Shown here one piece after another: positions 1 through 64,000 of a stretch of DNA of 64,000 nucleotides (position 1 is its first letter; each line of letters opens with the position of its first letter). Source of the DNA: an uncultured euryarchaeote (GTDB taxonomy: Archaea; Thermoplasmatota; Poseidoniia; Poseidoniales; Poseidoniaceae). The notes below the pieces were generated by a model that saw only the letters and a program-made list of their open reading frames with translations, was not told the origin of the DNA and did no database searches. The stretch covers positions 1,891 through 65,890 of the forward strand of contig CAXCCF010000004.1 of NCBI GenBank assembly GCA_963981035.1, written 5' to 3'. Both the position numbers and the translations under genes were made by a program.

Positions 1-676
1 TCTTGACAAATGCAAGTTCTCTTGCTTCATCTCCGTCAAATCTATCCTTGAGGTTCTTGTCGTGTTGGATAGCGATGATTACAGTATGGACTCCTTTGAT
101 ACTACCATCTTCAGCATATTCAACTGTCACTTGAGATTTACCATCAGGGCGAGCCCATGGCAATATTCCTTGTTCGCGTACTGCGCTGAGGCGGCGAGTC
201 AATTTCTGTGATAGTGCTGCTGCTAAAGGGAAATACTTGCCTTTTAATTCCGCAAATGATTCTGTTTCAGTACAGGCATATCCGAACATTAATCCTTGAT
301 CTCCTGCACCTTGTTGAAGTCCATCTTTGTTAACTCCTTGAGCGATATTTGCGGCTTGAGTGGTGATGTGAACTTGTACATCGCACAACTCATCCGAAGT
401 TGCATCCATACCAATATCGTGACTTGTATAGCCGATAGATGCAGCGGTATTTCGAGCAATCGCTTGGTAATCGGGAGTGTTTCCTGAAAGAGAAACCTCT
501 CCTGCCAATACGATTAGGCTGGCATCATCTTTACCTTTTACACATGTTTCAACAGCAACTCTTGCATTTGAGTCTACAGCGAGACAAGCATCAACAATTG
601 CATCTGAAATCGCATCGCATAATTTGTCAGGGTGTCCGCTAGTAACGGATTCAGAGGAGAACAGGTCGGCCAACAT
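1..676 (-). CDS. metK: S-adenosylmethionine synthetase, bacterial/eukaryotic MetK type; N-terminal ~225 codons only (gene runs off the window start)
   Basis: Absent from the ORF track because no stop lies in the window. Manual translation from ATG (676-674) gives MLADLFSSESVTSGHPDKLCDAISDAIVDACL...QQGAGDQGLMFGYAC...LPWARPDGKSQVTVEY. The GHPDK and GAGDQG MetK signatures appear in the right order. Confidence 0.9.
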   Translation of the reverse strand, partial: MLADLFSSESVTSGHPDKLCDAISDAIVDACLAVDSNARVAVETCVKGKDDASLIVLAGEVSLSGNTPDYQAIARNTAASIGYTSHDIGMDATSDELCDVQVHITTQAANIAQGVNKDGLQQGAGDQGLMFGYACTETESFAELKGKYFPLAAALSQKLTRRLSAVREQGILPWARPDGKSQVTVEYAEDGSIKGVHTVIIAIQHDKNLKDRFDGDEARELAFVK

Positions 677-847
677 ACACCGCCCCCCATGACAATCATT
701 TATGAATAATGCGCCTATTATTGCAATAAAATATTCTTAAGCGTAATATTTTGGCCAATAATTCCACTTTTTGTGATACAATATTGTCCCAATCGCAGTA
801 AATGTTGAACCGATGTTTTGATGTGAGGTTGATTGCCCCGCAACACC

Positions 848-2254
848 ATGAGCCTCTATATCCCAACCACATATCGCACCCATACTCTTGGTGAAATTCA
901 GAGCAAGGGAGCAGAACTTGTTGATAGTGAAGTGACTATTGCAGGCTTTATGGAAGCAAATCGCGGAAAGGGTGCAATTTGTTTTGTTGACCTAAGAGAT
1001 GGTACTGGAAAAACCCAAGTTTTTCTAAAGCAAGACAATATTGGTGAAGAAGCACTTGATATGGTTCAGAGAATGACCCGTGAATCAACTCTGCAATTCA
1101 CTGGTACTGTTTCTCAGAAACGCCCACCGAAGACAAAGGAAGGAGAACCAACTCCTCCGCCAGCATACGAAGTTGTAGCAACTTCTGTAAATCTAATCGC
1201 ACGTGCGCAGGCACCACTACCGCTTGGAGTTACAGACACTGTTCACGTTGCACTTGATACACGACTTGACAACCGTTTCCTAGATCTTCGTCGCTCACAT
1301 GTCAATGCAATGTTCCGTCTTCGCGGAAAGGTATTGCAATATGGTCGTGAGAAATTAAACAGCGAAGGTTTTGTTGAAACACATACTCCGAAAATTGTTG
1401 CTACTGCGACAGAAGGTGGCACTGATTTGTTTCCAATGACCTATTTTGACACACCTGCATTCCTTAACCAATCACCACAATTATTCAAGCAATTATGTAT
1501 GTCAGGAGGGCTTGAAAGAATTTACGAAATCGGCCCTGCATTTAGAGCAGAAAAACACGACACTTATCGCCATTTAAATGAATTTATTTCATTTGATATT
1601 GAATGCTCTTGGGCTAATGATGAAGATGTGATGGGAGTTTTAGAAAGAATGATTCACCATATGTGGCAATCCATTTCTGTTGATGAAGAATGCCTTGCCC
1701 ACATAGATACTATCAACCAATATAGAGCAACTCAAGGAGAAGAGCCTATCGAAGTAATTGTTCCTGAACTACCGTTCCCTCGCGTCTCATATTGTGATGC
1801 AATTAGAATCATCAAAGAGAAGGGCGGCAAGATTGAATGGGGCGATGACATTGATGCAGAGAACTCAGATTTGTTGGCCGTTGATTTGCCGCAATTCTAT
1901 TTCCTACCACAGTGGCCTATGGACCTTAAGCCATTTTACATCCATCACATCGAGGGAGAAAATGGCAGCACTGGTCGCCAATTAAGTAGAGGGTTTGACC
2001 TGAACTTCGGAAGAGATGAGTTGACCTCTGGAGGACAGAGAGAACACCGAATGGATGTCCTAATAGAGAACCTAAAGGATATGGATTTGGACCCTGAAGA
2101 ATTTGAATTCTATGTCGCTGGATTCCGTCATGGAGTTCCACCGCATGCAGGTTGGGGTCTTGGAGTTGAAAGAATACTAATGAAATTGACAGGAGCAAAG
2201 AACGTTCGCGAAACTGTTCTCTTCCCTCGTGATAGAAAGCGAATTTGTCCTTGA
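848..2254 (+). CDS. aspS: Aspartyl-tRNA synthetase, archaeal/eukaryotic type (class IIb)
   Basis: NQSPQLFKQ, motif 2 FRAEKHDTYRHLNEF, motif 3 GWGLGVERILM, C-terminal FPRDRKRICP; ~468 aa. Track start 833 is TTG; the first ATG is 848. Confidence 0.9.
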   Translation: MSLYIPTTYRTHTLGEIQSKGAELVDSEVTIAGFMEANRGKGAICFVDLRDGTGKTQVFLKQDNIGEEALDMVQRMTRESTLQFTGTVSQKRPPKTKEGEPTPPPAYEVVATSVNLIARAQAPLPLGVTDTVHVALDTRLDNRFLDLRRSHVNAMFRLRGKVLQYGREKLNSEGFVETHTPKIVATATEGGTDLFPMTYFDTPAFLNQSPQLFKQLCMSGGLERIYEIGPAFRAEKHDTYRHLNEFISFDIECSWANDEDVMGVLERMIHHMWQSISVDEECLAHIDTINQYRATQGEEPIEVIVPELPFPRVSYCDAIRIIKEKGGKIEWGDDIDAENSDLLAVDLPQFYFLPQWPMDLKPFYIHHIEGENGSTGRQLSRGFDLNFGRDELTSGGQREHRMDVLIENLKDMDLDPEEFEFYVAGFRHGVPPHAGWGLGVERILMKLTGAKNVRETVLFPRDRKRICP

Positions 2255-2306
2255 TTTCATAAAAAGTGACCGAAAATAACGGGTATCTAAAGCCCCTCGC
2301 AGTAAC

Positions 2307-3053
2307 ATGGCCTGCGATAGAATGCAATGGGGTGCGGAAACATGGCAATATGCTGATTTGTATATGCCAGATGATGAATCCCCATTCCAAAAGGCAGGGA
2401 ATGTCCCTTGTGTGATGTTAATTCATGGTGGTTTTTGGAAGGAAAAATTCACCTCTGAATTAATGAAACCAATTGCTGAAGACCTCGCGGAGGCTGGAAT
2501 TGCAGCTTGGAATATTGAATTCAAGCGTTGGAAAGAGGGTGATGAGGGAGTTTGGATGGATACACTTTCTGATATTATGCGAGCATGGGGTCAACTTGCA
2601 TTATTGCCAAATATTGATGTTCAAAGAACGATGATTATGGGACATTCTTCGGGCGGCCACTTGGCCTTGTTATTGGCTGCTAAAGCCGAACGTAAGCCAT
2701 GGTTAACAATTGCTCAAGCACCAATCACCGACCTGATTGACGCAGATGCTAGCGAATTATCTGACGAAGGCGATGCTGCAAGAAGATGGATCGGCTGTTC
2801 ACCACAACAGAATCCAACTCTATGGCAGCAATTAAACCCAATATCCAATCCTGCTGATTGCCCAATACTACTCGTTCATGGCAAGGAAGATATGGAAGTG
2901 CCAATGAAGCAATCCGAGTCCTATGCAAAAATGATGAAAGATATTGATGATGAAGTAAATGAATTGTGGTTGCCTGGTGATCATTTTTCAATTATTGATG
3001 CCGCAAGTGATGATTGGCTTGTGCAACTTAATTCCATTACAGATTGGCTTTGA
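2307..3053 (+). CDS. Alpha/beta-hydrolase, arylformamidase (AFMID/Bna7)-like esterase
   Basis: HGG-type oxyanion motif IHGGFWKEKF, nucleophile elbow GHSSGGH, later HGKEDMEV and GDHFS (acid/His candidates). The motif pattern matches my memory of alpha/beta-fold kynurenine formamidases and Abhydrolase_3 esterases. Confidence 0.6.
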   Translation: MACDRMQWGAETWQYADLYMPDDESPFQKAGNVPCVMLIHGGFWKEKFTSELMKPIAEDLAEAGIAAWNIEFKRWKEGDEGVWMDTLSDIMRAWGQLALLPNIDVQRTMIMGHSSGGHLALLLAAKAERKPWLTIAQAPITDLIDADASELSDEGDAARRWIGCSPQQNPTLWQQLNPISNPADCPILLVHGKEDMEVPMKQSESYAKMMKDIDDEVNELWLPGDHFSIIDAASDDWLVQLNSITDWL

Positions 3054-3114
3054 AACAAAAATGAGTGTTTTGTAAATGCAAATACCTATGATGCAATGCC
3101 GCGTGGCATGACAC

Positions 3115-3930
3115 ATGGACCTCTTAGGTGATGACTACCCTTACTCCAGTACCGCTCTTAGCGGAAAACACGCACTTGTGTGCGGCGCAAGTAAAGGAAT
3201 AGGTGCTGCTACTGCAAAATTTTTGGCAAAGGCGGGCGCGAGTGTTACTGTCTGTGCACGTAATACTGAGGCTTTGGACAAATTGTGTACGGAACTTTCG
3301 TCATTGGGTAATGGCTCACATTCATCTCTTACACTCGACCTTGAAAATACTGAAGCAATAAAACCAGCCCTAGATTCTCTTATTTCCGATAAAGGTGTCA
3401 TTCACATCCTAATCAATAATGCAGCCGGACCAAAAGGCGGGCCACTTCTTGGAGTTGAATTGTCTGATTTAGAAGGACCTTTCAAGCGTCACCTACATGC
3501 TGCACATACGATGGTTCAGTCAGTAGTTCCGGGAATGGAATCACAAGGATATGGGCGTATCATTCAAATTATTTCTACCTCTGTTAAGGAACCTATTCCG
3601 AACCTCGGATTGTCAAATACTCTAAGAGGTGCAATGGCTTCATGGTCCAAAACTCTGTCAAGAGAATTGCCTGCTTGCATTACAATTAACAATGTCCTAC
3701 CTGGTTTTACCGACACTGAAAGATTGGGTTCATTAGCCGCATCAATCAATGAAAAAACTGGAAAGAGCGTTGATGATATTCATCACAATTGGATGGTTCA
3801 AGTACCGATTGGTCGTTTGATAAACCCACTTGAAACAGCATCTGCTATTGCTTTCCTTACACTACCTGCATCTGGGGGAATACGTGGTGTTTCACTTGCA
3901 GTCGATGGTGGAAGATTGCGCTCAATCTGA
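3115..3930 (+). CDS. Short-chain dehydrogenase/reductase (SDR) family protein, atypical active site
   Basis: Rossmann motif VCGASKGIGAA, NNAAG, PGFTDT. The usual Tyr-x3-Lys is replaced by SNTLR (3613-3627). Confidence 0.75.
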   Translation: MDLLGDDYPYSSTALSGKHALVCGASKGIGAATAKFLAKAGASVTVCARNTEALDKLCTELSSLGNGSHSSLTLDLENTEAIKPALDSLISDKGVIHILINNAAGPKGGPLLGVELSDLEGPFKRHLHAAHTMVQSVVPGMESQGYGRIIQIISTSVKEPIPNLGLSNTLRGAMASWSKTLSRELPACITINNVLPGFTDTERLGSLAASINEKTGKSVDDIHHNWMVQVPIGRLINPLETASAIAFLTLPASGGIRGVSLAVDGGRLRSI

Positions 3931-3969
3931 TGCACATCTTCAAAAACGAAAGGCTAAGGAGGGGAAAAT

Positions 3970-4812
3970 ATGCAAAGTTCAGTAAGTCCTGAAAGGGCTA
4001 AGATGATCCTAGAGATGCTGACTTCAGGTGGTGCAATGAGTGATATTAACACTCCATTGGCTCTACGATTAATTCCTCTTGCGATAGAACTTGACGACAT
4101 GGAGTTGGCTGAGAGATTACTTGACCATGCGGCTAATGTTGCAGAAAATGAGATAGAATCGGGTTGGACGAAATTTGAAACTCTAAAGCATATCAATGCT
4201 GGAATTGATACTTTCAATCAATTAGCTGTTGAATCTGAGCAATTAAGTGAAGGTGAACGATTAGCAGCAGCAGTTCTTCATCATGTTTCATTATTGCAAC
4301 TTGCTGCAGATAACCTAGATGATGCTAAACTTAGCGCTTCAAGAGCACTTCGAATTAGAGAAGAAATTGAAGATTCAAGTGGAATTGTATACGGCATTGC
4401 AGTTTTAGAAGCAATTGCAAAGAAGCAAAACGATATTGATACTGCAATTGCCCTAGGAACTAGAAGAGTTGAAATCTTGATGCGAGATAATGATGAAGAT
4501 GGTCAGGTTGAAGCAATGTCTGACTTGGCTCATAGCCAAGCAACAGTGGGCCATTTTGATTCAGCCCGAGACCTTTACACTGAATCTTTGGAAATCGCAA
4601 AAAGGTTGGAAGATTTATCGGGACAATTAGTTGCATATTGGGGACTAGCAGACCTTTGTGAAATTAATGAAGACTACGAATCTGCAATGATACATCTCTC
4701 TGATTGCTTACATGCATTCCTTGAACAAAACCTTCCTGCTCCAACTCAAGTACGAATTAGAATAAATGCATTAGCAGATATTCAAGATAATCCAACTAAG
4801 AATAACGAATAA
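3970..4812 (+). CDS. Hypothetical all-alpha, TPR-like repeat protein
   Basis: Repeated ~40-aa Leu/Ala/Asp/Glu-rich helical units (ARDLYTESLEIAKRLED, YESAMIHLSDCL). AGGAGGGG Shine-Dalgarno-like site just upstream of the ATG. No specific family recognised. Confidence 0.45.
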   Translation: MQSSVSPERAKMILEMLTSGGAMSDINTPLALRLIPLAIELDDMELAERLLDHAANVAENEIESGWTKFETLKHINAGIDTFNQLAVESEQLSEGERLAAAVLHHVSLLQLAADNLDDAKLSASRALRIREEIEDSSGIVYGIAVLEAIAKKQNDIDTAIALGTRRVEILMRDNDEDGQVEAMSDLAHSQATVGHFDSARDLYTESLEIAKRLEDLSGQLVAYWGLADLCEINEDYESAMIHLSDCLHAFLEQNLPAPTQVRIRINALADIQDNPTKNNE

Positions 4813-4815
4813 TAA

Positions 4816-6258
4816 TCAATGTTTGACACAAACATTGGTCATCTCGGAAAAGAATGAGAGTGACCAACGGCCACCTTCCCTGCCAACTCCAGAGTTCTTT
4901 ACTCCACCAAATGGTGTCCGTAAATCTCTATGCAACCATGTGTTAACCCAAACGATTCCACTTTCAACCCTCTTGGCCAATTCTTTTCCTCTTTCAGCAT
5001 CTTCAGTCCAAATAGAACCTGCCAGACCATATTCGGTGCAATTGGCCATCTCTATCGCTTCATCATCAGTAGAAAAGGAATGGAGTGTGACAACAGGGCC
5101 AAAAATTTCTTCGGTAGAAGTCCTTGAAAGATGTTCTAATCCTCCTATTACAGTTGGCCGGATGAATGCACCTGCTGGATTTGGACCAACTTGTCCAGTC
5201 ATTGCTCGGCTCCCTCCACTGAGTATTTCTCCACCTTCTTCAATTGCTAAATCGATATATGATTCAATTTTTTGTAAGTGTTCCATAGAAATTACTGAAC
5301 CCATTTGTGTAGATTCGTCGCTTGGGTCCCCTACTATCATTGCATCGACTTGCTCAACAAATCTCTTGCAGAATTCGTCATATTTTGAGTGATGAATTAG
5401 TATTCTTGAACCACACAGGCAAACTTGTCCAGAGTTGGTAAATGCAGCTCTTACAGCACCTGGAACAACAGTGTCTAAATCTGCATCATCTAGGATTATC
5501 GTAGCATTTTTCCCTCCCAATTCCAGTGATAATTTCTTGAATAATGGTGCTGCTGTTCTAGCAACAATACGCCCTGTCGAAGTACCTCCTGTAAATGAAA
5601 TCCCACTGATATGAGGGTTCTCAAGAATGGCTTGACCGACTTCTGGCCCCAAACCATGAACAAGATTGAATACACCTTCTGGGAGGTTTATTCTCTGCAT
5701 GGTTTTGGCCAACAAATCTGCGCTGAGTGGTGTGATTTCGGAAGGTTTTGCAATAATGCAATTACCCATTAGCAATGCTGGTGCCACCTTCCACGTCAAG
5801 AGGTAAAGTGGTAGATTCCATGGAGTGATTAGCCCTACGATTCCAAGCGGTGATGTGTGAACAAAGTTAGTAGCATCAGACATCTCAAAGGTGAGTGGTT
5901 CTTGACCTCTAGCGAATTTTGCAAAGAAACGGAAATTGCTAATTGAACGAGTTGCGTCAACTGAACGGGCTAAAGAAATCGGTTTTCCCGTATCAAGCGA
6001 CTCTATCTGAGCGATTTCTTCCTTTATTTCCTCTAATGCATCTGCTATTTTATCCAACCAATCTGCTCTTTGTAACATGGTTAATGCAGCCCATTTCGGT
6101 AATGCCTGATTGGCAGCCAATACCGCAGCATCAACATCTGATATCGAGGCTCTTGGAATTTTTGCGATGAGTTCACCATTTGCTGGATTTGTATCATCCA
6201 TCATTCGCCCTTCAATTGGTGGCGTGAATGTTCCATCAATGAAATTGCTAATTATCAT
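4816..6258 (-). CDS. Aldehyde dehydrogenase, 2-hydroxy/2-aminomuconate-semialdehyde dehydrogenase (ALDH8)-like
   Basis: ALDH motifs ELGGKN and QVCLCGSR (catalytic Cys). LARSVDATRSISNFRFFA matches the DIPRxxxNFRFFA hallmark of the HMSD/AMSDH/ALDH8A1 clade as I remember it. Track start 6264 is TTG; ATG at 6258 has GGAGG about 8 nt upstream. Confidence 0.8.
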   Translation of the reverse strand: MIISNFIDGTFTPPIEGRMMDDTNPANGELIAKIPRASISDVDAAVLAANQALPKWAALTMLQRADWLDKIADALEEIKEEIAQIESLDTGKPISLARSVDATRSISNFRFFAKFARGQEPLTFEMSDATNFVHTSPLGIVGLITPWNLPLYLLTWKVAPALLMGNCIIAKPSEITPLSADLLAKTMQRINLPEGVFNLVHGLGPEVGQAILENPHISGISFTGGTSTGRIVARTAAPLFKKLSLELGGKNATIILDDADLDTVVPGAVRAAFTNSGQVCLCGSRILIHHSKYDEFCKRFVEQVDAMIVGDPSDESTQMGSVISMEHLQKIESYIDLAIEEGGEILSGGSRAMTGQVGPNPAGAFIRPTVIGGLEHLSRTSTEEIFGPVVTLHSFSTDDEAIEMANCTEYGLAGSIWTEDAERGKELAKRVESGIVWVNTWLHRDLRTPFGGVKNSGVGREGGRWSLSFFSEMTNVCVKH

Positions 6259-6260
6259 TT

Positions 6261-7376
6261 TCAAACCTCCACATCATATAGCCAGCGGTCACTATCTGGA
6301 TCCCATTCATCCCATGTTGGAAGTATGCTTAATTGTTGCAAATATTTTTCTGGCACAATACCTGGAACTACGAATGCCTTTTGTCGATTCAGTGGATATG
6401 GATTTCTTAAATCAATTCCAAGTACGCCTAAGACTGCTCTAGCAATATACCAAGTTGCCTGCGAGTTCCAGCCGTGAGCAATCTTGACGACAATGCCTAG
6501 ACCCTTTGGATAATCTGGATGTTCAATCGCTAAACCGAGCAAACCATCTGCGCCTTCCTTGGCGATTACCTTTCCCTCACCAGCTTTCAAGACTGTTGAA
6601 TCTAATCGATTGAATCCTCCAACCAAATCTGGATGTTTTATCATCGCTTCCCATATCCAATCTTTGTCTTTATCTCGAACAAGTCCTGCGTAAATTTGTG
6701 CTAATTCGGCGACAGTATTGGAGACAGTAGGTAGTCCGCAGCCATCTTTTGCAATTCGTAATGGCTTCCAATCCTGACCTAGATATTTCCTTAATTCTGT
6801 CATATATGCCTCAAATACTTCGTGTCCTGGCAAAGTATATCCTGCACGATTCCATCCTTTTTTCCTACAACCATACAATATTGCAGAATGTTCACCAGAA
6901 CAGGTGTGGAACCAGCGACGTGGTCTGCGCACTTGTCGCCCGAACTGAATTAACGGTACATCTAATGGAGTTAGCATCAATGGCCATTCAGATTCGTTTA
7001 GCAATGACTGTGCTGCAGCAACATGCTCTGTATCCCCATTGTGAGAAGCGACTGAAATCGCCTTCTGTTCCCAAGTACAATCTTCTAATTCTTCTGTGAA
7101 GGCTTTGAGCATAAATGGCTTCATCATAGAACGGCCATAACACAGAACATTTCCACCAAATGAATGAATGACTTCATCGCCATGTGCCCAAGCAACAGCT
7201 CCGTGAATTGTAGTTTCAGAGACACCATTTCTTCTGTAATCAACTAGTGGCTCCCACGCCACTTCACGACCGGTTGGAATGCCCTCAATTGATTCACCGA
7301 GTGGAGAGGATGGAAACATTGCAGACCCTGGGTTACCGGGTTTTACTGCTGAATGTTTGTCATGATTAATCTCCAT
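6261..7376 (-). CDS. Asparaginase_2 (Rhizobium etli AnsA-type, PF06089-like) family amidohydrolase
   Basis: HTCSGEHSAIL, KDGCGLP and KEGADGLLG motifs in family order. Track start 7385 is GTG; ATG at 7376 is preceded by GGAG. The stop overlaps the start region of the ALDH gene. Confidence 0.6.
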   Translation of the reverse strand: MEINHDKHSAVKPGNPGSAMFPSSPLGESIEGIPTGREVAWEPLVDYRRNGVSETTIHGAVAWAHGDEVIHSFGGNVLCYGRSMMKPFMLKAFTEELEDCTWEQKAISVASHNGDTEHVAAAQSLLNESEWPLMLTPLDVPLIQFGRQVRRPRRWFHTCSGEHSAILYGCRKKGWNRAGYTLPGHEVFEAYMTELRKYLGQDWKPLRIAKDGCGLPTVSNTVAELAQIYAGLVRDKDKDWIWEAMIKHPDLVGGFNRLDSTVLKAGEGKVIAKEGADGLLGLAIEHPDYPKGLGIVVKIAHGWNSQATWYIARAVLGVLGIDLRNPYPLNRQKAFVVPGIVPEKYLQQLSILPTWDEWDPDSDRWLYDVEV

Positions 7377-7381
7377 TATGT

Positions 7382-8638
7382 TCACTCCAAATATTCATTG
7401 ATTAAAGGTACAACTTGCTCCATATATGCAGTCATATTACGGCATACTCTGTCACTATCGTGATTAAAGAAATCAAACCATGCCATGATTCTATCTTGTG
7501 GATGGAAACGCTCAACTATTTGTTTGGCAATATCCTGTGGATTTCCAATTAGAGCATTATTTGATGCATTGGCTACTTTTGCAGGATCAATTGTTCCCTC
7601 CAATGCATTCCAATATGCGCCAAGTGCCACTTTTGCTTCATTTTGTGCCGCTTGAGTTTGTTGCTCAGCAGTAAGTCCCTGCTCTGCGTTGATGAAAACA
7701 AATGAGGTTCTCGGCATGTCACTTCGCTTCCATTGACCTCCATCTTTATGGTATAATCTAGACATCTTTTCATGTGTTGCATCAATGATTTCAGGCTTAG
7801 TAATTGATAGGTTAAACACCTTTACAGGAAGAATGGTATTGACAAATTGTTGTGCTTTTGGGTCATGTGTTCCTGCAATCAATTGCAATAATTGACGGCG
7901 AAAGTTTTGCGGAATAATTTTGATATCCTCAAACACATATCGTTTAGGAATTTCAATCTCTTGTGGAATAGTCTCCAATCCTTCAAACTCAACTGCTGCA
8001 TCTTGTACTGCCTTCCAATCTTCATCACTACGGAAATTATCTCTAGTCAATATGGTCTTGTAGGTTTGTGTTGAATTAATTACATCGCCCCTTAGTAATC
8101 TCAAGAAAATATCACTGGCTTCCATGAAAATTTGTCCTCTTAATGCTGGCCATGCCGCTTCCTCAATTGAATTTCGAGGAACGATTCCATATGGTTTTGC
8201 CATGAATTCAAAGCGACCTGCTGCGAACCCAACGTGTAATTTCCTCTTTTCATTAGCATCCATTCCGTGCAAATTTAGAGTATTTGCAATTCTTTCGGCT
8301 TGGGCAATTGGTCCACCTGAAGCAAGTATTGAAAGAACTGCACTACCAATTTCAATATTTTTTGTTCTTCGCAATGAATCCAATGCTAACTGTGGAAAAT
8401 CGGTACATAGTCCAACTTCACCTTGCCAGTGTGGAACGACAGGTTTGATGTTGCTTTTTTGTATTTCAGTAGATAAATGAGCTTGGGCTAACCAACCAAC
8501 TCCAAAGCCCAATTGGTCAGCACATTGCAATTGTTGGAAGTAATTTGCAAACATTTCTTGCTCGCTTGGAATATGTCCTTCGCTATTGGGAGTTTGACTA
8601 ATTGAGAAGAAAATATCGTGCTCCATACTCGGTCCCAT
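7382..8638 (-). CDS. Luciferase-like (LLM class) flavin-dependent oxidoreductase/monooxygenase
   Basis: The N-terminal pattern ...FFSISQ...ADQLGFGVGWLAQAHLS resembles the LLM TIM-barrel start. ~415 aa. First gene of a tightly packed three-gene minus-strand operon. An alternative ATG lies at 8626. Confidence 0.5.
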   Translation of the reverse strand: MGPSMEHDIFFSISQTPNSEGHIPSEQEMFANYFQQLQCADQLGFGVGWLAQAHLSTEIQKSNIKPVVPHWQGEVGLCTDFPQLALDSLRRTKNIEIGSAVLSILASGGPIAQAERIANTLNLHGMDANEKRKLHVGFAAGRFEFMAKPYGIVPRNSIEEAAWPALRGQIFMEASDIFLRLLRGDVINSTQTYKTILTRDNFRSDEDWKAVQDAAVEFEGLETIPQEIEIPKRYVFEDIKIIPQNFRRQLLQLIAGTHDPKAQQFVNTILPVKVFNLSITKPEIIDATHEKMSRLYHKDGGQWKRSDMPRTSFVFINAEQGLTAEQQTQAAQNEAKVALGAYWNALEGTIDPAKVANASNNALIGNPQDIAKQIVERFHPQDRIMAWFDFFNHDSDRVCRNMTAYMEQVVPLINEYLE

Positions 8639-8717
8639 GCATAGCCAATAAGCGACCGGTCATAACAAATGTGGCGCAGAAAATAGAAGTTCATACCGGC
8701 GATTGTTTGAAGACTAC

Positions 8718-9557
8718 ATGGCTATTGGCAGTGTTATGTCCATTCATGGTCAAGCGAGGAAGGTTACCACTCATACCTTGCAAGAAATGAAGAGTGCTAA
8801 TGAAAAAATTACTATGCTTACAGCCTATGATTTCTCTTTGGCTAAGTTAGTTGACAAAGCAGGTGTTGACATTATTCTCGTAGGAGATTCCGCTTCCAAT
8901 GTAATGGCCGGTCATGCAACAACCGTTCCGATTACACTCGATCACATGATATACCACGCACAATGTGTTGAAAGAGCAGTTGATAGAGCATTGATTGTTG
9001 TTGATATGCCATTTGGTTCATACCAAGGAAATTCTACAGTAGCCCTTGAATCTGCAGTTCGCATTATGAAAGAGTCAAATGGTCATTCTGTAAAATTAGA
9101 AGGAGGGGCTGAAGTTGTTGAATCGGTCAAAAGAATCCTTACTGCCGGAATACCAGTAATGGGTCACCTCGGACTTACCCCTCAGTCGATTTATAAATTT
9201 GGAACCTATACGGTTAGAGCAAAGGAAGAAGAGGAGGCTGCAAAGCTGATATCTGATGCTAAACTTCTCGAAGATGCTGGTTGCTTTGCTATTGTTTTGG
9301 AAAAAATCCCTCGTGAACTTGCCAAGAAAGTGAGCCAAGCAATTTCAATTCCAACTATCGGAATTGGGGCGGGCCCTGATTGCGATGGACAAGTATTGGT
9401 TCTGCATGACCTACTTGGAATCACAATGGATTTCTCACCAAGATTTTTGCGCCGTTACCTGAATTTGTCAGAAGATATCAACAATGCGATCTCTCAATAT
9501 TGTGATGATGTACGTTCGGGGGATTTCCCAAATGAAGACGAGTCATATTCTGAATGA
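8718..9557 (+). CDS. panB: 3-methyl-2-oxobutanoate hydroxymethyltransferase (ketopantoate hydroxymethyltransferase)
   Basis: [34 protein letters not shown] motifs. Track start 8703 is TTG; the first ATG is 8718. Confidence 0.9.
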
Positions 9558-9562
9558 TTTTT

Positions 9563-10054
9563 TCACAGAAAAACATAGGCGAGAATTCCTCCTGCCATTG
9601 AACCAATTTCAATTCCAATTACGTGCCACAGTCCGTAACGGAATGATGGCAATTCATATTTCCACCATATACTGTTTATCCAAATCCAAACCAATACTGA
9701 AAGATAGCCACCGCAAAGTAATGGACCTACTTGAGTAAACCATATCAGTGTATAGACAAATCCAAGAGCACCTAATCCCATGGCGTATTCCTTCCAATCA
9801 CCTTTCTTATCCGGCAATAAGAATTTGTACATCAAAGGTGAGAATACCAAGGCCAAAATAATAGCCCCTTGAACCGGAGAAGGGAAGCCGTAGGGTAATT
9901 TTGGTAAAATAATCGTTTCCCAAAAGACACCGAATAATACACCAATGAGCATAGGCGATATTGCATGGCGCAAAGTGTCAGGAAGCCAATCCTCACTGGA
10001 ATTCTTTTCAGCTTCAACAGCAATAGAAGCCACTTCTATCTCAGGTTCAGCCAT
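9563..10054 (-). CDS. Hypothetical integral membrane protein (about 4 TM helices)
   Basis: Acidic N-terminus followed by four hydrophobic, Trp-rich segments. No family recognised. Confidence 0.5.
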   Translation of the reverse strand: MAEPEIEVASIAVEAEKNSSEDWLPDTLRHAISPMLIGVLFGVFWETIILPKLPYGFPSPVQGAIILALVFSPLMYKFLLPDKKGDWKEYAMGLGALGFVYTLIWFTQVGPLLCGGYLSVLVWIWINSIWWKYELPSFRYGLWHVIGIEIGSMAGGILAYVFL

Positions 10055-10158
10055 ATTGTGGGCGAGGTGCGATTTGTCCTTGAGTCTTCGGGTTTTCAGC
10101 GTTAGAAATCAAAGCATTCGCCGAATGCGATAAAGACCCTTGCCCTTTGCATAGTCAC

Positions 10159-11061
10159 ATGGCGAAGGGCAAAATTGTCGCAGGATGCATAGCACCACAC
10201 CCGCCGCATCTTGTTTATGCTGAAAATCCAGACCAAAATGAACCTACATCTGAAGGGGGATGGGAACAATTACGTTGGGGTTATGAAAGACTTCGCGAAT
10301 CTATTTCAGCGATTGAACATGATGTAATAGTAATCCTTTCACCCCATTGGCAAACATATGTCGGAACCCATTTTTTAGGGCTGGAAAACTTCCAAAGTTT
10401 GAGCGTAGACCCTGTATTCCCTAACCTCTTTAGGTATCATTATGACCTAAATGTTGATGTGAAATTAGCAAAACAAATCCACGATAAGGCCGAAAAATCA
10501 GGACTATCTGTAAAAATGATGGAAAATCCTGATTTCAGAGTTGATTATGGAACCATTACTACTGGCCATTTATTCAATCCAAAATGGGACAAGCCGCTTG
10601 TTGTTATTTCTTCAAACCGTTCAACTGATTATTATTCTCCAGAAGTGATGCAAGAGATGATGATTGAACTTGGAAGAATCACTAGAGAAACTATTGAGGA
10701 AAGTGGCAAGAAGGCAATATTGCTGGCGAGTAATTCGTTATCTCATCGCCACTTTACCACCGAAGCAGAAATTCCCGAAGACATGAGCAAAGAGCATATC
10801 ACCAGTCATGCAATGCATCTTTGGGACATGAGAATTATCGATTATATTCGTAGTGGCCAAACGCAAAGAATCCTAGATGAAATGCCCGAATTTATTGAAC
10901 AAGCGATTGCGGAAAGTGATGGCGGCGGTTTGTCGTGGCTGATTTCGGCATTAGATACACCGGAATACCCTGCCATATTGCATGGATATGGGACGATTAT
11001 TGGAACTGGTAATGCCGTCGTTGAATGGCCTTGTTACAAGCATGAGGGGGAATCACAATGA
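10159..11061 (+). CDS. Class III extradiol ring-cleavage dioxygenase, LigB family, catalytic-type subunit (AmnB-like)
   Basis: His-containing motifs IAPHPPH, LSPHW, VDYGT, SNSLSHRH in LigB-family order. Track start 10147 is TTG; ATG at 10159. Confidence 0.7.
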   Translation: MAKGKIVAGCIAPHPPHLVYAENPDQNEPTSEGGWEQLRWGYERLRESISAIEHDVIVILSPHWQTYVGTHFLGLENFQSLSVDPVFPNLFRYHYDLNVDVKLAKQIHDKAEKSGLSVKMMENPDFRVDYGTITTGHLFNPKWDKPLVVISSNRSTDYYSPEVMQEMMIELGRITRETIEESGKKAILLASNSLSHRHFTTEAEIPEDMSKEHITSHAMHLWDMRIIDYIRSGQTQRILDEMPEFIEQAIAESDGGGLSWLISALDTPEYPAILHGYGTIIGTGNAVVEWPCYKHEGESQ

Positions 11062-12491
11062 GTGAAGGAGAGATTATTGGTTCGTATATTGTTCCTGTTC
11101 ATCCTCATACCTACTTAGTTCCAGAACAAAACCCTGGTTGGACTAATCTGAGGGCTGCATTCGATGAAGCGGCCCTTCGTATCAAAAACAGTGAAGCAGA
11201 CTTGTTAATAATTTACTCAACTACTTGGCCGAGTATAATCGGGCATCAAATACAAGCCGACCCAAATCCTGAATGGGTAATGGTTGACCATGATTTCCAT
11301 GACCTCGGCTCTATTCCATATTCTTTCAAGATTGATGCCGAATTTGCTAATGCTTGGAATGAAGCAAATCATCAGCGAGGACTGAAAAGTCGCACAGTAA
11401 ACTACTATGGATTTCCAATAGATGTTGGCTCTGTTGTTGCCCTAAAACTATTGAATCCAGATAATGCAATTCCTGCGGTCATCGTATCATCAAACGTTTA
11501 TGCAAATCGTTCTGAAACATCAGTGCTTGCAAAAGCATGTCTTGATGTTGTTCGTAGTACTGGCCGTAAGGCAATTGCAATTACTGCTATGTCACTTTCT
11601 AACCGAATGTTCACCGAAAATATTGCACCTGAAGATGACAAAATTCACTCATTGAAAGATGATGAATGGAATAGTAAAATTCTCGAATTGGTTGAAATGG
11701 GTCGCCTTGAGGATGTTGGACAATTATCACGAACCATTCAAGAACAAATCCGAGTTCGAAAAGTGGTCGCATTCAAACCTATGTGGTGGCTTTCTGCAAT
11801 GAATGACAACAGAAATGATCTGACTGGCGAAGTGTTGGCATATGAGGCAATTCATGGCGCTGGGGCTGCTGTAATACATTTGGACCCAACTTCTTGCGGA
11901 ACTGGCGACAAAGAATACGATGAAGATGATGTGGAATATTTCCATGGTGACCGCGGTGTTCTAGAATCAAGCGATTTAGAAACAACGGATATGGATGATT
12001 CATTAGAAGAAATTGATGATGAGTTAATTGTTGAAGATAATGGACCAGACTTATGGGAACCAACCACTGCTGATGGTTCTGTAAATACTGAATCAGCACC
12101 TAAGCCAGTGGGAGCATACCCTCATGCGAGAAGAGTTGGAGATTTGTTATATCTTTCAGGTGTAGGCCCTCGTCAAGCCTTAGACAATTCAATTCCAGGC
12201 GGTCCAATACATGATGAAGATGGGGAGCCGCTCGATTATGATATCAAAGCTCAAACACATGCAGTAATCGATAATATTTCCCGTATCTTAGAAGAGGCTG
12301 GTTCATCACTTGACCAAGTTATTGATGTCACTACATTCTTAGTTGATATGAAAAGAGATTTCCAAGGCTACAATGAAGTGTGGGCCGAAACATTAGGTCA
12401 AATTGGCCCTACTAGAACGACTTTAGCAATTCGAGCATTACCTACTCCTATTGCTGTTGAAATGAAAGTTATTGCACAATTATCTGAATGA
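11058..12491 (+). CDS. Fusion protein: LigB-family non-catalytic-type (AmnA-like) domain + acidic linker + RidA/YjgF/UK114 domain
   Basis: The ATGA overlap with the upstream gene suggests translational coupling. The N-terminal ~290 aa are paralogous to the preceding ORF but with degenerate motifs (SLSNRM instead of SLSHRH). Residues ~347-477 (12096-12488) read PKPVGAYPHARRVGDLLYLSGVG...TTFLVDM...RTTLAIRALP, a RidA-family pattern. Confidence 0.7.
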   Translation: MSEGEIIGSYIVPVHPHTYLVPEQNPGWTNLRAAFDEAALRIKNSEADLLIIYSTTWPSIIGHQIQADPNPEWVMVDHDFHDLGSIPYSFKIDAEFANAWNEANHQRGLKSRTVNYYGFPIDVGSVVALKLLNPDNAIPAVIVSSNVYANRSETSVLAKACLDVVRSTGRKAIAITAMSLSNRMFTENIAPEDDKIHSLKDDEWNSKILELVEMGRLEDVGQLSRTIQEQIRVRKVVAFKPMWWLSAMNDNRNDLTGEVLAYEAIHGAGAAVIHLDPTSCGTGDKEYDEDDVEYFHGDRGVLESSDLETTDMDDSLEEIDDELIVEDNGPDLWEPTTADGSVNTESAPKPVGAYPHARRVGDLLYLSGVGPRQALDNSIPGGPIHDEDGEPLDYDIKAQTHAVIDNISRILEEAGSSLDQVIDVTTFLVDMKRDFQGYNEVWAETLGQIGPTRTTLAIRALPTPIAVEMKVIAQLSE

Positions 12492-12501
12492 TAATCGTTG
12501 T

Positions 12502-15138
12502 TCAAGAGACTCTGGACCAAGTCCCATCGCTGGAAACATCCCAATATTGTACTTCTTCACTGACATCAACATACCACCCAGTGGCACCTTGTTCTGTACC
12601 TGGTGCTGCTTGCATGACACCTATTTCTGCAGCCGCTGTTGCTAATTTTGTTCTCATTTCTGCATCGATCCATTCTCCATTGGATTGTTCTTCGGATTTT
12701 GGTTCCTCAGTAGCGTCATCATCCTGCGTTGTTGTAGTCTCGATTTTATCTTCATCATAATCAAATGCATCTTCAACCCAATCCTCTTCAGAAACTTGGT
12801 TTGCCTTACGTATTAGAACAATTAAAGTAACCAAAATCAATGATAGAAGGAATGCTCCTAGTCCCATTGCAGTATTGGTTGAACCAACTGCACCACCAAG
12901 TAATACAGATTCTACATCAAAGAAATTTTTAGCCATTAATCCGTTCCACATTATAGTACAATATCTATCGTTTCCAGCAGTTGTAATTTCTACTTCCCAA
13001 GTATCTCCAGTCACATGAGATGTTGGTCCTGCTGAGCATGAAACAGTAGTATTCGCTTCGTCTATTGTCACTTCATTACCAAAAGAATCTATTCCATTTG
13101 CCCTATACAAGAATACATCTCCCTGTGCTAATGAATCACTATCAAGTTCTGCAATTATACGAATTGCATTACCCGGCAATATCGTCAATTCAATATCACG
13201 AGATGCATCTCCTTCTTCTATCGTCAGCACATATTCTCCCGCTGTTTTTCCGGTGAAGGACCAATATCCGACACCTGCAGAGGAGGTTTCCAAAGTGCCA
13301 ATCTCCGTATCCAAATCACTGGATAAGTCATTACTAGGCCCGGTATTTCCATGAACATCAACCACTTGTACAAACATGTCAATACTTTCACCGGCTATTG
13401 CGACAAATCCTGCATCCTTGTCAGAAATCAAATGTTGTGCAGAACCTGCAACTACTGTAAATCTAATCGTTGCAAAAATACCATCAGCATTTGCTCTAAT
13501 TTCATGACCACCAACAACTGATGAAGAAAAATAACCTTGTGATAATATCATCTCTAAGGTAGAGTCAACATCATCTATTGTCCAATTGACATCAACCCCC
13601 AATATTTCGTTTCCGTAGGCATCTGCAAATTGTGGCTCCAATAAAAATGGGGTATCTGCCGGGAGTATCATCGAGCCTCCATTTAGGTGAATGAATGCAA
13701 GTTTACCATGAGAAACTTCTATTTGATTTGCGACATTATATCTTGAATCTGTATTATTATCAAACCAAGTACCCTCAAATCTCCAAATTCCGACTGATTG
13801 TGGATTAAATACAGCGTGATCTGATTCAATCTGAGTCAATGAAGCATTTCCTGAAGATAATGTGATTTCTGCATTTACTGGCCAATAGTTTCCTGAACGG
13901 TCAACTGCTTCAAAGACGACTACACATTGATTTCCCGCAGTTAAATGAGATTTGCTAAATGAAAGAATTGCATCAATTGCATTTCCATGGACGACATTTA
14001 CTTCTAAACTTGAAAGTACGTCTTCATCAATCACTTGTATTGTGACTTGCCCTGTAGAACTTGGAGTCCACCAAATCTTTTCATCTTCATAGTGAAGTCC
14101 TCCACTTGTAATTGACCAATTTGATAATGGTGGAATTACATAACCAGAATAACCATTGTTATCTGTTCTAATAGTTGCGACTTCATACGCAGTTCCAGCA
14201 GAATATGATTCCAAATCTTCCATTATTACCAATTGGGAAATTAATGCATTTGCAGGGACTACAAATATGCTGCCGTTACCAATAATACCACCTGCTGTGA
14301 TTGAGATATTCCATAGACCCGGCACTGATGCCTGATACAGACCTTGGCTGTTAACCGAACCATTTTCTGCATACCATGCTACTGAGCCAGCGGCTGAACG
14401 ATTCATTGCAAAACCGTTAGCATCAACTAATTCAGGCTCCAATAATACTGATTGCCCTGAACGTACTTGAATTCCTTCAGGGAAAATAAATTCAAAAGGA
14501 GAACCGGGGTTTACTTCAACGGCTTCATTGGTTTCCATCTGATTCAATCGTGCTTTAATATTCGCAGTTCCAATATCATCTGCAATCCATTGAGGACTTC
14601 CTTGGCCAATATATACTCCATCAATAGTCCATACTACTTCGCTGCTAATCCGCTCATTTCCTCTTGAATCAACTTCGTTAGCCACTAGTGTATAGGGTTG
14701 CAATACTTGTGGTGATAGTGTCGTAATACGCAATGTGTTAGCCTGACCAGGTGTGACCGTTATGTTATATGTCGCATTTAATGTCAAATGATCTGCTCGG
14801 ATTTCAATTAATCCTGCTGTCCAAGGAAAGAATAATCCATTGCTATCAATGGACCCATTGCTACAACTCCAAACGATTTCACCTTCTGCGATATTGTTTA
14901 CTGAATCATATAATATTGCAGTGAAATCTAACACTTCATCAGCAGACATCGAATATTGTGGAGATGTCACTTCAATTCTTGTTGGAGTTCCTGCTTGCAT
15001 TATTGACTCATTATCTAAGGTCGATACTGTTACTGGCTGAAAGGCTTGAGTCAACAAAATAGATAGGATGAAGAAAAATATTAATTTTCCATTTACTACA
15101 TTATCTCGCATAAAACCACCTAAGATGGAAATGAACAT
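12502..15138 (-). CDS. Secreted, C-terminally membrane-anchored surface protein with tandem Ig-like (Big_2-like) domains (878 aa)
   Basis: N-terminal signal/anchor KLIFFFILSILLTQAFQ. Repeated W..xNGS(I/V)xSxGL(F/Y)...G...I and VDxxGN strands. C-terminal TM LGAFLLSLILVTLIVLI plus an acidic, Trp-containing tail. ATG 15138-15136 shares one base with the TGA of the upstream giant gene. Confidence 0.75.
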   Translation of the reverse strand: MFISILGGFMRDNVVNGKLIFFFILSILLTQAFQPVTVSTLDNESIMQAGTPTRIEVTSPQYSMSADEVLDFTAILYDSVNNIAEGEIVWSCSNGSIDSNGLFFPWTAGLIEIRADHLTLNATYNITVTPGQANTLRITTLSPQVLQPYTLVANEVDSRGNERISSEVVWTIDGVYIGQGSPQWIADDIGTANIKARLNQMETNEAVEVNPGSPFEFIFPEGIQVRSGQSVLLEPELVDANGFAMNRSAAGSVAWYAENGSVNSQGLYQASVPGLWNISITAGGIIGNGSIFVVPANALISQLVIMEDLESYSAGTAYEVATIRTDNNGYSGYVIPPLSNWSITSGGLHYEDEKIWWTPSSTGQVTIQVIDEDVLSSLEVNVVHGNAIDAILSFSKSHLTAGNQCVVVFEAVDRSGNYWPVNAEITLSSGNASLTQIESDHAVFNPQSVGIWRFEGTWFDNNTDSRYNVANQIEVSHGKLAFIHLNGGSMILPADTPFLLEPQFADAYGNEILGVDVNWTIDDVDSTLEMILSQGYFSSSVVGGHEIRANADGIFATIRFTVVAGSAQHLISDKDAGFVAIAGESIDMFVQVVDVHGNTGPSNDLSSDLDTEIGTLETSSAGVGYWSFTGKTAGEYVLTIEEGDASRDIELTILPGNAIRIIAELDSDSLAQGDVFLYRANGIDSFGNEVTIDEANTTVSCSAGPTSHVTGDTWEVEITTAGNDRYCTIMWNGLMAKNFFDVESVLLGGAVGSTNTAMGLGAFLLSLILVTLIVLIRKANQVSEEDWVEDAFDYDEDKIETTTTQDDDATEEPKSEEQSNGEWIDAEMRTKLATAAAEIGVMQAAPGTEQGATGWYVDVSEEVQYWDVSSDGTWSRVS

Positions 15139-18100
15139 CAATCAGTCCATTCTTCCCAATCATCTTCACCAGGCAGACGGTACCACCAAGTTCCGGAATC
15201 ATCTTCCCACCACTCAGTTCCTTCGTCATCTACGCGATAACTTTCATCTTTGGTAAAATCAGTTTCCTCTGGTTCAATTTCAGGTACTGGCTTAGGAGTA
15301 GGAGCTGGGCCGGCTGGACCGGTAGGACCGGCTCCACCACCGCGAGTAGGTTTTCTTCTCTCAGTGATTGGCTCATCATCGTCATCATCATCCTCATCCT
15401 CATCCTCATCCCACTCGTCATCATTTCCGCTCAATACCATCTTCAATACGAATAGTAGTACAATCGCAATTGCTGCTGCCAAAAATGCTCCGATATAGTA
15501 TAAGATACCGCCTGCTTCAAAGAATCCTTGAAGTGTTCCAGTGACTGTGAAAGTTCGCTCTTCATTGACTTGTCCTGAATTAACTGTAATAGTTTGAGTT
15601 CCTTCATCAAGAGTTATTATTCTCCAAACGCCATCGCCTTGAGATAGAACTTGCGCTCTACCTGTTGAATCAACAAGTGTGCTTGAAGGCACTGGGATCT
15701 TGTTCCAATATTCATCATATGCAGTTACATTAACCATGAACTCGCCAAGTTGTTCAACTTCTTCAAGAGAAAGTTCAACCTTGAGATGCGCAACAATTCT
15801 CTTTGCACTTACTGCTAATTCAATTTCGTTACTAACGGTTAGTGAACTACTAAATGTCAAAAGATGTGGACCTTCAATTCTTGCCTGGTAGGTATAGATT
15901 CCCTCATCTGTCGTTGAGTTGATATCATGAGCTACTGCATCGTTTTCTTGCCATTCGACATTTTGCGGGAAGGTGTTTCCATCGCTATCAGTTCCAGTAA
16001 TCGCTATTGTAATTTGATATCCAGCTGTTGCAGTATTTGCATCTTCAGAAGCGTGAAGACTTACAGCTTGTCCATGATGTACGATAATGCTTACCGTATC
16101 ACCAATTGGATAGCCTGATTCACTGATATTGAATGCACGAATTGAATAATTACCAACCTTTTCTGCTTGCCAACGACCAATAGTTTGGATGTCATTTGTA
16201 ATATCGGTTTCTTCACCATTTGATTCGTCGGTTAGAATCCATTTAAGAATACTTGAATCAATAGGATTTTGGTCTTCATCCGATAAGTCTGCAGCGAAAT
16301 CAATCCAGTCATCAGCAGTTAAATCATATGCTGCTAATCCTGTATCATCTTCGCTGCTAATTGAACTCAAAACGATATTGGTTAGTTCTCCATGAGAGAC
16401 TGTTGCATTAATTGAGATTTCATGAACCATATTGCCATCATCATATGTTGCTGTAATTGTATATGGTGTTGTAGATGCATGATATGGAACGAAAGTGGTT
16501 TGATCACTTTCAATTTGTTCTAATACTCCTTGATCGTTCCAAAGTGCATGAGAAATAGACCAATTCGCAGTGACTGTCCAGCGATTGCCCTTTGCGTCAA
16601 TTGCCTTGACCTTAACCGCTAATGTGTCATCTGCGGTAAGTGGCATCATTTGCCAACTAGAATCTTCAGAGTCAACGATAAGAACGAGAGTATTAATCTC
16701 TCCTTCTGAAACTGTAATTGTCACTTCGGCAGTAATAAATTCATATCTTGCTTCTAATATCTTAGCACCTCTTGTAACTGGGTCCCAAACTGCAGGCGCG
16801 CCAGCACTCAATTGTCCGTCGGCTATCTTTGTCCAATTTTCAATAGGCAAAACAACTGTCATTCTATTTCCACGAACATCTATTCTTGTTGTGTTGATAT
16901 ACACTCGCTCATCAGCAGTAATTGATGTTGAAGAAGTTGCGAGTTCAAGACTCTGCATCTCTCCATGACCTACTGTAATGTTAATTTCAGCGGATGCACC
17001 TGATACCGATGTAAGAGTTAGTGTCCATGTTCCGAGGTGATCTGGGAAATATTGTTCATTGATTTCACTGTAATTGCCATTATTGGTAGTCCAAGACAAC
17101 AAGCCCGCTTCTGTTGAGTTTAGCACATTGCCATATTGGTCGAATAACGTATGCGTGATATCACACCACTCACCAGCAGGAACTACTCCTTCACAACCGG
17201 TTAACTCGAAATGAGATGGAGCACCTGTATCGACTGCAATTTGAACATCCACAGATTGTGTACCCCACGTGACTGTAACGGTTTGAGCACCTGAAGCAAA
17301 TGGATAGAAAATATTTCCATTAACACCGCCCATTGTGCCATTTGAAGCAGAGTATGTGATTAATTCACCAGCAACGATATTACCAAATTGGTCAACTACA
17401 GATGCTGTTATTTCCAACGATTCATCGGATGTAATCTGACCCGTTAACGGAGTGACATCAAGTGTTGTCGGGCTGCCAGGTGTAACGGTTATTGATTCGC
17501 TGGAACAAATTAATCCAAAGCAAGCGGTAATCGTATGAGTTCCAGCATTTCTTGGAGTAAACAATCCGAATGAATCGATGCTACCATCACTAGAACTCCA
17601 AGTCACAGGTGCGATGAGTTGCAATGCTTGGTGATTATATGCTTGATGAGAGAAACTAAAGGTTGTGTCAGCATCTGTCGTAGGAGCTGTTGGTGAGATT
17701 GCAACACTGCTAACATTAGTTGTGTTCAGTTGAATCTTTGGCCTATATGAAGGCGTGGAATATTCACTTGAGTACATGTCAATTGTGAGGTCTCCAGCAT
17801 TTGGAGTTGCAATAAGAACCCATTGATTATCGTTATCAATTAGCATACCATTTACTCCGATATCAAGCCAGAACCAACCTGTTGCAGTGGATGGAAGTGT
17901 CATTGTACTGATTGCAGTAGCATCATATTCTACACCTGCTTGAAGACCAGGGGTACTCCAATTTGTTCCTGGTGTTGATTGATTCCATGATGAAGCAGAT
18001 TGACTCCAACTAGACGATAACATTCTGTGTACTGAAATATCTAGGGTAGATGCGCCACCTGACGCAGACATAGAGTAGATATAGAATCCAAGGCTTGCAG

Positions 18101-21100
18101 AATGAATGTTCTGGAATGGTGCAAATGGAATTTGTGAATTATCCAATCCAATAATGACTCGGCATTTGGCATTTGTGACTGAATCGCAACCTGTACCCAA
18201 ACTGAGATAATCAACATCACCATTATTGATTTCAGGATTTGCTTCACTCAGTGTGCTATCTCTAATATTGGTGTGGCCAAATTGTAGCACTTCGTTTCCA
18301 GTTTGGAAATCATATGTAAAGGTTAGATCTTGGTTATCCGTATGCGATGGGTCACCTATCGCAAACGACCAGCGTGCAGATGAAGGTCCAGGTATTGTTT
18401 GATTTACACCTTGTACCCACCACGAAAATACATCGCCTGCGTCTAAAATATTGTTAAAGCGGAATGTTGTTCCGTTAATGTATGTGCTTTCCCAGGATTT
18501 GTATTTGTATACACCTGTTGCATTTGCAATTGTCACGATATATCCGCTCGCTCCAGTCACAGGATTCCAGGATAATGTAGGAGATGTCTGACTTTGTAGG
18601 ACGACTTCGCTGTCATCGTATAACACACTTCCATCTAATGGGAATACCAAAGATGGCTGTCCAGGAGGAACAATTCCAGCGGTATTATCAACATAATCCA
18701 ATACTAACTGTGGACGACGTGATTCGTTTGCAGTGTAGTCACTTGAGAAGAAACGATGAGTCGTACTTGGTGTTCCAACTACCTTTAGCAATATGGTCAT
18801 AGTTGTATTTCCATTAGCGATATTCGATTGCGCTAGACTTGTCAAGTCAAATTCATGCCAGCCATTAGGTGGCATCAATGTAAGAGTTGTACGAGTTAGT
18901 TCAGATGTTGAACAAGTCGGTGCATTACTCCATGTTGCAGTTGATTCACTGAAAGAAGAACATGCATGAGCTGAAACTGTGGTTGAAGTAGACCCGACAA
19001 CTTGCTGCCTCCAAAGTTTGAGTACCATTGAAGTTGGTGTCATCGCTGCAGGCCATGGAATATCACCCAAATAGAATTCAAGTAATATTTGGCTTTCACC
19101 AGTTCCTGAAGATGTTGTACCCAAATCGAGTACTGTGCTCGCTCCTTGATTGCTTGTTACTGTAGATTCTAGTTCCACATCCGGTACAATTGGCACTAAT
19201 CCACTTTCAGAGAAGATAGATCCGCGAGACAATATTACTGTATGATTGCCATCACCATCATCGTATCCAATATTTCCAGGAGTTCTGAAACTGTGGACAT
19301 CAGACCATTCACCAACACGATTGTCTTGGTATGCTCTTACGCGCCAATAAGTCCATTCATCATTATCTGAATTATTGGTGACTGACATAGTATTGGTAGT
19401 GGAATTGAATGTAAGATTATGTGCAGGTAATTCTAACATGTCTATGCATTCGGAATATACCATGCGTGGAGAGTCTGAATGACAAGCGATCCAACTAGTT
19501 TCATTGTTTTGGTGCTCTGTCCAATTAGCATCAAATTCGGTTAGTCCCGAAGGTCTAGGTGTGCTAGTATTCCATAGTGTAGTACCATCTGCTGGTAATA
19601 ACCCAGTTGCTGCTGAAGGAATCCATGGAGCTTGTTCAACATAGGTGAAATTAATTCTTGGTCTTTGGGAAATCATTGATGCTTCACTACTGTGTAACGC
19701 ATATACCCCCATTGTATTCGTGCCAAATGATTCTCCTTGAATTACAAGAGAGATGGAACTTTGCCCATTGTAAATTGCTGCTTGAATCGCTGCGGTCAAG
19801 TTCCACACAACTGTGCCGCCAGATGAATTAATCCACTGTCCTTCAGTAAATGGAAGGTCACTATCACCGCTGTGATGTGCTCCTTGAACTAACCAATTTG
19901 TTGAATTGGATGGAGAATTCCATGTCGATGATTCATTCCAATTAGTATTCATTACTGATACTGAAGTAAATACTGAACCAGAACCCATACTGGATACAAC
20001 AGACATTTCCAATGTAGCATTTTGAACCTCATATACACTTGGTAACGGTATTACTCCTAGGTCAAATGAAATTAGTGAATTTGCGTAATGAGTACTAGAT
20101 AAAGGACTTCTTCCAACGTACATTGTCGTTGAATTACCAAAATTAGTAAATCTATTTCCACTGTCAACATATACATCTTCAGTCACAGTTGGATATGATA
20201 ATGGATCTACATATGCACCTTCTTGTATTGTGACCCAAGCAGTGGTAGAATCTACTTCTCCACCCATTTCTTCAGGAATATGAAATACTGTTGAGGCACT
20301 TCGAGGCCCTAGCATTTCATCAACAACCGGTTGTACCATCCATCGCACTTCGCGGGTGTGATCTATGTCCATACCCGGAGTGAATGTTAGATTTGTCAAA
20401 TCAAATAATTGTGGCTGTGTTCTTGAATCATAAGTGGTTAAACCTTCCATTTCTTCATTCGCATCAGCCATGATGAATAATCTCCAATCATCAATATTTG
20501 CTGCATTGGCATGAGTCCAAGACAAAATTGGCTTGTATTCAGGAATTGGTGCATGAGAAGTTAGATTCCAAGTTATTCCATTATGAGATGGACCAACATT
20601 GCTTCCCGCTACAGTTGGTATTGTTGCACTTCCATTTGACCAAGTTAAATTTAACCAAGGCTTATCGGATGAAGTGCTATCTGTTGAGATAAATTGTACA
20701 AGGTCTTGAGTAACAGTTCCTGAGGTATAAATCATCAGTGATAATTCGCTGGAACCTGCGGCTTGTGCTGCTTGAATTGCTTCAGTGACATCCCAAGTCA
20801 TCCAATCTGCTGACACACTGTCTTGGATGTCAACATTATTTCCAATATCAGTTCCTATATGCCTTCCACCGAGTGCAGACCAATTGTTAACTCCATCATA
20901 GGTAGTATCGTTTGCATCGGAATTCCAGTTTTGCAGTACTGGCCTAATTGCTATTGGCTCGTCAATGGCTGAACCAAATATTGAGTAAAGGTTCAAATCA
21001 GCATTGGTAATTCTTGCATTACTCGGAGTAGGCAATTGGTTGAGTGGTATTTTTATCAATCCTGCAGATTGATAACCATTTGGCATTTCTCCTACATTGA

Positions 21101-24100
21101 TATATCCTGATGAATCGTATGTTGAACTTGAACCTAATCCATTTTCAATTACATATGTATCGGTGAAATCTGGAAGATTGAGTTGAGGCATTGCCTTTCT
21201 ATGACGTAATTCCATTGAAGCAGACTCTGAATTAATGGAGAAGGTTGCGATATCTGGGAGGAGGAAATTGTAAGTTTGGGACCAATTTCCAAGTTGATTT
21301 GTTGTGGAAATTGCTCTTACTCTCCAATACCAAGTGGTACCATTGTCCAAATTACTTGCTGGAGTATAGGTTAGATTTGTTGTATCGAAACCAGAATCCA
21401 ACCATGATGTTGTCATGACCAAATCAGGAGTGCTGAATGATGTAGATTTGTCCATTTGAACTGCCCAGCCGCCGATACTCATTGCACCGTTAAATGACCA
21501 ACCTAATTCAGGACGATGAATTGGTGCTGTTTCAATATCATCGGTAACTGACCAAGAACCATTTAATGGAGTTGTAAGAACTGGGTCATTCGGAATGGCA
21601 TCAGAACCAGGAACATAAACAAAGGAAAGTTGCGGCCTGTAGGTCTCTGTATTGGTGGAACCTGGATATATCATGATATCTCTGTCGCTTCCAGTTCCAA
21701 CACCTGTTACGCCAATTAGGAAATCAACTGCTCTATCTTCACGCATAGCATTTTGAACGCCTAATGTGACATTCCAATCAATAATATCGCCTGCTGAATA
21801 AGAACTACCAATCGTTAATGAATCAATTAGAGAGCCTCTTTCCCACCCTTTTGCACCTGCTGAACCCCAATTGTTGACTCCATCGTATGTTGCCCAAGTT
21901 GCACCAGAGGCTGTCCAATTATGCTGCCTACTTTCCCAAACAGCAACGTTTGGCGAGCCACTTGGATAATCTGCCAACTTTACAGTTAAATGTGCAGATT
22001 CTACTGCATATCCACTTGGTAACAAATTAGCAACTAGATCACAATTAAACAGAACACTTGTCTCACTAGGCCAAGTGTTGTAGGAAATCTGCATCTCTGT
22101 TTCACCATCATAGTTAGTAGTTGATGAACCACTGTCAATGTAAGTATCGTCACATTCTGGGTAAAGACCATCTGTCGTTCCGTTTCCATCTCTGAGTCTA
22201 AACTCGTATCTGTCATCACCTAACCAAGTACTTGACAATCCACTTACAAGGAAATTGGATGTAACCCATTGACCCCGTAATCCGTCATTATCTACATGTG
22301 ACATTCTCCAGAAATACATATTTCCGGTGTTTAATTCATCATCTCCGGTCAAGTTGAATACTCCTTGCATTGAGGTGAAATTTGAATCAGTTCTTGTATC
22401 CAAGAGATTTACTCTCTCACGGAAAAATTGGTCGGTTGCAATTTCGTAAATTACATCATATGAAGAGGCTCCTGACCATGTTAGTGAGGGAGTAGAATTC
22501 CCTGAGAGATTGTGTCCAACTTTATCCCAAACAGCTTTGCCTTGATCAGGTCCGGTTAATGTAGGAGTGCCAATTGAAGTGTTGGAACTCCAACTATAAG
22601 TAAATTCAAATCGAGGAGTTAAAGCATTATTAGTACTCTCTGAAGAATAGAAATTGATTCCTTGTAATCCACTAGAGGAGTATGCTCCTGTATCACTTCT
22701 ACCTATCAACATGAAATCCTTAGAGCCCGATGCACCATCTCTAATCCATCCTTGTATTGCACTAGCAATATCAAAGGATGTATCTGTCAAAGAGGATGTA
22801 CCTGCCATGGTATCGCTAGCTACTGAAAGCAAACCTCTTCCACCATCATCCCATAGAGTTGAAGAATCAGAACGTCTCCAAGTTGTGTCATCTTCATCCC
22901 ACACACCTTCAGTATTTACTTCATGAATAGATAATTCAGGTGAACCTGTAGTTGAAAATCGAGACAAATTGAGGTTTGCACTTTGAATTGTAGCATTGTT
23001 ATGTAATCCAAGTTGGTCCAAGTTTAACCTCATATGAACCAATGATTCTTTGTTAGTTGACATCATTACTTCCATTTTGTCATTAGAACCGAATTTAGTA
23101 TTGATTGAACGCTGGTCAACTTGTGCATCCTCGATAAAGTCATCATTCAAACCCATGTCGTCTGCATCTACAGTAATCGTTGCTGTACCATCGCCATTAT
23201 CGGTAACTGAAAGTGCTGGTAGCAAGAAATAACTTTCATTCCAATCGCTAAGAGTATCCGTAGAATCCATTGATCTAATACGATAGTAAACCACTGAACC
23301 ATTAGAAATTTCATCCCCATTCGGAATAGAAAATGTTCCAGAACCACTTGAAGTAGCGAATGAATTAGTCATTGTACTGTAATGCCAAGGAAGGTCACTC
23401 GCTGCTTTGAATGATGGGTCTAAAGAAAGTTGGAATTCAACACCATCACCAACTAAGGAATTATATGATAGCGTAGGGTTCTTTTCAGCCATCAATAAGA
23501 AATCTCCAGTCATTAATGGTGCTCCTTCCTCTACGAAATCCGCTGCTACACTTCCTCCATTTCCTGCTGCGGAAGACGAAGTGTCCAAAATCAAAGAAGG
23601 TCTATCGGTTGTTGTTGTTGAGTCATTCATCGCACATGCGTACTCTGCCCCTTCTGATGCAATCAATAATTCAAGAGTGTTTTGATTACTAGAAGCCGCA
23701 TCTTGAGCAAGGGCGGTCACATTTATCGATAATGTCCCATTTGCAGCAGTACGGTGTGGAGGCTCCCAGTCACTGCGCTCGGTTGAACCATCTGCACCTG
23801 GTGAATTCCACATGACATTTGTTGCTGAATTAAGCCATGTGACCTCAGTTGAGTTCCATGAAGAAATTAACCCTGCTGAATATACTGCGATATCTTTGGA
23901 ACCAACTGCATCACTCCAGCACTTCAGATTCAAAGTCGCTGAATGGATTGTATCAGTAGAACCAAAACTCATATTGAAACTGAATAATAGTCGTGCTGGA
24001 GAGGTTAATCCTCCTTCAAGTGTTCCATTTTGCGCCTGCTCAAAATTATCATTAGGATAAAAGGAATCAATGTAAGTATCTGCAGAAGGCGATACATTAG

Positions 24101-24242
24101 AAATTACTCGATTGATTGTAGGAGTGTTTTCCAATTCTTTCCACTCAGGGATTGCACTTGGCAATGCCAAATCTGCAAATAAAAACATTAGAATCAGTAT
24201 TACGGCTACAGAAGTTTGTGGTTTTTTGTTATCGCGTAGCAT
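15138..24242 (-). CDS. Giant surface protein (3,034 aa from ATG): 7 tandem super-repeats (DNRLRE/CBM-like + FN3-like), about 700 aa of Ig-like domains, TM anchor, acidic/Trp-rich cytoplasmic tail
   Basis: Signal/anchor SVAVILILMFLFADLALP. Seven modules of type DTY(I/V)DS...N(F/Y)G...L.F.L...I.SA.L.L.....W.E..(T/S)W...RP.L.(F/L).Y at a ~325-aa period. C-terminal ITVTPGSPTTLDV...VVDQFGN Ig-like repeats. TM GAFLAAAIAIVLLFVL. Track start 24260 is GTG; ATG at 24242 has GAGGTGA upstream. Confidence 0.8.
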   Translation of the reverse strand: MLRDNKKPQTSVAVILILMFLFADLALPSAIPEWKELENTPTINRVISNVSPSADTYIDSFYPNDNFEQAQNGTLEGGLTSPARLLFSFNMSFGSTDTIHSATLNLKCWSDAVGSKDIAVYSAGLISSWNSTEVTWLNSATNVMWNSPGADGSTERSDWEPPHRTAANGTLSINVTALAQDAASSNQNTLELLIASEGAEYACAMNDSTTTTDRPSLILDTSSSAAGNGGSVAADFVEEGAPLMTGDFLLMAEKNPTLSYNSLVGDGVEFQLSLDPSFKAASDLPWHYSTMTNSFATSSGSGTFSIPNGDEISNGSVVYYRIRSMDSTDTLSDWNESYFLLPALSVTDNGDGTATITVDADDMGLNDDFIEDAQVDQRSINTKFGSNDKMEVMMSTNKESLVHMRLNLDQLGLHNNATIQSANLNLSRFSTTGSPELSIHEVNTEGVWDEDDTTWRRSDSSTLWDDGGRGLLSVASDTMAGTSSLTDTSFDIASAIQGWIRDGASGSKDFMLIGRSDTGAYSSSGLQGINFYSSESTNNALTPRFEFTYSWSSNTSIGTPTLTGPDQGKAVWDKVGHNLSGNSTPSLTWSGASSYDVIYEIATDQFFRERVNLLDTRTDSNFTSMQGVFNLTGDDELNTGNMYFWRMSHVDNDGLRGQWVTSNFLVSGLSSTWLGDDRYEFRLRDGNGTTDGLYPECDDTYIDSGSSTTNYDGETEMQISYNTWPSETSVLFNCDLVANLLPSGYAVESAHLTVKLADYPSGSPNVAVWESRQHNWTASGATWATYDGVNNWGSAGAKGWERGSLIDSLTIGSSYSAGDIIDWNVTLGVQNAMREDRAVDFLIGVTGVGTGSDRDIMIYPGSTNTETYRPQLSFVYVPGSDAIPNDPVLTTPLNGSWSVTDDIETAPIHRPELGWSFNGAMSIGGWAVQMDKSTSFSTPDLVMTTSWLDSGFDTTNLTYTPASNLDNGTTWYWRVRAISTTNQLGNWSQTYNFLLPDIATFSINSESASMELRHRKAMPQLNLPDFTDTYVIENGLGSSSTYDSSGYINVGEMPNGYQSAGLIKIPLNQLPTPSNARITNADLNLYSIFGSAIDEPIAIRPVLQNWNSDANDTTYDGVNNWSALGGRHIGTDIGNNVDIQDSVSADWMTWDVTEAIQAAQAAGSSELSLMIYTSGTVTQDLVQFISTDSTSSDKPWLNLTWSNGSATIPTVAGSNVGPSHNGITWNLTSHAPIPEYKPILSWTHANAANIDDWRLFIMADANEEMEGLTTYDSRTQPQLFDLTNLTFTPGMDIDHTREVRWMVQPVVDEMLGPRSASTVFHIPEEMGGEVDSTTAWVTIQEGAYVDPLSYPTVTEDVYVDSGNRFTNFGNSTTMYVGRSPLSSTHYANSLISFDLGVIPLPSVYEVQNATLEMSVVSSMGSGSVFTSVSVMNTNWNESSTWNSPSNSTNWLVQGAHHSGDSDLPFTEGQWINSSGGTVVWNLTAAIQAAIYNGQSSISLVIQGESFGTNTMGVYALHSSEASMISQRPRINFTYVEQAPWIPSAATGLLPADGTTLWNTSTPRPSGLTEFDANWTEHQNNETSWIACHSDSPRMVYSECIDMLELPAHNLTFNSTTNTMSVTNNSDNDEWTYWRVRAYQDNRVGEWSDVHSFRTPGNIGYDDGDGNHTVILSRGSIFSESGLVPIVPDVELESTVTSNQGASTVLDLGTTSSGTGESQILLEFYLGDIPWPAAMTPTSMVLKLWRQQVVGSTSTTVSAHACSSFSESTATWSNAPTCSTSELTRTTLTLMPPNGWHEFDLTSLAQSNIANGNTTMTILLKVVGTPSTTHRFFSSDYTANESRRPQLVLDYVDNTAGIVPPGQPSLVFPLDGSVLYDDSEVVLQSQTSPTLSWNPVTGASGYIVTIANATGVYKYKSWESTYINGTTFRFNNILDAGDVFSWWVQGVNQTIPGPSSARWSFAIGDPSHTDNQDLTFTYDFQTGNEVLQFGHTNIRDSTLSEANPEINNGDVDYLSLGTGCDSVTNAKCRVIIGLDNSQIPFAPFQNIHSASLGFYIYSMSASGGASTLDISVHRMLSSSWSQSASSWNQSTPGTNWSTPGLQAGVEYDATAISTMTLPSTATGWFWLDIGVNGMLIDNDNQWVLIATPNAGDLTIDMYSSEYSTPSYRPKIQLNTTNVSSVAISPTAPTTDADTTFSFSHQAYNHQALQLIAPVTWSSSDGSIDSFGLFTPRNAGTHTITACFGLICSSESITVTPGSPTTLDVTPLTGQITSDESLEITASVVDQFGNIVAGELITYSASNGTMGGVNGNIFYPFASGAQTVTVTWGTQSVDVQIAVDTGAPSHFELTGCEGVVPAGEWCDITHTLFDQYGNVLNSTEAGLLSWTTNNGNYSEINEQYFPDHLGTWTLTLTSVSGASAEINITVGHGEMQSLELATSSTSITADERVYINTTRIDVRGNRMTVVLPIENWTKIADGQLSAGAPAVWDPVTRGAKILEARYEFITAEVTITVSEGEINTLVLIVDSEDSSWQMMPLTADDTLAVKVKAIDAKGNRWTVTANWSISHALWNDQGVLEQIESDQTTFVPYHASTTPYTITATYDDGNMVHEISINATVSHGELTNIVLSSISSEDDTGLAAYDLTADDWIDFAADLSDEDQNPIDSSILKWILTDESNGEETDITNDIQTIGRWQAEKVGNYSIRAFNISESGYPIGDTVSIIVHHGQAVSLHASEDANTATAGYQITIAITGTDSDGNTFPQNVEWQENDAVAHDINSTTDEGIYTYQARIEGPHLLTFSSSLTVSNEIELAVSAKRIVAHLKVELSLEEVEQLGEFMVNVTAYDEYWNKIPVPSSTLVDSTGRAQVLSQGDGVWRIITLDEGTQTITVNSGQVNEERTFTVTGTLQGFFEAGGILYYIGAFLAAAIAIVLLFVLKMVLSGNDDEWDEDEDEDDDDDDEPITERRKPTRGGGAGPTGPAGPAPTPKPVPEIEPEETDFTKDESYRVDDEGTEWWEDDSGTWWYRLPGEDDWEEWTD
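15373..15423 (-). repeat. Imperfect (GAT/GAG/GAC)n trinucleotide tract
   Basis: Encodes NDDEWDEDEDEDDDDDDE directly after the TM helix of the 3,034-aa protein. Low-complexity coding repeat. Confidence 0.8.
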
Positions 24243-24256
24243 GGGACTCGTCCCTC

Positions 24257-24263
24257 TCACCTC
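24257..24263 (-). promoter_or_regulatory. Shine-Dalgarno-like GAGGTGA upstream of the 3,034-aa gene
   Basis: GAGGTGA lies about 14 nt upstream of ATG 24242. The same heptamer precedes the 4,520-aa gene. Confidence 0.35.
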
Positions 24264-24441
24264 GTCCCCGTTATACTGTCTTTTCCCTAAATCAAGATGA
24301 AATTAGGGCTCAAAACGAAATATTCTCCCTACGGGAGAGGTCCCACTGACAAAATTAACTGCCCAAATTGAAATTATGATTCTCAATTCCATGTCTTACT
24401 CAGGCCAATGTTGAAGGAGGCTCGCCACAGAGAGGTCACCT

Positions 24442-25407
24442 ATGAGCGACTTATGGGTTGAGAAACACCGTCCGCAATCAGTTCAAGAAATTCGCGGCCA
24501 ATTGCCCGTAGTGCAACGATTGACAATCTATTCTGAGAATAAAGAGTTTCCACACTTACTTTTTGCAGGCCCACCAGGAACTGGAAAGACAACTGCCGCT
24601 ATGGCGTTGACCAAAGATGTGTTTGGTGAAGATTACAGACAAAATCTATTGGAAATGAATGCTTCTGATGAAAGAAAATTGGAGAGCATTAGAACCAAAG
24701 TAAAGCAATTTGCAAGAACTGCTCCATATGGAAAAGCAAATTTCAAAATAATTTTTCTTGATGAGGCCGATGCTTTAACCAACGATGCACAGGGTGCACT
24801 GCGCCGAATAATGGAGCAGTATGCTCAAACATGTAGATTTATTTTATCATGTAATTATTCTTCAAAAATCATTGAACCGATACAATCTAGATGTGCTGTT
24901 TTTAGATTCCGACCTCTAGCTGATTCTGCTGTGAAAAATCAAGTAATACATGTTGCAAAAGAAGAGAAAGTAAATCTCACCGATGATGCTGCTGAAGCAT
25001 TGACACGTATCAGTCAGGGCGATCTGCGAAAAGCAATTACTGCCCTGCAGGTTGCTGCTGCTTTGGACAACGATGTTACAAGAGAATTGATTTACGAAAC
25101 ATCGGCCACCGCCCCCCCTGAAGCATTGCATCAATATTTGATGGCATGTCGTGATGATGGATTTCATGCAGCAAGGAGAAGACTGAAGGAATTACTGGAT
25201 AAATATGGCTTAGCTGGAACTGATTTTGTCAACCAATTGCATCGTGAATTATATGCTGCTGATTTCTTAACCGAAGCAGCCAAATTAGATTTAACTGAAT
25301 GGATGGCTGAAGTTGATTACAGATTGGTTGAAGGTGGAGGGGAACATATCCAACTCGACGCCCTAACCGCAAGGTTTGTCACACATTTGAAGAATGAACA
25401 AGTATGA
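24442..25407 (+). CDS. rfcS: Replication factor C small subunit
   Basis: WVEKHRP, Walker A GPPGTGKTT, Walker B FLDEADALT, SRC motif QSRCAVFRF. 321 aa, no intein. Confidence 0.95.
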   Translation: MSDLWVEKHRPQSVQEIRGQLPVVQRLTIYSENKEFPHLLFAGPPGTGKTTAAMALTKDVFGEDYRQNLLEMNASDERKLESIRTKVKQFARTAPYGKANFKIIFLDEADALTNDAQGALRRIMEQYAQTCRFILSCNYSSKIIEPIQSRCAVFRFRPLADSAVKNQVIHVAKEEKVNLTDDAAEALTRISQGDLRKAITALQVAAALDNDVTRELIYETSATAPPEALHQYLMACRDDGFHAARRRLKELLDKYGLAGTDFVNQLHRELYAADFLTEAAKLDLTEWMAEVDYRLVEGGGEHIQLDALTARFVTHLKNEQV

Positions 25408-25647
25408 TTTTCACTTTCACATCTCTCCTTGGGGGTGTTGGAAAGTGACTGGTATCAAACCCTCTCAGTAAGGATGTATGACAATAACACAACACCTGCT
25501 AGATGCTGCATGTTGGACGCCATTTGCTCCACTAATTCGTAATTACCGAGTTTCAAAATTGATACGAACAACCAATGAAAAAAGAGATATTAGAAAGATT
25601 TCAGTACTGTTGACCACAATAATGGCGGCTCATTCAGATTTACTATC

Positions 25648-26553
25648 TTAATTTTGTACAATTTCCTTTACGACAATTAAGTCCCAGTTGTATGTCCTGT
25701 GGTTTACCCAAGGGTCACCTTGCTCTGTTATTTTTACTGTGATTGAATGTTTTCCTTCAGGGAGATCTTCTCCCAAATGAATTGCAAAACGCTGGTCCTT
25801 ATCCCCGTGCGGGAAAAAGTCAGGAATCGTTTTATTTGTCGTTGTAGTAGAATTAGCTAATCTTTGCTCATTAATATCCCAGAATGTATTATCAGCAGAT
25901 AGTTCTCTGCTCCCGTTATTATTGGATAATGTAACAAGGACTTCTGCTCCATCGGAATTCACATTGTCTGCCAGACCAAATAATAACCAAACTTGACCTG
26001 TCAATTTTCCGTTGGAATCAACCGTCCATGTGATGGTGCTTTTCTTAGTTCCGTCATCGATTAGTAACTCTACACCATCATCTGTTACAATTGACCATTC
26101 ATTGGATAATTGTGGCGCAACAATATCTCCAAGAGGAGGATTTACCAGCAAAAATGACATTGCTAAAAAAGTAAATGTGTGCAGAAATCCTGCTTTTACC
26201 CAAGAACCTTTAGTATAATGCTCAACGTATTTTTCTGGCAAAATTGTACGATGGACTTGTGGAATTAATATCATTGCTGTGAGCGGTAGAAGATACAAAA
26301 TATCGGTTTTTTCCGGAGATGTATTTCCCATCAATACATAACGCATTAGCAGTGAAACAATTACAGAAAAGGTGATTACCAGCCACATTGAGACGGTATC
26401 TGCCTTTTCTTTCTCCGCATACTTTGCAGGGTCAAATGGTTCCAAACCAAGATCTGCTCCACTGCGGCGGATTTTCTTTTCTTTTTCTTCACCTTCTACA
26501 CGCTTTCTGCGTTCTGTTGCAGCCGCAGCCATCGCAGTGTTTAGGTCCACCAT
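25648..26553 (-). CDS. Hypothetical membrane protein with basic cytoplasmic N-terminus, about 3 TM helices and an extracellular beta-rich C-terminal domain
   Basis: ORF open to ATG 26622, but that start is only 31 nt from the divergent tRNA gene. ATG 26553 (MVDLNTAMAAAATERRKR...) has a CTTTATT TATA-like element about 30 nt upstream. The start is uncertain. Confidence 0.5.
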   Translation of the reverse strand: MVDLNTAMAAAATERRKRVEGEEKEKKIRRSGADLGLEPFDPAKYAEKEKADTVSMWLVITFSVIVSLLMRYVLMGNTSPEKTDILYLLPLTAMILIPQVHRTILPEKYVEHYTKGSWVKAGFLHTFTFLAMSFLLVNPPLGDIVAPQLSNEWSIVTDDGVELLIDDGTKKSTITWTVDSNGKLTGQVWLLFGLADNVNSDGAEVLVTLSNNNGSRELSADNTFWDINEQRLANSTTTTNKTIPDFFPHGDKDQRFAIHLGEDLPEGKHSITVKITEQGDPWVNHRTYNWDLIVVKEIVQN

Positions 26554-26652
26554 ATCTCTTGCCAAAAGTCGGCAGTGAATAAAGGCTACAATGGACGACT
26601 CATCTAAGTTTAGCCGTATCATTCAAAGGGGGAGTGCTTCACGACGGGTTAA

Positions 26653-26782
26653 GCCGGGGTGGCGTAGTTGGTGGCGCGTCGGACTCATAGGGCAGCCATC
26701 AAGGCGATCGTATGACGTGCAAGCCCCTTGTGGTGTCTGAGACATCCGAAGGTCGCGGGTTCAAGCCCCGCTCCCGGCACCA
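26653..26782 (+). tRNA. tRNA-Met (anticodon CAU), elongator-type, with a 54-nt intron at canonical position 37/38 (26690-26743); an agmatidine-type tRNA-Ile2 cannot be excluded
   Basis: Hand-folded cloverleaf. Acceptor GCCGGGG/TCCCGGC (one G-U), D stem GCGT/GCGC, anticodon stem TCGGA/TCCGA, loop CTCATA|intron|A, T arm GCGGG-TTCAAGC-CCCGC, discriminator A, CCA encoded. G1-C72 argues against an initiator. Confidence 0.9.
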
Positions 26783-26886
26783 AACATTAGTTGCTCTATT
26801 TGGCATTGCATAGTGCGATAAAAATCCACCATTGACAAGTGTTAGATTCCGATGTCTTGATGTGCCTTCACTTGATGGAGGTAATC

Positions 26887-28245
26887 ATGGTTGATGTGCC
26901 TGACGATGGTAGTCGCGTCCTCATTGAGGTGGAAAGTCATAATGGCTCTACTAAGATTGAGGGATTCGTGATACCGGCAGCAGCCGCAGGACACATTACA
27001 ATAAAATTAGTAAATGGATATAATGCAAGTTATGCTATTGATTCAATTACCAGTTTAGAAATTGTCGAAAATACCATTGAAAAAGCATCAACTGAACAGT
27101 CACCTGCTACAAAATTCAATGAATCTTTACCAACTGTTAGAATCCTACATACAGGCGGAACTATCGCGAGTAAAGTCGATTATAAAACTGGTGCAGTTGT
27201 CGCACGTTTTGAGCCTGAAGAACTGATTTCATCAATACCAGAATTGACCGATATTGCGAATGTTGAAGCGGTAAAATTAGGTAATATGTTTTCAGATGAT
27301 ATGCGACCTCAACATTGGAATAAAATCATAGATGCATCAAAACAAGCTTTTGAAGATGGTGTTGATGGAATCGTTGTCACTCATGGCACCGATACTATGC
27401 ATTACACCGCTGCTGCTCTTTCATTTTCATGGGCTGGCTCAGGTGGAAAAAGCCCAAGACCTATTGCAATCGTTGGCTCTCAACGCTCTAGTGATAGAGG
27501 TTCATCCGACGCTGCTGAAAATCTAATCGCAGCAGTACATTGGGCTGCAAATGCACCATCACCAATAGGCGGATCTGGTGACTCGGTAGTCGTGGTAATG
27601 CACACGAGTTCAAATGATGGAGAATGCTCTGTACACCCTGGAATCGGTGTGAGAAAAATGCATTCTACCCGCCGTGATGCATTCAGGGGAATTAATACTC
27701 AACCTCTTGCGACAATTAGTGCTAACAATGGTAAGCCATCTATCCAATTAAGTGAAACCTATTCTGCTGAATTGGAATTACCAATAACAAGAGAAGTAAC
27801 TACTACTCCTGACAAGTATGAAACGGAAATACGCATTCCACAATTTATTGCTGGCCCTTGGTTAGTATCAGAACATATTGATGCCATCATGAATATTGGT
27901 TGCCAGGCTATTGTGATACATGGAACTGGATTGGGGCACCTACCAATTGATGACCCAGAAGGTGATGCTCCCGAAAACACATTGGTTTGGAGAAGTCTAA
28001 CAAGAGCAATAAACAGAGAAGTTCCTGTAGTTATTGTCAATCAGTGCATTAGCGGCCCAATCGATATGAACGTATACTCAAAGGGTAGAAAACAAATGCA
28101 AATGGGCATTTTGGGACATGGAATTATCGCACCACCTGAAACGGTTGTTGCAAAGTTACATTGGGCTCTTTCTAAAGGAGAAGAGATCAGTTCAATTATC
28201 GCTGCTGATTTGTGCGGCGAGGGTCGAGCAACTCTAATGGAATGA
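26887..28245 (+). CDS. gatD: Glutamyl-tRNA(Gln) amidotransferase subunit D
   Basis: Asparaginase-like motifs HTGGTIAS and VTHGTDTM after a GatD-type N-terminal beta domain. Track start 26839 is GTG; ATG 26887 has GGAGG about 8 nt upstream. Confidence 0.85.
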   Translation: MVDVPDDGSRVLIEVESHNGSTKIEGFVIPAAAAGHITIKLVNGYNASYAIDSITSLEIVENTIEKASTEQSPATKFNESLPTVRILHTGGTIASKVDYKTGAVVARFEPEELISSIPELTDIANVEAVKLGNMFSDDMRPQHWNKIIDASKQAFEDGVDGIVVTHGTDTMHYTAAALSFSWAGSGGKSPRPIAIVGSQRSSDRGSSDAAENLIAAVHWAANAPSPIGGSGDSVVVVMHTSSNDGECSVHPGIGVRKMHSTRRDAFRGINTQPLATISANNGKPSIQLSETYSAELELPITREVTTTPDKYETEIRIPQFIAGPWLVSEHIDAIMNIGCQAIVIHGTGLGHLPIDDPEGDAPENTLVWRSLTRAINREVPVVIVNQCISGPIDMNVYSKGRKQMQMGILGHGIIAPPETVVAKLHWALSKGEEISSIIAADLCGEGRATLME

Positions 28246-28282
28246 GCGCACTAATCAAGAACTGGCAAGGGATGGGACAAAT

Positions 28283-29845
28283 ATGACAGACAAACAAAGC
28301 GAGGCTGTTGTCAATCTGCGCAGTATGCGCGAAAAGTCTCGCTTAGGCGGTGGTCTAAAGGCTCAAGAAGCAATACGAGTTTCTGGACGAGGCACAGCCA
28401 GAGATAGAATTAGTATGCTACTCGATGAAGGCTCTTTCATTGAAATTGATGCATTCGTAACACACCGTACTGCAGACCATGGCATGTTTATGCATCACAC
28501 TCTCGGAGACGGAGTTGTTGCTGGACATGGAACAATCAATGGCAGAAGAGTTTACTGTTTTTCACAGGACTTTAGTGTTCATGGAGGTAGCATGGGTGAA
28601 ATGCATGCTAAGAAAATTGCCAAAATTGTAGAAATGGCTGACAAAGCAAAAACCCCAATAATTGGTATGTGGGATGGAGGAGGACAAAGGGCCCAAGATG
28701 GAGTCAATGGCTTAGCAGGCACTGGCGAATTACTAGACCGCTTTGTACAATGCAGTGGACGTATTCCAATGATTAGTTTGGTATTAGGGCCGGTTGTCGG
28801 CGTATCTGCACTTGCTGCAAGTTTGGCAGATTTTACAATTTTAGGTGAAGAGCATGGCCAATTATTTCTCTCATCGCCAATTGAAACACCAGAGGTAATA
28901 TGCGGAGAAGTTGATGCTGCTGGACTGGGTGGAGCAAACCTTCACGCCTCCCGCTCTGGAATCGCTTGTCAAATCGCAAGTGATGAAGAAGATGCTTGTT
29001 TGTTGGCAACTGAGATTCTATCCTATCTTCCTGATAATTGTATGTCAGATGCTCCATATGAGGAAACTGCAGACCCTATTACAAGACTGAACACCAGTTT
29101 AGAAACTCTTGTTCCCGATAATCCAAACAAGCCTTATGATATGGTCAAGGTGATTGAAGAGGTTGTGGATGATGGGATTTTTGTTGAATTATTTGAGGCG
29201 TATGCAGATAATATTGTCATTGGTTTTTCTAGATTGAATGGGATGCCTGTTGGAGTTGTTGGCAATCAACCCAGAGTATTAGCAGGATGCTTGGATATTG
29301 ATGCTTCAATAAAAGCTGCACGTTTCATTCGAACTTGTGACGCCTTCAATATCCCACTGGTAACTTTTGAAGACGTACCTGGTTTCCTTCCGGGAGTAGT
29401 TCAAGAATGGGGCGGGATTATTAGACATGGGGCTAAATTGTTATTTGCGTATGCTGAAGCAACTGTTCCAAAACTTACTTTGATCACAAGAAAGGCCTAC
29501 GGCGGCGCTTATTTGGCAATGTCATGCAAGCATTTGCAAAGTGATTATAACGTTGCTTGGCCAACTGCAGAATTGGCAGTAATGGGGGCTGAAGGAGCAG
29601 TAAATGTCATCCACCGAAGAGAAATTGGGGCGGTTGATGAAGAACATAGAGAAGAAGTTCGCCTTCGCCTAGTATCCGAATACAAGAATAAATTTGGCGA
29701 CCCATATGTTGCTGCACGAAATGGTTGGTTAGATGATGTCATTGAGCCAGAGGAATCGAGACTGCGCTTATGCCGGGCTTTGAATGTCATCAAGTCTAAG
29801 CGTGAATGGTCGCCACCAAAGAAGCATGGAAATATCCCATTGTGA
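28283..29845 (+). CDS. pccB: Acyl-CoA carboxylase carboxyltransferase (beta) subunit, propionyl-CoA carboxylase / methylmalonyl-CoA carboxyltransferase 12S type
   Basis: 520 aa with two crotonase-like halves. Motifs GGSMGEMHAKKI, GGGQRAQDG, RKAYGGAYLAM. Confidence 0.85.
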   Translation: MTDKQSEAVVNLRSMREKSRLGGGLKAQEAIRVSGRGTARDRISMLLDEGSFIEIDAFVTHRTADHGMFMHHTLGDGVVAGHGTINGRRVYCFSQDFSVHGGSMGEMHAKKIAKIVEMADKAKTPIIGMWDGGGQRAQDGVNGLAGTGELLDRFVQCSGRIPMISLVLGPVVGVSALAASLADFTILGEEHGQLFLSSPIETPEVICGEVDAAGLGGANLHASRSGIACQIASDEEDACLLATEILSYLPDNCMSDAPYEETADPITRLNTSLETLVPDNPNKPYDMVKVIEEVVDDGIFVELFEAYADNIVIGFSRLNGMPVGVVGNQPRVLAGCLDIDASIKAARFIRTCDAFNIPLVTFEDVPGFLPGVVQEWGGIIRHGAKLLFAYAEATVPKLTLITRKAYGGAYLAMSCKHLQSDYNVAWPTAELAVMGAEGAVNVIHRREIGAVDEEHREEVRLRLVSEYKNKFGDPYVAARNGWLDDVIEPEESRLRLCRALNVIKSKREWSPPKKHGNIPL

Positions 29846-29848
29846 GAA

Positions 29849-32665
29849 TTAAATTTTCTTTTTTGCTCTTGCTAGAAGTCCTGTAGGCGCAGTTATTGAA
29901 TCAATTTCTGCATTACTATCTATTTCTTTTTTAGGTGCAGTTTGTTGTACTACTGTATCTTCTTGACGAAGTAATTGTGCATTGGAGTTAGAATTCTTAT
30001 TTAGGAATATCACAATCACCACAATTAGTAATATTCCTGTGAATCCAATTATCATCTCCTTTGAAATAGAATCATTTTCAATTGGTTCTGCTTCTTCAAT
30101 CGGTGGTTTTTGATTCATATTTAGTTCATATTCAACCCCCACTGTTTTATTTAATTCCAAGTCGGTGACACGAATTGTGATAGTAATATTCCCATCGTGC
30201 TGTTCTGGTAATACAAGCATTGCCACACATTTGTAAACATGAGGCGTCGCATCATAATTACAGGAAGAGGTGATATTTTGAGGGATATTCTCCAAAAAGA
30301 AATTTACATCTGATTGTAGAGTTTCATCCATATCAATTATGTCCCATTGAACTGTAGCAGCCGTTTTATCAATTAAATTCACATTACCAATTGCGATACT
30401 AGGCAAATCCGGTTGTGGGGCTATTGTCACATTTAATGTTGCAGAAAATTGACTAACTCCATCGCTGACATTCAGACTTTGAGAATTACAATTTCCGTAT
30501 TTATCTAATTTCAAGTTGACCATCAAATCATTACCTGCGATAACAAAACTGCATTTTGAAGATTCAACTCCTTCAATCTTCCATGACAAAAAATCATCAT
30601 CAACATCGTAAGCAAAATCACGTAAATCCAATACCATTGATTCATCTTCCGTAGCATTGATATTCCATTCGGTATTATTGGTCACCAAAAGATCATCAAC
30701 AGCTAGTACATTTATTGGGAGATCTAAGTTCAATGCTGTATTGTATCCATCTCCTACCAGCATATGTATCACCACTGCTCCATTTTGGTTTGGAAGCGGA
30801 GTTATTGTTACGAAACCATTTGCAATACTTACTGAAACGGGCCCTGATTGCGAAATATTATTGTTAGTAATAATCCCAGCAATTTCCTCACCTTCTGGGT
30901 CAAAAACATATTCTGATAAATTTAACACGATAGGTGCTGAATCTTCATTTATCTCTTGCAAAGGAATATTTTGAATAAAACTAACTGGGTCATCGACCGG
31001 CATTATTCGGAGTGTAATTTCAGTTGTTGTTTCATCAATAGTTTGGCCACCTGCCCTCAACTCAAGCCTCAGATTATTTAGGCCAGTCCATTCTTCATCG
31101 AGACTATGTGAGACAGTAAACCCTAGCCCATCCGAATCGATCTCAAATTGGAAATGTTGGGAATTGAGGCCAACAAGAGTTGCATTATCAAGAAATACAT
31201 TTTGACCATCTGGGTCATATGCAATCAATCCATTTTCAACATGAGTGCTTCCCCTTTGAGGAATGTCAATAATTGCTGGTGGAGTTAGCACAACCAATGG
31301 TGAATCGGTTCTAACTATGTCCAAAGATCTATGCGATGGAGCACCTTCAACATATACGCTAATCGTCAAACGATTCTGACCTGGTTGAACATCAGCCATT
31401 GGGAATAGACAAATTGCCACACCACTGCTGTCAATTTGTCCGACAGTGTCATTGTCAATTGAATTAATTCCACAAATCACCGTCACATTCCAATCACTTG
31501 GCAACTGTGAATAATTCAACCCATTACGTAATGTCCAATCCATTTTCAAATTCACTGTATCTTCTGGACCCATTGTTTGATTATTTGCTGGAACTGACCA
31601 AAACGCTCCCACTTTGAGCCAATTTGCAGAAGACAAATTTTCAACTACATACGAATCTGGATCAGATACAATACTTGATGATAAAGGCCTATTGAAGGCA
31701 TCACGGAAACGATTGTGTTCCGCTCTCAAGACAGCATCCAAATATGCAACAATATGGTTTGAACTCAATTCCAACTGTGCCTCTTGACTCATTGTAGCAT
31801 CACCATCATCGATTTCAAATATGGAAGTTGTATCTTGGAATTGGTAATGGTTTGCACCTAATAACTGCATCATCTGCCATGAAAAATCCTTGATTGAGTG
31901 AAGTCTGGTAATCGCATCCTGTGCAGGTGCAACTTCATCTGTAGTTCCAGTAATGAATAATCCCGTATTTGGTACAGGTGCCTGCCAATCCGTTGATGAG
32001 AATGTTCCAAATTGTTGATTCCAAGAAGAGAAATCTGCACCGACTGCAAATAATCCACTTGGCCCATGCGTTGTATTTCCACTATCACTTGCAAGCCAAT
32101 ATGGGTAGAGTGATGTTGCAGTCATCGCACCGACTCCATGACCTGCAAGAGCCCAGTGATTCACATCAACATTACCAAATCCCCCTAGGATAACTGAGTG
32201 AGAGTTATTTGTGTCCTCCACCAATTCAAGTGCTGCTTGAGCAATTTCAATTCCTTCGGATAGGTCATTTGAATTCTGCATTTCTTGAGTTACTAGCACG
32301 ATATAACCACGTTTTACGATTTCACTTGTTAATTCCATATAGCCATCTTTTGCTTCACCATCTGATCCAAAAAATAGAATCCAAGGGAACGGCCCATTTC
32401 CTGCCATTTCATCATCTTCCCCCCCATTCATTGCGGGGTAAATAATCTCAAATCCTTGTGAATTAGGACCAAAACCGATGTTAATATCGCTCCATCCTAT
32501 TGGAAAATCAATACCTTCGTGTTTTGGTTCAAAGTTATCATCTTCTGGCAACAATGATGCATTAACAAGTGGCAATAATGATGATGCCATCAATAGAATC
32601 AATACAAATATTGAAGATTTTGTGATTCCACTCATCATTGCCACTGTGTGGCAACTGGAAGCCAT
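29849..32665 (-). CDS. Secreted surface protein (938 aa): N-terminal alpha/beta-hydrolase-like domain lacking the nucleophile Ser, cadherin/Ig-like repeats, C-terminal TM anchor
   Basis: Signal SIFVLILLMASSLLPLVNA. Dienelactone-hydrolase/PETase-like layout (GPFPWILFF..., RGYIVLV, ALAGHGVGA). Repeats with VDDPVSF / AVDDLLV. TM IIGFTGILLIVVIVIFL. Confidence 0.7.
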   Translation of the reverse strand: MASSCHTVAMMSGITKSSIFVLILLMASSLLPLVNASLLPEDDNFEPKHEGIDFPIGWSDINIGFGPNSQGFEIIYPAMNGGEDDEMAGNGPFPWILFFGSDGEAKDGYMELTSEIVKRGYIVLVTQEMQNSNDLSEGIEIAQAALELVEDTNNSHSVILGGFGNVDVNHWALAGHGVGAMTATSLYPYWLASDSGNTTHGPSGLFAVGADFSSWNQQFGTFSSTDWQAPVPNTGLFITGTTDEVAPAQDAITRLHSIKDFSWQMMQLLGANHYQFQDTTSIFEIDDGDATMSQEAQLELSSNHIVAYLDAVLRAEHNRFRDAFNRPLSSSIVSDPDSYVVENLSSANWLKVGAFWSVPANNQTMGPEDTVNLKMDWTLRNGLNYSQLPSDWNVTVICGINSIDNDTVGQIDSSGVAICLFPMADVQPGQNRLTISVYVEGAPSHRSLDIVRTDSPLVVLTPPAIIDIPQRGSTHVENGLIAYDPDGQNVFLDNATLVGLNSQHFQFEIDSDGLGFTVSHSLDEEWTGLNNLRLELRAGGQTIDETTTEITLRIMPVDDPVSFIQNIPLQEINEDSAPIVLNLSEYVFDPEGEEIAGIITNNNISQSGPVSVSIANGFVTITPLPNQNGAVVIHMLVGDGYNTALNLDLPINVLAVDDLLVTNNTEWNINATEDESMVLDLRDFAYDVDDDFLSWKIEGVESSKCSFVIAGNDLMVNLKLDKYGNCNSQSLNVSDGVSQFSATLNVTIAPQPDLPSIAIGNVNLIDKTAATVQWDIIDMDETLQSDVNFFLENIPQNITSSCNYDATPHVYKCVAMLVLPEQHDGNITITIRVTDLELNKTVGVEYELNMNQKPPIEEAEPIENDSISKEMIIGFTGILLIVVIVIFLNKNSNSNAQLLRQEDTVVQQTAPKKEIDSNAEIDSITAPTGLLARAKKKI

Positions 32666-32682
32666 TGTTCTTTGATGCTTCG

Positions 32683-33741
32683 TTATTTTGCGTATCCTTC
32701 AATGACCGCTTCAGCATATGCCAGTTTGGTCATCAATAATCCAATAGATGGCAACATATCACCTAATTGTGGCGCCCAAAAATTAGACCAACATTCTAAA
32801 TGTTGAGCCACTAGTAACCAACGGCCATTGTATGGCTCTTTAGCCATGCTCTCAAGTCTTTGTCCAGCTGCCCCATACATTTGCGAATATGGCGCCTCAA
32901 GAACAATATCAGCAGCATCTTGAATAATTCTTGCATCTTCCATCCCATCCATTTCACCGCCATCAAAATTGATGAAAATATCTATTTTTCCTGAATAATC
33001 GTTACTATCAATCCAATCTCCAGCCGGTAGAGAACGACGACCTTCTAATGCAATTACTATCCCACCGCGATTGGCCCACTCAAAAGCAGTACTGCGAGCA
33101 GCCCCCCCTCCTCCGAGTATTGCTAAAACTGCTCCCTCTGCAACATCTATGCCCATATAATCAGCAACTGATACAACACCCAGGCCGTCAAATGTACCGC
33201 AAAACCATCCTTGGCCATCCCATCTAAGGCAATTCACTGATTGAATTTCCATTGAATTATCGATTGAATTTACCGCATTGCTAACCAGTGTATGTTTCAA
33301 TGGCGAAGTGAGATTTATCCAAACCTCTTCTCTCAATACAGTACTAGGTAGTTCTGAATCACTCATCAATTCCATTTTTTGCGATATCTCTTGAATTTGT
33401 AATTCTAAACTTTTTTTTGTCTTTGATTCAATTAATGGAGAACAATCTTGAACAAGTCTTGATGCTTCAACCGCCTTTTCTAATATCGCTGTTGTGCGGT
33501 ATTTACCAAATGGAGACCCAGTCCATTTCCATGCGAGTGAATCCGGCATCGTGCCTGCATAACCCCATGCAAGAGCATCTTCAATTGATTTTGTTTCAAC
33601 TAAATCTAACTTTTCTAGTTTGAAGTTTGATGCTAAGGAAGGCTTCATTGAAATGAGATGATCATGAACTATTGCCAACAATAATGGTGACAATGACTGT
33701 TCTACAGGAGAACCTGCAATCGCGTAACTTACCCCTGCCAC
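32683..33741 (-). CDS. aroE: Shikimate 5-dehydrogenase-like protein with an ~85-aa insertion
   Basis: GSPVEQSLSP (cf. GxPIxHSxSP), NLTSPLK (cf. NVTxPxK), GTFDGLG (cf. NTDGxG), Rossmann ILGGGGAARS. Confidence 0.6.
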   Translation of the reverse strand: MAGVSYAIAGSPVEQSLSPLLLAIVHDHLISMKPSLASNFKLEKLDLVETKSIEDALAWGYAGTMPDSLAWKWTGSPFGKYRTTAILEKAVEASRLVQDCSPLIESKTKKSLELQIQEISQKMELMSDSELPSTVLREEVWINLTSPLKHTLVSNAVNSIDNSMEIQSVNCLRWDGQGWFCGTFDGLGVVSVADYMGIDVAEGAVLAILGGGGAARSTAFEWANRGGIVIALEGRRSLPAGDWIDSNDYSGKIDIFINFDGGEMDGMEDARIIQDAADIVLEAPYSQMYGAAGQRLESMAKEPYNGRWLLVAQHLECWSNFWAPQLGDMLPSIGLLMTKLAYAEAVIEGYAK

Positions 33742-33835
33742 AAATATACATAGTGAAGGTAGTTATTGAATACTTGTCGCTTGCAATGTCAAAAAACGGG
33801 CGAGGATTCAATAATGAGTATACACAGGGCCACTT

Positions 33836-34210
33836 ATGGAAGATATCAAGTTCAAGGCAGAGAAATCTACTATCAATATGCTGACTGGTGCGCTTGGATT
33901 TTACATGACTGCTGCAATGTGGTTTGAGTTTAATGATGCCTTAGGAGATTATTTTGGTCCTAGTTTAGGAGTAATAATTGGTACTATAATATTTTTAATT
34001 TATCAATCCAACAAAAATGTTAAGGAGTTTTCTTTTGGAGGAAATTACAGCACATCAGAACGTACGGAAGTTGTTAGGCTTGAAGATGGAAGAATTCACC
34101 AAAAAGATGGTCATATTGAAGCGGGTAGAAATGCTGTTGGATATATTGCCATAATATACATCATTATTATTCTATTAAGTGAATTGACTTGGTCCAATTT
34201 ATTGATTTGA
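33836..34210 (+). CDS. Hypothetical small membrane protein (3 TM)
   Basis: Hydrophobic segments LTGALGFYMTAAMWF, LGVIIGTIIFLIY, VGYIAIIYIIIILL. First gene of a same-strand cluster ending in NfeD and flotillin. Confidence 0.45.
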   Translation: MEDIKFKAEKSTINMLTGALGFYMTAAMWFEFNDALGDYFGPSLGVIIGTIIFLIYQSNKNVKEFSFGGNYSTSERTEVVRLEDGRIHQKDGHIEAGRNAVGYIAIIYIIIILLSELTWSNLLI

Positions 34211-34219
34211 GGTAATAAG

Positions 34220-34474
34220 ATGTCTGGATTACTCGATGTTTTCATGATGAAAGAAAGAGTAAATGATGGTTCTAATCCCATATTGATCGTTTTGGAAAAG
34301 GCATCAATGCTGTTAACGTTATTTATTATTGGAACAATTGGTTATGGATTGAATTTACCCGAGTGGGGTATTGGGTTACTAGTTGGAGCAAGTTTAGGCC
34401 CTGTGGTTTATATCCACTACTATGTATTATACATTAGACCTCTCAAAAAGCGGGGCAACATTGATGGCAAATAA
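34220..34474 (+). CDS. Hypothetical small membrane protein (2 TM)
   Basis: GAGGT Shine-Dalgarno-like site upstream of the ATG, two hydrophobic helices, 9-nt gap from the previous ORF. Confidence 0.45.
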   Translation: MSGLLDVFMMKERVNDGSNPILIVLEKASMLLTLFIIGTIGYGLNLPEWGIGLLVGASLGPVVYIHYYVLYIRPLKKRGNIDGK

Positions 34475-34500
34475 CTAATCTCACAGTTTGAGGCGGAATT

Positions 34501-35136
34501 ATGAGTGGACTATTTTCTTCAATATTGGACTTTTTGGGCATCGGAGCAATTACTGGCGTAGATTTATTATTTGCTGGTTCTGCCATCGTGGGGACTATTT
34601 TGTTTGTAATTTATTTCCTTTTAGTACTGGTTGGCGGTGTTGCTGATGGAGCAATGGATGTAATGGGATTTGACGTTGACTTAGATGTCGGTGCTGAAGG
34701 AATATTCCATATGCTAACGATACAAGGATTACTTAGTTTCATGATGATGTTTGGGATTTTTGGATTGGGCGTTTCTATGTCCGACCCCGATATGTCTAGC
34801 ATTTACGCCATTCTTGCAGGAACAATCGCCGGTGTTTGTTCCATGTGGATTATTGGCAAAGTATTTCAAATGATGAAGAGTTTAGAAACCGATGGTACTG
34901 TGAAATATCATGAAGCAATTGGAGCGAAAGGTAAGGTGTATCAAACAATATTCCCTGGTGGCTCAGGTCAAATTCAAGTGGAATTCACCGGTGCCCTTCG
35001 AACAGTTTCTGCTGTTAGTCACGATGAAAATGAAAAAATTAACACTGGAAAATTCATCCAAGTTATCGACCACATAGGTGAGACCTTGATAGTAAAATCA
35101 ATATCAGTCAATCAACCTAGTGATTCTGAGGAATAA
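34501..35136 (+). CDS. NfeD/YqiJ-like membrane protein
   Basis: Three to four N-terminal TM helices plus a C-terminal OB-like beta domain (GKVYQTIFPGGSGQIQVEF...FIQVIDHIGETLIVKS). Sits directly upstream of a flotillin gene, as in bacterial yqiJK. Confidence 0.65.
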   Translation: MSGLFSSILDFLGIGAITGVDLLFAGSAIVGTILFVIYFLLVLVGGVADGAMDVMGFDVDLDVGAEGIFHMLTIQGLLSFMMMFGIFGLGVSMSDPDMSSIYAILAGTIAGVCSMWIIGKVFQMMKSLETDGTVKYHEAIGAKGKVYQTIFPGGSGQIQVEFTGALRTVSAVSHDENEKINTGKFIQVIDHIGETLIVKSISVNQPSDSEE

Positions 35137-35187
35137 GTCTCTTGAAAAGTCGGGTCAACACTCATAAAGGAGTGCTCCTATGGCTGT

Positions 35188-36585
35188 ATGAATACTATGG
35201 CAGGCGAAGTGTTGTTTTTATTGGGAATTGGATTATTTGTAGCAGTTGTAATGGGTACAATCTATGTTGCAACATCAAGGTATAAATTGGCACCATCAGA
35301 CAAGATTTTGGTTGTATATGGTAATGTAAAAACTGGTGGAGCGGCCGCCTGTTACCACGGTGGTGGACGTGTCGTTTGGCCTCTAATCCAGCATTATGCA
35401 TACTTAGATCTAAAACCAATGACAATTCTAATCAATCTTGAACATGCACTTTCGTCACAAAACATTCGTGTAACTGTGCCTTCGACTTTTACAATCGGTG
35501 TATCTACTGAACCATCGATTATGTCAAATGCTGCAGAGCGTCTGCTTGGATTAAACCAACCACAGATTGAAGACATGGCCAAGGAAATTATTTTTGGTCA
35601 ACTACGTCTTACAGTTGCATCTCTTTCAATTGAAGCAATCAATTCCGACAGAGAAGCTTTCCTACGAGATGTTTCATTGAACGTAGATACTGAACTGCAC
35701 AAGATTGGGCTTTACCTAATCAACGTTAACATCATTGATATTACTGATGAATCTGATTATATCAAATCCATCGGTGTTGCTGCTGCAACAGAGGCTATCG
35801 CTAAAGCGGATATCGCTCGTTCAAGCGCTGAGAGAGATGGACGTATCGGTGTATCTAATGCTGAGAAATCAATGCGAACTGAAGTTGCTAATAACGATGC
35901 AGAAGCTGAAAAGGGTGAGAAAACTGCTGAAGCAATGAAGCGTATTTACATCAACCAACAAGAAGCACTCGCAGTTGAAGGTGAAAACCTTTCAGCGGCA
36001 TCTATTGCACATCACAATGCCGATCTTGCTGAGAAAGAAGCAGAAGCACTTCAACGTGCAGAAGTTGCAAAGCGTATGGCACAAGTTAACATTCAGAAGG
36101 CTCAATATGAGATGGAAGGAGAAAGACTCCGTGCTGAAGAAATTGCTCGTGAAGAAATCGCTAAGCAACAAATCGAAATCGCAGCTTCCGCAGAGGCTAG
36201 CCGAGAACGCCTAATTGCACAAGGTCAAGCAGATGCTACCCTTGCACGATATAATGCAGAAGCGGCTGGACAACAAGCGGTATTAGAAGCAAAGGCTTCT
36301 GGATATGCACAATTAGTGAAGAGCGCTGGTGGCGATGCAAAGGCAGCAGCAACATTACTTATGGTTGAGAAGATTGAAACATTGGTTGCAAAGCAAACTG
36401 AGGCAATCTCCAACTTGAAGATTGACAAGATTACTGTTTGGGATTCAGGCAATGGCGGAGAATCCGGAGGTTCAACTGCGAACTTCATCTCCTCGCTAAT
36501 CAAGTCTCTACCACCTGTGCACGATGTTGCAGCAATGGCTGGTGTTGACCTTCCAGATTACCTTGGAAATGTTAAAGAAGAGTGA
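35188..36585 (+). CDS. Flotillin (SPFH/band-7 family, YqiK-like)
   Basis: N-terminal TM, an SPFH domain, then a long Ala/Glu-rich coiled coil (AEAEKGEKTAEA, AEALQRAEVAKRMAQ, AEAAGQQAVLEAKA). Confidence 0.85.
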   Translation: MNTMAGEVLFLLGIGLFVAVVMGTIYVATSRYKLAPSDKILVVYGNVKTGGAAACYHGGGRVVWPLIQHYAYLDLKPMTILINLEHALSSQNIRVTVPSTFTIGVSTEPSIMSNAAERLLGLNQPQIEDMAKEIIFGQLRLTVASLSIEAINSDREAFLRDVSLNVDTELHKIGLYLINVNIIDITDESDYIKSIGVAAATEAIAKADIARSSAERDGRIGVSNAEKSMRTEVANNDAEAEKGEKTAEAMKRIYINQQEALAVEGENLSAASIAHHNADLAEKEAEALQRAEVAKRMAQVNIQKAQYEMEGERLRAEEIAREEIAKQQIEIAASAEASRERLIAQGQADATLARYNAEAAGQQAVLEAKASGYAQLVKSAGGDAKAAATLLMVEKIETLVAKQTEAISNLKIDKITVWDSGNGGESGGSTANFISSLIKSLPPVHDVAAMAGVDLPDYLGNVKEE

Positions 36586-36674
36586 TTTGACTCATTTCAA
36601 AGACCCCTCAAATGGCTATTTCAGCCAGTAAATGAAGCGAGGGATTGAAAGGTAGTTGGGCGCGCATCCGACAT

Positions 36675-38390
36675 ATGGCTAGTGACTTAGATATTGCAAG
36701 AGCGGCGACTCTAGAGCCAATTGAAGCAATTGCTTGGAAATTAGGGATCTCATCTCACGAATTAACTCCAGTTGGAAATGGAATGGCAAAGATAACCTGG
36801 GATGCCATCAGTGAAAGGTTCGATCGTCCTCAAGGAAGCCTTGTTTTGGTTACATCAGTTAATCCAACCCCTTTTGGTGAAGGAAAAACAGTCACTACGA
36901 TTGGATTAACTCAAGCCCTCTGTGCTATTGGTTCAAAGGCAACTTGTGTAGTGCGCGAACCTTCAATGGGGCCTGTTTTCGGAATCAAGGGGGGTGCTGC
37001 TGGCGGTGGCAACTCTCAAGTCCTACCAATGGAAGACATCAATCTCCATTTTACGGGGGATATGCATGCAATAACATCTGCTCACAATCTATTGAGTGCG
37101 TTAATTGATAATCATCTAAAGTTTGGCAATGAGTGCAATCTTGATACTGAAAGAATTAGTTGGCCAAGAGTCATTGACATGAATGACCGTTCACTACGCC
37201 AAATTGTAGTAGGATTAGGTTCAGCGGCCAATGGAAATGTACGCCAAGACCGTTTTGATATTACCGCGGCGAGTGAAGTAATGGCAATATTGGTATTAGC
37301 AAGCGACTATGCAGACCTGCGCAGAAGACTTGGTGAAATTGTAATTGGTCCATCGAATGAAGGGAATCCTGTCAAAGCAGAAGAGATTGGTGCGGCGGGG
37401 GCCATGGCACTACTATTGAGAAATGCTTTTTTACCAAACCTTGTACAAACCTTAGAAGGAAATCCAGCATTTATTCATGGTGGACCTTTCGCAAATATTG
37501 CTCATGGTAATTCCAGTATTATTGCTGATAGAATCGCTTTGGGTGCTGCTGACATCGTGGTCACTGAAGCAGGATTTGGTTCTGACATGGGTGCTGAAAA
37601 ATTCATGCATATCAAGGCAGCTAATTCTGGCAAGGCCCCAGATTGTGTAGTGATGAATGTTACTATTCGTTCAATGAAATTACATGGTGGAGCATTTGGT
37701 GAAAAGGGTGGATATCGCCCTACTGCGGGAGAATTGGCAGCAGAGAATGTTGATGCTGTTATTGCTGGAGCTTCCGGTAATCTTGACCGGCACATTAGAA
37801 ATATGGCTGGCTTTGGTATGCCGGTTGTTGTTTCAATCAATCGCTTTTCAACAGATACTGATGCAGAACTTGCTGCACTAGAAGATGCTGCCAGAGCAAG
37901 TGGAGCAACTTCCGTACAACTCTGTGAAGTACACGCAAATGGTGGTGCAGGTGGCGAAGAACTTGCAAAGGCCGTAGTCTCTGCAGTTCACGACCATGTT
38001 GCTGCTGGAAGACCTTTTACTCCTCTATTTATGCCAAATGCAGGCATTAGAGAAAAGATTGCTTCCATCGCAACAAGAATCTACAAGGCTGAAGGTGTAA
38101 AAATAGACGCGAGTGCTGAAAAACAATTAGCATTAATAGAAAAGTGGGGATATGGTGAACTTCCAGTATGCATGGCAAAAACACAATATTCATTCTCACA
38201 CGATCCAAACCTCCTTGGCTCCCCTTCAGGTTTTACAGTCCCGATTAAGGAATTCCGTTTGAATGCAGGTGCAGGTTTTGTCGTTGCGATTTGTGGAAAT
38301 ATGATGACGATGCCAGGATTACCTAAGCGACCTGCTGCCCTCGACATGGACATGGATGAGAATGGCAACTTGATCGGCGTATTCGGGTGA
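36675..38390 (+). CDS. fhs: Formate--tetrahydrofolate ligase
   Basis: PTPFGEGKTVTTIGL and PSMGPVFGIKGGAAGGG motifs. Track start 36645 is TTG; ATG at 36675. Confidence 0.95.
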   Translation: MASDLDIARAATLEPIEAIAWKLGISSHELTPVGNGMAKITWDAISERFDRPQGSLVLVTSVNPTPFGEGKTVTTIGLTQALCAIGSKATCVVREPSMGPVFGIKGGAAGGGNSQVLPMEDINLHFTGDMHAITSAHNLLSALIDNHLKFGNECNLDTERISWPRVIDMNDRSLRQIVVGLGSAANGNVRQDRFDITAASEVMAILVLASDYADLRRRLGEIVIGPSNEGNPVKAEEIGAAGAMALLLRNAFLPNLVQTLEGNPAFIHGGPFANIAHGNSSIIADRIALGAADIVVTEAGFGSDMGAEKFMHIKAANSGKAPDCVVMNVTIRSMKLHGGAFGEKGGYRPTAGELAAENVDAVIAGASGNLDRHIRNMAGFGMPVVVSINRFSTDTDAELAALEDAARASGATSVQLCEVHANGGAGGEELAKAVVSAVHDHVAAGRPFTPLFMPNAGIREKIASIATRIYKAEGVKIDASAEKQLALIEKWGYGELPVCMAKTQYSFSHDPNLLGSPSGFTVPIKEFRLNAGAGFVVAICGNMMTMPGLPKRPAALDMDMDENGNLIGVFG

Positions 38391-38394
38391 AAAA

Positions 38395-39459
38395 ATGAAG
38401 ATTCTCAAGCGGCAACAAATGTTGTGGAGAATTCGAATAGAATCTCAAGATGACCTATGGTCTATCTCGCGATTAGCACGTAAAGGAATGTCAGTAGCAA
38501 TGCTTGGCGAAAGGAGAGACCAGACCACAGTTGGAGAAACTGGTGGACGAGCCAAATCCGCTGAAAGAAAAAAAATGTGGATACAGTTGAGAATTGAATC
38601 AACAGAATACCAAACATTTTCTGATACATTGAGAATACATGGGATTATTGAAGAGGCCCAATTTGATTTGGGCTTGCATCATACCCACATTATTGGAGTA
38701 AGCGATGAGATTGAAATCACATCACTTACCCCGTTTGAGGCAACTGATATTGAATTATTAATACAGAGCGAAAAAGCCAGTAAGGCGGCTCAGGTAGCAT
38801 TACTCGTCGTTGAAAATGACGAAATGATTCTGTATTTCATTACTGGAAGAGGTTTGCGGGAAAGTGCAATGTGGACTATGCGTGGCGGTGGTAAACGTGG
38901 AGATTTGAAGACTACATCAAGCGTAGCCTCTTCATTTAGAAAAAGTGTAATCTCCGCACTTTCCTCACAACTGAATACTGATATTCCGCTGATACTTTGT
39001 GGGCCAGGTCATGCAAAGGATGTATTGCTTCCAGAACTAAGAGATAATGGCCATAGTCGATTCATAAAATTAGTTGCTACTTCAATGGGGGGTCGCTCTG
39101 CCGCTAATGAAGTAATAAGAGATGGTCTCGCAGGAGATTTACTCGGTGAACATGCCATTTCAAAGGAGATAATGCTTCTAGAAGAGGCTTGGACTAGGCT
39201 ATCCACAACCGGAACTGTAGCATATGGTAAGGAACAATTGGATAGGGCATTGAAAGAAGGGGCGATAGAGACATTGCTAATCACTGCAGATTTATTGAGA
39301 ACTGAAGAGGATACTATCGCAGGAAAATCATGGCCAGAATGGTGCAAAGGACTCTCTGATATTTCAGCAGGATTAGTGCAGTGTTCTACTGACCATGATT
39401 CTGGACAGCAATTGTTGGGAATGGGTGGGGTTGTTGCTCTACTGCGCTACAAAATGTGA
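38395..39459 (+). CDS. pelA: Pelota (archaeal Dom34 homologue), mRNA surveillance/ribosome rescue
   Basis: N-terminal Sm-like domain with QDDLWSISRL, central domain and eRF1-like C-terminal domain. 354 aa; starts 5 nt after the fhs stop. Confidence 0.85.
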   Translation: MKILKRQQMLWRIRIESQDDLWSISRLARKGMSVAMLGERRDQTTVGETGGRAKSAERKKMWIQLRIESTEYQTFSDTLRIHGIIEEAQFDLGLHHTHIIGVSDEIEITSLTPFEATDIELLIQSEKASKAAQVALLVVENDEMILYFITGRGLRESAMWTMRGGGKRGDLKTTSSVASSFRKSVISALSSQLNTDIPLILCGPGHAKDVLLPELRDNGHSRFIKLVATSMGGRSAANEVIRDGLAGDLLGEHAISKEIMLLEEAWTRLSTTGTVAYGKEQLDRALKEGAIETLLITADLLRTEEDTIAGKSWPEWCKGLSDISAGLVQCSTDHDSGQQLLGMGGVVALLRYKM

Positions 39460-39474
39460 AATTGAGGATTGAAT

Positions 39475-39792
39475 ATGGAAGGAAATAAATCTTTCAAATT
39501 TGCATGGTTTAGCCAATTCAAGGATATTCCCCGTGAGCAATTACGTCAATCATTACGTGGTTTCCGCTGGATACTTCTTAATGCTGAAGATTTGCCCAAT
39601 GCAACATCTGTATGGATGTTTGCTGAACTAGATGGGTTCTTCATCGCTCTAGACCATAGAGGTAGTGAATTTTCTTCTGGAGTTCATAACAGGGCTATAC
39701 ATCTATTACTTCTCGATAAAGAACAAGAGGTCAAGGGAATTTCAAAGGTCATCTATGGTGCAAGCGATAATATTGAAAATTACCTTTGGTGA
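39475..39792 (+). CDS. Hypothetical protein (105 aa)
   Basis: ORF only; ATG 16 nt after the pelota stop. No motif recognised. Confidence 0.35.
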   Translation: MEGNKSFKFAWFSQFKDIPREQLRQSLRGFRWILLNAEDLPNATSVWMFAELDGFFIALDHRGSEFSSGVHNRAIHLLLLDKEQEVKGISKVIYGASDNIENYLW

Positions 39793-39808
39793 TATATTGA
39801 CAATTAAG

Positions 39809-39882
39809 TGGGCTCGAGGGGATTCGAACCCCCGATCAACGCCGTGTAAAGGCGCTGTCATAACCAGCTAGACCACGAACCC
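39809..39882 (-). tRNA. tRNA-Val (anticodon UAC)
   Basis: Reverse complement folds with acceptor GGGTTCG/CGAGCCC (one G-U), anticodon stem GCGCC/GGCGT, loop TTTACAC, T arm GGGGG-TTCGAAT-CCCCT, discriminator A. No intron; CCA not encoded. Confidence 0.9.
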
Positions 39883-39965
39883 GTGTTCCACCCCTATGGC
39901 AAGGGGTTTTTCAACTAACCGCATCGCCACTAACCTCAAAACCATTCAACGCTAGCCCTGTATAT

Positions 39966-40667
39966 ATGGATGAGGAAGTCCAAGCGACTGCCGCACGGTT
40001 AGTTCGCCGTCTCAAAGAAGGAAATCACACTATCACAGTTGCTGAATCCTGTACAGGTGGATTACTTGCAAGCGCATTTACTGATATTGCGGGAGCAAGT
40101 CAATGGTTCCGCCAATCGTGGGTCACATATTCTAATGATGCAAAAATAAAGGAACTCGGAGTTACTGAAGAGGCCCTCAATAGAAGAGGTGCAGTATCTG
40201 CTGAAGTAGCGATTCAAATGGCTCAAGGTGCCCGTAAAAGAGCGAATGCGAGCATTGCAATATCTATTACAGGTATTGCCGGACCGAATAATGATGGGAG
40301 CAATAAAAAAATTGGCACCGTATATGTCGGTATTGCATCCGAAAACTGGGCTAATTCTGATATTACTGAAATCGGTGGTAACCGTGCAGAAAATAAAATT
40401 GCTTTTGTTCATTTTGCATTATTAACCGCAATAAAATATTGGGATAGAGCTATGGCAAAGGAAGAAGTTGCAAGGAAAGAAGAAGAATCAAGGGTTGCTG
40501 CAGAAGAAGATGCTAAGTTACAATTTGAAGAAGAACGGGCAAGGCGTGAAGCAGAAGCAAAGGAAAATGCTCCATGGCAAGAAGACGCATGGAGTGACGA
40601 GAAAAAATCTGCACTTTCAAAAGAAATTATTGGCCATGAGATCAATTGGGATAAGGAAAATGATTGA
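39966..40667 (+). CDS. pncC: CinA C-terminal domain / nicotinamide-nucleotide amidohydrolase PncC-like protein with a ~70-aa charged C-terminal extension
   Basis: ITVAESCTGGLLA, WVTYSN and ITGIAGP motifs. The tail is KEEVARKEEESRVAAEEDAKLQFEEERARREAEAKENAPWQEDAW. Confidence 0.75.
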   Translation: MDEEVQATAARLVRRLKEGNHTITVAESCTGGLLASAFTDIAGASQWFRQSWVTYSNDAKIKELGVTEEALNRRGAVSAEVAIQMAQGARKRANASIAISITGIAGPNNDGSNKKIGTVYVGIASENWANSDITEIGGNRAENKIAFVHFALLTAIKYWDRAMAKEEVARKEEESRVAAEEDAKLQFEEERARREAEAKENAPWQEDAWSDEKKSALSKEIIGHEINWDKEND

Positions 40668-40736
40668 ACGATTCCATAACCAATTGTAATTTCTTTGTCG
40701 CACTGCTTATGTGCATCCGATGTCACCTTCGTCAAT

Positions 40737-42374
40737 ATGGGTGGTGATGCAGCAGATATCTGGCAGCATTTGGCCAGCCGAAAGATAATGCTATTGAAAT
40801 CGATGAAGCAGGCTGTTCAAGAACTTGCAGACCCTTTTGCTGTATTTTCGCATGCTCAAGAAGTTGGATTTAATTCAGGACTCCTGACACAAGAGATTCT
40901 AGATAAAATGATTACTGCTCACATTACTACACAGAATAATGATTCAACAATCGAAGAAACAAATAAACCAGTTAGTTCTGAAATTAAGCAACGGATTATT
41001 CCCAATACATCAGCGGATGAATTAGGAAGAACAATCGCACCAATTGCTCAGCATGAGCCTTTTGATGTTCGTTTCCGCAATAATCTACCAGATTGGAGTG
41101 TAGATGATTTCAGCGAAAATGCCAGTGATGCTACAAGCGATATCAAAGTTCATTACGACATTACTGGAAACTCGGTTACTGAAGGGAAGATGTCTGATAT
41201 TAATTCCTGTTTTTCCGACCGACTAGAAAAAATTAGAAAAATGATAATTGCAAATTCTAACCTTCCAAAACCACCTCAAGAGATTGCAAGATTAAATTCT
41301 GAATATTCACGTTATCAGGGATATGAAAATACTGCGGTGGCTATCGGTTTAGTAAATGAACCACGTTATACAAAAAATGGCCATCTGATGTGGGGAATTG
41401 AAGATGAATCCGGCGAGATGTTGTGCCTTCTAACCAAGCGACAAGGAGATGATAGGGATAGGGCTCAAGAAATGATACTTGAATCCGGTTTGATGCCCGA
41501 TGATGTATTAGGTGTATCAGGCTCTTTTAGCCAAACTGGAGATATTTTCTATGTATCGGATTTGTTCTTCCCCCTCAAACCAAAACATCAAAAATCAAGT
41601 TCAGAGCATGGAGTCAGTGTAGCATTCCTATCAGATATTCATGTTGGTTCGAAGACATTCTTAGAGGCACAATGGCACAAAATGGTAAGATGGTTTCATA
41701 CCGACCCATTAGCGAAGACAATCAAATATCTCATTTTGTCAGGTGACTGTGTTGATGGAGTAGGAATATATCCTGGACAAGATAAGGAATTAGCGATACC
41801 TGATTTGTATGGCCAATATACAGAATTTGCTAGACTTCTTGAATTATTACCTGAATGGGTTGAATGTGTCATGCTACCAGGAAACCATGATGCTGTTCGT
41901 CCAGCAGAACCGCAACCAACATTTGAAAAGGATATTCAGCAGGATTACAATTCAACCACATTTGTTGGAAATCCTTGTGATTTTTCGTTGAATGGGGTGC
42001 GGGTATTATCTTACCATGGAAAATCAATTGACGATTTCGTTGCCGGTTTGCGAACTGTTACCTATTCCGATCCTGTTGAAGCTATGCGCCAAATGTTGAG
42101 AAGAAGGCATCTTGCACCTCAATGGGGGGGTAAAACTCCACTTTCTCCAGAGCCCGAGGATGGTTTGGTCATTAATGAAGTTCCTGATATTTTTGTAACC
42201 GGACACGTTCATGGACATGCATGCATTGATTTCAAGGGTACAACATTGATTTGTTCAAGCACCTGGCAAGACCAAACATCATACCAGCGAATGCTTGGTT
42301 TCCAACCAAAGCCTTGTATGCTAACGATTGTAAATCTGAAAAGTCATGCTACAACTGCAATTCCATTTGCGTGA
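40737..42374 (+). CDS. polD1: DNA polymerase II (PolD) small subunit DP1
   Basis: Calcineurin-like phosphoesterase motifs FLSDIHVGS, LSGDCVDGVG, LPGNHD, TGHVHGH after an OB-fold region. Track start 40695 is TTG; ATG at 40737. Confidence 0.9.
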   Translation: MGGDAADIWQHLASRKIMLLKSMKQAVQELADPFAVFSHAQEVGFNSGLLTQEILDKMITAHITTQNNDSTIEETNKPVSSEIKQRIIPNTSADELGRTIAPIAQHEPFDVRFRNNLPDWSVDDFSENASDATSDIKVHYDITGNSVTEGKMSDINSCFSDRLEKIRKMIIANSNLPKPPQEIARLNSEYSRYQGYENTAVAIGLVNEPRYTKNGHLMWGIEDESGEMLCLLTKRQGDDRDRAQEMILESGLMPDDVLGVSGSFSQTGDIFYVSDLFFPLKPKHQKSSSEHGVSVAFLSDIHVGSKTFLEAQWHKMVRWFHTDPLAKTIKYLILSGDCVDGVGIYPGQDKELAIPDLYGQYTEFARLLELLPEWVECVMLPGNHDAVRPAEPQPTFEKDIQQDYNSTTFVGNPCDFSLNGVRVLSYHGKSIDDFVAGLRTVTYSDPVEAMRQMLRRRHLAPQWGGKTPLSPEPEDGLVINEVPDIFVTGHVHGHACIDFKGTTLICSSTWQDQTSYQRMLGFQPKPCMLTIVNLKSHATTAIPFA

Positions 42375-42381
42375 GCATATA

Positions 42382-43074
42382 TTATTCAAGACCTAATAGT
42401 GGCCTCAATAAAGTTAGGTCCTTTTCCATGACAATTTCAACCCCTGCCTTTTCAAATGCCATTATTGAAGAATCTCTTGTCGGGTTAAAACCAATAAAAG
42501 TGCTACCTTCAATATGCATACTCAAATCCATTTCAGAATCTCCAACTGATACAATTTTAGAAGTATTAATACCATTCATCTGACATAACTTCTCAATCAC
42601 TTCTCCTTTACCACCTGCATGTAATCGACAAATTCCTTCATTGGTCAAAGAATCGTCTTCAGCGAATTTGAATCCATTCGCAATCCAATCATCTACTTTT
42701 AGCATCGATGCTATTGTTGATACGAAAATATCTACTCCCGCTGATACAATCGCGACAAATACTCCTCGCTGCTTTAATTCTGAAACAAGTTCCCTTGCCC
42801 CAGGCATTAATTTTACACCAGAATATGCTCTAAATAGGTCATCCTTGAAAATAGGGTCTTGTTTCCTTTTCCAAAGTTGGATATCAGAACGCATAAATTC
42901 AACATCACTCAAAACGCCTTCAATAAAAAGTTGTAAATTTTTCCCATTATCTGTTCCGAAATGATCATGAAGAGTCCTCCATGAAGAAATTGCATCAACT
43001 AAGACACCATCACAATCAAAAACAACGCACTCCGGCAAAGTAGCATCGCTGGAATCGTCATTAGTTGCTACCAT
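42382..43074 (-). CDS. HAD-superfamily hydrolase, phosphoserine phosphatase (SerB)-like
   Basis: HAD motif I VFDCDGVLVD, II IVSAG, III/IV GKGEV...VGDSEMD. Track start 43092 is TTG; ATG at 43074. Confidence 0.65.
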   Translation of the reverse strand: MVATNDDSSDATLPECVVFDCDGVLVDAISSWRTLHDHFGTDNGKNLQLFIEGVLSDVEFMRSDIQLWKRKQDPIFKDDLFRAYSGVKLMPGARELVSELKQRGVFVAIVSAGVDIFVSTIASMLKVDDWIANGFKFAEDDSLTNEGICRLHAGGKGEVIEKLCQMNGINTSKIVSVGDSEMDLSMHIEGSTFIGFNPTRDSSIMAFEKAGVEIVMEKDLTLLRPLLGLE

Positions 43075-43179
43075 CTGGCCTCTCCAAGACAAACTAAACG
43101 TTTCTTGTTTGAAAGGCTTCGCAACGTTTGATAATCAAATAGCAGCAAATGCTGAAAAAAGGGGAAGCGAAAAACTGGA

Positions 43180-43195
43180 GGGGTCCTAAGACCCC
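43180..43195 (-). terminator. Hairpin GGGGTC-CTAA-GACCCC followed on the minus strand by T5 and T6 tracts
   Basis: Lies ~115 nt downstream of the 4,520-aa gene stop. The minus-strand read is GGGGTCTTAGGACCCCTCCAGTTTTTCGCTTCCCCTTTTTT. Confidence 0.5.
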
Positions 43196-43259
43196 ATCCA
43201 GCGTTCGCATTGTTTAATCCGTCTCCGCAGAGTACGGCTTTCTCGAAATGCAAGAGGGA

Positions 43260-43277
43260 AGAGGGCCGCAGCCCTCT
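43260..43277 (-). terminator. Hairpin AGAGGGC-(4 nt)-GCCCTCT
   Basis: 7-bp GC-rich stem 34 nt downstream of the 4,520-aa gene stop, followed by a pyrimidine-rich TTCCCTCTTGCATTT. Confidence 0.4.
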
Positions 43278-43310
43278 AACCCTAATGCGTCCTTTTGCAC
43301 TTACCTAAGT

Positions 43311-46300
43311 TCAAGCCTTCAGGTTGTATGCCAATCCTGTCCATTCCTTGAGGACAGCACCTTGAGCATTTGCCGGAGCATATTTCAAAGTAATTGTGAC
43401 ATCTTCCAAAGGTGTACCATCTGGTGCGTGGGTGCGTACATAGACTTCATCACCAGTGTTGAAGGTAGAAACAGATCTTGTTCCTTCCTTGTTCACTTGG
43501 TCAACGAATGTGACGAATGCGTCACTGTTTGCAGGATTAAACCCGTAAACATCGTTAGTATCGGCCAAATTGGCAGTGTATGTAGCAACAGATCCACTTG
43601 CATCAGTATACATGATACGGACTTCAACAGCTTGGGTTGCCAAGTCTGTTTCAGATTGGCGCACTGAGATTCTCCAGTGTCCATCATCTGCGTCTGAACC
43701 ATTGATATCCTCAATGTCGAAGGTGACTCTTGGGACACCCTTGACATCTGTTTCAGCTAGACTAGAAGCCCACACGTAGATTACACCTGATAGAACCACT
43801 GTGATAGCGACCATTAGAATGGTTGCGATAACAGGGGATACTGCAAGTTCATCTTCTACGATAGTTGCTTCCATTTCTTCCTCATCCTCATCACGGCGTC
43901 CGGAAAGTGCAAGAGCACTTACGAAGATACCTGCAAGGCTCACAGCAATAATGCTAGGAGCGAAGGAAGGAACTGCACCTGCACCGATTGTTCCCACAAC
44001 GGTTGGCAAGTTTTGTCCAGATGCCTCAAAGGTTGAAGATGGCTGGTTAGCGTGAGCACATGTTGCCGCAGTTTCAAGACTGGACATCATGTTGTTACAC
44101 CAATTGCTGTCTTCAAGTAGAGGTCGGCGTTCAGAGGTCTGTGTAGCATTGCTACCGTATTGACCAGGCTTGGACCAATCTGCTCCTTGTTGTCCTTGGT
44201 TGTTAGAACGGTGGGAAGCAGGGGTATCAGTCTGGAAACGATCTGCAGAAGGTGCTAGTATGTCACAAGGGTTTGCCAAACAGGTCTTGACGTCCATCTC
44301 GACCCAAACGTTTGTTGTATCCTTTGTGATGTACACATCTTCAGTTATTGAAACAGATGTTCCGTAAGCTGGTACAGCGTAGTAGCGTGTTTGCTCAACT
44401 TCTGAGTGACCGTCTGTGTGGAAGGTAATCGCCAACATATGGTCGTATGTGTAAGGTCCTTCATCTCCACCAGCAGTTACATCAATAGTTGTTGGCACAT
44501 ATGTACCGGTCATGATGTTAGTAACTCCATTGAAGTTGAATCCTGTGTCTCCACTGAATCCGTAGTCAGCAACTAGTTCACGTACTCTTTCAACACGTAC
44601 ACCAATTTCTTGCGTAGCAACACCTTGCGCATAATCTGCAATAGGCATCAAAGCGGTATCGTAGTTAGGAACATACGATGGTGCAGATGCTGTGTCACGC
44701 AGTACCAAACGGATTTGACAGTAGTCAGATCCAGTCGGTCCGATTTGGTGGATACCGTTGTCGTTCAAGTAATCAATCTCCCAATCAAATCCATTGGTTG
44801 TTGCATCTGGAACTAGGTCCAATACTAAGTCATCACCAACGATTGTTGCTTCGAAGTAGTTACCATATACACACTGGTCTGTTGACTCAATTTGCCAAGT
44901 CAAATCAGCGTCGTTGTGGTCAACGTCGTTCTTCATTGCAGCAAGACTGAAAGTCAAGTTTTCAGCATTGGTATCATCTTCCATAACCGAAAGCTTCCAA
45001 GGGATTGAGTTAACAGATCCATTGTCAGGGTTCACTGAAACAGTTCTTCCTTCATCATCGGTCATTGATGCATTCCAGTCAAGGATGACTGGAGCGTCGT
45101 TAACAGGTGATACTGAGAAATCAACATCAAACACAGTAGCTTCCTGGTTCTCTGCTCCATCATCAGATAGAGTTAGAGAGACAGTACAAGTGCCTCCAAG
45201 TTCGTTGTTTGTGTTCTCAGATAGAACCAATTCGTTGATAGCGTTCACTTCAGCAGAGAAGGCAATACATGTTGTAGGTACAGATGCACCCCATGTGTAG
45301 ACTTGTCTTGTAGGTGATTGCTCGTTAGCCATGTCACGGATGTATGAACGTGTAGCGTTACTTACATCACCTAAGAACTTGGTATGAGAACCGAATCCTT
45401 CTGGTAGGATGTTGTTATACAATTCATCCTCAGAGAACAGAGGCATACAGTTTGCTTCATCGATGTTACAGATCACTGGTGCGTCGTTGACGTTATCAAC
45501 AGTGAATGTAATATTCTTTGAATCAGTTAATCCATTGCTGTCAGTCACTTCGAAGCTGTAGGTCATAATACCAAATTGGTTGTCAAGAGGTGTAATAGTT
45601 ACTTGGTGACCGTTTTGGTTCCAATCTACTAGTACGTTATCGTGAGCAACAACATTGCTTGAAGCAGATGTCCAGGACATTGATGCTTCATCATCTTGCA
45701 CATCATCAGCCATGTTAGTTAGGCTGAAAGTGTAAGCACCTGAGTCTTCGTCGACAGTAATGTCAGCGAGTGATGCTCCAACAACAGGACAAGCACGCTC
45801 CATGTCTAGGTTAACGTTAGCATTGGTTGCCATTGATAGGTCCTCAGTAACTGCCCAGTCATAAGCACAGTCTGCAGAAGTCTTGATCATTACATCGTAG
45901 TCCTTTGCAACACTTGGTGTGCTAGATCCCTTGTATGTGCGGTATACTAGTACTTCATCAGCAATTGAACCAGTTAGCAAGTCATCATGAGTCAACTCAA
46001 CAGTGATATATTCACTGAAGGATTGCAGAGTATTTCCGCTGTCAATTGTTTGAGTTGGGTGAACAGTGCTGACATCAGCAGTGCTTTCACCTTGTACTAT
46101 TGCAACAACATCAATCTGGCTTGGTGTTCCACCCATACGGCTGAATGGTATAGAAATCTCAGCAAAGTTGCCAGAGAAATCTACAGATACAGCGTCCTGA
46201 CTCAATGTAGTTGGTCCCCATCCAAGGAAACCATATGAGTACAGGTCATATGATGAATCACTATCAGCCCATAGAACATAGTTTGCAGGCACAGGTAATG

Positions 46301-49300
46301 TGTGAGCACCGCCCATTCCATTGTATCCAGTTGTTGAACCACTTCCATCAGTACTGATGTAAATCAGTAAGTCTGAGTTAGTTAGATCTTCACCGGTCAA
46401 TCCGAAGTACAAGTTATCTCCTTCAATATATGTCACAGACATGTCATTGGTACCGTCACCGCTCATTACACCTGGCATTGCATATCCAGATGGGTTCAGA
46501 GCGTTTCCACCGTTCCAGTCACTGTCATCACCGTCAACAACCATATTTTCTGGTTGGAAACTTGTGGACACATAGGAAGCACGTGTTCCGTCAGTAGACT
46601 TGATGAGAAGCGCAACTTCATTTGCAGGAGTAGCAGTCAAGTGAGTGCTGTCCATAGAGAAGAGGTTTGCTTCATCAATTGTTGCAGTAGTATCTACAAT
46701 CAACTTCTGGTCATCCAGAGAGTTACCAATTGAAGTGACGTATGCGTTTGCACCTGCATCAATTTGTGTTGTTGATGAAGTCCAAGTCATGTTCTCAACA
46801 GATCCTACTGAATCATCGACCTTCAATGCTGTTGTAGCATCAGCCACTCCACCATCCCAACGGAATGGTGAGTTGACTACGTGTACACCGACATCACCGG
46901 AAGCGTCTAGTGGGTAAACCCAAACTTCAGGTGAATCTTCAACATATAGACCAGTTCCAGAAGTACCACCGTCAACTGCTGCGTTTATTGCAATAACAGT
47001 TGTATCAGTAGCGTGGACACCATAGGAGTCACCAGCAAGTGATGCATCTCCCATTAGGTTGAGTGTACCAGATGGCATATCAACACCAGTGTCATATCCT
47101 GAAACAGTGGTTCCATCCAAAGTGACTGTGTTAACTCCATCAGCAGAATTAATTCCGCTTGTTGAAGTTGAAGAATCACCTGATAGGATTGAACCATCGT
47201 CAACCAGATCACAGTTCTCAAGAACAATTGCATTGTCAGATAATGTGATAGTATTATCTGCAGAGTTAATTGTTACTGATGCGCAATCAACTGCTGAAAT
47301 ACCGATAGCATTAGGAGACAAACGACCAGCGCTTAGTCCAATCGAGTTTCCACTGATATCAGGTCCAGAGTATCCTGCACCACCTGCTGCCTCAAGTGCG
47401 TAGATGTTTGCACCACCGTCACCGTATGTGTCTGTTACCTTGATTGTGTAACTTCCAGCATCAGTGTAGATCTTTAGAGGCGTGTATCCAGTGTTGGATG
47501 AGAATGAACCAGCTGCCCAGGTATCCTTTGTTCCATCAGGCAAGGTAATCTCAATTCCAATCTCTCCACCCCAACTGTCTGTTTCTAGATCGACTGATAG
47601 AGTCTTTCCAGAACCAAGTGTAAAGGTACAAGTCTTGGAATAACTGTAATCATATGAACGGATAGTACATAATGAGCTAGACGGAGCAGGAGGTTGGCTC
47701 ATTGAATCCAACACTATTCCACCATCTGAATCAATTAGTGTGTTATTTGTAACATCACCTTGACCACCATCGATTACGATTCCAGCATGTGCAGATTCGC
47801 CAACACCATTAATCGTATTGTTATCAATCACGAATTCAACACCACTAGTGACTGTGATTCCTTCTTGTGCACCGTTAATGGTGTTTCCAGAAATCTCAGT
47901 TCTCAAGTTCTTACCAGCATATTGTGCGATTGCAGTACCTGATCCACCATTGCTGTTGAATGTGTTACCAGAGATAACTGTATCATCAGAATGAGCGTTT
48001 CGGTAAATCCAAACGTCAGCAATTTCTCCACCATCATTGAAAGTGTTTCCACTAATCGTTAGGTTGTCAGCACCGATATAATCTACTGTGTGATAGCTGT
48101 AGTAAGGAGATCTCTGAGTCATAACACCGACTGCACAGTTGGTGAATGTGTTTCCACTAATTACTCCACCATCTCCACCGCCAAGTGCGATACAAATATC
48201 AGAGTATTGAACTGCGTTGTTTAGTTCTGTATATCCACGGAAGTGAGTGATTTCATTATTGGTAATTGATGTTTCTTCAATTTCCCAATTATAACTATAC
48301 CAGGCACTCTTGTAACCATTCGATGCTGTTATGGTTGAAAGTCCACTAAGTGTTGAATTATCAATAATGAAATTCATTGTGTAGTAGAAATATCCAAGTT
48401 CAACACCCATTGGGCTTCCAGTATCAGGGTTTGTCATCATAGAGTACATTTCACCATCTACCATGTAGAAGGATGATCCGTAAGGTGACTTAGGGTACCA
48501 TCTTTGTGTATCATAGTAAGTGTAACCGCCAGTTGCAAGTAAAGTAGAACCATTGAAACTGTAGTCGTTACCACCATTTAGGTACATGAATGGTACATCT
48601 ATCATTACCGTCTTACTTGACATATCCTTGGCAATTCCACCATAGTAACCATATTCTTTACCGTCGTTAACTCCGTCACCATCAGTATCTACGTTTCGTG
48701 AACCTGCAGTGGATAAGGATCCACTACATTGTGCGACCATAGCGTATGATGTAGATGAGAAGCCATAACAAACACGATCTGTGATTTGATCAACTAGGTC
48801 AACAGACTCACTGTTTCCACTTGCATCAGTTAATGTTGCAGCATGGAATGCATAACGGAAATCCATCAGGTTGTTAGAACTGGAGGTGTAGTAATATGCA
48901 ATCTTAGCGACTGTGGATACTTCGTATCCTGCCAAGCTTGGTACTGTAATTCCAGAACTATCTACTGTGATAGTAGTAAATGTCAATCCACTTACTTGAC
49001 CACTGGAATCAGTAATTCCTGTTCCAGCAGCAGCACCTGAAGCATCCAAGAGGTTAACTGTTGCACCTGAAACTACATTTGTATCTGCAGTTAATGTTAC
49101 AGCTAGTTCTCGCATTCTGGTAAATAATCCACTTCCAGTTACTTCAACTGAATTGCTATCCACAGTTCCTTCGATGAAGTCAACTGCAGCGGAACCAGTA
49201 ATCACGACATCCTTGGTATTACCAAGTGTGACATCGGTCATTGTAATAGTTCCTGTACCAGCGGTTTCAATACCTATGGCGTTATTTGCAATTGATACAC

Positions 49301-52300
49301 TATCAAAGGCTATATCTCTAGCTGATAATGCGCCATACTTGAATGCCGCTCCAGCAGAGTTAGTAACCGTTCCAGACAAATCACCAGTAATATCCTTGAC
49401 ATAGTATACACCAGCGGATGTTTGTCCGTTAAGGTCCAAATTCAACAAATCAATAGAACCAGATGCAGATGTTCCCGCAAGTACACCGTATGTACCTCCT
49501 GAAACATCGAATCCATCTACTGCTGCTGCAGTCTGTCCAACTATTTCCATTCCAGAGTTTGTAGGGCTTGTGACCTCTACATTTTGGAAGTTACCAGCGG
49601 CAAATGCGCCACCGATTTCAACACCTGTGTCTGCACCAGTAATTTGTCCATCCTTGAATAGAGCTGTACCGGATTCACGGACATAGTTTCCTAGATCACC
49701 TGGGTCGTTACCACTGCGTGCAACAAAGTCCAATCGGTCTTGGTAGTTGTCAGCACGGTTGTGCAGAACATCCATCCAAAGTGTGACCTTGGTAATGTTA
49801 CTTGCTGAGATATCCACTGTAGGGAATGTCAAACGTGCACCTTGTCCAGCATTCATGTAGTATGAGTATGCGTAATCAAGACAGATGTTGTAGCTACCAA
49901 ACAATCCGTTATATCCTTCAGGTGGCTTGAATACACCTTGGCCTCCATGAGAGGAGGTGTAGTAGTATCCCCAGTAATGGTATGGGTAGTATGAAGCACT
50001 GCCTGTTGGAGTAACTCCATCGATGTTTTCCCAGTCAAATCCAAATTGTGGAGGTGAACTGTAGTAACCAGGATAGCCCGGGTTAGATTGAGGACCGCCT
50101 GGCCAATAATACCACAGGTAGTACATGTATCCATCTTGGGTAGCTGAATTCGGACTGTTAGGTCCGTATGAATAACCGTAGTAGTTACAGTTGTAGGACG
50201 GTGCTCCACCAACTCCACCATCATAGGCAGCAGCATAGCCACTACCAGATGCTGGGTCTGCAGCACTGTATGGGTAATATCCAAGATCTGCGGAATCAGT
50301 AATGTTCCAGGAGTTACCTGCGTCATCTTCCAACTCGATGTTGTATCGGTCAGTCATCATGTAATACTTGCTTGTTGCATAGTTGTATAGCGGGTGAGCG
50401 TTACCGCCACCATAGATACTGTTTGCACCAACTTGCAAGTAGTCACCTGTTCCTAGATATGTAGATAAGTCAATTCCGTATGTTTCCCAACCTGTTGCCT
50501 TGCCACTCAATAGAGTAGAGCGATAGATTGTTGGAAGTGACATTCCACCATATACGTCCACACCTACTGTGTTGTCAGTTGAAGTGAATCCATTGACTTG
50601 AGGTGCGCCATTGTAGGCTTGAATACCTACTGCTGCGTTCTTAACAATAATATTGTTAATGTTTCCACCAGCTTGTTCAACCCAAAGTGCTGTACCAGTG
50701 TTACCAGTATTGATGATTGAAGAATCATCAACTGAAATTGTACCACCATCTACCTTGACTGTAGCCATTTCATCAGATGATGCTGATGCACCATAGATAA
50801 GACCGTTATTCATCATGGTAAGTGTTGCACCATCGCCAACTAGTATTGCAGAGTTGGTTGTTGCATCTTGTGCAACATCACGAACTTCACCGCCATCAAT
50901 CTCTAATGTACCGCCATCTTGAATGTCAAGATGTAGGCCATAGGTTGAGGTCATTGCCTTTAGTGAACCAACTGCTCCAGTATCAACTGAAGTTGTTACA
51001 ATTAATTTACCACCATTGCTCAAAGTAAGAACTGGTGAATTTGTTGCTGAACTCTTAACCTTCATTACTGAACCTAGTAGTTCGATGGTACATCCATCAA
51101 GTGTTAGGTCAGCAGAAATGGTCATTGGTGTACTATCGAATGAATAGACACCTGAACCCACTGGAGATTCCATTACACTAAGAGTAGCGTTTTGGGCAAT
51201 CCATGCACAATCCATTCCAGCTTGATCGAAATCAACAGGTGCTGGTTCAAGAAGCAAATCAATGCTGCTACCGATGTTAAAGTCTCCAGAAGATGGATAC
51301 CAAGAATCAGCAGTCATTGTTTCATTCTGACCGGCAGGTCCGAAAGCACGAATGTTGTGGTCTGAATAGGTGTTTCCGTTAGAGTCACCTGTGACAACCC
51401 AAATGTTTGCTTGACCATTAGTATCAGTGAGGTGGGAACCAACTTCAAAGAGTTCGCTTCCGCTACCATCAACAACTGATGCTGAGACTGTGTGTCCAGA
51501 CTTCCAAACCTGAGTTTGCACAGGAGGAGTTCCAACCAAAGCCATTCGGTATGTTGCTGCTTGAGCAAGACCACCGAACCAGATAGTTGCTGAAGATGCA
51601 GCATCCCAGTCACAGTTTCCTGTGTCACCAGTATTATCTGCACAATCGTTTCCATCTTGTGTTACATCAATCAATGAGATCTGAGCATTTGTACTTGCCT
51701 TAGCAAGATAAATTGTCCCAGTACCTGCAGTTGTACTTGTAATTGTAGTTTCACCAACAGTCATCTTTGTGTTACGTGCATATAGAGCAGATGTAACAGA
51801 ATTTGTGTGAGTGATTGTACCATCAGATACTACAACTGTGTTAGGTGCTGCACTGCTTGAACATGAACTGTATACGAGTTCTGCATTTAGTGCATCAGCA
51901 TTGACATTCCATCCACAACCAGACAATTGGAATGTTCCAACTGCAAAGTTAGATAGTTCAAGTTGATCGGTTGTTATTGCATTTCCATTGATACTTACAT
52001 CGCCTGCATTAATATCTGTAAAGATACTTGGATGCATACGATTCATCTGAATGTCACCGGATGTTAGTGTGTCAATAACTGCATTTGCACCAGAAGGTCC
52101 AGCTGCAGTACTTGATGCACCACCAGGAGTAATTGCTAGATTAGCACTTCCTAGATCAACATCAATCATGCTAATCGAACCGATTGCGTCAATTGATGCA
52201 GAACTGTAAGCATCAGCATCAAAGTTGTATAGAACAACTTCTGAACCTGCTCCAGCATCTGAACCGATTGCCTTTCCAGTTTGTCCACTCGCTGTGGTTG

Positions 52301-55300
52301 CTGTAACGTTAGATACGGTAACCATTGAGAAATCAACATCAATTAGGTTCACATAGGAATTAGTAATTGTTGTATTCTCTAAGAATAGTGCACCTGCAGT
52401 TGAACCTGCTGATGAACCATCTGCGACAACAATCGCTCCACCCCAGGAATTTCCTGCGGTGTTACAATCCTTCATTGAACCTTCAGTCAAAGTTGCAACA
52501 GTGTCTTCTGCGAAGTTGAAACATGCTGTGTTAGATGTACTTCCTTCAACGCTGAATCCATTCATTGTTACTACGGTACCTTGTCCGCTACCATGCTCGA
52601 AAGCTACAGCGACATTCTTGAAGGTAACTTCACTCATTGTGAAGTTTCCAACAGGTGCATTAGTTGATGGCGTTGAGCCATGACGGCTTCCTGCTGCAAT
52701 TGCTGCTTCAGAGGTATTAACGAAATCAACGTATGAGAACTGGTGGCGGTCATCAGTTCCTGTAGAACAAGAATCTGTGAACGCTATTCCTTTCCATGTT
52801 GCTCCAGCCTGACCTTCGATCTTGATGTGGTCTGTTACGTTTCCATTAGCTGTTAGTGAATCACAAGCGCCGTCAAAGGAAATACCCTTTCCGGATGCGA
52901 CTTGGATTACTACACCAGGCTCAATGTTCAAATTAGCCGAGATTGACAAGTAGTCATTCGATGGGCTAATTCTAATTGGGCTGTCGGAAATATCCCAAGT
53001 TGTGTCTACAGTAATATCGGACTCAACATCAGTACCCTTTCCTTCAAATGGCATTGTACGGTAATATACACCACAGTCAACAGATGTTGTCTTGTAACAA
53101 TAGTATGAACCATATCCACCATAGTTTGGTGCAAGAGTATTTGTCTTGACATAGTAATTATTACTTGGCATTTCAGGAGGTACTGCGTAATATGAACCCA
53201 TACTTCTGTAAGTACTTGTACTGCCAGAATTAATCAGCTGCATAATTCCTTGACGGCTGATATGGATTCTATCATTACTGTCTGAACCATTGAATTCTGT
53301 ACCAAAGTATTCGAATGCGAATCCTTCAGGGATGTCAATGTTTGCTGCACACTTGGCCTTGTAGTTGTTGAAGTAATATGCGCAATAATATGCAGACGGG
53401 TTACCATTTGAAGCACCTGTTAATGCTGCTTGTGCATTAGCCAAGCCCTTTATTCCAAGGTCAAAGGTCTCATGACCGTTTGACGTAGATGATGTAGAAA
53501 TACGGTAGTTGTTAGAGAAGATGTTAGCACCTGCGGTGTAACTTCCTGAACCAATACGCAGAGTTTCTCCCTTTGTACGTGTACTATCTTGATATCCGGT
53601 CATCATATAATCGAAGTAGAATCCACAATTTGTATCATATTTGAACTCAACTTCATTAGTGACGTCATACATTACTACTTGGTAAGTACAAAGGTAACTG
53701 TTTGTGTATCCCATGTCTCTCCATTCAATAATTAACATCTTGTTAGGGTCACCAACTTCGAATGAGTTTGTTGCTGAAGTTACTGAGTTAATGCCTGAAG
53801 ATGCTGTACTAGTATCTTCTGCAGTCATGTAATATTCATATGAATTTCCACGCTCAAGGCCTGCAATTTCATAACTCCATGTACAAGCAGAATCAGCACA
53901 TTGTGCTCTTGTTTTACCAGACTGTTGTGTCATTGAACCGGATGTCCAAGTTGTTGTACCGACTTCACGGTAATACAATGTAGGACCTACTCCGGCAGCT
54001 GTACTGACATTCAATCCAGCTGGTGGATCTCCTGCATCAGTAAGTGTTACGGAAACAGTTCTGTCCTTACTGTGGGAATCAGCAAGTGCTGTATGATCCA
54101 TAGTAGGTGCAAAGGTATCTGGTTGAGGTGCAACCAGTCCAACCTTATACGTTACAGTACCTGTAGATGCTTGTTGTCCATAGTATCCTACTGACATTGC
54201 AAATCCAGACCATTTGTAGGTAGTGATACTTTGGTATGCTCCGAAGTAATAGTATGCAGAATTACAGCGACCTGTTCCAGAATATGTTCTGTAGAAGTAA
54301 TACGCTCCGTTATCTGTTACACAAAGCATGTTAGCAGATGTTGTGCTTCCTGTTGCATTGAAATTGAATTTACCAAATGAACCAGTGAAACCGCCTGGGA
54401 TCGCGATTTTGTAGGCTTTATTGTATCCATATCCAGATGAATAGGTTGCTGAATCTCCACCAGACAAAGCCTTGTCGATTGTTAGAGAAGTGCTTGATGT
54501 TGCCTTATCTCCAAGACCGACCATTGCCCATGCGTTAGAAGAACTGTCATACAGCATAATCAAACTGTATTGTGGTCCATTCTTTGCTGCAATTGTGAGG
54601 TATCCGTTGTCATCCTTGTGAAGTTGGTCAATTCCTGAACGTGTTCCACCAATTCCATTGTAACCAGTTGATGGAGCAGTTGTCCACTGTGTAAGCCAGT
54701 TAGCATAGAAATAGTAGGAAGTTGTATAGAAACATGATTGTGTACCTGTACCACAACTTGATGTGTCAAATTCGAATACGTATTCGTCACTTCCGTCGTA
54801 GTAGGTCATTTGACGATCAAGGACATTTGGATAGTTATATCCTCCGCCACTTACGTCAGTTGTTAGAACAGTCATTTTCTTTGTAGTTCCTGCATCAACA
54901 ACATCTTCTACTGCAAAGTAGTAAGGTGTCGGAGTTGTTTGTGAACCAGTTGTTGCAGGCTCATATCCAACGTTAGCACCGTTGCTTCCTTGGTTTAGAT
55001 CTTGGAACTTCCAGTAGTATTCAAGGTAATCACCTGCATCTACTGAAGGTGTTGTAGCCTTGAATCTGCAATTTGAAGAAGTTGAAGAACAAGTTCCGAT
55101 AGAAGTAGCGGATACGCTGGACCATGTTCCATTATTCATAGAATAGTGTAGAGTAGGTCCATTAGCGGATGTTGTATCAATACCAGACATATCTGAAAGA
55201 GTTGTAAAGAATGTTCTTGGCCCTTCATGATAAGAAGTAATTCCAGAATATGGTGCGAAGTCAGCTGTAGGTGCATCTGCATCTGTACCACCTGAGTAAA

Positions 55301-56873
55301 CTATTTGGATATAGGAGTTAGATGAACCACCTGTGTACGCGTAAGTATATGCGTAAACGTTTGACATCATTCTTGCTCCCAATCCGACAGTACCACTATT
55401 GGTTTGAGCGGATGTAATGTATCCTGCTGCTGTCGAAGAAGAACATGTTGTAGCTGAAGTACAAATTTCTGCTGTCTTCCATCCAGTTCCTTGGCTGTAA
55501 GTATCATAAGATGCGGAGTTCCAAATTGAGGATTGCATCTTTCGTGCTTGTGTTCCACCGTAGTTCACACCCAATGTTGAGCTAAATGCTCCTGAACATG
55601 ACGCAGTAGATACCGCGTGATTCCACTTAGGGTCAGTACCACATTGTTCCATCACTGTTGCTGTAAGGGATGAGGTTGAACTGCTACCATATCCATAAGA
55701 AATATATTGCTTCCACTTGATTGAATCAATAGTAGCACCAGACGGTAATGCATGGTTGCTTGTGAATGTGTACTTGTTCCAAGGCAGATAGTATATTGTG
55801 CTGTAGTATCTGTAAAGGTAGCGGTAAGATGAACCGTAACAGTATGCGTAGTATACGTAACAATATCCACCATTATTGGATGTGACCTTAATTGTAGGGT
55901 CAATAGCTAGTGGGAAGACTCTGTCTTCTGAAAGTAACCAATCTGTATCAACAGCAGTGGTCAAAACGATCAAAGAGCCATATGCTTGTACAAAGTATGT
56001 AGCAACATATGGTTCCTCTGCGTTTTCTTCAATTACCATAGGAACTGGGAATGAAACTAATAATTCACCGGTTTCTGTGTTACGTACTTGAAGTTCTTCT
56101 TGAGTTTGTGTGATTGCCTCGTCAACGAGAGTGTCACCAATGTATAGAGAATATCCAGCAGGCAGTTGTACTGCTTCTGAAAATCCTAACCAGGCTGCAT
56201 TAGGCTGAAGCACAGGGCGCTCGCGGATTACGAGGTTCTGCTTCAATTGTGATGACTCGACTGTGTAATCCAAGTCAAAACCTTGTGCTACTGGGTATCG
56301 AATAACATTTCCACCGACAGTTGGAGCCTCGTTAGAAGGTTCAACCATTAATGGCATTGGCGCCTCACCTGATTCATCAATGGTTACAACTGTTGGGTTG
56401 ATACCGGTGATGATAGGATCGACGAATTGACTGGTTTGAACTCGGACTCCACCAGCAACTTCTGCAGCAAATTCTGCTGTGAAGGTGTTCTTGGTGACTT
56501 CCCAGCCGTTTGCTGTTGCAACGACGTTCAAGTCAATTTCATCCCATACTCCATCGTCTTGAAGGTAGTTGATTGGCTCGTTAGCAATTAACTGAGCAAT
56601 CTTACCATCTTCTGTGACGTAAGCTTTGGTCATTTGGTCTCTCATTCCCTTGAGCTCAAGGGCTTGGTCATATTCATAGTCTGTGTCTTCAATGGTATCA
56701 GGTAGCTTGAAGAAGTCTTCTGACTCTTCAGTAGCGTCAACGAAATCAATTTCGCCAACGTTATTTGTTACGAATCCACTCATTGGCATTAACGCCATAA
56801 GCAGACACAGTAACAGTGCCACTCCAATTCCACCAAGGACAGACTTTTGTGTTGTTTTCTTTGTTCCCAACAT
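43311..56873 (-). CDS. Giant surface protein / putative adhesin (4,520 aa): signal anchor, DNRLRE-like N-terminal region, many right-handed beta-helix (PbH1-like) repeats, Tyr-rich segments, cadherin-like VNDAPV modules, PGF-CTERM-like TM anchor, then an in-frame pilin-like module
   Basis: Uninterrupted 13.56-kb ORF. ATG 56873 has GAGGTGA 7 nt upstream. Signal GGIGVALLLCLLMALMP. ISGNTF(T/N)...ISGNTINGAQEGI...IDNNTINGVG beta-helix repeats (about 47700-48290). FTVDNVNDAPVI / SPVNDAPVIL (about 45085-45520). TM SIIAVSLAGIFVSALAL. Confidence 0.8.
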   Translation of the reverse strand: MLGTKKTTQKSVLGGIGVALLLCLLMALMPMSGFVTNNVGEIDFVDATEESEDFFKLPDTIEDTDYEYDQALELKGMRDQMTKAYVTEDGKIAQLIANEPINYLQDDGVWDEIDLNVVATANGWEVTKNTFTAEFAAEVAGGVRVQTSQFVDPIITGINPTVVTIDESGEAPMPLMVEPSNEAPTVGGNVIRYPVAQGFDLDYTVESSQLKQNLVIRERPVLQPNAAWLGFSEAVQLPAGYSLYIGDTLVDEAITQTQEELQVRNTETGELLVSFPVPMVIEENAEEPYVATYFVQAYGSLIVLTTAVDTDWLLSEDRVFPLAIDPTIKVTSNNGGYCYVYYAYCYGSSYRYLYRYYSTIYYLPWNKYTFTSNHALPSGATIDSIKWKQYISYGYGSSSTSSLTATVMEQCGTDPKWNHAVSTASCSGAFSSTLGVNYGGTQARKMQSSIWNSASYDTYSQGTGWKTAEICTSATTCSSSTAAGYITSAQTNSGTVGLGARMMSNVYAYTYAYTGGSSNSYIQIVYSGGTDADAPTADFAPYSGITSYHEGPRTFFTTLSDMSGIDTTSANGPTLHYSMNNGTWSSVSATSIGTCSSTSSNCRFKATTPSVDAGDYLEYYWKFQDLNQGSNGANVGYEPATTGSQTTPTPYYFAVEDVVDAGTTKKMTVLTTDVSGGGYNYPNVLDRQMTYYDGSDEYVFEFDTSSCGTGTQSCFYTTSYYFYANWLTQWTTAPSTGYNGIGGTRSGIDQLHKDDNGYLTIAAKNGPQYSLIMLYDSSSNAWAMVGLGDKATSSTSLTIDKALSGGDSATYSSGYGYNKAYKIAIPGGFTGSFGKFNFNATGSTTSANMLCVTDNGAYYFYRTYSGTGRCNSAYYYFGAYQSITTYKWSGFAMSVGYYGQQASTGTVTYKVGLVAPQPDTFAPTMDHTALADSHSKDRTVSVTLTDAGDPPAGLNVSTAAGVGPTLYYREVGTTTWTSGSMTQQSGKTRAQCADSACTWSYEIAGLERGNSYEYYMTAEDTSTASSGINSVTSATNSFEVGDPNKMLIIEWRDMGYTNSYLCTYQVVMYDVTNEVEFKYDTNCGFYFDYMMTGYQDSTRTKGETLRIGSGSYTAGANIFSNNYRISTSSTSNGHETFDLGIKGLANAQAALTGASNGNPSAYYCAYYFNNYKAKCAANIDIPEGFAFEYFGTEFNGSDSNDRIHISRQGIMQLINSGSTSTYRSMGSYYAVPPEMPSNNYYVKTNTLAPNYGGYGSYYCYKTTSVDCGVYYRTMPFEGKGTDVESDITVDTTWDISDSPIRISPSNDYLSISANLNIEPGVVIQVASGKGISFDGACDSLTANGNVTDHIKIEGQAGATWKGIAFTDSCSTGTDDRHQFSYVDFVNTSEAAIAAGSRHGSTPSTNAPVGNFTMSEVTFKNVAVAFEHGSGQGTVVTMNGFSVEGSTSNTACFNFAEDTVATLTEGSMKDCNTAGNSWGGAIVVADGSSAGSTAGALFLENTTITNSYVNLIDVDFSMVTVSNVTATTASGQTGKAIGSDAGAGSEVVLYNFDADAYSSASIDAIGSISMIDVDLGSANLAITPGGASSTAAGPSGANAVIDTLTSGDIQMNRMHPSIFTDINAGDVSINGNAITTDQLELSNFAVGTFQLSGCGWNVNADALNAELVYSSCSSSAAPNTVVVSDGTITHTNSVTSALYARNTKMTVGETTITSTTAGTGTIYLAKASTNAQISLIDVTQDGNDCADNTGDTGNCDWDAASSATIWFGGLAQAATYRMALVGTPPVQTQVWKSGHTVSASVVDGSGSELFEVGSHLTDTNGQANIWVVTGDSNGNTYSDHNIRAFGPAGQNETMTADSWYPSSGDFNIGSSIDLLLEPAPVDFDQAGMDCAWIAQNATLSVMESPVGSGVYSFDSTPMTISADLTLDGCTIELLGSVMKVKSSATNSPVLTLSNGGKLIVTTSVDTGAVGSLKAMTSTYGLHLDIQDGGTLEIDGGEVRDVAQDATTNSAILVGDGATLTMMNNGLIYGASASSDEMATVKVDGGTISVDDSSIINTGNTGTALWVEQAGGNINNIIVKNAAVGIQAYNGAPQVNGFTSTDNTVGVDVYGGMSLPTIYRSTLLSGKATGWETYGIDLSTYLGTGDYLQVGANSIYGGGNAHPLYNYATSKYYMMTDRYNIELEDDAGNSWNITDSADLGYYPYSAADPASGSGYAAAYDGGVGGAPSYNCNYYGYSYGPNSPNSATQDGYMYYLWYYWPGGPQSNPGYPGYYSSPPQFGFDWENIDGVTPTGSASYYPYHYWGYYYTSSHGGQGVFKPPEGYNGLFGSYNICLDYAYSYYMNAGQGARLTFPTVDISASNITKVTLWMDVLHNRADNYQDRLDFVARSGNDPGDLGNYVRESGTALFKDGQITGADTGVEIGGAFAAGNFQNVEVTSPTNSGMEIVGQTAAAVDGFDVSGGTYGVLAGTSASGSIDLLNLDLNGQTSAGVYYVKDITGDLSGTVTNSAGAAFKYGALSARDIAFDSVSIANNAIGIETAGTGTITMTDVTLGNTKDVVITGSAAVDFIEGTVDSNSVEVTGSGLFTRMRELAVTLTADTNVVSGATVNLLDASGAAAGTGITDSSGQVSGLTFTTITVDSSGITVPSLAGYEVSTVAKIAYYYTSSSNNLMDFRYAFHAATLTDASGNSESVDLVDQITDRVCYGFSSTSYAMVAQCSGSLSTAGSRNVDTDGDGVNDGKEYGYYGGIAKDMSSKTVMIDVPFMYLNGGNDYSFNGSTLLATGGYTYYDTQRWYPKSPYGSSFYMVDGEMYSMMTNPDTGSPMGVELGYFYYTMNFIIDNSTLSGLSTITASNGYKSAWYSYNWEIEETSITNNEITHFRGYTELNNAVQYSDICIALGGGDGGVISGNTFTNCAVGVMTQRSPYYSYHTVDYIGADNLTISGNTFNDGGEIADVWIYRNAHSDDTVISGNTFNSNGGSGTAIAQYAGKNLRTEISGNTINGAQEGITVTSGVEFVIDNNTINGVGESAHAGIVIDGGQGDVTNNTLIDSDGGIVLDSMSQPPAPSSSLCTIRSYDYSYSKTCTFTLGSGKTLSVDLETDSWGGEIGIEITLPDGTKDTWAAGSFSSNTGYTPLKIYTDAGSYTIKVTDTYGDGGANIYALEAAGGAGYSGPDISGNSIGLSAGRLSPNAIGISAVDCASVTINSADNTITLSDNAIVLENCDLVDDGSILSGDSSTSTSGINSADGVNTVTLDGTTVSGYDTGVDMPSGTLNLMGDASLAGDSYGVHATDTTVIAINAAVDGGTSGTGLYVEDSPEVWVYPLDASGDVGVHVVNSPFRWDGGVADATTALKVDDSVGSVENMTWTSSTTQIDAGANAYVTSIGNSLDDQKLIVDTTATIDEANLFSMDSTHLTATPANEVALLIKSTDGTRASYVSTSFQPENMVVDGDDSDWNGGNALNPSGYAMPGVMSGDGTNDMSVTYIEGDNLYFGLTGEDLTNSDLLIYISTDGSGSTTGYNGMGGAHTLPVPANYVLWADSDSSYDLYSYGFLGWGPTTLSQDAVSVDFSGNFAEISIPFSRMGGTPSQIDVVAIVQGESTADVSTVHPTQTIDSGNTLQSFSEYITVELTHDDLLTGSIADEVLVYRTYKGSSTPSVAKDYDVMIKTSADCAYDWAVTEDLSMATNANVNLDMERACPVVGASLADITVDEDSGAYTFSLTNMADDVQDDEASMSWTSASSNVVAHDNVLVDWNQNGHQVTITPLDNQFGIMTYSFEVTDSNGLTDSKNITFTVDNVNDAPVICNIDEANCMPLFSEDELYNNILPEGFGSHTKFLGDVSNATRSYIRDMANEQSPTRQVYTWGASVPTTCIAFSAEVNAINELVLSENTNNELGGTCTVSLTLSDDGAENQEATVFDVDFSVSPVNDAPVILDWNASMTDDEGRTVSVNPDNGSVNSIPWKLSVMEDDTNAENLTFSLAAMKNDVDHNDADLTWQIESTDQCVYGNYFEATIVGDDLVLDLVPDATTNGFDWEIDYLNDNGIHQIGPTGSDYCQIRLVLRDTASAPSYVPNYDTALMPIADYAQGVATQEIGVRVERVRELVADYGFSGDTGFNFNGVTNIMTGTYVPTTIDVTAGGDEGPYTYDHMLAITFHTDGHSEVEQTRYYAVPAYGTSVSITEDVYITKDTTNVWVEMDVKTCLANPCDILAPSADRFQTDTPASHRSNNQGQQGADWSKPGQYGSNATQTSERRPLLEDSNWCNNMMSSLETAATCAHANQPSSTFEASGQNLPTVVGTIGAGAVPSFAPSIIAVSLAGIFVSALALSGRRDEDEEEMEATIVEDELAVSPVIATILMVAITVVLSGVIYVWASSLAETDVKGVPRVTFDIEDINGSDADDGHWRISVRQSETDLATQAVEVRIMYTDASGSVATYTANLADTNDVYGFNPANSDAFVTFVDQVNKEGTRSVSTFNTGDEVYVRTHAPDGTPLEDVTITLKYAPANAQGAVLKEWTGLAYNLKA
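43314..43874 (-). other. Archaeal type IV pilin-like module (class III signal peptide + DUF1628-like globular part, 187 codons), in frame with and possibly separable from the 4,520-aa ORF
   Basis: From the internal ATG (43874-43872): MEATIVEDELA|VSPVIATILMVAITVVLSGVIYVWASSL... followed by ~145 beta-rich residues. The purine-rich GATGAGGATGAGGAAGAA directly upstream is SD-like. Confidence 0.6.
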
Positions 56874-56880
56874 AGGTCAT

Positions 56881-56887
56881 TCACCTC
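56881..56887 (-). promoter_or_regulatory. Shine-Dalgarno-like GAGGTGA for the 4,520-aa gene
   Basis: GAGGTGA lies 7 nt upstream of ATG 56873. Confidence 0.5.
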
Positions 56888-57331
56888 ATACGGACTGTAT
56901 GCAAAGCATGGCAGGTTTTGAAACACTTATGAGGGTTGGGGTACATGTTCTTTGAATACTTCATTATTTACACCAGCAACAATCAATATACTGCGCCCCG
57001 ATTTGTACCTTTCAGTGGTACATTCTTTTTGTAAATGTTATTTTTATTATATACTTAAACAAAAATAGATACTTTTTCCGGAAAAAAGCAACAAATAATT
57101 GTTCAAAAAGTATGAATTTGGAATAATTTGAGCATTCGAAAAAATACCGCGCCGGAATGATTCCAAATTATTACAATTTTAATAAAAATATAATAATTCA
57201 AGAATTGGATATCTAGAAGAGATGAATGTTGAATAACTGAAATCATTGATCATCAATATTATTGAAAAATTCCTGAAAAAGAATCCCACTACATCGCCTC
57301 ATTAGCTGGGATAGAATATATGAGAAAAGGG

Positions 57332-57363
57332 GCCAAGAGAGCCGCCTCAGCGGCTCTCTTGGC
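57332..57363 (-). terminator. Perfect GC-rich hairpin (14-bp stem GCCAAGAGAGCCGC, 4-nt loop) followed by CCCTTTTC on the minus strand
   Basis: Lies 56 nt downstream of the 1,042-aa gene stop. It is the only GC-rich element in a very AT-rich spacer. Confidence 0.6.
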
Positions 57364-57418
57364 GGTTAGACATTGCCCGCAGGCTAATGTTTTGATTCGA
57401 TTGATACTAAGTCAAAGA

Positions 57419-60400
57419 TCAGTAATCCCAATCTTTGCCTTCGTCACCATCATCGCCACGGCGAAGGATGCCAGCGCTAACGATTACTGCTACAAGTAAC
57501 AAGCCACCGATTAGACCCCATGTCCAACCTGGCACACCAGCAGAATCTCCGCCAGTACCTATTGAGCCACCATCATTATCGTCGATAACAACAACATCTC
57601 TGTGGTATTCAATGCTGTTCATACTTGCTGCTGCTGCTGAGTTACCAAGTCCATCCACAGGCACTGCTGTGAAGTAGTAATCCCATGTTCCTTCAGCGGT
57701 TGGCATTGCAATGTTGATTGTTGTATCAGTTGCACCTGTTGTAGAAACACACTGTGAAGGCATGTTTGCTGCATCGAATGAATCTTGCTTTTGGTAGCAT
57801 ACATTCCAGTGATCAACATCTAATGTTTCACCAGTTGCAGCCCAAGAGACTGTCCATTCTTCACCAACTGCTTGTACGGCCATGTTCATAGCGGATACTC
57901 CACCATCAACTGCTTTGTCGGCAACAATGGTGCCAGCCCCTATAGGACTACTACATCCTTGAGCATTACAAATTGCTACTGAAACGTCGTATGTAACCCC
58001 ATGCATGGTATTAGAACCAGAGTAAGTGTAGGTTTTTGCACCAGCAACTGCGTTTGTGGTAAACGGGAAGTCTGCTTCATCACAGTCATCACCAGTAGTA
58101 TCACATGTAATTGTTACAACTTCTGAATCAGATGAAAGTAATACTGTAGATACATTCCAGCTCATTACCAATGCTCCACCCTTACCGGCTGATGCATCAA
58201 AGGCTGAAATACTTGCAACCGGAACTGCTGCTTCTTCTAGAGCAGCACCAATCAGTACTAGACTACCTGAAGGCAACACTGAACTATCTGCTGCGAGGGT
58301 CACTTCAAACATTGAAGTTGTTCCATCAACATCTTCTGCAGTTGTCGATAGTGATTGCCATAGACCTGAATCTGTCACATACCAAAGTGATGTTGCACCT
58401 AGGCTCTTGTCAAAGATTACATTCATAGATTGTGAAAGAACGTCATTTGCAGTTAAAGACCAATCTGGCGCATATGCGACTACGCCAATTGCATCATAGG
58501 TACCTGTATAACCTGGTAATGTTTGGTCTTCAAATGCTGTTAAATCACCATCAACTGCTGTAATAGAGAAGTCGGTCTTAGCCCAATACTCTATTGCATA
58601 GTTAACACCAATTCCAGAATCTGTAGTTGCAGAACCTACACCATTGTTCCAAATTTCAAGAATCATTTCTTCACTAACTGAAGCACCTTCGGAGTCAGTA
58701 ACTGTAACAGTAACTGCGAATGTCATTACATAATCGTTGATAATTGGGAATTGGCAAATTACACCAGCTCCTGCTACTCCTCCACAACCTGGAAGGGCTC
58801 CTCCTTGGTATGCCCAAGTGTATTCAAGAGATTCACCAGATGCGTCATCTACATCGAATGCTTCAACTGACATCTGAAGTAACTCTTCTTGACCCACGAT
58901 TAGGTCTCCTACTGTGTTCAAATCAAACGATGTGATCATCGGTAGATTGTTTACTACATCAAGAGTCATACTCTTGTGATTGTTTGAAGGGCGTTGGTCA
59001 GAATTCTTTCCATCCATTGATAGTGATGCTTCAAAGGTGTATGTACCTTCTTGTAAGTCTATAATATCACAAGCAAATCCGGTCAAAGTAGGCGGTAGCG
59101 CAGGAGGAAGAACTGATTGATCTTCCCCTAGTTGTGCATGCTGGTATGCCGGAGGGACTCCATCCATACAATCGCCAACAGTACTTGTTTGAGATACTGA
59201 TTCACCATCTTTTGTTGTCGTGAATGTTACATTCCAATAATACAATGATGAGATGTCGCTTCCACGATGTTCAACTTGAACATGTATTCTAGACTTACCT
59301 ACATTCAGGTCGCCAACTTGGCCATCACTGAGCGAGAAGGTTGGATCTCCACTACCATCAGAATTGTAGCCTTGGTAAACTGTAAGAGTCGTGATACGGA
59401 TGTCGTGGAAGTTGTTTAGAGCACCGGTAATTGCATCTGAGTTTGAAGTTGGATAGTCGTCTGAATTCTGAACTTCTTCACACATGTGGAAGTATGTTGT
59501 TTCAGTTTGTGACTCGTTTTCACCTTCAGTAAATGTTTCCCAACATGATTCAAATGAGTCATAATCAACATAGTTCATCAAGGATGCTTCAATTGAGTAT
59601 GCTGCATCAGTGCCAGATGTATCAGGTACAACGCTTCCTTGGTATGTCCATTCTTGTTGGAACAATAGCACAGTGCGTGTTTCATTGGTCACGTTATTTG
59701 GGTCTTCTCCATGACGGAAGGTTTCAACCATGTGGCCGCTTTCTCCAGCGGTTAGATATGTTGTTCCAAAAATATCATTTGTGCCATCAGATGCGGAAGT
59801 AAGATCTCCAGCAACCTTTAGAAGAATTGATACATTTCTAGGATTAAATCCACCTGTTGCAGAACCATTGGAAACAACGGTTAATGTGAAATCTTTTTGA
59901 CCAGTGCCAGTGATTACATCATTACCATTATTGTTGTCCCATGACAGGTCAACAGTAATGTCAACCCAGTCGATAACTGAAACTGAAATTTGTAGAACAT
60001 CATTACCAGGGTCTACATCATCTACAGCATTTACTACTACTTCAACGATATAATTTCCAGCAGCTGGAATCCATTCAATATCTTGTCCACCATATTGGAG
60101 AGTTGTTTTCCCCCCTGCAAGAATTGCTCCTGCAGATAGGTTTGCGTATGGACATGCAAGAACGTCATCACACACTACATCGCCATTTTCCCAAGATAAA
60201 TCGTTACCTTGAGAATCTTTGGCAATTAGTCCAGCATTACCTGAACCGTCATCGAGGTAAACTGTTACAGCGTAACCCATTTCCTCAATTGCTGTATCGC
60301 CGCTATTCTTGATAAAAGCAGCAAAGTTTGTTGTTTCGCCAACTTTTAGCTCGTTACGGCAGCCGTTGTTATTACAACTTGTTTCTTTCGGTGATGTGAT

Positions 60401-60547
60401 AGCAATTGTTTCAGCATCAGCGCCTGTTCGGGCACCTGCTTCCTCAATTACCACAGTTTCTTCAAGCTCGACAAAGTCAATACCAGCAAAAACACTTGCT
60501 AGCATCAAAACGACGAGTATCATTGGGGTCATTTTACGCATTTTCAT
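57419..60547 (-). CDS. Secreted surface protein (1,042 aa) with CARDB-like, PKD-like and FN3-like domains and a PGF-CTERM-like anchor
   Basis: Signal MTPMILVVLMLASVFA. KVGETTNFAAFIKNSGDTAIE...VTVYLDD and GNYIVEVVVNAVDDVDPGND (CARDB-like). VTVTVTDSEGASV (PKD-like). C-terminus VPGWTWGLIGGLLLVAVIVSAGILRRGDD. GGAGG upstream of the ATG. Confidence 0.8.
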   Translation of the reverse strand: MKMRKMTPMILVVLMLASVFAGIDFVELEETVVIEEAGARTGADAETIAITSPKETSCNNNGCRNELKVGETTNFAAFIKNSGDTAIEEMGYAVTVYLDDGSGNAGLIAKDSQGNDLSWENGDVVCDDVLACPYANLSAGAILAGGKTTLQYGGQDIEWIPAAGNYIVEVVVNAVDDVDPGNDVLQISVSVIDWVDITVDLSWDNNNGNDVITGTGQKDFTLTVVSNGSATGGFNPRNVSILLKVAGDLTSASDGTNDIFGTTYLTAGESGHMVETFRHGEDPNNVTNETRTVLLFQQEWTYQGSVVPDTSGTDAAYSIEASLMNYVDYDSFESCWETFTEGENESQTETTYFHMCEEVQNSDDYPTSNSDAITGALNNFHDIRITTLTVYQGYNSDGSGDPTFSLSDGQVGDLNVGKSRIHVQVEHRGSDISSLYYWNVTFTTTKDGESVSQTSTVGDCMDGVPPAYQHAQLGEDQSVLPPALPPTLTGFACDIIDLQEGTYTFEASLSMDGKNSDQRPSNNHKSMTLDVVNNLPMITSFDLNTVGDLIVGQEELLQMSVEAFDVDDASGESLEYTWAYQGGALPGCGGVAGAGVICQFPIINDYVMTFAVTVTVTDSEGASVSEEMILEIWNNGVGSATTDSGIGVNYAIEYWAKTDFSITAVDGDLTAFEDQTLPGYTGTYDAIGVVAYAPDWSLTANDVLSQSMNVIFDKSLGATSLWYVTDSGLWQSLSTTAEDVDGTTSMFEVTLAADSSVLPSGSLVLIGAALEEAAVPVASISAFDASAGKGGALVMSWNVSTVLLSSDSEVVTITCDTTGDDCDEADFPFTTNAVAGAKTYTYSGSNTMHGVTYDVSVAICNAQGCSSPIGAGTIVADKAVDGGVSAMNMAVQAVGEEWTVSWAATGETLDVDHWNVCYQKQDSFDAANMPSQCVSTTGATDTTINIAMPTAEGTWDYYFTAVPVDGLGNSAAAASMNSIEYHRDVVVIDDNDGGSIGTGGDSAGVPGWTWGLIGGLLLVAVIVSAGILRRGDDGDEGKDWDY

Positions 60548-60587
60548 TCCTCCGATGGTTCGGTGAATGTCACCACTTCATGCTTTG

Positions 60588-60595
60588 TATTTATA
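60588..60595 (-). promoter_or_regulatory. TATA-box-like TATAAATA upstream of the 1,042-aa gene
   Basis: The minus-strand TATAAATA starts 48 nt (ends 41 nt) upstream of ATG 60547, with GGAGG between. Position and sequence are only consistent with an archaeal promoter; there is no experimental support. Confidence 0.3.
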
Positions 60596-60800
60596 CTATA
60601 GCAATATAGAGCGTTGGGCAATAAGCACCAATACTCAATCAACCACATACACATTATGCCACCCAGTGTATTGTTTTTGCCGCTAAATAGAGCAGGTTGT
60701 TTGTATAAATTTGGGGGCCATCAGCCGCTCAAAATTATTTTATCTAAAAAATAGAATGGAAATCCTCATAATCATTGAATTTTAAAATATTTCAATCTGT

Positions 60801-60809
60801 AAAAAAAAA
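60801..60809 (-). terminator. T9 tract (oligo-T archaeal terminator candidate)
   Basis: Nine consecutive T on the minus strand begin 9 nt after the TGA of the permease gene. Confidence 0.45.
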
Positions 60810-60817
60810 TCAAAATC

Positions 60818-63800
60818 TCAATGATCTCTAAGTGCCGCAGAAGGAGAGATTTTTGCAGCTTTACTAACAGGAACAGCAGTTGCAATTAGCACCAATAACC
60901 ATCCTCCGAAGAAGACCATTAAGATTGAATTCCAAGGAAGAGTAAACTCAGCCCCCTGTGATTGCCAAAACGCTGTATACAAGGCCCGATGGAAACCTAT
61001 CGCAACGATGACTCCATTCAGCATTCCGAGCACTGAAACCCATGAAACTTCAATCAAGAATGAAACTGTAACCATACGTGAACGATATCCCAGGGCCCTA
61101 AGAACACCAATCGTACGTTTTCGTTCAGATACCGAACGTACAGTCACAACACCAATTCCACCAATCCCAACTATCAATCCGAGAGCCAAATATCCTTCAA
61201 AAATAGCCAAAATGGCCAAAACAAGAGATTGTATTAACAATACTTCTTCAGACAATACCAAAACAGTCACCCCTTCACCTGCCAAATCATGTTCAAGATG
61301 TTCAGCCACCTCTGCTGCTGCAAATCTTGATTCACTTGGCTTTCCTGTAACAGAAAATGATTTTAGTTTTGAAGTATCGAAATCTTCACTCGGATGTGCA
61401 TCATCTGGAACACTCACATATAGTCGTTCCAATTTTCCAGAAAATTGTTGTTCGACAATTTCATCGTTCATCCAAATACCTGCAGAAAACAGATATGAGG
61501 ACTGTTCTAGGAATCCGCCAACCTGTACAATTCTGGTATTTGCAGGGTTAGAACTTTCAATTAGTAAAATTGAATCTCCAATTGAAAAACTCAACGGGAC
61601 AATGGCAGTTTCTTCAGTTGCCGATTCTAGTCCAAAGGAAGCATCAACGAAGACTATGTCGTTACGATTTCCAATTGAATTCCATGCTTCTTTTTCAGTT
61701 AGCCCCAAACTTTCATCCCAAATGTGAAGTGGAAGTCCCCCATGTTGAGAGAATCCTTCATCGAAACCACGCAATAAATATGGCATGGATTCTCCTTCAG
61801 AGTCCTTCAAAAATACTGTTGAGCGGTATACGCCACCAGTGGCATCGATCATCAATGGGTCGGTGGCGTTCAGATTCCATTGCGAGTGATCTTCTCCCAG
61901 TTGTAATGGTCTTGAAGAGGGAGCCATCAATAAAATCTCAAATTCGCCTTCCGCTTCATAGACAAAATCTCCTGAATAATTCTCAAATTGTTCAGCATAC
62001 CCACCCAGAACAATTACTGAAAATACCGTTATTGAGAACATCGCCATTACTACTGCGGTGCGCATTGGTGTGGAAAGAGGGTGAGCAAGCGCAACTGGAA
62101 TAACAGGACCAAGACGTTTTGTCAATATTTTCGCCTTACCAATTCGTTGAACAACAAGAGGTGCTAAACTGGTTAGAACTAACACTCCAGCAAATACTTC
62201 GACTAAACCTAATGTGATGAATGCAAATTCATTCGGCGTAGTCATTGACCTGATTGGGTCAAATGGCGCCGCTAACAAAGTCCAAGCAAGAAGCAATAAC
62301 CCTGTCATTCCGAGAGTATTTCTTCTTCTTTGTCTTGCTAAGTTTGAAAAAAATGTTGACTTTTTCTTGAACTTGAGCGCCAATTGCCAAGTAAACACAG
62401 GAGTTGCTACAATGATAAGACAAATACCTGCTCCAACCCACAATATGTACGACATTCCATTGTCAAGTCCGAACAATAAGAGTCCTAGGCTACAAATTGC
62501 AATTCCTCCTGCCATGAGGATTTGAGTTAGTAACAAAGTCCATGGAACTCCGTCATTATCTATTTTCGCCGTTCCCCGAAGTGCCTGAACGATATTTAGA
62601 TTAGAAGACCACAGCGCAGTCACCCATAATGTTGCAATCGCTATTAGGAAGCCCCAAGCCCACCCGGAAATTACAGAATCAACACTCCAACTGAAACGGA
62701 ATAGGCCTGCTCCAACCGACGAGAATATGTTTGAAAACCCTACACTGATAAGCCACGCCAAAATTAATCCCAACATTGAGCCGAACAATCCGGCAATACT
62801 GGCCACTAATACGCCCTCTTGTACAGCTAATGCTCTAGCATCTGCCTTTCTTAGCCCTAATGCCCTAATTGTTCCTAACTCCTCTCGTCTTGATTCTGAC
62901 AGCATCATTATTATCGTTAGAACGAGTAGGATTCCTGCTGCTATGGTAAATGATCCGAAAACAAGGAACATTGCAGCCATTACACCACTTGATTCTGCTG
63001 CCGCTTCGGCAGATTGTAATTTGACAGGAGACAAGATTAGGTTGTTATCCTCCATTGTTGCCCTTTCATCAAACCATTGCTGAATGGCCGTGATAACTTG
63101 CTGGTTTGTTGTAGAGTTGGGACTTAATGCCCCACCTGATAACAGCAGAATTGAGCGTTCATCATCATCAGCCAGCGCTAATTCCTCGGCATCTTCTAAA
63201 GAGATCAAACCTAACACGATGGAATCTAATTGCTCTAAAGTATCGAACCCCTGTACTGAACTGTATTCTCCACCATACGATAAGCGGGTTGCTGAACTAT
63301 TTCCAAAAGCATATGGTAGCACACCTTTTACCCAAAACTGACTATCATTGTCAAGTGATTCAAGTCCATTCATCCGCGTAGACAGTAGCACACTACCATC
63401 ATCCACAGAAAGGGTGGAGTTTTCTCCGCCAAAAGCCAAAAACATCTGCGGCATTGCCCCAATACCAGGAGAGTCTGAAAGCAATGGCAGACGAATTGAT
63501 TCAATCTGCTGATTATCATCATACCTAAGTAAGCCATTTTCAAATGAACACCAATGCTGGTCGTTGTCAAAATCAATAGATGTTACCTCATCACAAGATG
63601 GATGAATCTCACCTTCTAACTGAGAAACGTTCTGTGTCGGAAATGACGATGATTGTTGCTGTAGCGTAAATGTATCAGAAAAGGTTCCGTTGGTGAAAAT
63701 ATTGTCTGCCCTATAATATTCATCGCTTAATAATCCAGAAACTAGTATGTGTAACCCCTGTTCATCGGCAACGAAGTCGCTAGATAGGATTCTTCCCGAT

Positions 63801-64000
63801 GTTGAAATAATATCTGTTGCTGGTGCTAGTGATTGCAATCCACTATCGAATAATTGAATCGCAATAGAATCATTGCCTTCACTAATCACTAGCCAATGAT
63901 ATTCATCGGAAATGTTGTCTGTATGTGATGCTGAAATTGATAGTATGTTTTTGGAACTTGTAAATGATTCAATATAATCTAAATCTAAATCTTCTTCCGA
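60818..64000 (-). CDS. ABC-transporter permease, FtsX/MacB family with two FtsX modules and large extracytoplasmic domains; N-terminus outside the window
   Basis: Two 4-TM modules with SESRREELGTIRALGLRKADA and SERKRTIGVLRALGYRSRMV signatures. The frame stays open from the track start (GTG 63889) to position 64000 (SEEDLDLDYIESFTSS...), so the gene is 5'-truncated by the window. Confidence 0.8.
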   Translation of the reverse strand, partial: SEEDLDLDYIESFTSSKNILSISASHTDNISDEYHWLVISEGNDSIAIQLFDSGLQSLAPATDIISTSGRILSSDFVADEQGLHILVSGLLSDEYYRADNIFTNGTFSDTFTLQQQSSSFPTQNVSQLEGEIHPSCDEVTSIDFDNDQHWCSFENGLLRYDDNQQIESIRLPLLSDSPGIGAMPQMFLAFGGENSTLSVDDGSVLLSTRMNGLESLDNDSQFWVKGVLPYAFGNSSATRLSYGGEYSSVQGFDTLEQLDSIVLGLISLEDAEELALADDDERSILLLSGGALSPNSTTNQQVITAIQQWFDERATMEDNNLILSPVKLQSAEAAAESSGVMAAMFLVFGSFTIAAGILLVLTIIMMLSESRREELGTIRALGLRKADARALAVQEGVLVASIAGLFGSMLGLILAWLISVGFSNIFSSVGAGLFRFSWSVDSVISGWAWGFLIAIATLWVTALWSSNLNIVQALRGTAKIDNDGVPWTLLLTQILMAGGIAICSLGLLLFGLDNGMSYILWVGAGICLIIVATPVFTWQLALKFKKKSTFFSNLARQRRRNTLGMTGLLLLAWTLLAAPFDPIRSMTTPNEFAFITLGLVEVFAGVLVLTSLAPLVVQRIGKAKILTKRLGPVIPVALAHPLSTPMRTAVVMAMFSITVFSVIVLGGYAEQFENYSGDFVYEAEGEFEILLMAPSSRPLQLGEDHSQWNLNATDPLMIDATGGVYRSTVFLKDSEGESMPYLLRGFDEGFSQHGGLPLHIWDESLGLTEKEAWNSIGNRNDIVFVDASFGLESATEETAIVPLSFSIGDSILLIESSNPANTRIVQVGGFLEQSSYLFSAGIWMNDEIVEQQFSGKLERLYVSVPDDAHPSEDFDTSKLKSFSVTGKPSESRFAAAEVAEHLEHDLAGEGVTVLVLSEEVLLIQSLVLAILAIFEGYLALGLIVGIGGIGVVTVRSVSERKRTIGVLRALGYRSRMVTVSFLIEVSWVSVLGMLNGVIVAIGFHRALYTAFWQSQGAEFTLPWNSILMVFFGGWLLVLIATAVPVSKAAKISPSAALRDH

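Follow-up and report, generated by a model that had tools for sequence, protein, structure and literature searches.

Marine Group II archaea encode a 2-aminophenol 1,6-dioxygenase-type pair with a tethered Rid domain of the 2-aminomuconate deaminase type

Described aminophenol systems and the archaeal locus

The 2-aminophenol 1,6-dioxygenases (APDs) of Pseudomonas sp. AP-3 (AmnBA) and Comamonas sp. CNB-1 (CnbCaCb; PDB 8ihg, 3vsg-3vsj) are encoded by two adjacent, coupled LigB paralogues, and the APD of the Micromonospora rosaria ARO microcompartment (7txy) likewise has two LigB-family subunits. The beta subunit carries a His/His/Glu iron site together with a Tyr and a His, all of which the alpha subunit lacks; in CtAPD these are the Fe(II) triad His13/His62/Glu251 and the second-sphere residues Tyr129 and His195 (PMC5291488). 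The amnBACDFEHG, cnb and nbz operons encode the dioxygenase (step 1) with a semialdehyde dehydrogenase (step 2) and a deaminase (step 3), followed by a lower pathway of decarboxylase, hydratase, aldolase and acetaldehyde dehydrogenase. The deaminases, AmnE, AmnD, NbaF and the 2-aminomuconate deaminases of fungi and Burkholderia (PDB 6izh), are free-standing Rid-fold proteins of ~140 residues associated with 2-aminomuconate semialdehyde dehydrogenases, and AmnE is a homohexamer held by Arg56 (PMC6742747).

The intermediates of this route are unstable. 2-Aminomuconate 6-semialdehyde otherwise cyclises to dead-end picolinate, which forms within 10 minutes (PMC10470539), and 2-aminomuconate has a half-life of ~160 min, with its decay accelerated by a specialised deaminase and not by human RIDA (bioRxiv 10.64898/2026.06.05.730449). 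The ARO bacterial microcompartment of Actinobacteria keeps the dioxygenase near the consuming enzymes within a protein shell, so that no picolinate arises (PMC10470539).

Here we analyse a 64,000-nt stretch of DNA from an uncultured euryarchaeote (GCA_963981035.1 CAXCCF010000004.1:1891-65890), referred to as the window, whose positions serve as coordinates throughout. The host is a marine planktonic archaeon of Marine Group II (Poseidoniales). Its APD-type pair resembles AmnBA and CnbCaCb in subunit composition but differs in its archaeal host, in the gene order (beta, then alpha fused to deaminase), in a C-terminal deaminase domain carried by alpha on a long acidic tether, and in lying amid housekeeping genes rather than in a catabolic island with a lower pathway. 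Where the microcompartment uses a shell, this fusion would address the same problem by a covalent tether. In the literature that we searched, neither the fusion nor such a pathway in archaea is described.

The dioxygenase pair and its fused domain

ORF1 (plus strand, 10147..11061, with an ATG at 10159 that agrees with the AmnB N-terminus) encodes 300 residues and ORF2 (plus strand, 11058..12491) encodes 477, unlike free-standing alpha subunits of ~270 residues. The two share an ATGA stop/start overlap (11058..11061, plus strand), crossed by an RNA contig, which probably couples their translation. Pfam places a LigB domain in ORF1 (2e-20) and, in ORF2, LigB at residues 22-272 and Ribonuc_L-PSP (PF01042, 1.7e-24) at residues 345-474. 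An earlier note on this DNA had read two tandem LigB paralogues joined by the overlap, the second passing through an acidic linker into a RidA/YjgF domain, and both readings agree with these matches.

The fusion is genuine and no assembly artefact, because it recurs in independent assemblies, in metatranscriptome contigs and in thousands of homologues. Four independent runs of marine metagenome sequencing yielded contigs that match 10100-12550 with one or two substitutions and no indels, a single 22-kb contig covering the entire interval and two 1604-bp contigs covering 10735-12338. Metatranscriptome contigs bridge the junction of ORF1 with ORF2 (11027-11221) and run from the alpha domain into the linker (11467-12050). 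Among 8000 candidates tested, 3327 proteins were homologous to the fusion at E<=0.001, and the LigB and Rid Pfam domains were both present in all 120 homologues among the matches listed. Automatic annotations call such homologues 'Rid family hydrolase' or 'reactive intermediate/imine deaminase'. The contigs over ORF1 and ORF2 also indicate that cluster genes are transcribed in seawater.

The best solved relatives of ORF1 are APD beta subunits, aligning over the full length with PDB 8ihg_A (5e-108) and 3vsg_B (1.5e-107) and further with 7txy_B (1e-92), whereas the next LigB family, of the HpaD type (PDB 8iq8), matches at 2e-6. Identity to characterised APD beta subunits is 54-55%. Alignment equates H14, H63 and E252 of ORF1 with the CtAPD iron triad (H13, H62, E251) and Y130 and H196 with the second-sphere Y129 and H195, so that all five active-site residues are kept, in line with the intact His motifs and AmnB/AmnA pairing proposed earlier. 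ORF1 is thus well supported, from its sequence, as the iron-binding catalytic beta subunit of an AmnB/CnbCb-type dioxygenase. The MEMO/AmmeMemoRadiSam family, which the earlier note had named as an example of a competing placement, gave no match to either ORF in Pfam, NCBIfam or the PDB. Because APDs also cleave catechol (PMC10470539), homology does not fix the ring substrate.

Residues 1-277 of ORF2 (11058..11888, plus strand) form a well-supported iron-less alpha-subunit domain of the AmnA/CnbCa type. Its sequence matches alpha subunits (PDB 3vsg_A, 1.7e-39; 7txy_A, 6e-37; 8ihg_B, 6e-35) ahead of beta subunits (3e-28), with ~30% identity to characterised alpha subunits, and Foldseek gave target-normalised TM-scores of 0.92-0.93 to 7txy_A, 3vsg_A and 8ihg_B compared with 0.80-0.82 to APD beta subunits. 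The triad and second-sphere positions are occupied by V14, T56, V233, V123 and N182, the metal ligands and catalytic residues having been lost; the degenerate motifs had earlier been read as the mark of a non-catalytic alpha subunit, and the replacement of all five positions bears this out. ORF2 also shares with CnbCa alpha-specific deletions of 9, 3, 4 and 4 residues.

The linker (residues 278-344; 11889..12089, plus strand) is acidic, with 24 Asp+Glu and 2 Lys+Arg, and mostly disordered, AlphaFold2 giving pLDDT <50 at residues 283-288 and 297-332. Its acidity was described correctly in the earlier note; its length is 67 residues rather than ~60, and ranges from 21 to 104 across homologues. 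Within it, alignments of fusions reveal a conserved motif, KEYDEDDVEYFHGDRGVL (residues 285-302; 11910..11963, plus strand), whose core K-E-[YF]-D-E recurs in the marine archaeal fusions and in most of the bacterial ones that were aligned; E289 reaches a conservation of at least 90% in alignment A3. The motif is a possible docking peptide.

The Rid domain (residues 345-477 plus stop; 12090..12491, plus strand) has AmnE as its closest solved relative (PDB 6izh, 2.8e-26), followed by PH0854 (2.6e-21). It shares with AmnE an Lp2 loop insertion of 12-13 residues that is missing from generic RidAs, and R453 and E468, equivalent to RidA Arg105 and Glu120, are invariant in 32 fusions and align with AmnE 'PARTT' and 'IEIKV'. 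In a tree, AmnE and the ORF2 domain fell within one clade (96% SH-aLRT) with generic RidAs outside; the tree came from a quick search, and its unfused sequences had been chosen as top matches to the query. The hexamer-forming Arg56 of AmnE aligns with Glu in ORF2, and the domain here is the C terminus of a 477-residue protein rather than a free-standing one. The dioxygenase part is of an alpha2beta2 type, and the Rid fold is trimeric. The earlier note had placed this domain with the 2-aminomuconate deaminases, suggested a look at the Arg105 equivalent, and weighed a generic deaminase lacking pathway partners; the Arg is kept, the clade is a specific one and, as described below, partners are present. 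Assignment to the AmnE/AmnD clade of hydrolases is well supported by these comparisons, and deaminase activity is predicted.

A conserved gene cluster and its link to tryptophan

An aldehyde dehydrogenase (ALDH) gene (4816..6264, minus strand) lies 4 kb upstream of the fusion pair. Its best matches overall are 2-aminomuconate semialdehyde dehydrogenases (1e-137 to 1e-133), among them PDB 4u3w (1.2e-137) and 4i1w, 7bzv and 5kj5 (~1e-134), and its best NCBIfam model is TIGR03216, 2-hydroxymuconic semialdehyde dehydrogenase, where its 537 bits fall short of the cut-off at 693. Aligned residues include the substrate-carboxylate Arg in 'DATRS' and in 'LHRDLR', which we take to be the residues numbered Arg120 and Arg464 in the enzyme of P. 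fluorescens, the catalytic Cys in 'GQVCLC' and the Glu in 'ELGGKN'. An ALDH8-type semialdehyde dehydrogenase had been recognised here previously, and we assign the gene to the 2-aminomuconate/2-hydroxymuconate 6-semialdehyde dehydrogenase type. Candidates for steps 1-3 are thus encoded within 8 kb, as in the amn, cnb and nbz operons.

The ALDH gene overlaps one encoding an Asparaginase_II-family (class 3 asparaginase-like) hydrolase (6261..7385, minus strand; PF06089, 1e-46), which matches Rhizobium etli ReAV in the PDB (3.5e-14) with aligned SxxK, CSGxH and DGCxLPT motifs. This gene overlaps in turn one for a 418-aa protein (7382..8638, minus strand) that had no Pfam or NCBIfam match. Its AlphaFold2 model (pLDDT 89.9, pTM 0.89) retrieved luciferase-like flavin monooxygenase (LLM) TIM barrels with Foldseek (2i7g, 8cbb, 7bip, 1luc, 4uwm; 11-16% identity), and we designate it a divergent LLM on the basis of this predicted fold. 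One of these matches, 4uwm, is a type II Baeyer-Villiger monooxygenase, and homologues of the protein are called 'luciferase/LLM' in some sources. The asparaginase-II-like gene was always accompanied by LLM and ALDH genes in related loci.

The Marine Group II cluster opens with a gene for a BD-FAE-type alpha/beta hydrolase (2307..3053, plus strand; BD-FAE 2.9e-23), followed by genes for an SDR oxidoreductase (3115..3930, plus strand; Pfam adh_short) and a TPR protein (3970..4812, plus strand; TPR_12), the last of which separates the SDR gene from the LLM block. The earlier note had called the first an AFMID-like formamidase; its PDB matches are generic esterases only, with no kynurenine formamidase at E<=0.001, and a putative arylformamidase is possible. 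Two related loci (L085, L086) encode a BD-FAE domain and an AmnA-like domain in one fused protein. SDR homologues of 40-78% identity open the cluster in L081, L094, L149 and L158 and adjoin ALDH-RidA in L089. A small membrane protein without Pfam or NCBIfam family matches is encoded between panB and amnB (9563..10054, minus strand), and neighbours in the window include the housekeeping genes metK, aspS and panB.

In a species-representative genome set (one genome per species), 226 stretches match the fusion, the best 80 being from Poseidoniales. Cluster genes are syntenic in 56-80 of these best 80 loci, depending on the gene: the ALDH is linked to the fusion in 68 and the membrane protein gene is present in 79, and the TPR gene, found in 59, is conserved only in the loci closest to the window. 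In a more distant relative (L081) six cluster genes are contiguous, with 40-59% identity to those of the window. The earlier note had treated the dioxygenase pair apart from the LLM, asparaginase-II-like and SDR genes; synteny instead joins SDR, LLM, asparaginase-II-like hydrolase, ALDH, AmnB and AmnA::deaminase in one conserved cluster, present in Marine Group II and many bacteria. The Rid clade is also tied to the ALDH elsewhere: in L087 three Rid domains (41-50% identical) are joined to an ALDH with 53% identity to that of the window, and in L088 and L089 an ALDH of this type adjoins a Rid gene of the ORF2 clade. Such co-occurrence or fusion spans unrelated lineages with GC contents of 36% to 75%.

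Gene context in relatives points to tryptophan. In 36 of 85 distant loci a kynB homologue lies just downstream of the fusion (that of L083 reaches 205.6 bits with TIGR03035, below the cut-off of 223), and L139 encodes tryptophan 2,3-dioxygenase (TDO), of which L084 has fragments. In the distantly related L149, TDO (PF03301, 197 bits) opens an eight-gene operon, TDO-SDR-LLM-Asnase-ALDH-AmnB-AmnA::Rid-KynB, in which the cluster is bracketed by TDO and kynurenine formamidase. Like kynurenine clusters of the Burkholderia/Cupriavidus type, this operon has TDO (its first gene) and KynB (its last), as well as a semialdehyde dehydrogenase and a deaminase of the Rid type; unlike them, it has a LigB-type dioxygenase, LLM and asparaginase-like hydrolase in place of KMO, kynureninase, HAAO and ACMSD. 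Neither TDO nor kynB occurs within 10 kb in the window or at any Marine Group II locus of the genome-contig scan, and the tryptophan link therefore rests on the more distant relatives.

A proposed pathway and its alternatives

The enzyme identities of the two dioxygenase subunits, the Rid domain and the ALDH are well supported. As a whole, we propose an APD-type dioxygenase with a tethered AmnE-type deaminase that would serve tryptophan/kynurenine catabolism through a 2-aminophenol-type intermediate, rather than xenobiotic degradation, and we give this reading a probability of roughly 0.7. By analogy with the known amn pathway, AmnB/AmnA would open the o-aminophenol ring to 2-aminomuconate 6-semialdehyde, the nearby ALDH would oxidise this to 2-aminomuconate, and the tethered deaminase would yield 2-oxohex-3-enedioate (4-oxalocrotonate) and ammonia. 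The fusion may hold the deaminase where the unstable intermediates arise. Unlike in the amn, cnb and nbz operons, 4-oxalocrotonate decarboxylase, 2-oxopent-4-enoate hydratase, aldolase and acetaldehyde dehydrogenase are absent among the annotated ORFs of the window, as they are from the L081 and L149 operons, and the cluster contains LLM, asparaginase-II-like hydrolase and SDR genes.

How these genes fit suggests a more tentative extension, which we consider possible and no stronger: the fusion may form the last module of an aerobic, kynureninase-independent route of tryptophan breakdown, as yet undescribed, in Marine Group II and many bacteria, with LLM and asparaginase steps that are conjectural. 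TDO and a formamidase would produce kynurenine, and the LLM would insert oxygen at its aryl ketone by Baeyer-Villiger chemistry. The product would be a beta-aspartyl 2-aminophenyl ester, possibly rearranging to N4-(2-hydroxyphenyl)asparagine. The asparaginase-II-like hydrolase would then free L-aspartate and 2-aminophenol, which AmnB/AmnA::deaminase and the ALDH would convert to 2-oxohex-3-enedioate and ammonia.

It is unlikely that the Rid domain instead acts on 2-aminomuconate semialdehyde, releasing ammonia and 2-hydroxymuconate semialdehyde for the ALDH, so that the fusion joins steps 1 and 2 rather than 1 and 3. A domain that is joined to the dioxygenase in ORF2 and to an ALDH in L087 is most simply placed between the two, the semialdehyde is the less stable compound (picolinate in minutes (PMC10470539) versus ~160 min for 2-aminomuconate), and the best NCBIfam model of the ALDH is the 2-hydroxymuconic one. 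However, the characterised members of the Rid clade are 2-aminomuconate deaminases, the loop insertion and conserved Arg/Glu point to the substrate class of those enzymes, and a fusion need not join consecutive steps.

Similarly improbable, and a little more so, is that the same enzymes act on 3-hydroxyanthranilate or another substituted o-aminophenol, the LigB-type enzyme replacing the cupin HAAO in the canonical kynurenine pathway. Cleavage regiochemistry would be identical, relatives have TDO and kynB alongside these genes, and this type of ALDH also serves the canonical pathway. Yet that route requires ACMSD before the ALDH step; the eight genes of L149, all accounted for, include no kynureninase, KMO, HAAO or ACMSD, and none of these was found in any related operon examined, so 3-hydroxyanthranilate is not favoured. 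It would also leave the ever-present LLM and asparaginase-like genes without a role, and the enzymes to which ORF1 is 54-55% identical were characterised with 2-aminophenol. Of the aminophenol or 3-hydroxyanthranilate route envisaged earlier, the aminophenol half is preferred.

Chance fusion of a generic housekeeping RidA to a LigB protein of other function (catechol, DOPA or gallate dioxygenase) is very improbable: Rid proteins are ubiquitous, the automatic names are generic and APDs do cleave catechol (PMC10470539), but the AmnE match, insertion and clade, the recurrent association of this Rid clade with semialdehyde-dehydrogenase-type ALDHs across unrelated lineages, and the gap between 5e-108 and 2e-6 for ORF1 all argue otherwise. 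Least probable is a module for pollutants (nitrobenzene, chloronitrobenzene or aniline derivatives) gained from bacteria, which would suit the origin of all characterised homologues in such degraders (PMC10470539) and, through lateral transfer, the 54-55% identity of archaeal and proteobacterial beta subunits, but not the synteny that 226 matching stretches from genomes of open-ocean archaea show amid metK, aspS and panB, the transcription in seawater, the absence of nitroreductase or mutase genes, or the TDO and kynB of relatives.

For the preferred reading, catabolism through a 2-aminophenol-type intermediate, the TDO and kynB flanks in relatives point to a tryptophan degradation route not described in the papers searched. 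If the kynureninase-independent extension is true, the fusion would belong to a new route of tryptophan catabolism shared by Marine Group II archaea and many bacteria.

Dioxygenase subunits and the fused deaminase domain

Two genes joined by an ATGA overlap, ORF1 (10147/10159..11061, +) and ORF2 (11058..12491, +), encode a LigB protein and a 477-residue fusion with LigB (residues 22–272) and Ribonuc_L-PSP (residues 345–474) domains in Pfam; an ORF1 start at the ATG at 10159 agrees with the N-termini of characterised AmnB proteins. The nearest solved relatives of ORF1 are full-length matches to the β subunits of 2-aminophenol 1,6-dioxygenases (8ihg_A, 5e-108; 3vsg_B, 1.5e-107; 7txy_B, 1e-92), with the next LigB family at 2e-6. 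In a MAFFT alignment, ORF1 is 54–55% identical to CnbCb and AmnB and retains H14, H63 and E252 together with Y130 and H196, whose counterparts in the Comamonas enzyme bind Fe(II) or lie in the second sphere (PMC5291488). The N-terminal domain of ORF2 is closer to α subunits, both by sequence (3vsg_A, 1.7e-39, versus 3e-28 for a β subunit) and by fold (target-normalised TM-scores of 0.92–0.93 against 7txy_A, 3vsg_A and 8ihg_B, versus 0.80–0.82 for β subunits). Its five catalytic positions are occupied by V, T, V, V and N, and it shares the α-specific deletions. It is therefore predicted to be the non-catalytic partner, which bears out the proposal of an earlier note on this DNA. Known aminophenol dioxygenases are α2β2 enzymes. 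Rid proteins are trimers or hexamers (PMC6742747), and the fusion therefore implies a higher-order assembly.

Among solved structures, the Rid domain is closest to the 2-aminomuconate deaminase AmnE of Pseudomonas sp. AP-3 (6izh, 2.8e-26), with the generic PH0854 (2.6e-21) next. Alignments showed a 12–13-residue insertion between β3 and α1 that is present in both the Rid domain and AmnE and absent from generic RidAs; in AmnE this insertion is the Lp2 loop (PMC6742747). The equivalent of RidA Arg105, which the earlier note had singled out for checking, is present as R453 and, like E468 (the Glu120 equivalent), is invariant in all 32 fusion proteins compared. The hexamer-forming Arg56 of AmnE aligns to a Glu in the Rid domain. 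In a quick maximum-likelihood tree, from a short search with unfused sequences picked as top matches to the query, AmnE fell inside a clade (96% SH-aLRT) with the Rid domain of the window, other fusions and ALDH-fused or ALDH-adjacent Rid domains, with three generic RidAs and the triple-RidA proteins outside it. Deaminases of the AmnE kind are specialised, speeding the decay of 2-aminomuconate while being inactive on 2-iminopropanoate; the spontaneous half-life of 2-aminomuconate is about 160 min, and human RIDA is no substitute for the specialised enzyme (bioRxiv 10.64898/2026.06.05.730449).

AlphaFold2, run with a 32-sequence alignment, folded both domains of ORF2 confidently (mean pLDDT of 82.4). 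The 67-residue interdomain linker, with 24 Asp and Glu residues and only two Lys and Arg, had pLDDT values below 50 at residues 283–288 and 297–332, and it is thus predicted to be a disordered tether. Within it lies a conserved motif, KEYDEDDVEYFHGDRGVL (residues 285–302; window 11910–11963), whose core K-E-[YF]-D-E is common to sequences from Marine Group II archaea through to soil bacteria, with E289 in at least 90% of them. Outside this motif the linker varies in composition and in length (21 to 104 residues). The KE[YF]DE motif may be a docking peptide.

The fusion is no assembly error, and it is both conserved and transcribed. The protein database holds thousands of homologues, with those among the matches listed having 452–514 residues and both domains. 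Contigs from four independent marine metagenome runs (2012–2025) differ from 10100–12550 by one or two substitutions, without any indel, and seawater metatranscriptome contigs of at least 97% identity cover the ORF1/ORF2 junction and the α domain into the linker. Together, these homologues and contigs rule out a chimera or frameshift as the source of the fusion.

Companion enzymes and their conservation

The seven best solved relatives of the ALDH (4816–6264, −) are 2-aminomuconate 6-semialdehyde dehydrogenases (1e-137 to 1e-133), and among NCBIfam models it scores best on the one for 2-hydroxymuconic semialdehyde dehydrogenase, reaching 537 bits where the cut-off is 693. The catalytic Cys and Glu and the two Arg residues that bind the substrate carboxylate in the Pseudomonas fluorescens enzyme are all aligned. 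At the level of sequence and fold we regard as shown the identities of the β subunit, the α subunit, the AmnE-type Rid domain and this semialdehyde-dehydrogenase-type ALDH. Two independent kinds of linkage tie the ALDH subfamily to the AmnE-type Rid clade. The first is a further fusion of enzymes from this pathway, independent of the one in the window and located on a 2.9-kb JGI contig (L087:165–2786; GC 64%), where a single 873-residue protein consists of an ALDH 53% identical to that of the window followed by three tandem Rid domains (41–50% identical). The second is adjacency: at two further loci, L088 (GC 75%) and L089 (GC 36%), the ALDH adjoins an unfused Rid gene of the AmnE clade, and L089 also has an SDR 53% identical to that of the window.

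The 418-residue luciferase-like monooxygenase (LLM) gave no family match and was modelled as a confident luciferase-like TIM barrel (pLDDT 89.9, pTM 0.89). Its Foldseek neighbours are flavin monooxygenases (TM-scores of 0.5–0.77 at 11–16% identity) that include, though not at the top, a type II Baeyer–Villiger monooxygenase; the search supported the fold and pointed to no specific subfamily. For the asparaginase-II-like protein, alignment with the class 3 asparaginase of Rhizobium etli (3.5e-14) shows that the SxxK and both Cys motifs are kept and that Glu replaces the Lys of the CSGKH motif. In Marine Group II loci the cluster is headed by a BD-FAE-type α/β hydrolase. In the window, the hydrolase at 2307–3053 had been read as an AFMID-like formamidase, and this assignment did not hold up: Pfam, NCBIfam and the PDB yielded generic esterases only, leaving it an unproven candidate. 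In two Rhodospirillaceae genomes (L085:6767–9871 and L086:2107–5211), a 1,034-residue protein combines an ABC permease domain, an AmnA-like LigB domain and a BD-FAE domain, and its gene lies beside amnB/amnA and an ABC transporter of the branched-chain type with a LysR regulator.

A scan with one genome per species returned 226 stretches encoding a relative of the fusion. Of the best 80, every one carries a Poseidoniales, Marine Group II or unclassified-archaea label except a contig assigned to a Verrucomicrobiales bacterium (NZEQ01000011.1), on which a 77%-identical fusion is followed by a Marine Group II-type amino-acid permease gene; it is probably an archaeal contig wrongly binned into a bacterial genome. 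The conserved order in the 80 loci is α/β hydrolase, SDR, TPR, the block of LLM, asparaginase-II-like and ALDH genes, panB, membrane protein, amnB and amnA::rid. Within limits set by contig ends, the ALDH is present in 68 of the 80, the asparaginase-like gene in 66, the LLM in 62 and the SDR in 56. The three-gene block (window 4816–8638) is inverted in the window and its five closest relatives (L001–L005) and co-directional with amnB and amnA::rid in the other Poseidoniales loci inspected among L006–L080.

More distant loci retain the same set. One (L081; GC 49%) has a 41%-identical fusion in a compact operon made up of SDR, LLM, asparaginase-like, ALDH, AmnB and AmnA::Rid genes, each protein 40–59% identical to its window counterpart. 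A second marine group (L141, L143, L156 and L160) has the six genes contiguous with panB downstream and the same flanks as the main group, namely metK, aspS, panB and surface-protein genes.

When neighbouring ORFs were clustered de novo, spurious high-GC ORFs predominated, and the only ones that seemed genuine were an amino-acid permease, an Eda aldolase and a sigma-factor-like ORF. The permease, a 550-residue APC-family protein with a C-terminal EF-hand pair, directly follows the fusion in 84 loci (L166:11515–13167 and 83 others), which include most of those from Marine Group II but none from the genus of the window; it is absent at that place (window 12491–12502) in the window and L001–L005. 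A KDPG/KHG (Eda) aldolase gene lies just upstream of amnA::rid in soil metagenome loci (L096, L099, L116–L118, L120, L126, L127 and L137). Among about a dozen Eda-type loci, most have kynB downstream and none had a detectable amnB within the fetched flanks, so that the iron-less subunit would have no neighbouring catalytic partner there. Elsewhere in the window, the ten ORFs at 24442–40667 include no pathway genes and are housekeeping instead (RFC, GatD-like, carboxyltransferase, formate–THF ligase, Pelota-like and CinA). Very large ORFs of 879, 3,040, 4,520, 1,042 and 1,023 residues (12502–24260, 43311–56873 and 57419–63889, all −), the first two adjoining the fusion gene, are probably surface proteins and take up a large share of the window.

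A possible route from tryptophan

Links to tryptophan came from a metagenome scan seeded with distant fusions, which added 80 soil and marine loci. At one distant locus (L083), the fusion has a downstream gene that scored 205.6 bits with TIGR03035, the arylformamidase (KynB) model, for which the cut-off is 223, and in 36 of 85 loci a homologue of this gene directly follows the fusion. On a 223-kb seawater contig (L149; GC 70%), one operon runs from tryptophan 2,3-dioxygenase (TDO; PF03301, 197 bits) through SDR, LLM, asparaginase-like, ALDH, AmnB and AmnA::Rid to KynB without room for further genes, and the operon at L139 likewise begins with TDO. A further locus (L084), on a noisy, frameshifted contig, has TDO recognisable as fragments 4 kb away and was given little weight. 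No kynureninase, KMO, cupin HAAO or ACMSD was found in the operons of tryptophan-linked relatives examined. Within 10 kb, neither TDO nor KynB was found in the window or in the loci that the genome-contig scan gave for Marine Group II.

By analogy with the characterised amn pathway, the dioxygenase would make 2-aminomuconate semialdehyde, the ALDH would convert this to 2-aminomuconate, and the tethered deaminase would yield ammonia and 2-oxohex-3-enedioate. Without the dehydrogenase, the semialdehyde turns into picolinate in vitro within minutes by cyclisation (PMC10470539). The tether would hold at the dioxygenase the deaminase and perhaps, through the KE[YF]DE motif, a further partner. An order in which the deaminase acts on the semialdehyde itself would neatly account for the two partners of Rid, which is joined to the dioxygenase in one lineage but to the ALDH in another; we consider this order less likely than the one in which dehydrogenation comes first. 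No paper on a Bordetella semialdehyde deaminase was found in the literature searched.

For the upstream steps, gene content suggests a possible route from kynurenine to 2-aminophenol, because the LLM and asparaginase-like proteins are constant companions, TDO and KynB occur in relatives and the textbook enzymes are absent from those operons. Baeyer–Villiger oxygenation of the aryl ketone of kynurenine would give a β-aspartyl aminophenyl ester or amide, whose hydrolysis would release aspartate and 2-aminophenol.

All parts of the window system are members of known families. It differs from known aminophenol systems in the fusion of the α subunit to a deaminase, the archaeal host, the absence of lower-pathway genes among the annotated ORFs of the window and three extra enzymes. 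In Actinobacteria the same dioxygenase is enclosed in a bacterial microcompartment, whereas here the means would be tethering. We found no description in the literature searched of a fused α-subunit deaminase, of an aminophenol dioxygenase or kynurenine route in Marine Group II/Poseidoniales, or of this gene set, and the main text of a survey of the Rid family does not mention a LigB fusion (PMC4433059). Automatic labels were already partly correct (JGI '2-aminomuconate deaminase' and 'enamine deaminase RidA/aromatic ring-opening dioxygenase').

Few heterotrophs of surface seawater are as abundant as the Marine Group II archaea, of which to our knowledge no member has been cultured. To find a conserved, transcribed module for aminophenol ring cleavage in these archaea is unexpected, because use of the pathway has so far been shown only in bacteria that degrade nitrobenzene and chlorobenzene (PMC10470539, 2023). 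The fusion offers a simple, testable example of tethering to control unstable intermediates. Its gene context yields a concrete hypothesis for tryptophan breakdown in these archaea, and in many bacteria of soil and sea, that dispenses with kynureninase, KMO, HAAO and ACMSD; biochemical confirmation would make this a new pathway. If true, it would add one more pathway to the maps used for metagenome annotation and supply roles for the LLM, asparaginase-II-like and SDR subfamilies, all three unstudied so far.

Follow-up and report, generated by a model that had tools for sequence, protein, structure and literature searches.

The locus described here raises the question of why the gene of a giant archaeal surface protein should run on, in a single reading frame, into a pilus subunit, and of what would become of that subunit in the cell. 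The gene lies in a window of 64,000 nucleotides, the whole stretch analysed here, from an uncultured euryarchaeote of the family Poseidoniaceae. The Marine Group II archaea (Poseidoniales), which dominate the archaeal plankton of the surface oceans, are uncultured. Their surface structures are known just from gene lists, and attachment to particles is thought to be central to their ecology (PMC6461757).

The re-reading of the sequence bore out the initial annotation of a 4,520-aa open reading frame with a pilin-like tail, an internal ATG, and no stop codon at the junction of the two parts (Table 1). The C-terminal region runs from VPSFAPS through a transmembrane helix, GRR, and a 16-aa acidic linker to A/VSPV (the slash marks the predicted cleavage site) and a beta-sandwich of ~147 aa. 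The stop codon of the frame is found at 43311-43313, with none between the anchor and the pilin-like part, and the gene covalently ties a giant surface protein to a pilus subunit.

Table 1. Features of the giant gene and its surroundings, in window coordinates.
Feature	Position	Strand	Basis
Whole gene, giant surface protein fused to pilin (4,520 aa)	43311..56873	(-)	ORF call; full-length orthologues agree
N-terminal signal or signal-anchor MLGTKKTTQKSVLGGIGVALLLCLLMALMPMSGFV	56769..56873	(-)	Basic n-region followed by hydrophobic core, read from the sequence
Weak tandem-95-type repeat, residues 3706-3803	45465..45758	(-)	NCBIfam NF012211
VPSFAPS motif, first transmembrane helix (TM1), and GRR, residues 4301-4327; stop-transfer anchor	43893..43973	(-)	Conservation
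Acidic linker, 16 aa, residues 4328-4343; predicted cytoplasmic loop	43845..43892	(-)	Length and identity profile
Internal ATG, Met4334	43872..43874	(-)	Position not conserved
Ala4344, predicted -1 residue of the prepilin-peptidase site A/VSPV	43842..43844	(-)	Invariant; motif alignment
Pilin N-terminal hydrophobic helix, residues 4345-4373	43755..43841	(-)	Pilin_N and TIGR02537 match; conservation
Pilin globular beta-sandwich domain, residues 4374-4520	43314..43754	(-)	AF2 model, Foldseek, exhaustive library search
GC-rich hairpin, 7 bp (AGAGGGC-TGCG-GCCCTCT), then T-rich tract	43260..43277	(-)	Read from the sequence; 34 nt past the stop

The fusion is real, and forms one single translated frame. 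The junction lacks a stop codon in all 83 of the related loci that include it, with the frame extended upstream in each case; 80 of these loci come from species-representative genomes, 79 of which carry archaeal titles (Poseidoniales, Poseidonia, Euryarchaeota, Methanobacteriota, or Thermoplasmatota). The same uninterrupted junction is found in full-length proteins of 2,785-5,559 aa. Dozens of proteins from metagenomes share it, with identities as low as about 35%, and a protein from an unrelated JGI sample (P0001) is 97% identical across it. Full-length orthologues of 4,372-5,559 aa have both the N-terminal signal and the C-terminal junction of the window protein. The initial annotation had left room for an assembly error or a lost stop codon, and a pseudogene in one genome would be a further artefact of this kind. 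No point in support of such an artefact was found, and the independent loci, the full-length proteins, the junction of P0001, and selection at the protein level refute it, which makes it vanishingly improbable. Judged by the comparison of the sequences, the fusion has been maintained by purifying selection in the whole of Marine Group II, and the gene is one of the largest in their genomes, conserved throughout the order. Full-text literature searches and the archaeal T4P census yielded no account of a pilin module located internally or at the C-terminus, in agreement with the initial annotation, which knew of no described adhesin-pilin fusion in the archaea, and a search of the literature for the helix peptide as a text string found nothing. 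The order-wide retention of this layout suggests that these archaea make or dock a pilin in a way that has yet to be described.

A number of apparent exceptions were rejected. The proteins P0002, P0005, P0006, P0038, and P0044 looked like free-standing orthologues but, in the case of P0005 and P0038, the DNA has an open upstream frame that continues to the end of the contig. The apparently split gene at L089 is broken by a run of N within the scaffold, and the short matches on very long contigs are frameshifted fragments, probably derived from error-prone assemblies. The 182-183-aa “type IV pilins” called in GenBank at this locus are miscalls, which lie in frame with an upstream open frame that reaches the contig end.

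The C-terminal part of the protein is a complete type IV pilin of the Pilin_N type, including the c-region of the family leader and the Ala(-1)/VSPV site. The last 187 aa, in which the initial annotation had recognized a pilin N-terminus, match Pfam PF07790 (Pilin_N) with an E of 5.4e-11 and 43.6 bits (cut-off 25.2), and TIGR02537 with an E of 3.2e-9 and 36.1 bits (cut-off 20). Both families are still above their cut-offs when the entire 4,520-aa protein is scanned, Pilin_N being the single Pfam family detected along its whole length, and the pilin motif occurs only once in the six frames of the window. The globular part, which had been described as beta-rich, takes this form in an AlphaFold2 model of the C-terminal region (mean pLDDT 70.9), in which a helix at positions 26-52 (TM1) and a second helix at positions 68-94 (the pilin helix) are followed by ten beta strands with a pLDDT of around 80. 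The best Foldseek matches in the PDB are archaellins (5z1l, 9eq7, and 7ofq), a Cuniculiplasma filament subunit (8rey), and FlaF, the soluble domain of which (4p94) was matched with an E of 2.4e-3. Among the PDB sequences, the closest is that of PilA2, a filament subunit of Haloferax volcanii (8FJ5), in an alignment of about 60 residues that begins in the leader (NDDSA/VSPVIG), spans the hydrophobic helix, and includes the shared motif DDxA/VSPVI, which makes the last residues of the linker the counterpart of the c-region of the class III leader of Pilin_N. No sequence similarity to PilA2 was detectable in the globular domain. In an exhaustive library search, this domain was found essentially only at the C-terminus of proteins of 2,785-5,559 aa, the few exceptions being weak matches of an Ig-like domain in proteins other than pilins. 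A trait of the family that is lacking here is a short N-terminal class III leader (typically 6-12 aa), given that the site follows residue 4,344, and has a giant ectodomain, a transmembrane helix, and the 16-aa acidic loop upstream of it.

Conservation is concentrated in the predicted cleavage site and the helix. In 81 unique DNA sequences, Ala(-1) is invariant through the use of four different codons, with a variable position -2, and this alanine and the next 29 residues are 98-100% invariant, with freely varying synonymous sites and a variable remainder of the linker. The mean pairwise identity of the helix is 0.98 among 76 orthologues, once again with free synonymous variation. An invariant Ala(-1) and helix, together with a variable linker, fit a peptidase site plus a core-packing helix, and exceed the needs of a plain anchor. 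The helix is also nearly identical to that of a free-standing Poseidoniaceae pilin (P0121), which has an AGGAGG site and a stop codon of its own, and begins with the 10-aa leader MKNENMNDEA/VSPV.

The linker is 15-19 aa long in most loci, and has the lowest identity of the region (0.49). An ATG is found within it in most loci, and the clade of the window has either ATG or TTG at this position, the latter codon replacing the internal ATG in L005, L007, L008, and L009. The initial annotation had considered a nested gene, in which the pilin would also, or only, be made separately by internal initiation, with the purine-rich Asp/Glu codons serving as a ribosome-binding site. GAGGA sequences are indeed present 4-12 nt upstream of the ATG of the window, some genes here, like that of the free-standing pilin, use Shine-Dalgarno sites, and GenBank calls its 182-183-aa pilin from the linker ATG, even though that call lies in frame with the open frame upstream. 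This reading is weakened, however, by the position of the ATG, which shifts between -11, -7, and -2 according to the clade, and would leave a leader of merely two residues at -2. Internal initiation is not general, given that the linkers of nine loci (L060, L066, L069, L070, and L072-L076) lack ATG, GTG, and TTG alike. The Shine-Dalgarno-like purine tract is simply the unavoidable by-product of the GAx codons of Asp and Glu, no TATA-like element was seen by eye upstream, and the entropy of the synonymous sites of the linker gave no clear sign of the extra constraint that an overlapping DNA-level element, such as an internal ribosome-binding site or promoter, would impose. Overall, a nested gene appears improbable.

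The segment upstream of the linker is itself well conserved. In 77 unique DNA sequences, S-F-A-P-S, Gly+12, Leu+18, and R-R are invariant or nearly so, and the mean pairwise identity of the anchor is 0.76, in comparison with 0.61-0.65 for the ectodomain. This three-part shape of motif, hydrophobic helix, and Arg-Arg resembles that of the PGF-CTERM substrates of archaeosortase A, large surface proteins with a P-[GS]-F-type motif, a hydrophobic helix, and a cluster of Arg close to their end, and a literal PGF is found in the most divergent members of the family (APGFLPS in P0213 and TPGFVPS in P0206). The segment might, in this case, be an internal archaeosortase-like signal, at which the adhesin would be cut and lipid-anchored, either alone or after cleavage by a prepilin peptidase, but the probability of this is low. 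The HMMs of the sorting signals (PGF-CTERM/TIGR04126 and relatives) gave nothing at E<=10 for the window anchor, and the best scores of the divergent anchors, both in P0206, are 7 bits for TIGR04126 (E 4.8) and 14.3 bits for Heimdall-CTERM, which has a cut-off of 24. The segment is also internal, rather than C-terminal, with 193 residues downstream of the Arg-Arg (the acidic loop and 177 more residues), and its motif is absent from the other C-terminally anchored Poseidoniales proteins compared. No archaeosortase was seen in the window, and the literature search found no paper connecting archaeosortases with Marine Group II.

The initial annotation had also proposed a polyprotein, processed by a prepilin peptidase, a sortase-like enzyme, or both. 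The sortase-like part of this proposal has no support from the HMMs, and the cleavage by a prepilin peptidase is the most plausible reading of the locus, albeit a tentative one. The enzyme would cut the cytoplasmic loop to give an anchored adhesin and one pilin, and the gene would encode a single precursor with two functional parts. In the topology envisaged, the N-terminal signal would drive the ~4,300-aa ectodomain across the membrane until SFAPS-TM1-RR halts the transfer, which would leave the acidic loop in the cytoplasm, and the pilin helix would then re-insert in an N-in/C-out orientation, leading to the export of the beta-sandwich. A peptidase of the PibD/FlaK type, at the cytoplasmic face of the membrane, would cleave after the invariant Ala, with TM1 and the loop acting as an oversized class III leader. 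The cut would leave a giant surface protein with a TM-RR-acidic tail, as seen also in its window neighbours, and would release a single mature pilin for each adhesin. The released pilin may join the filament of the free-standing pilin, with which it has the hydrophobic helix in common, as a low-copy (minor or priming) subunit, and the adhesin would be produced beside the assembly of the pilus. It is possible, although still more conjectural, that the prepilin peptidase acts here as a polyprotein processor, in which an internal class III signal behind a stop-transfer helix yields a giant adhesin with a type IV pilin next to it, at 1:1, with the pilin then priming or capping an adhesive filament of the free-standing pilin that has the same helix.

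Several lines of evidence favor this cleavage. The cut made by prepilin peptidases is on the cytoplasmic side of the membrane, and the helix stays with the mature protein (PMC4187195), in keeping with where the loop is predicted to lie. An archaellum-type operon, proposed to serve adhesion, is present in all the MGIIa genera and half of the MGIIb genera (PMC6461757), and a T2SSF platform gene is found about 9 kb from one divergent orthologue. Cleavage is further supported by the Pilin_N and TIGR02537 scores above the curated cut-offs, the alignment with PilA2 that begins inside the leader of the latter, the predicted helix and beta-sandwich, as in the archaeal filament subunits, the absence of a stop from every junction and from the full-length proteins, and the recurrence of the helix in a genuinely free-standing pilin. 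The cleaved adhesin would also have a TM-RR-acidic end, which is that of a 1,042-aa neighbour in the window.

Other features count against cleavage. Known class III leaders sit at the N-terminus, and the -2 and -3 positions of the archaellins are usually basic, whereas the loop here is strongly acidic. No class III leader is known to contain a transmembrane helix, nor is the leader of any prepilin peptidase substrate. These leaders are also short, often 6-12 aa (PMC4187195).

The gene neighbours in the window encode a HAD hydrolase, the PolD small subunit, CinA, aRF1, FTHFS, and flotillin, and the same synteny is found in L001 and L002. The initial annotation had noted no gene for the ATPase, the platform, or the prepilin peptidase of a pilus in the window, and the window ORFs scanned (all but the 3,040-aa ORF at 15138-24260) gave no Pfam match to any of these, the peptidase being sought as A24. 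Upstream of the divergent orthologue mentioned above, which is high in GC, the T2SSF gene is accompanied by two small ORFs that resemble pilins by eye. No peptidase, ATPase, or platform gene lies beside the gene in the Marine Group II loci examined, a point against cleavage, and a GxGD-motif scan of all the related loci for a peptidase returned chance matches only.

The main rival to cleavage, and a less probable one, is that TM1 and the pilin helix, joined by the loop, would remain uncut as a permanent membrane anchor of two helices, with the beta-sandwich staying on the cell surface as a docking domain. This domain might bind the envelope, like FlaF, or be a terminal, non-extractable subunit at the base of the pilus, tying the giant protein to the type IV machinery. 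The greater conservation of TM1 and SFAPS, in comparison with the ectodomain, fits specific helix-helix packing, and could equally reflect a permanent packing of TM1 with the second helix. A persisting link is also the easiest explanation for a covalent fusion across the whole order, given that, if the two parts were separated, the maintenance of a fusion rather than an operon would be hard to explain. The lack of precedent for a leader with a transmembrane helix, and the match to the soluble domain of FlaF, point in the same direction. FlaF is pilin-derived, remains in the membrane, and binds the S-layer, but has no class III signal (PMC4425475). The present module has kept both the leader c-region and Ala(-1), and these are invariant. 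A mere anchor would not need a helix kept identical to that of the free-standing pilin, and the solved archaeal pilus structures (PMC10334743) imply that an uncleaved N-terminal extension would be unfit for the filament core, except in the last basal subunit. If the protein is cleaved, the substrate range of the prepilin peptidases would widen to internal sites after a transmembrane helix, and the locus would represent a new way of coupling the biogenesis of adhesin and pilus; if it is not, it would be a new pilin-derived membrane anchor. Polyprotein processing, if true, would also provide the first internal class III signal peptide, and would physically connect giant adhesins with type IV filaments in the archaea that are the most abundant of the surface ocean.

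The adhesion pilins PilA1-6 of Haloferax volcanii belong to the same Pfam family (Pilin_N/DUF1628), and have the same build of helix and beta-sandwich. This pilin set reportedly has one common, invariant helix, a situation similar to the sharing of the helix observed here. The Haloferax pilins are, however, free-standing, about 145-165 aa long, and have a short leader at the N-terminus, whereas the present module starts at residue 4,334 of 4,520, and its “leader” contains a transmembrane helix. The archaellum stators FlaF/FlaG (ArlF/ArlG) also have an N-terminal hydrophobic helix and an Ig-like beta-sandwich, and stay in the membrane, but FlaF is encoded, unfused, in the archaellum operon, and the giant gene lies outside this operon. 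The coupling of a large adhesive module to a type IV filament is found in the bacterial modular type IV pilins (e.g., Streptococcus sanguinis PilB/PilC), PilY1, and the archaeal DUF2341 proteins. The modular pilins carry the pilin module at the N-terminus, with the extra domain behind it, and removal of the leader frees the end of the helix. This order is reversed in the giant protein, which has a membrane hairpin between the two parts, while the PilY1-type adhesins are not fused to a pilin. The archaeal T4P loci also encode large putative adhesins (PMC4858521).

The databases already contain full-length copies of the giant protein, named automatically as [quoted passage not shown], and the JGI auto-annotation refers to them as “FlaG/FlaF family flagellin”. 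Given these 4,500-aa “flagellins” and the false 183-aa “type IV pilin” genes, the counts of pilins and archaellins in surveys of Marine Group II are probably distorted.

The ectodomain would be exported via Sec, judging from the N-terminal signal, which is also kept in P0178 and P0182. Searches of Pfam, NCBIfam, and the PDB sequences for its function returned nothing except the weak tandem-95 repeat (NF012211, E 2.9e-8 and 33.6 bits, under its cut-off of 90), which is the sole non-pilin HMM signal in the ectodomain. The 4,520-aa adhesin of the initial annotation stands as a giant surface protein with a pilin module, for which “adhesin” is an inferred label, no adhesion domain having been detected beyond this weak match. 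Past the 3' end of the gene, the hairpin and T-rich tract are a possible terminator.

The last 187 residues of the giant surface protein score 43.6 bits against Pfam Pilin_N (cut-off 25.2; E 5.4e-11) and 36.1 bits against TIGR02537 (cut-off 20), a match far beyond chance, and the initial annotation was accurate in placing an in-frame pilin module behind the membrane anchor of a 4,520-aa protein. Pilin_N is the sole Pfam family across the whole protein, in which the remaining HMM signal is a weak tandem-95 repeat (residues 3706-3803), and no further pilin-type helix was found in any reading frame of the window. The protein begins with a basic, then hydrophobic, signal (MLGTKKTTQKSVLGGIGVALLLCLLMALMP...), and past the junction, where a transmembrane helix (TM1), Arg-Arg, and an acidic linker lead to Ala4344 (position -1) and the pilin helix (VSPV...), it runs approximately 140 residues further to the stop codon.

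The closest solved relative in a family profile search is the PilA2 pilus subunit of Haloferax volcanii (8FJ5, E 4e-12; PMC10334743). The alignment starts within the PilA2 leader (NDDSA|), which makes the end of the linker (V-D/E-D-D/E-x-A) the counterpart of a class III signal peptide's c-region. In the AlphaFold2 model (mean pLDDT 70.9, ~80 in the globular part), two helices are followed by a ten-strand sandwich; Foldseek ranks archaellins, the Cuniculiplasma filament subunit, and FlaF as its top matches. A pilin that truly stands alone is also encoded in Poseidoniaceae (P0117, P0118, and P0121; 165-166 aa), preceded by a stop and a strong AGGAGG site and with MKNENMNDEA|VSPV as its leader; its 33-residue helix is nearly identical to that of the fused module, whereas its globular domain is different. 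At L085 (10001-10498), as at L086-L088, this gene adjoins several glycosyltransferase genes, not pilus-assembly genes. Weak homologues of the fused globular domain (34-39% identity) lie mid-protein in non-pilins of 250-575 aa (P0190, P0195, P0199, and P0191), all four of which end in ...GLPSIG-TM-RR, three with an N-terminal signal, so the domain is not exclusive to pilins.

The search with the 187-aa tail matched 1,665 proteins, including many fragments with the upstream anchor in frame, down to ~45% identity, and scanning prokaryotic genomes, one for each species, recovered at least 538 relatives. The best 80 of these loci belong to MAGs that, with one exception titled Verrucomicrobiales, are labelled Poseidoniales, Poseidoniaceae, Poseidonia, or Euryarchaeota/Methanobacteriota/Thermoplasmatota. 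Together with L001-L003, they form a set of 83 loci that include the junction, none of which has a stop codon there, and the upstream frame is open for at least 3,434 codons where the flanking DNA permits. When 1.84 billion representative proteins were searched exhaustively for the globular domain with HMMER, there were 44 matches only; the long ones are proteins of 2,785-5,559 aa with the domain at the extreme C-terminus, and all of these long proteins share the motif-TM-RR-acidic-DDExA|VSPV junction. The suggestion of a lost stop codon or an assembly error is therefore rejected. No orthologue of the fused module was seen as a separate gene among the related loci and proteins; the seeming split at L089 is a gap in a scaffold.

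One archaeal fusion gene (L062, NZEQ01000026.1; 73% identity) lies on a contig of the MAG labelled 'Verrucomicrobiales bacterium', most likely a binning error. On very long contigs (up to 615 kb), the module occurs solely as short frameshifted fragments (P0069, P0078, P0090, P0096-P0098, P0100, P0102, P0104, P0110, and P0111), which may reflect uncorrected long-read indels rather than real truncations.

Across the 81 distinct DNA sequences of the junction, Ala(-1) and the next 29 residues are 98-100% invariant, and their codons vary freely (entropy up to ~2 bits). The mean pairwise identity among 76 orthologues is 0.61-0.65 in the ectodomain, 0.76 in the PSF motif, TM1, and RR, 0.49 in the linker, 0.98 in the pilin helix, and 0.63 in the globular domain; within the last 577 residues of the protein, the helix is thus under the strongest constraint. 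Translation might start within the linker, as a pilin gene nested in frame, and GenBank annotation does call the linker Met as a start in L001-L003. The linker ATG, however, shifts between positions -11, -7, and -2, the linker contains no ATG, GTG, or TTG at all in nine loci, and the SD-like purines are Asp/Glu codons; internal initiation is thus not general, and is very unlikely.

Also invariant are the SFAPS motif, two TM1 residues (a Gly and a Leu), and Arg-Arg. The SFAPS segment has the shape of a sorting signal, and the most divergent family members (P0213 and P0206) read PGF-x-PS in its place. This PGF form is compatible with sortase-type processing at the motif, part of the splitting proposed initially, but no sorting-signal HMM matches the SFAPS-TM1-RR segment and the motif is not common to other anchored proteins, which leaves such processing very unlikely too.

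The signal peptide would place the ectodomain outside, TM1 with Arg-Arg would halt transfer, the acidic loop would be cytoplasmic, and the pilin helix would re-insert, exporting the sandwich. Given this topology, Ala|Val would lie at the cytoplasmic face; prepilin peptidases cut at the cytoplasmic membrane face (PMC4187195). Cleavage of the junction by such a peptidase is tentatively favoured, because the cleavage motif has been kept without variation whereas the positions next to it vary, and because the helix has stayed identical to the free-standing pilin's, implying common machinery or a common filament core, which an N-terminally extended subunit cannot enter. The cut adhesin would also end TM-RR-acidic, as the 1,042-aa neighbour does, and the 1:1 ratio with the giant protein would suggest a low-copy pilin rather than a major one. 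The main rival, an uncleaved hairpin that serves as an anchor or dock, is possible though less likely: TM1 is conserved, the covalent fusion persists, and FlaF provides a precedent, but FlaF lacks a class III signal (PMC4425475).

Features of the window and of the related loci L001-L003
Feature	Position	Strand	Remarks
Giant surface protein ORF	43311-56873	minus	4,520 residues, ends TGA
S-F-A-P-S motif (S4303-S4307)	43953-43967		outer edge of TM1; invariant in 77 unique DNA sequences, loci L001-L084
Possible terminator	43260-43277	minus	7-bp GC-rich hairpin then T-rich tract, 34 nt past giant-gene stop
879-aa large surface-protein ORF	12502-15141	minus	4-nt overlap with next ORF
3,040-aa large surface-protein ORF	15138-24260	minus	4-nt overlap with 879-aa ORF
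Miscalled 'type IV pilin', L001	3612-4160		start at linker Met
Miscalled 'type IV pilin', L002	2136-2687		start at linker Met
Miscalled 'type IV pilin', L003	827-1378		start at linker Met

These L001-L003 calls, of 182-183 aa in GenBank MAG records, are rejected as free-standing pilins, since their frames are open upstream for 275 to 1,203 more codons, reaching the contig end, and they represent C-terminal ends of the giant gene. A 4,578-aa database entry bears an automatic name only, and other copies are auto-named "FlaG/FlaF family flagellin", a name that JGI gives to fragments of 1,700-4,200 aa; pilin and archaellin counts in surveys of Marine Group II (MGII) may be affected. Full-text literature searches and the archaeal T4P census yielded no account of a pilin module at an internal or C-terminal position, in line with the initial remark that no such archaeal adhesin-pilin fusion is known to have been described. 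The protein's parts belong to known kinds; what is new is how they are arranged, with a class III signal placed behind a giant ectodomain and a transmembrane helix, an architecture maintained across an order.

Upstream of the giant gene lie the 1,042-aa anchored surface protein and an FtsX-type permease, and downstream are HAD hydrolase, PolD small subunit, CinA, tRNA-Val, aRF1, formate-THF ligase, and flotillin, the last discussed as an MGII aggregation factor (PMC6461757). The hairpin may be a transcription terminator between the giant and HAD hydrolase genes. Distant orthologues keep this downstream gene order: HAD, PolD small subunit, CinA, aRF1, formate-THF ligase, and flotillin (34220-43092) correspond to L001 4326-13051, in distant MGII lineages. 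As initially noted, no pilus ATPase, platform protein, or A24 peptidase gene was recognized by Pfam in the scanned ORFs of the window (the 3,040-aa ORF excluded). Every MGIIa genus and half of those in MGIIb are reported to have an archaellum-type operon, with a proposed role in adhesion (PMC6461757). At L090, a divergent high-GC orthologue locus, two small ORFs that look pilin-like by eye and a gene for a T2SSF platform protein lie ~9 kb upstream, a suggestive arrangement, although a single case.

On the 3.0-Mb contig of this locus (GC 0.66), a ~4,375-aa fusion protein is encoded at least twice, with mutual identity above 90%, at L090 (2.47-2.50 Mb) and L091 (1.01-1.05 Mb), with P0217 listed as a third member. 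Their flanks are only partly alike, with a cupredoxin domain in each, and they may represent either genuine paralogy or duplication in the assembly. In the window, the 879-aa and 3,040-aa ORFs each end in a TM helix and a long cytoplasmic tail, acidic and rich in Trp (e.g., ...DDEGTEWWEDDSGTWWYRLPGEDDWEEWTD), which may be a shared cytoplasmic docking motif; a similar tail is found in the unrelated 707-aa protein P0184.
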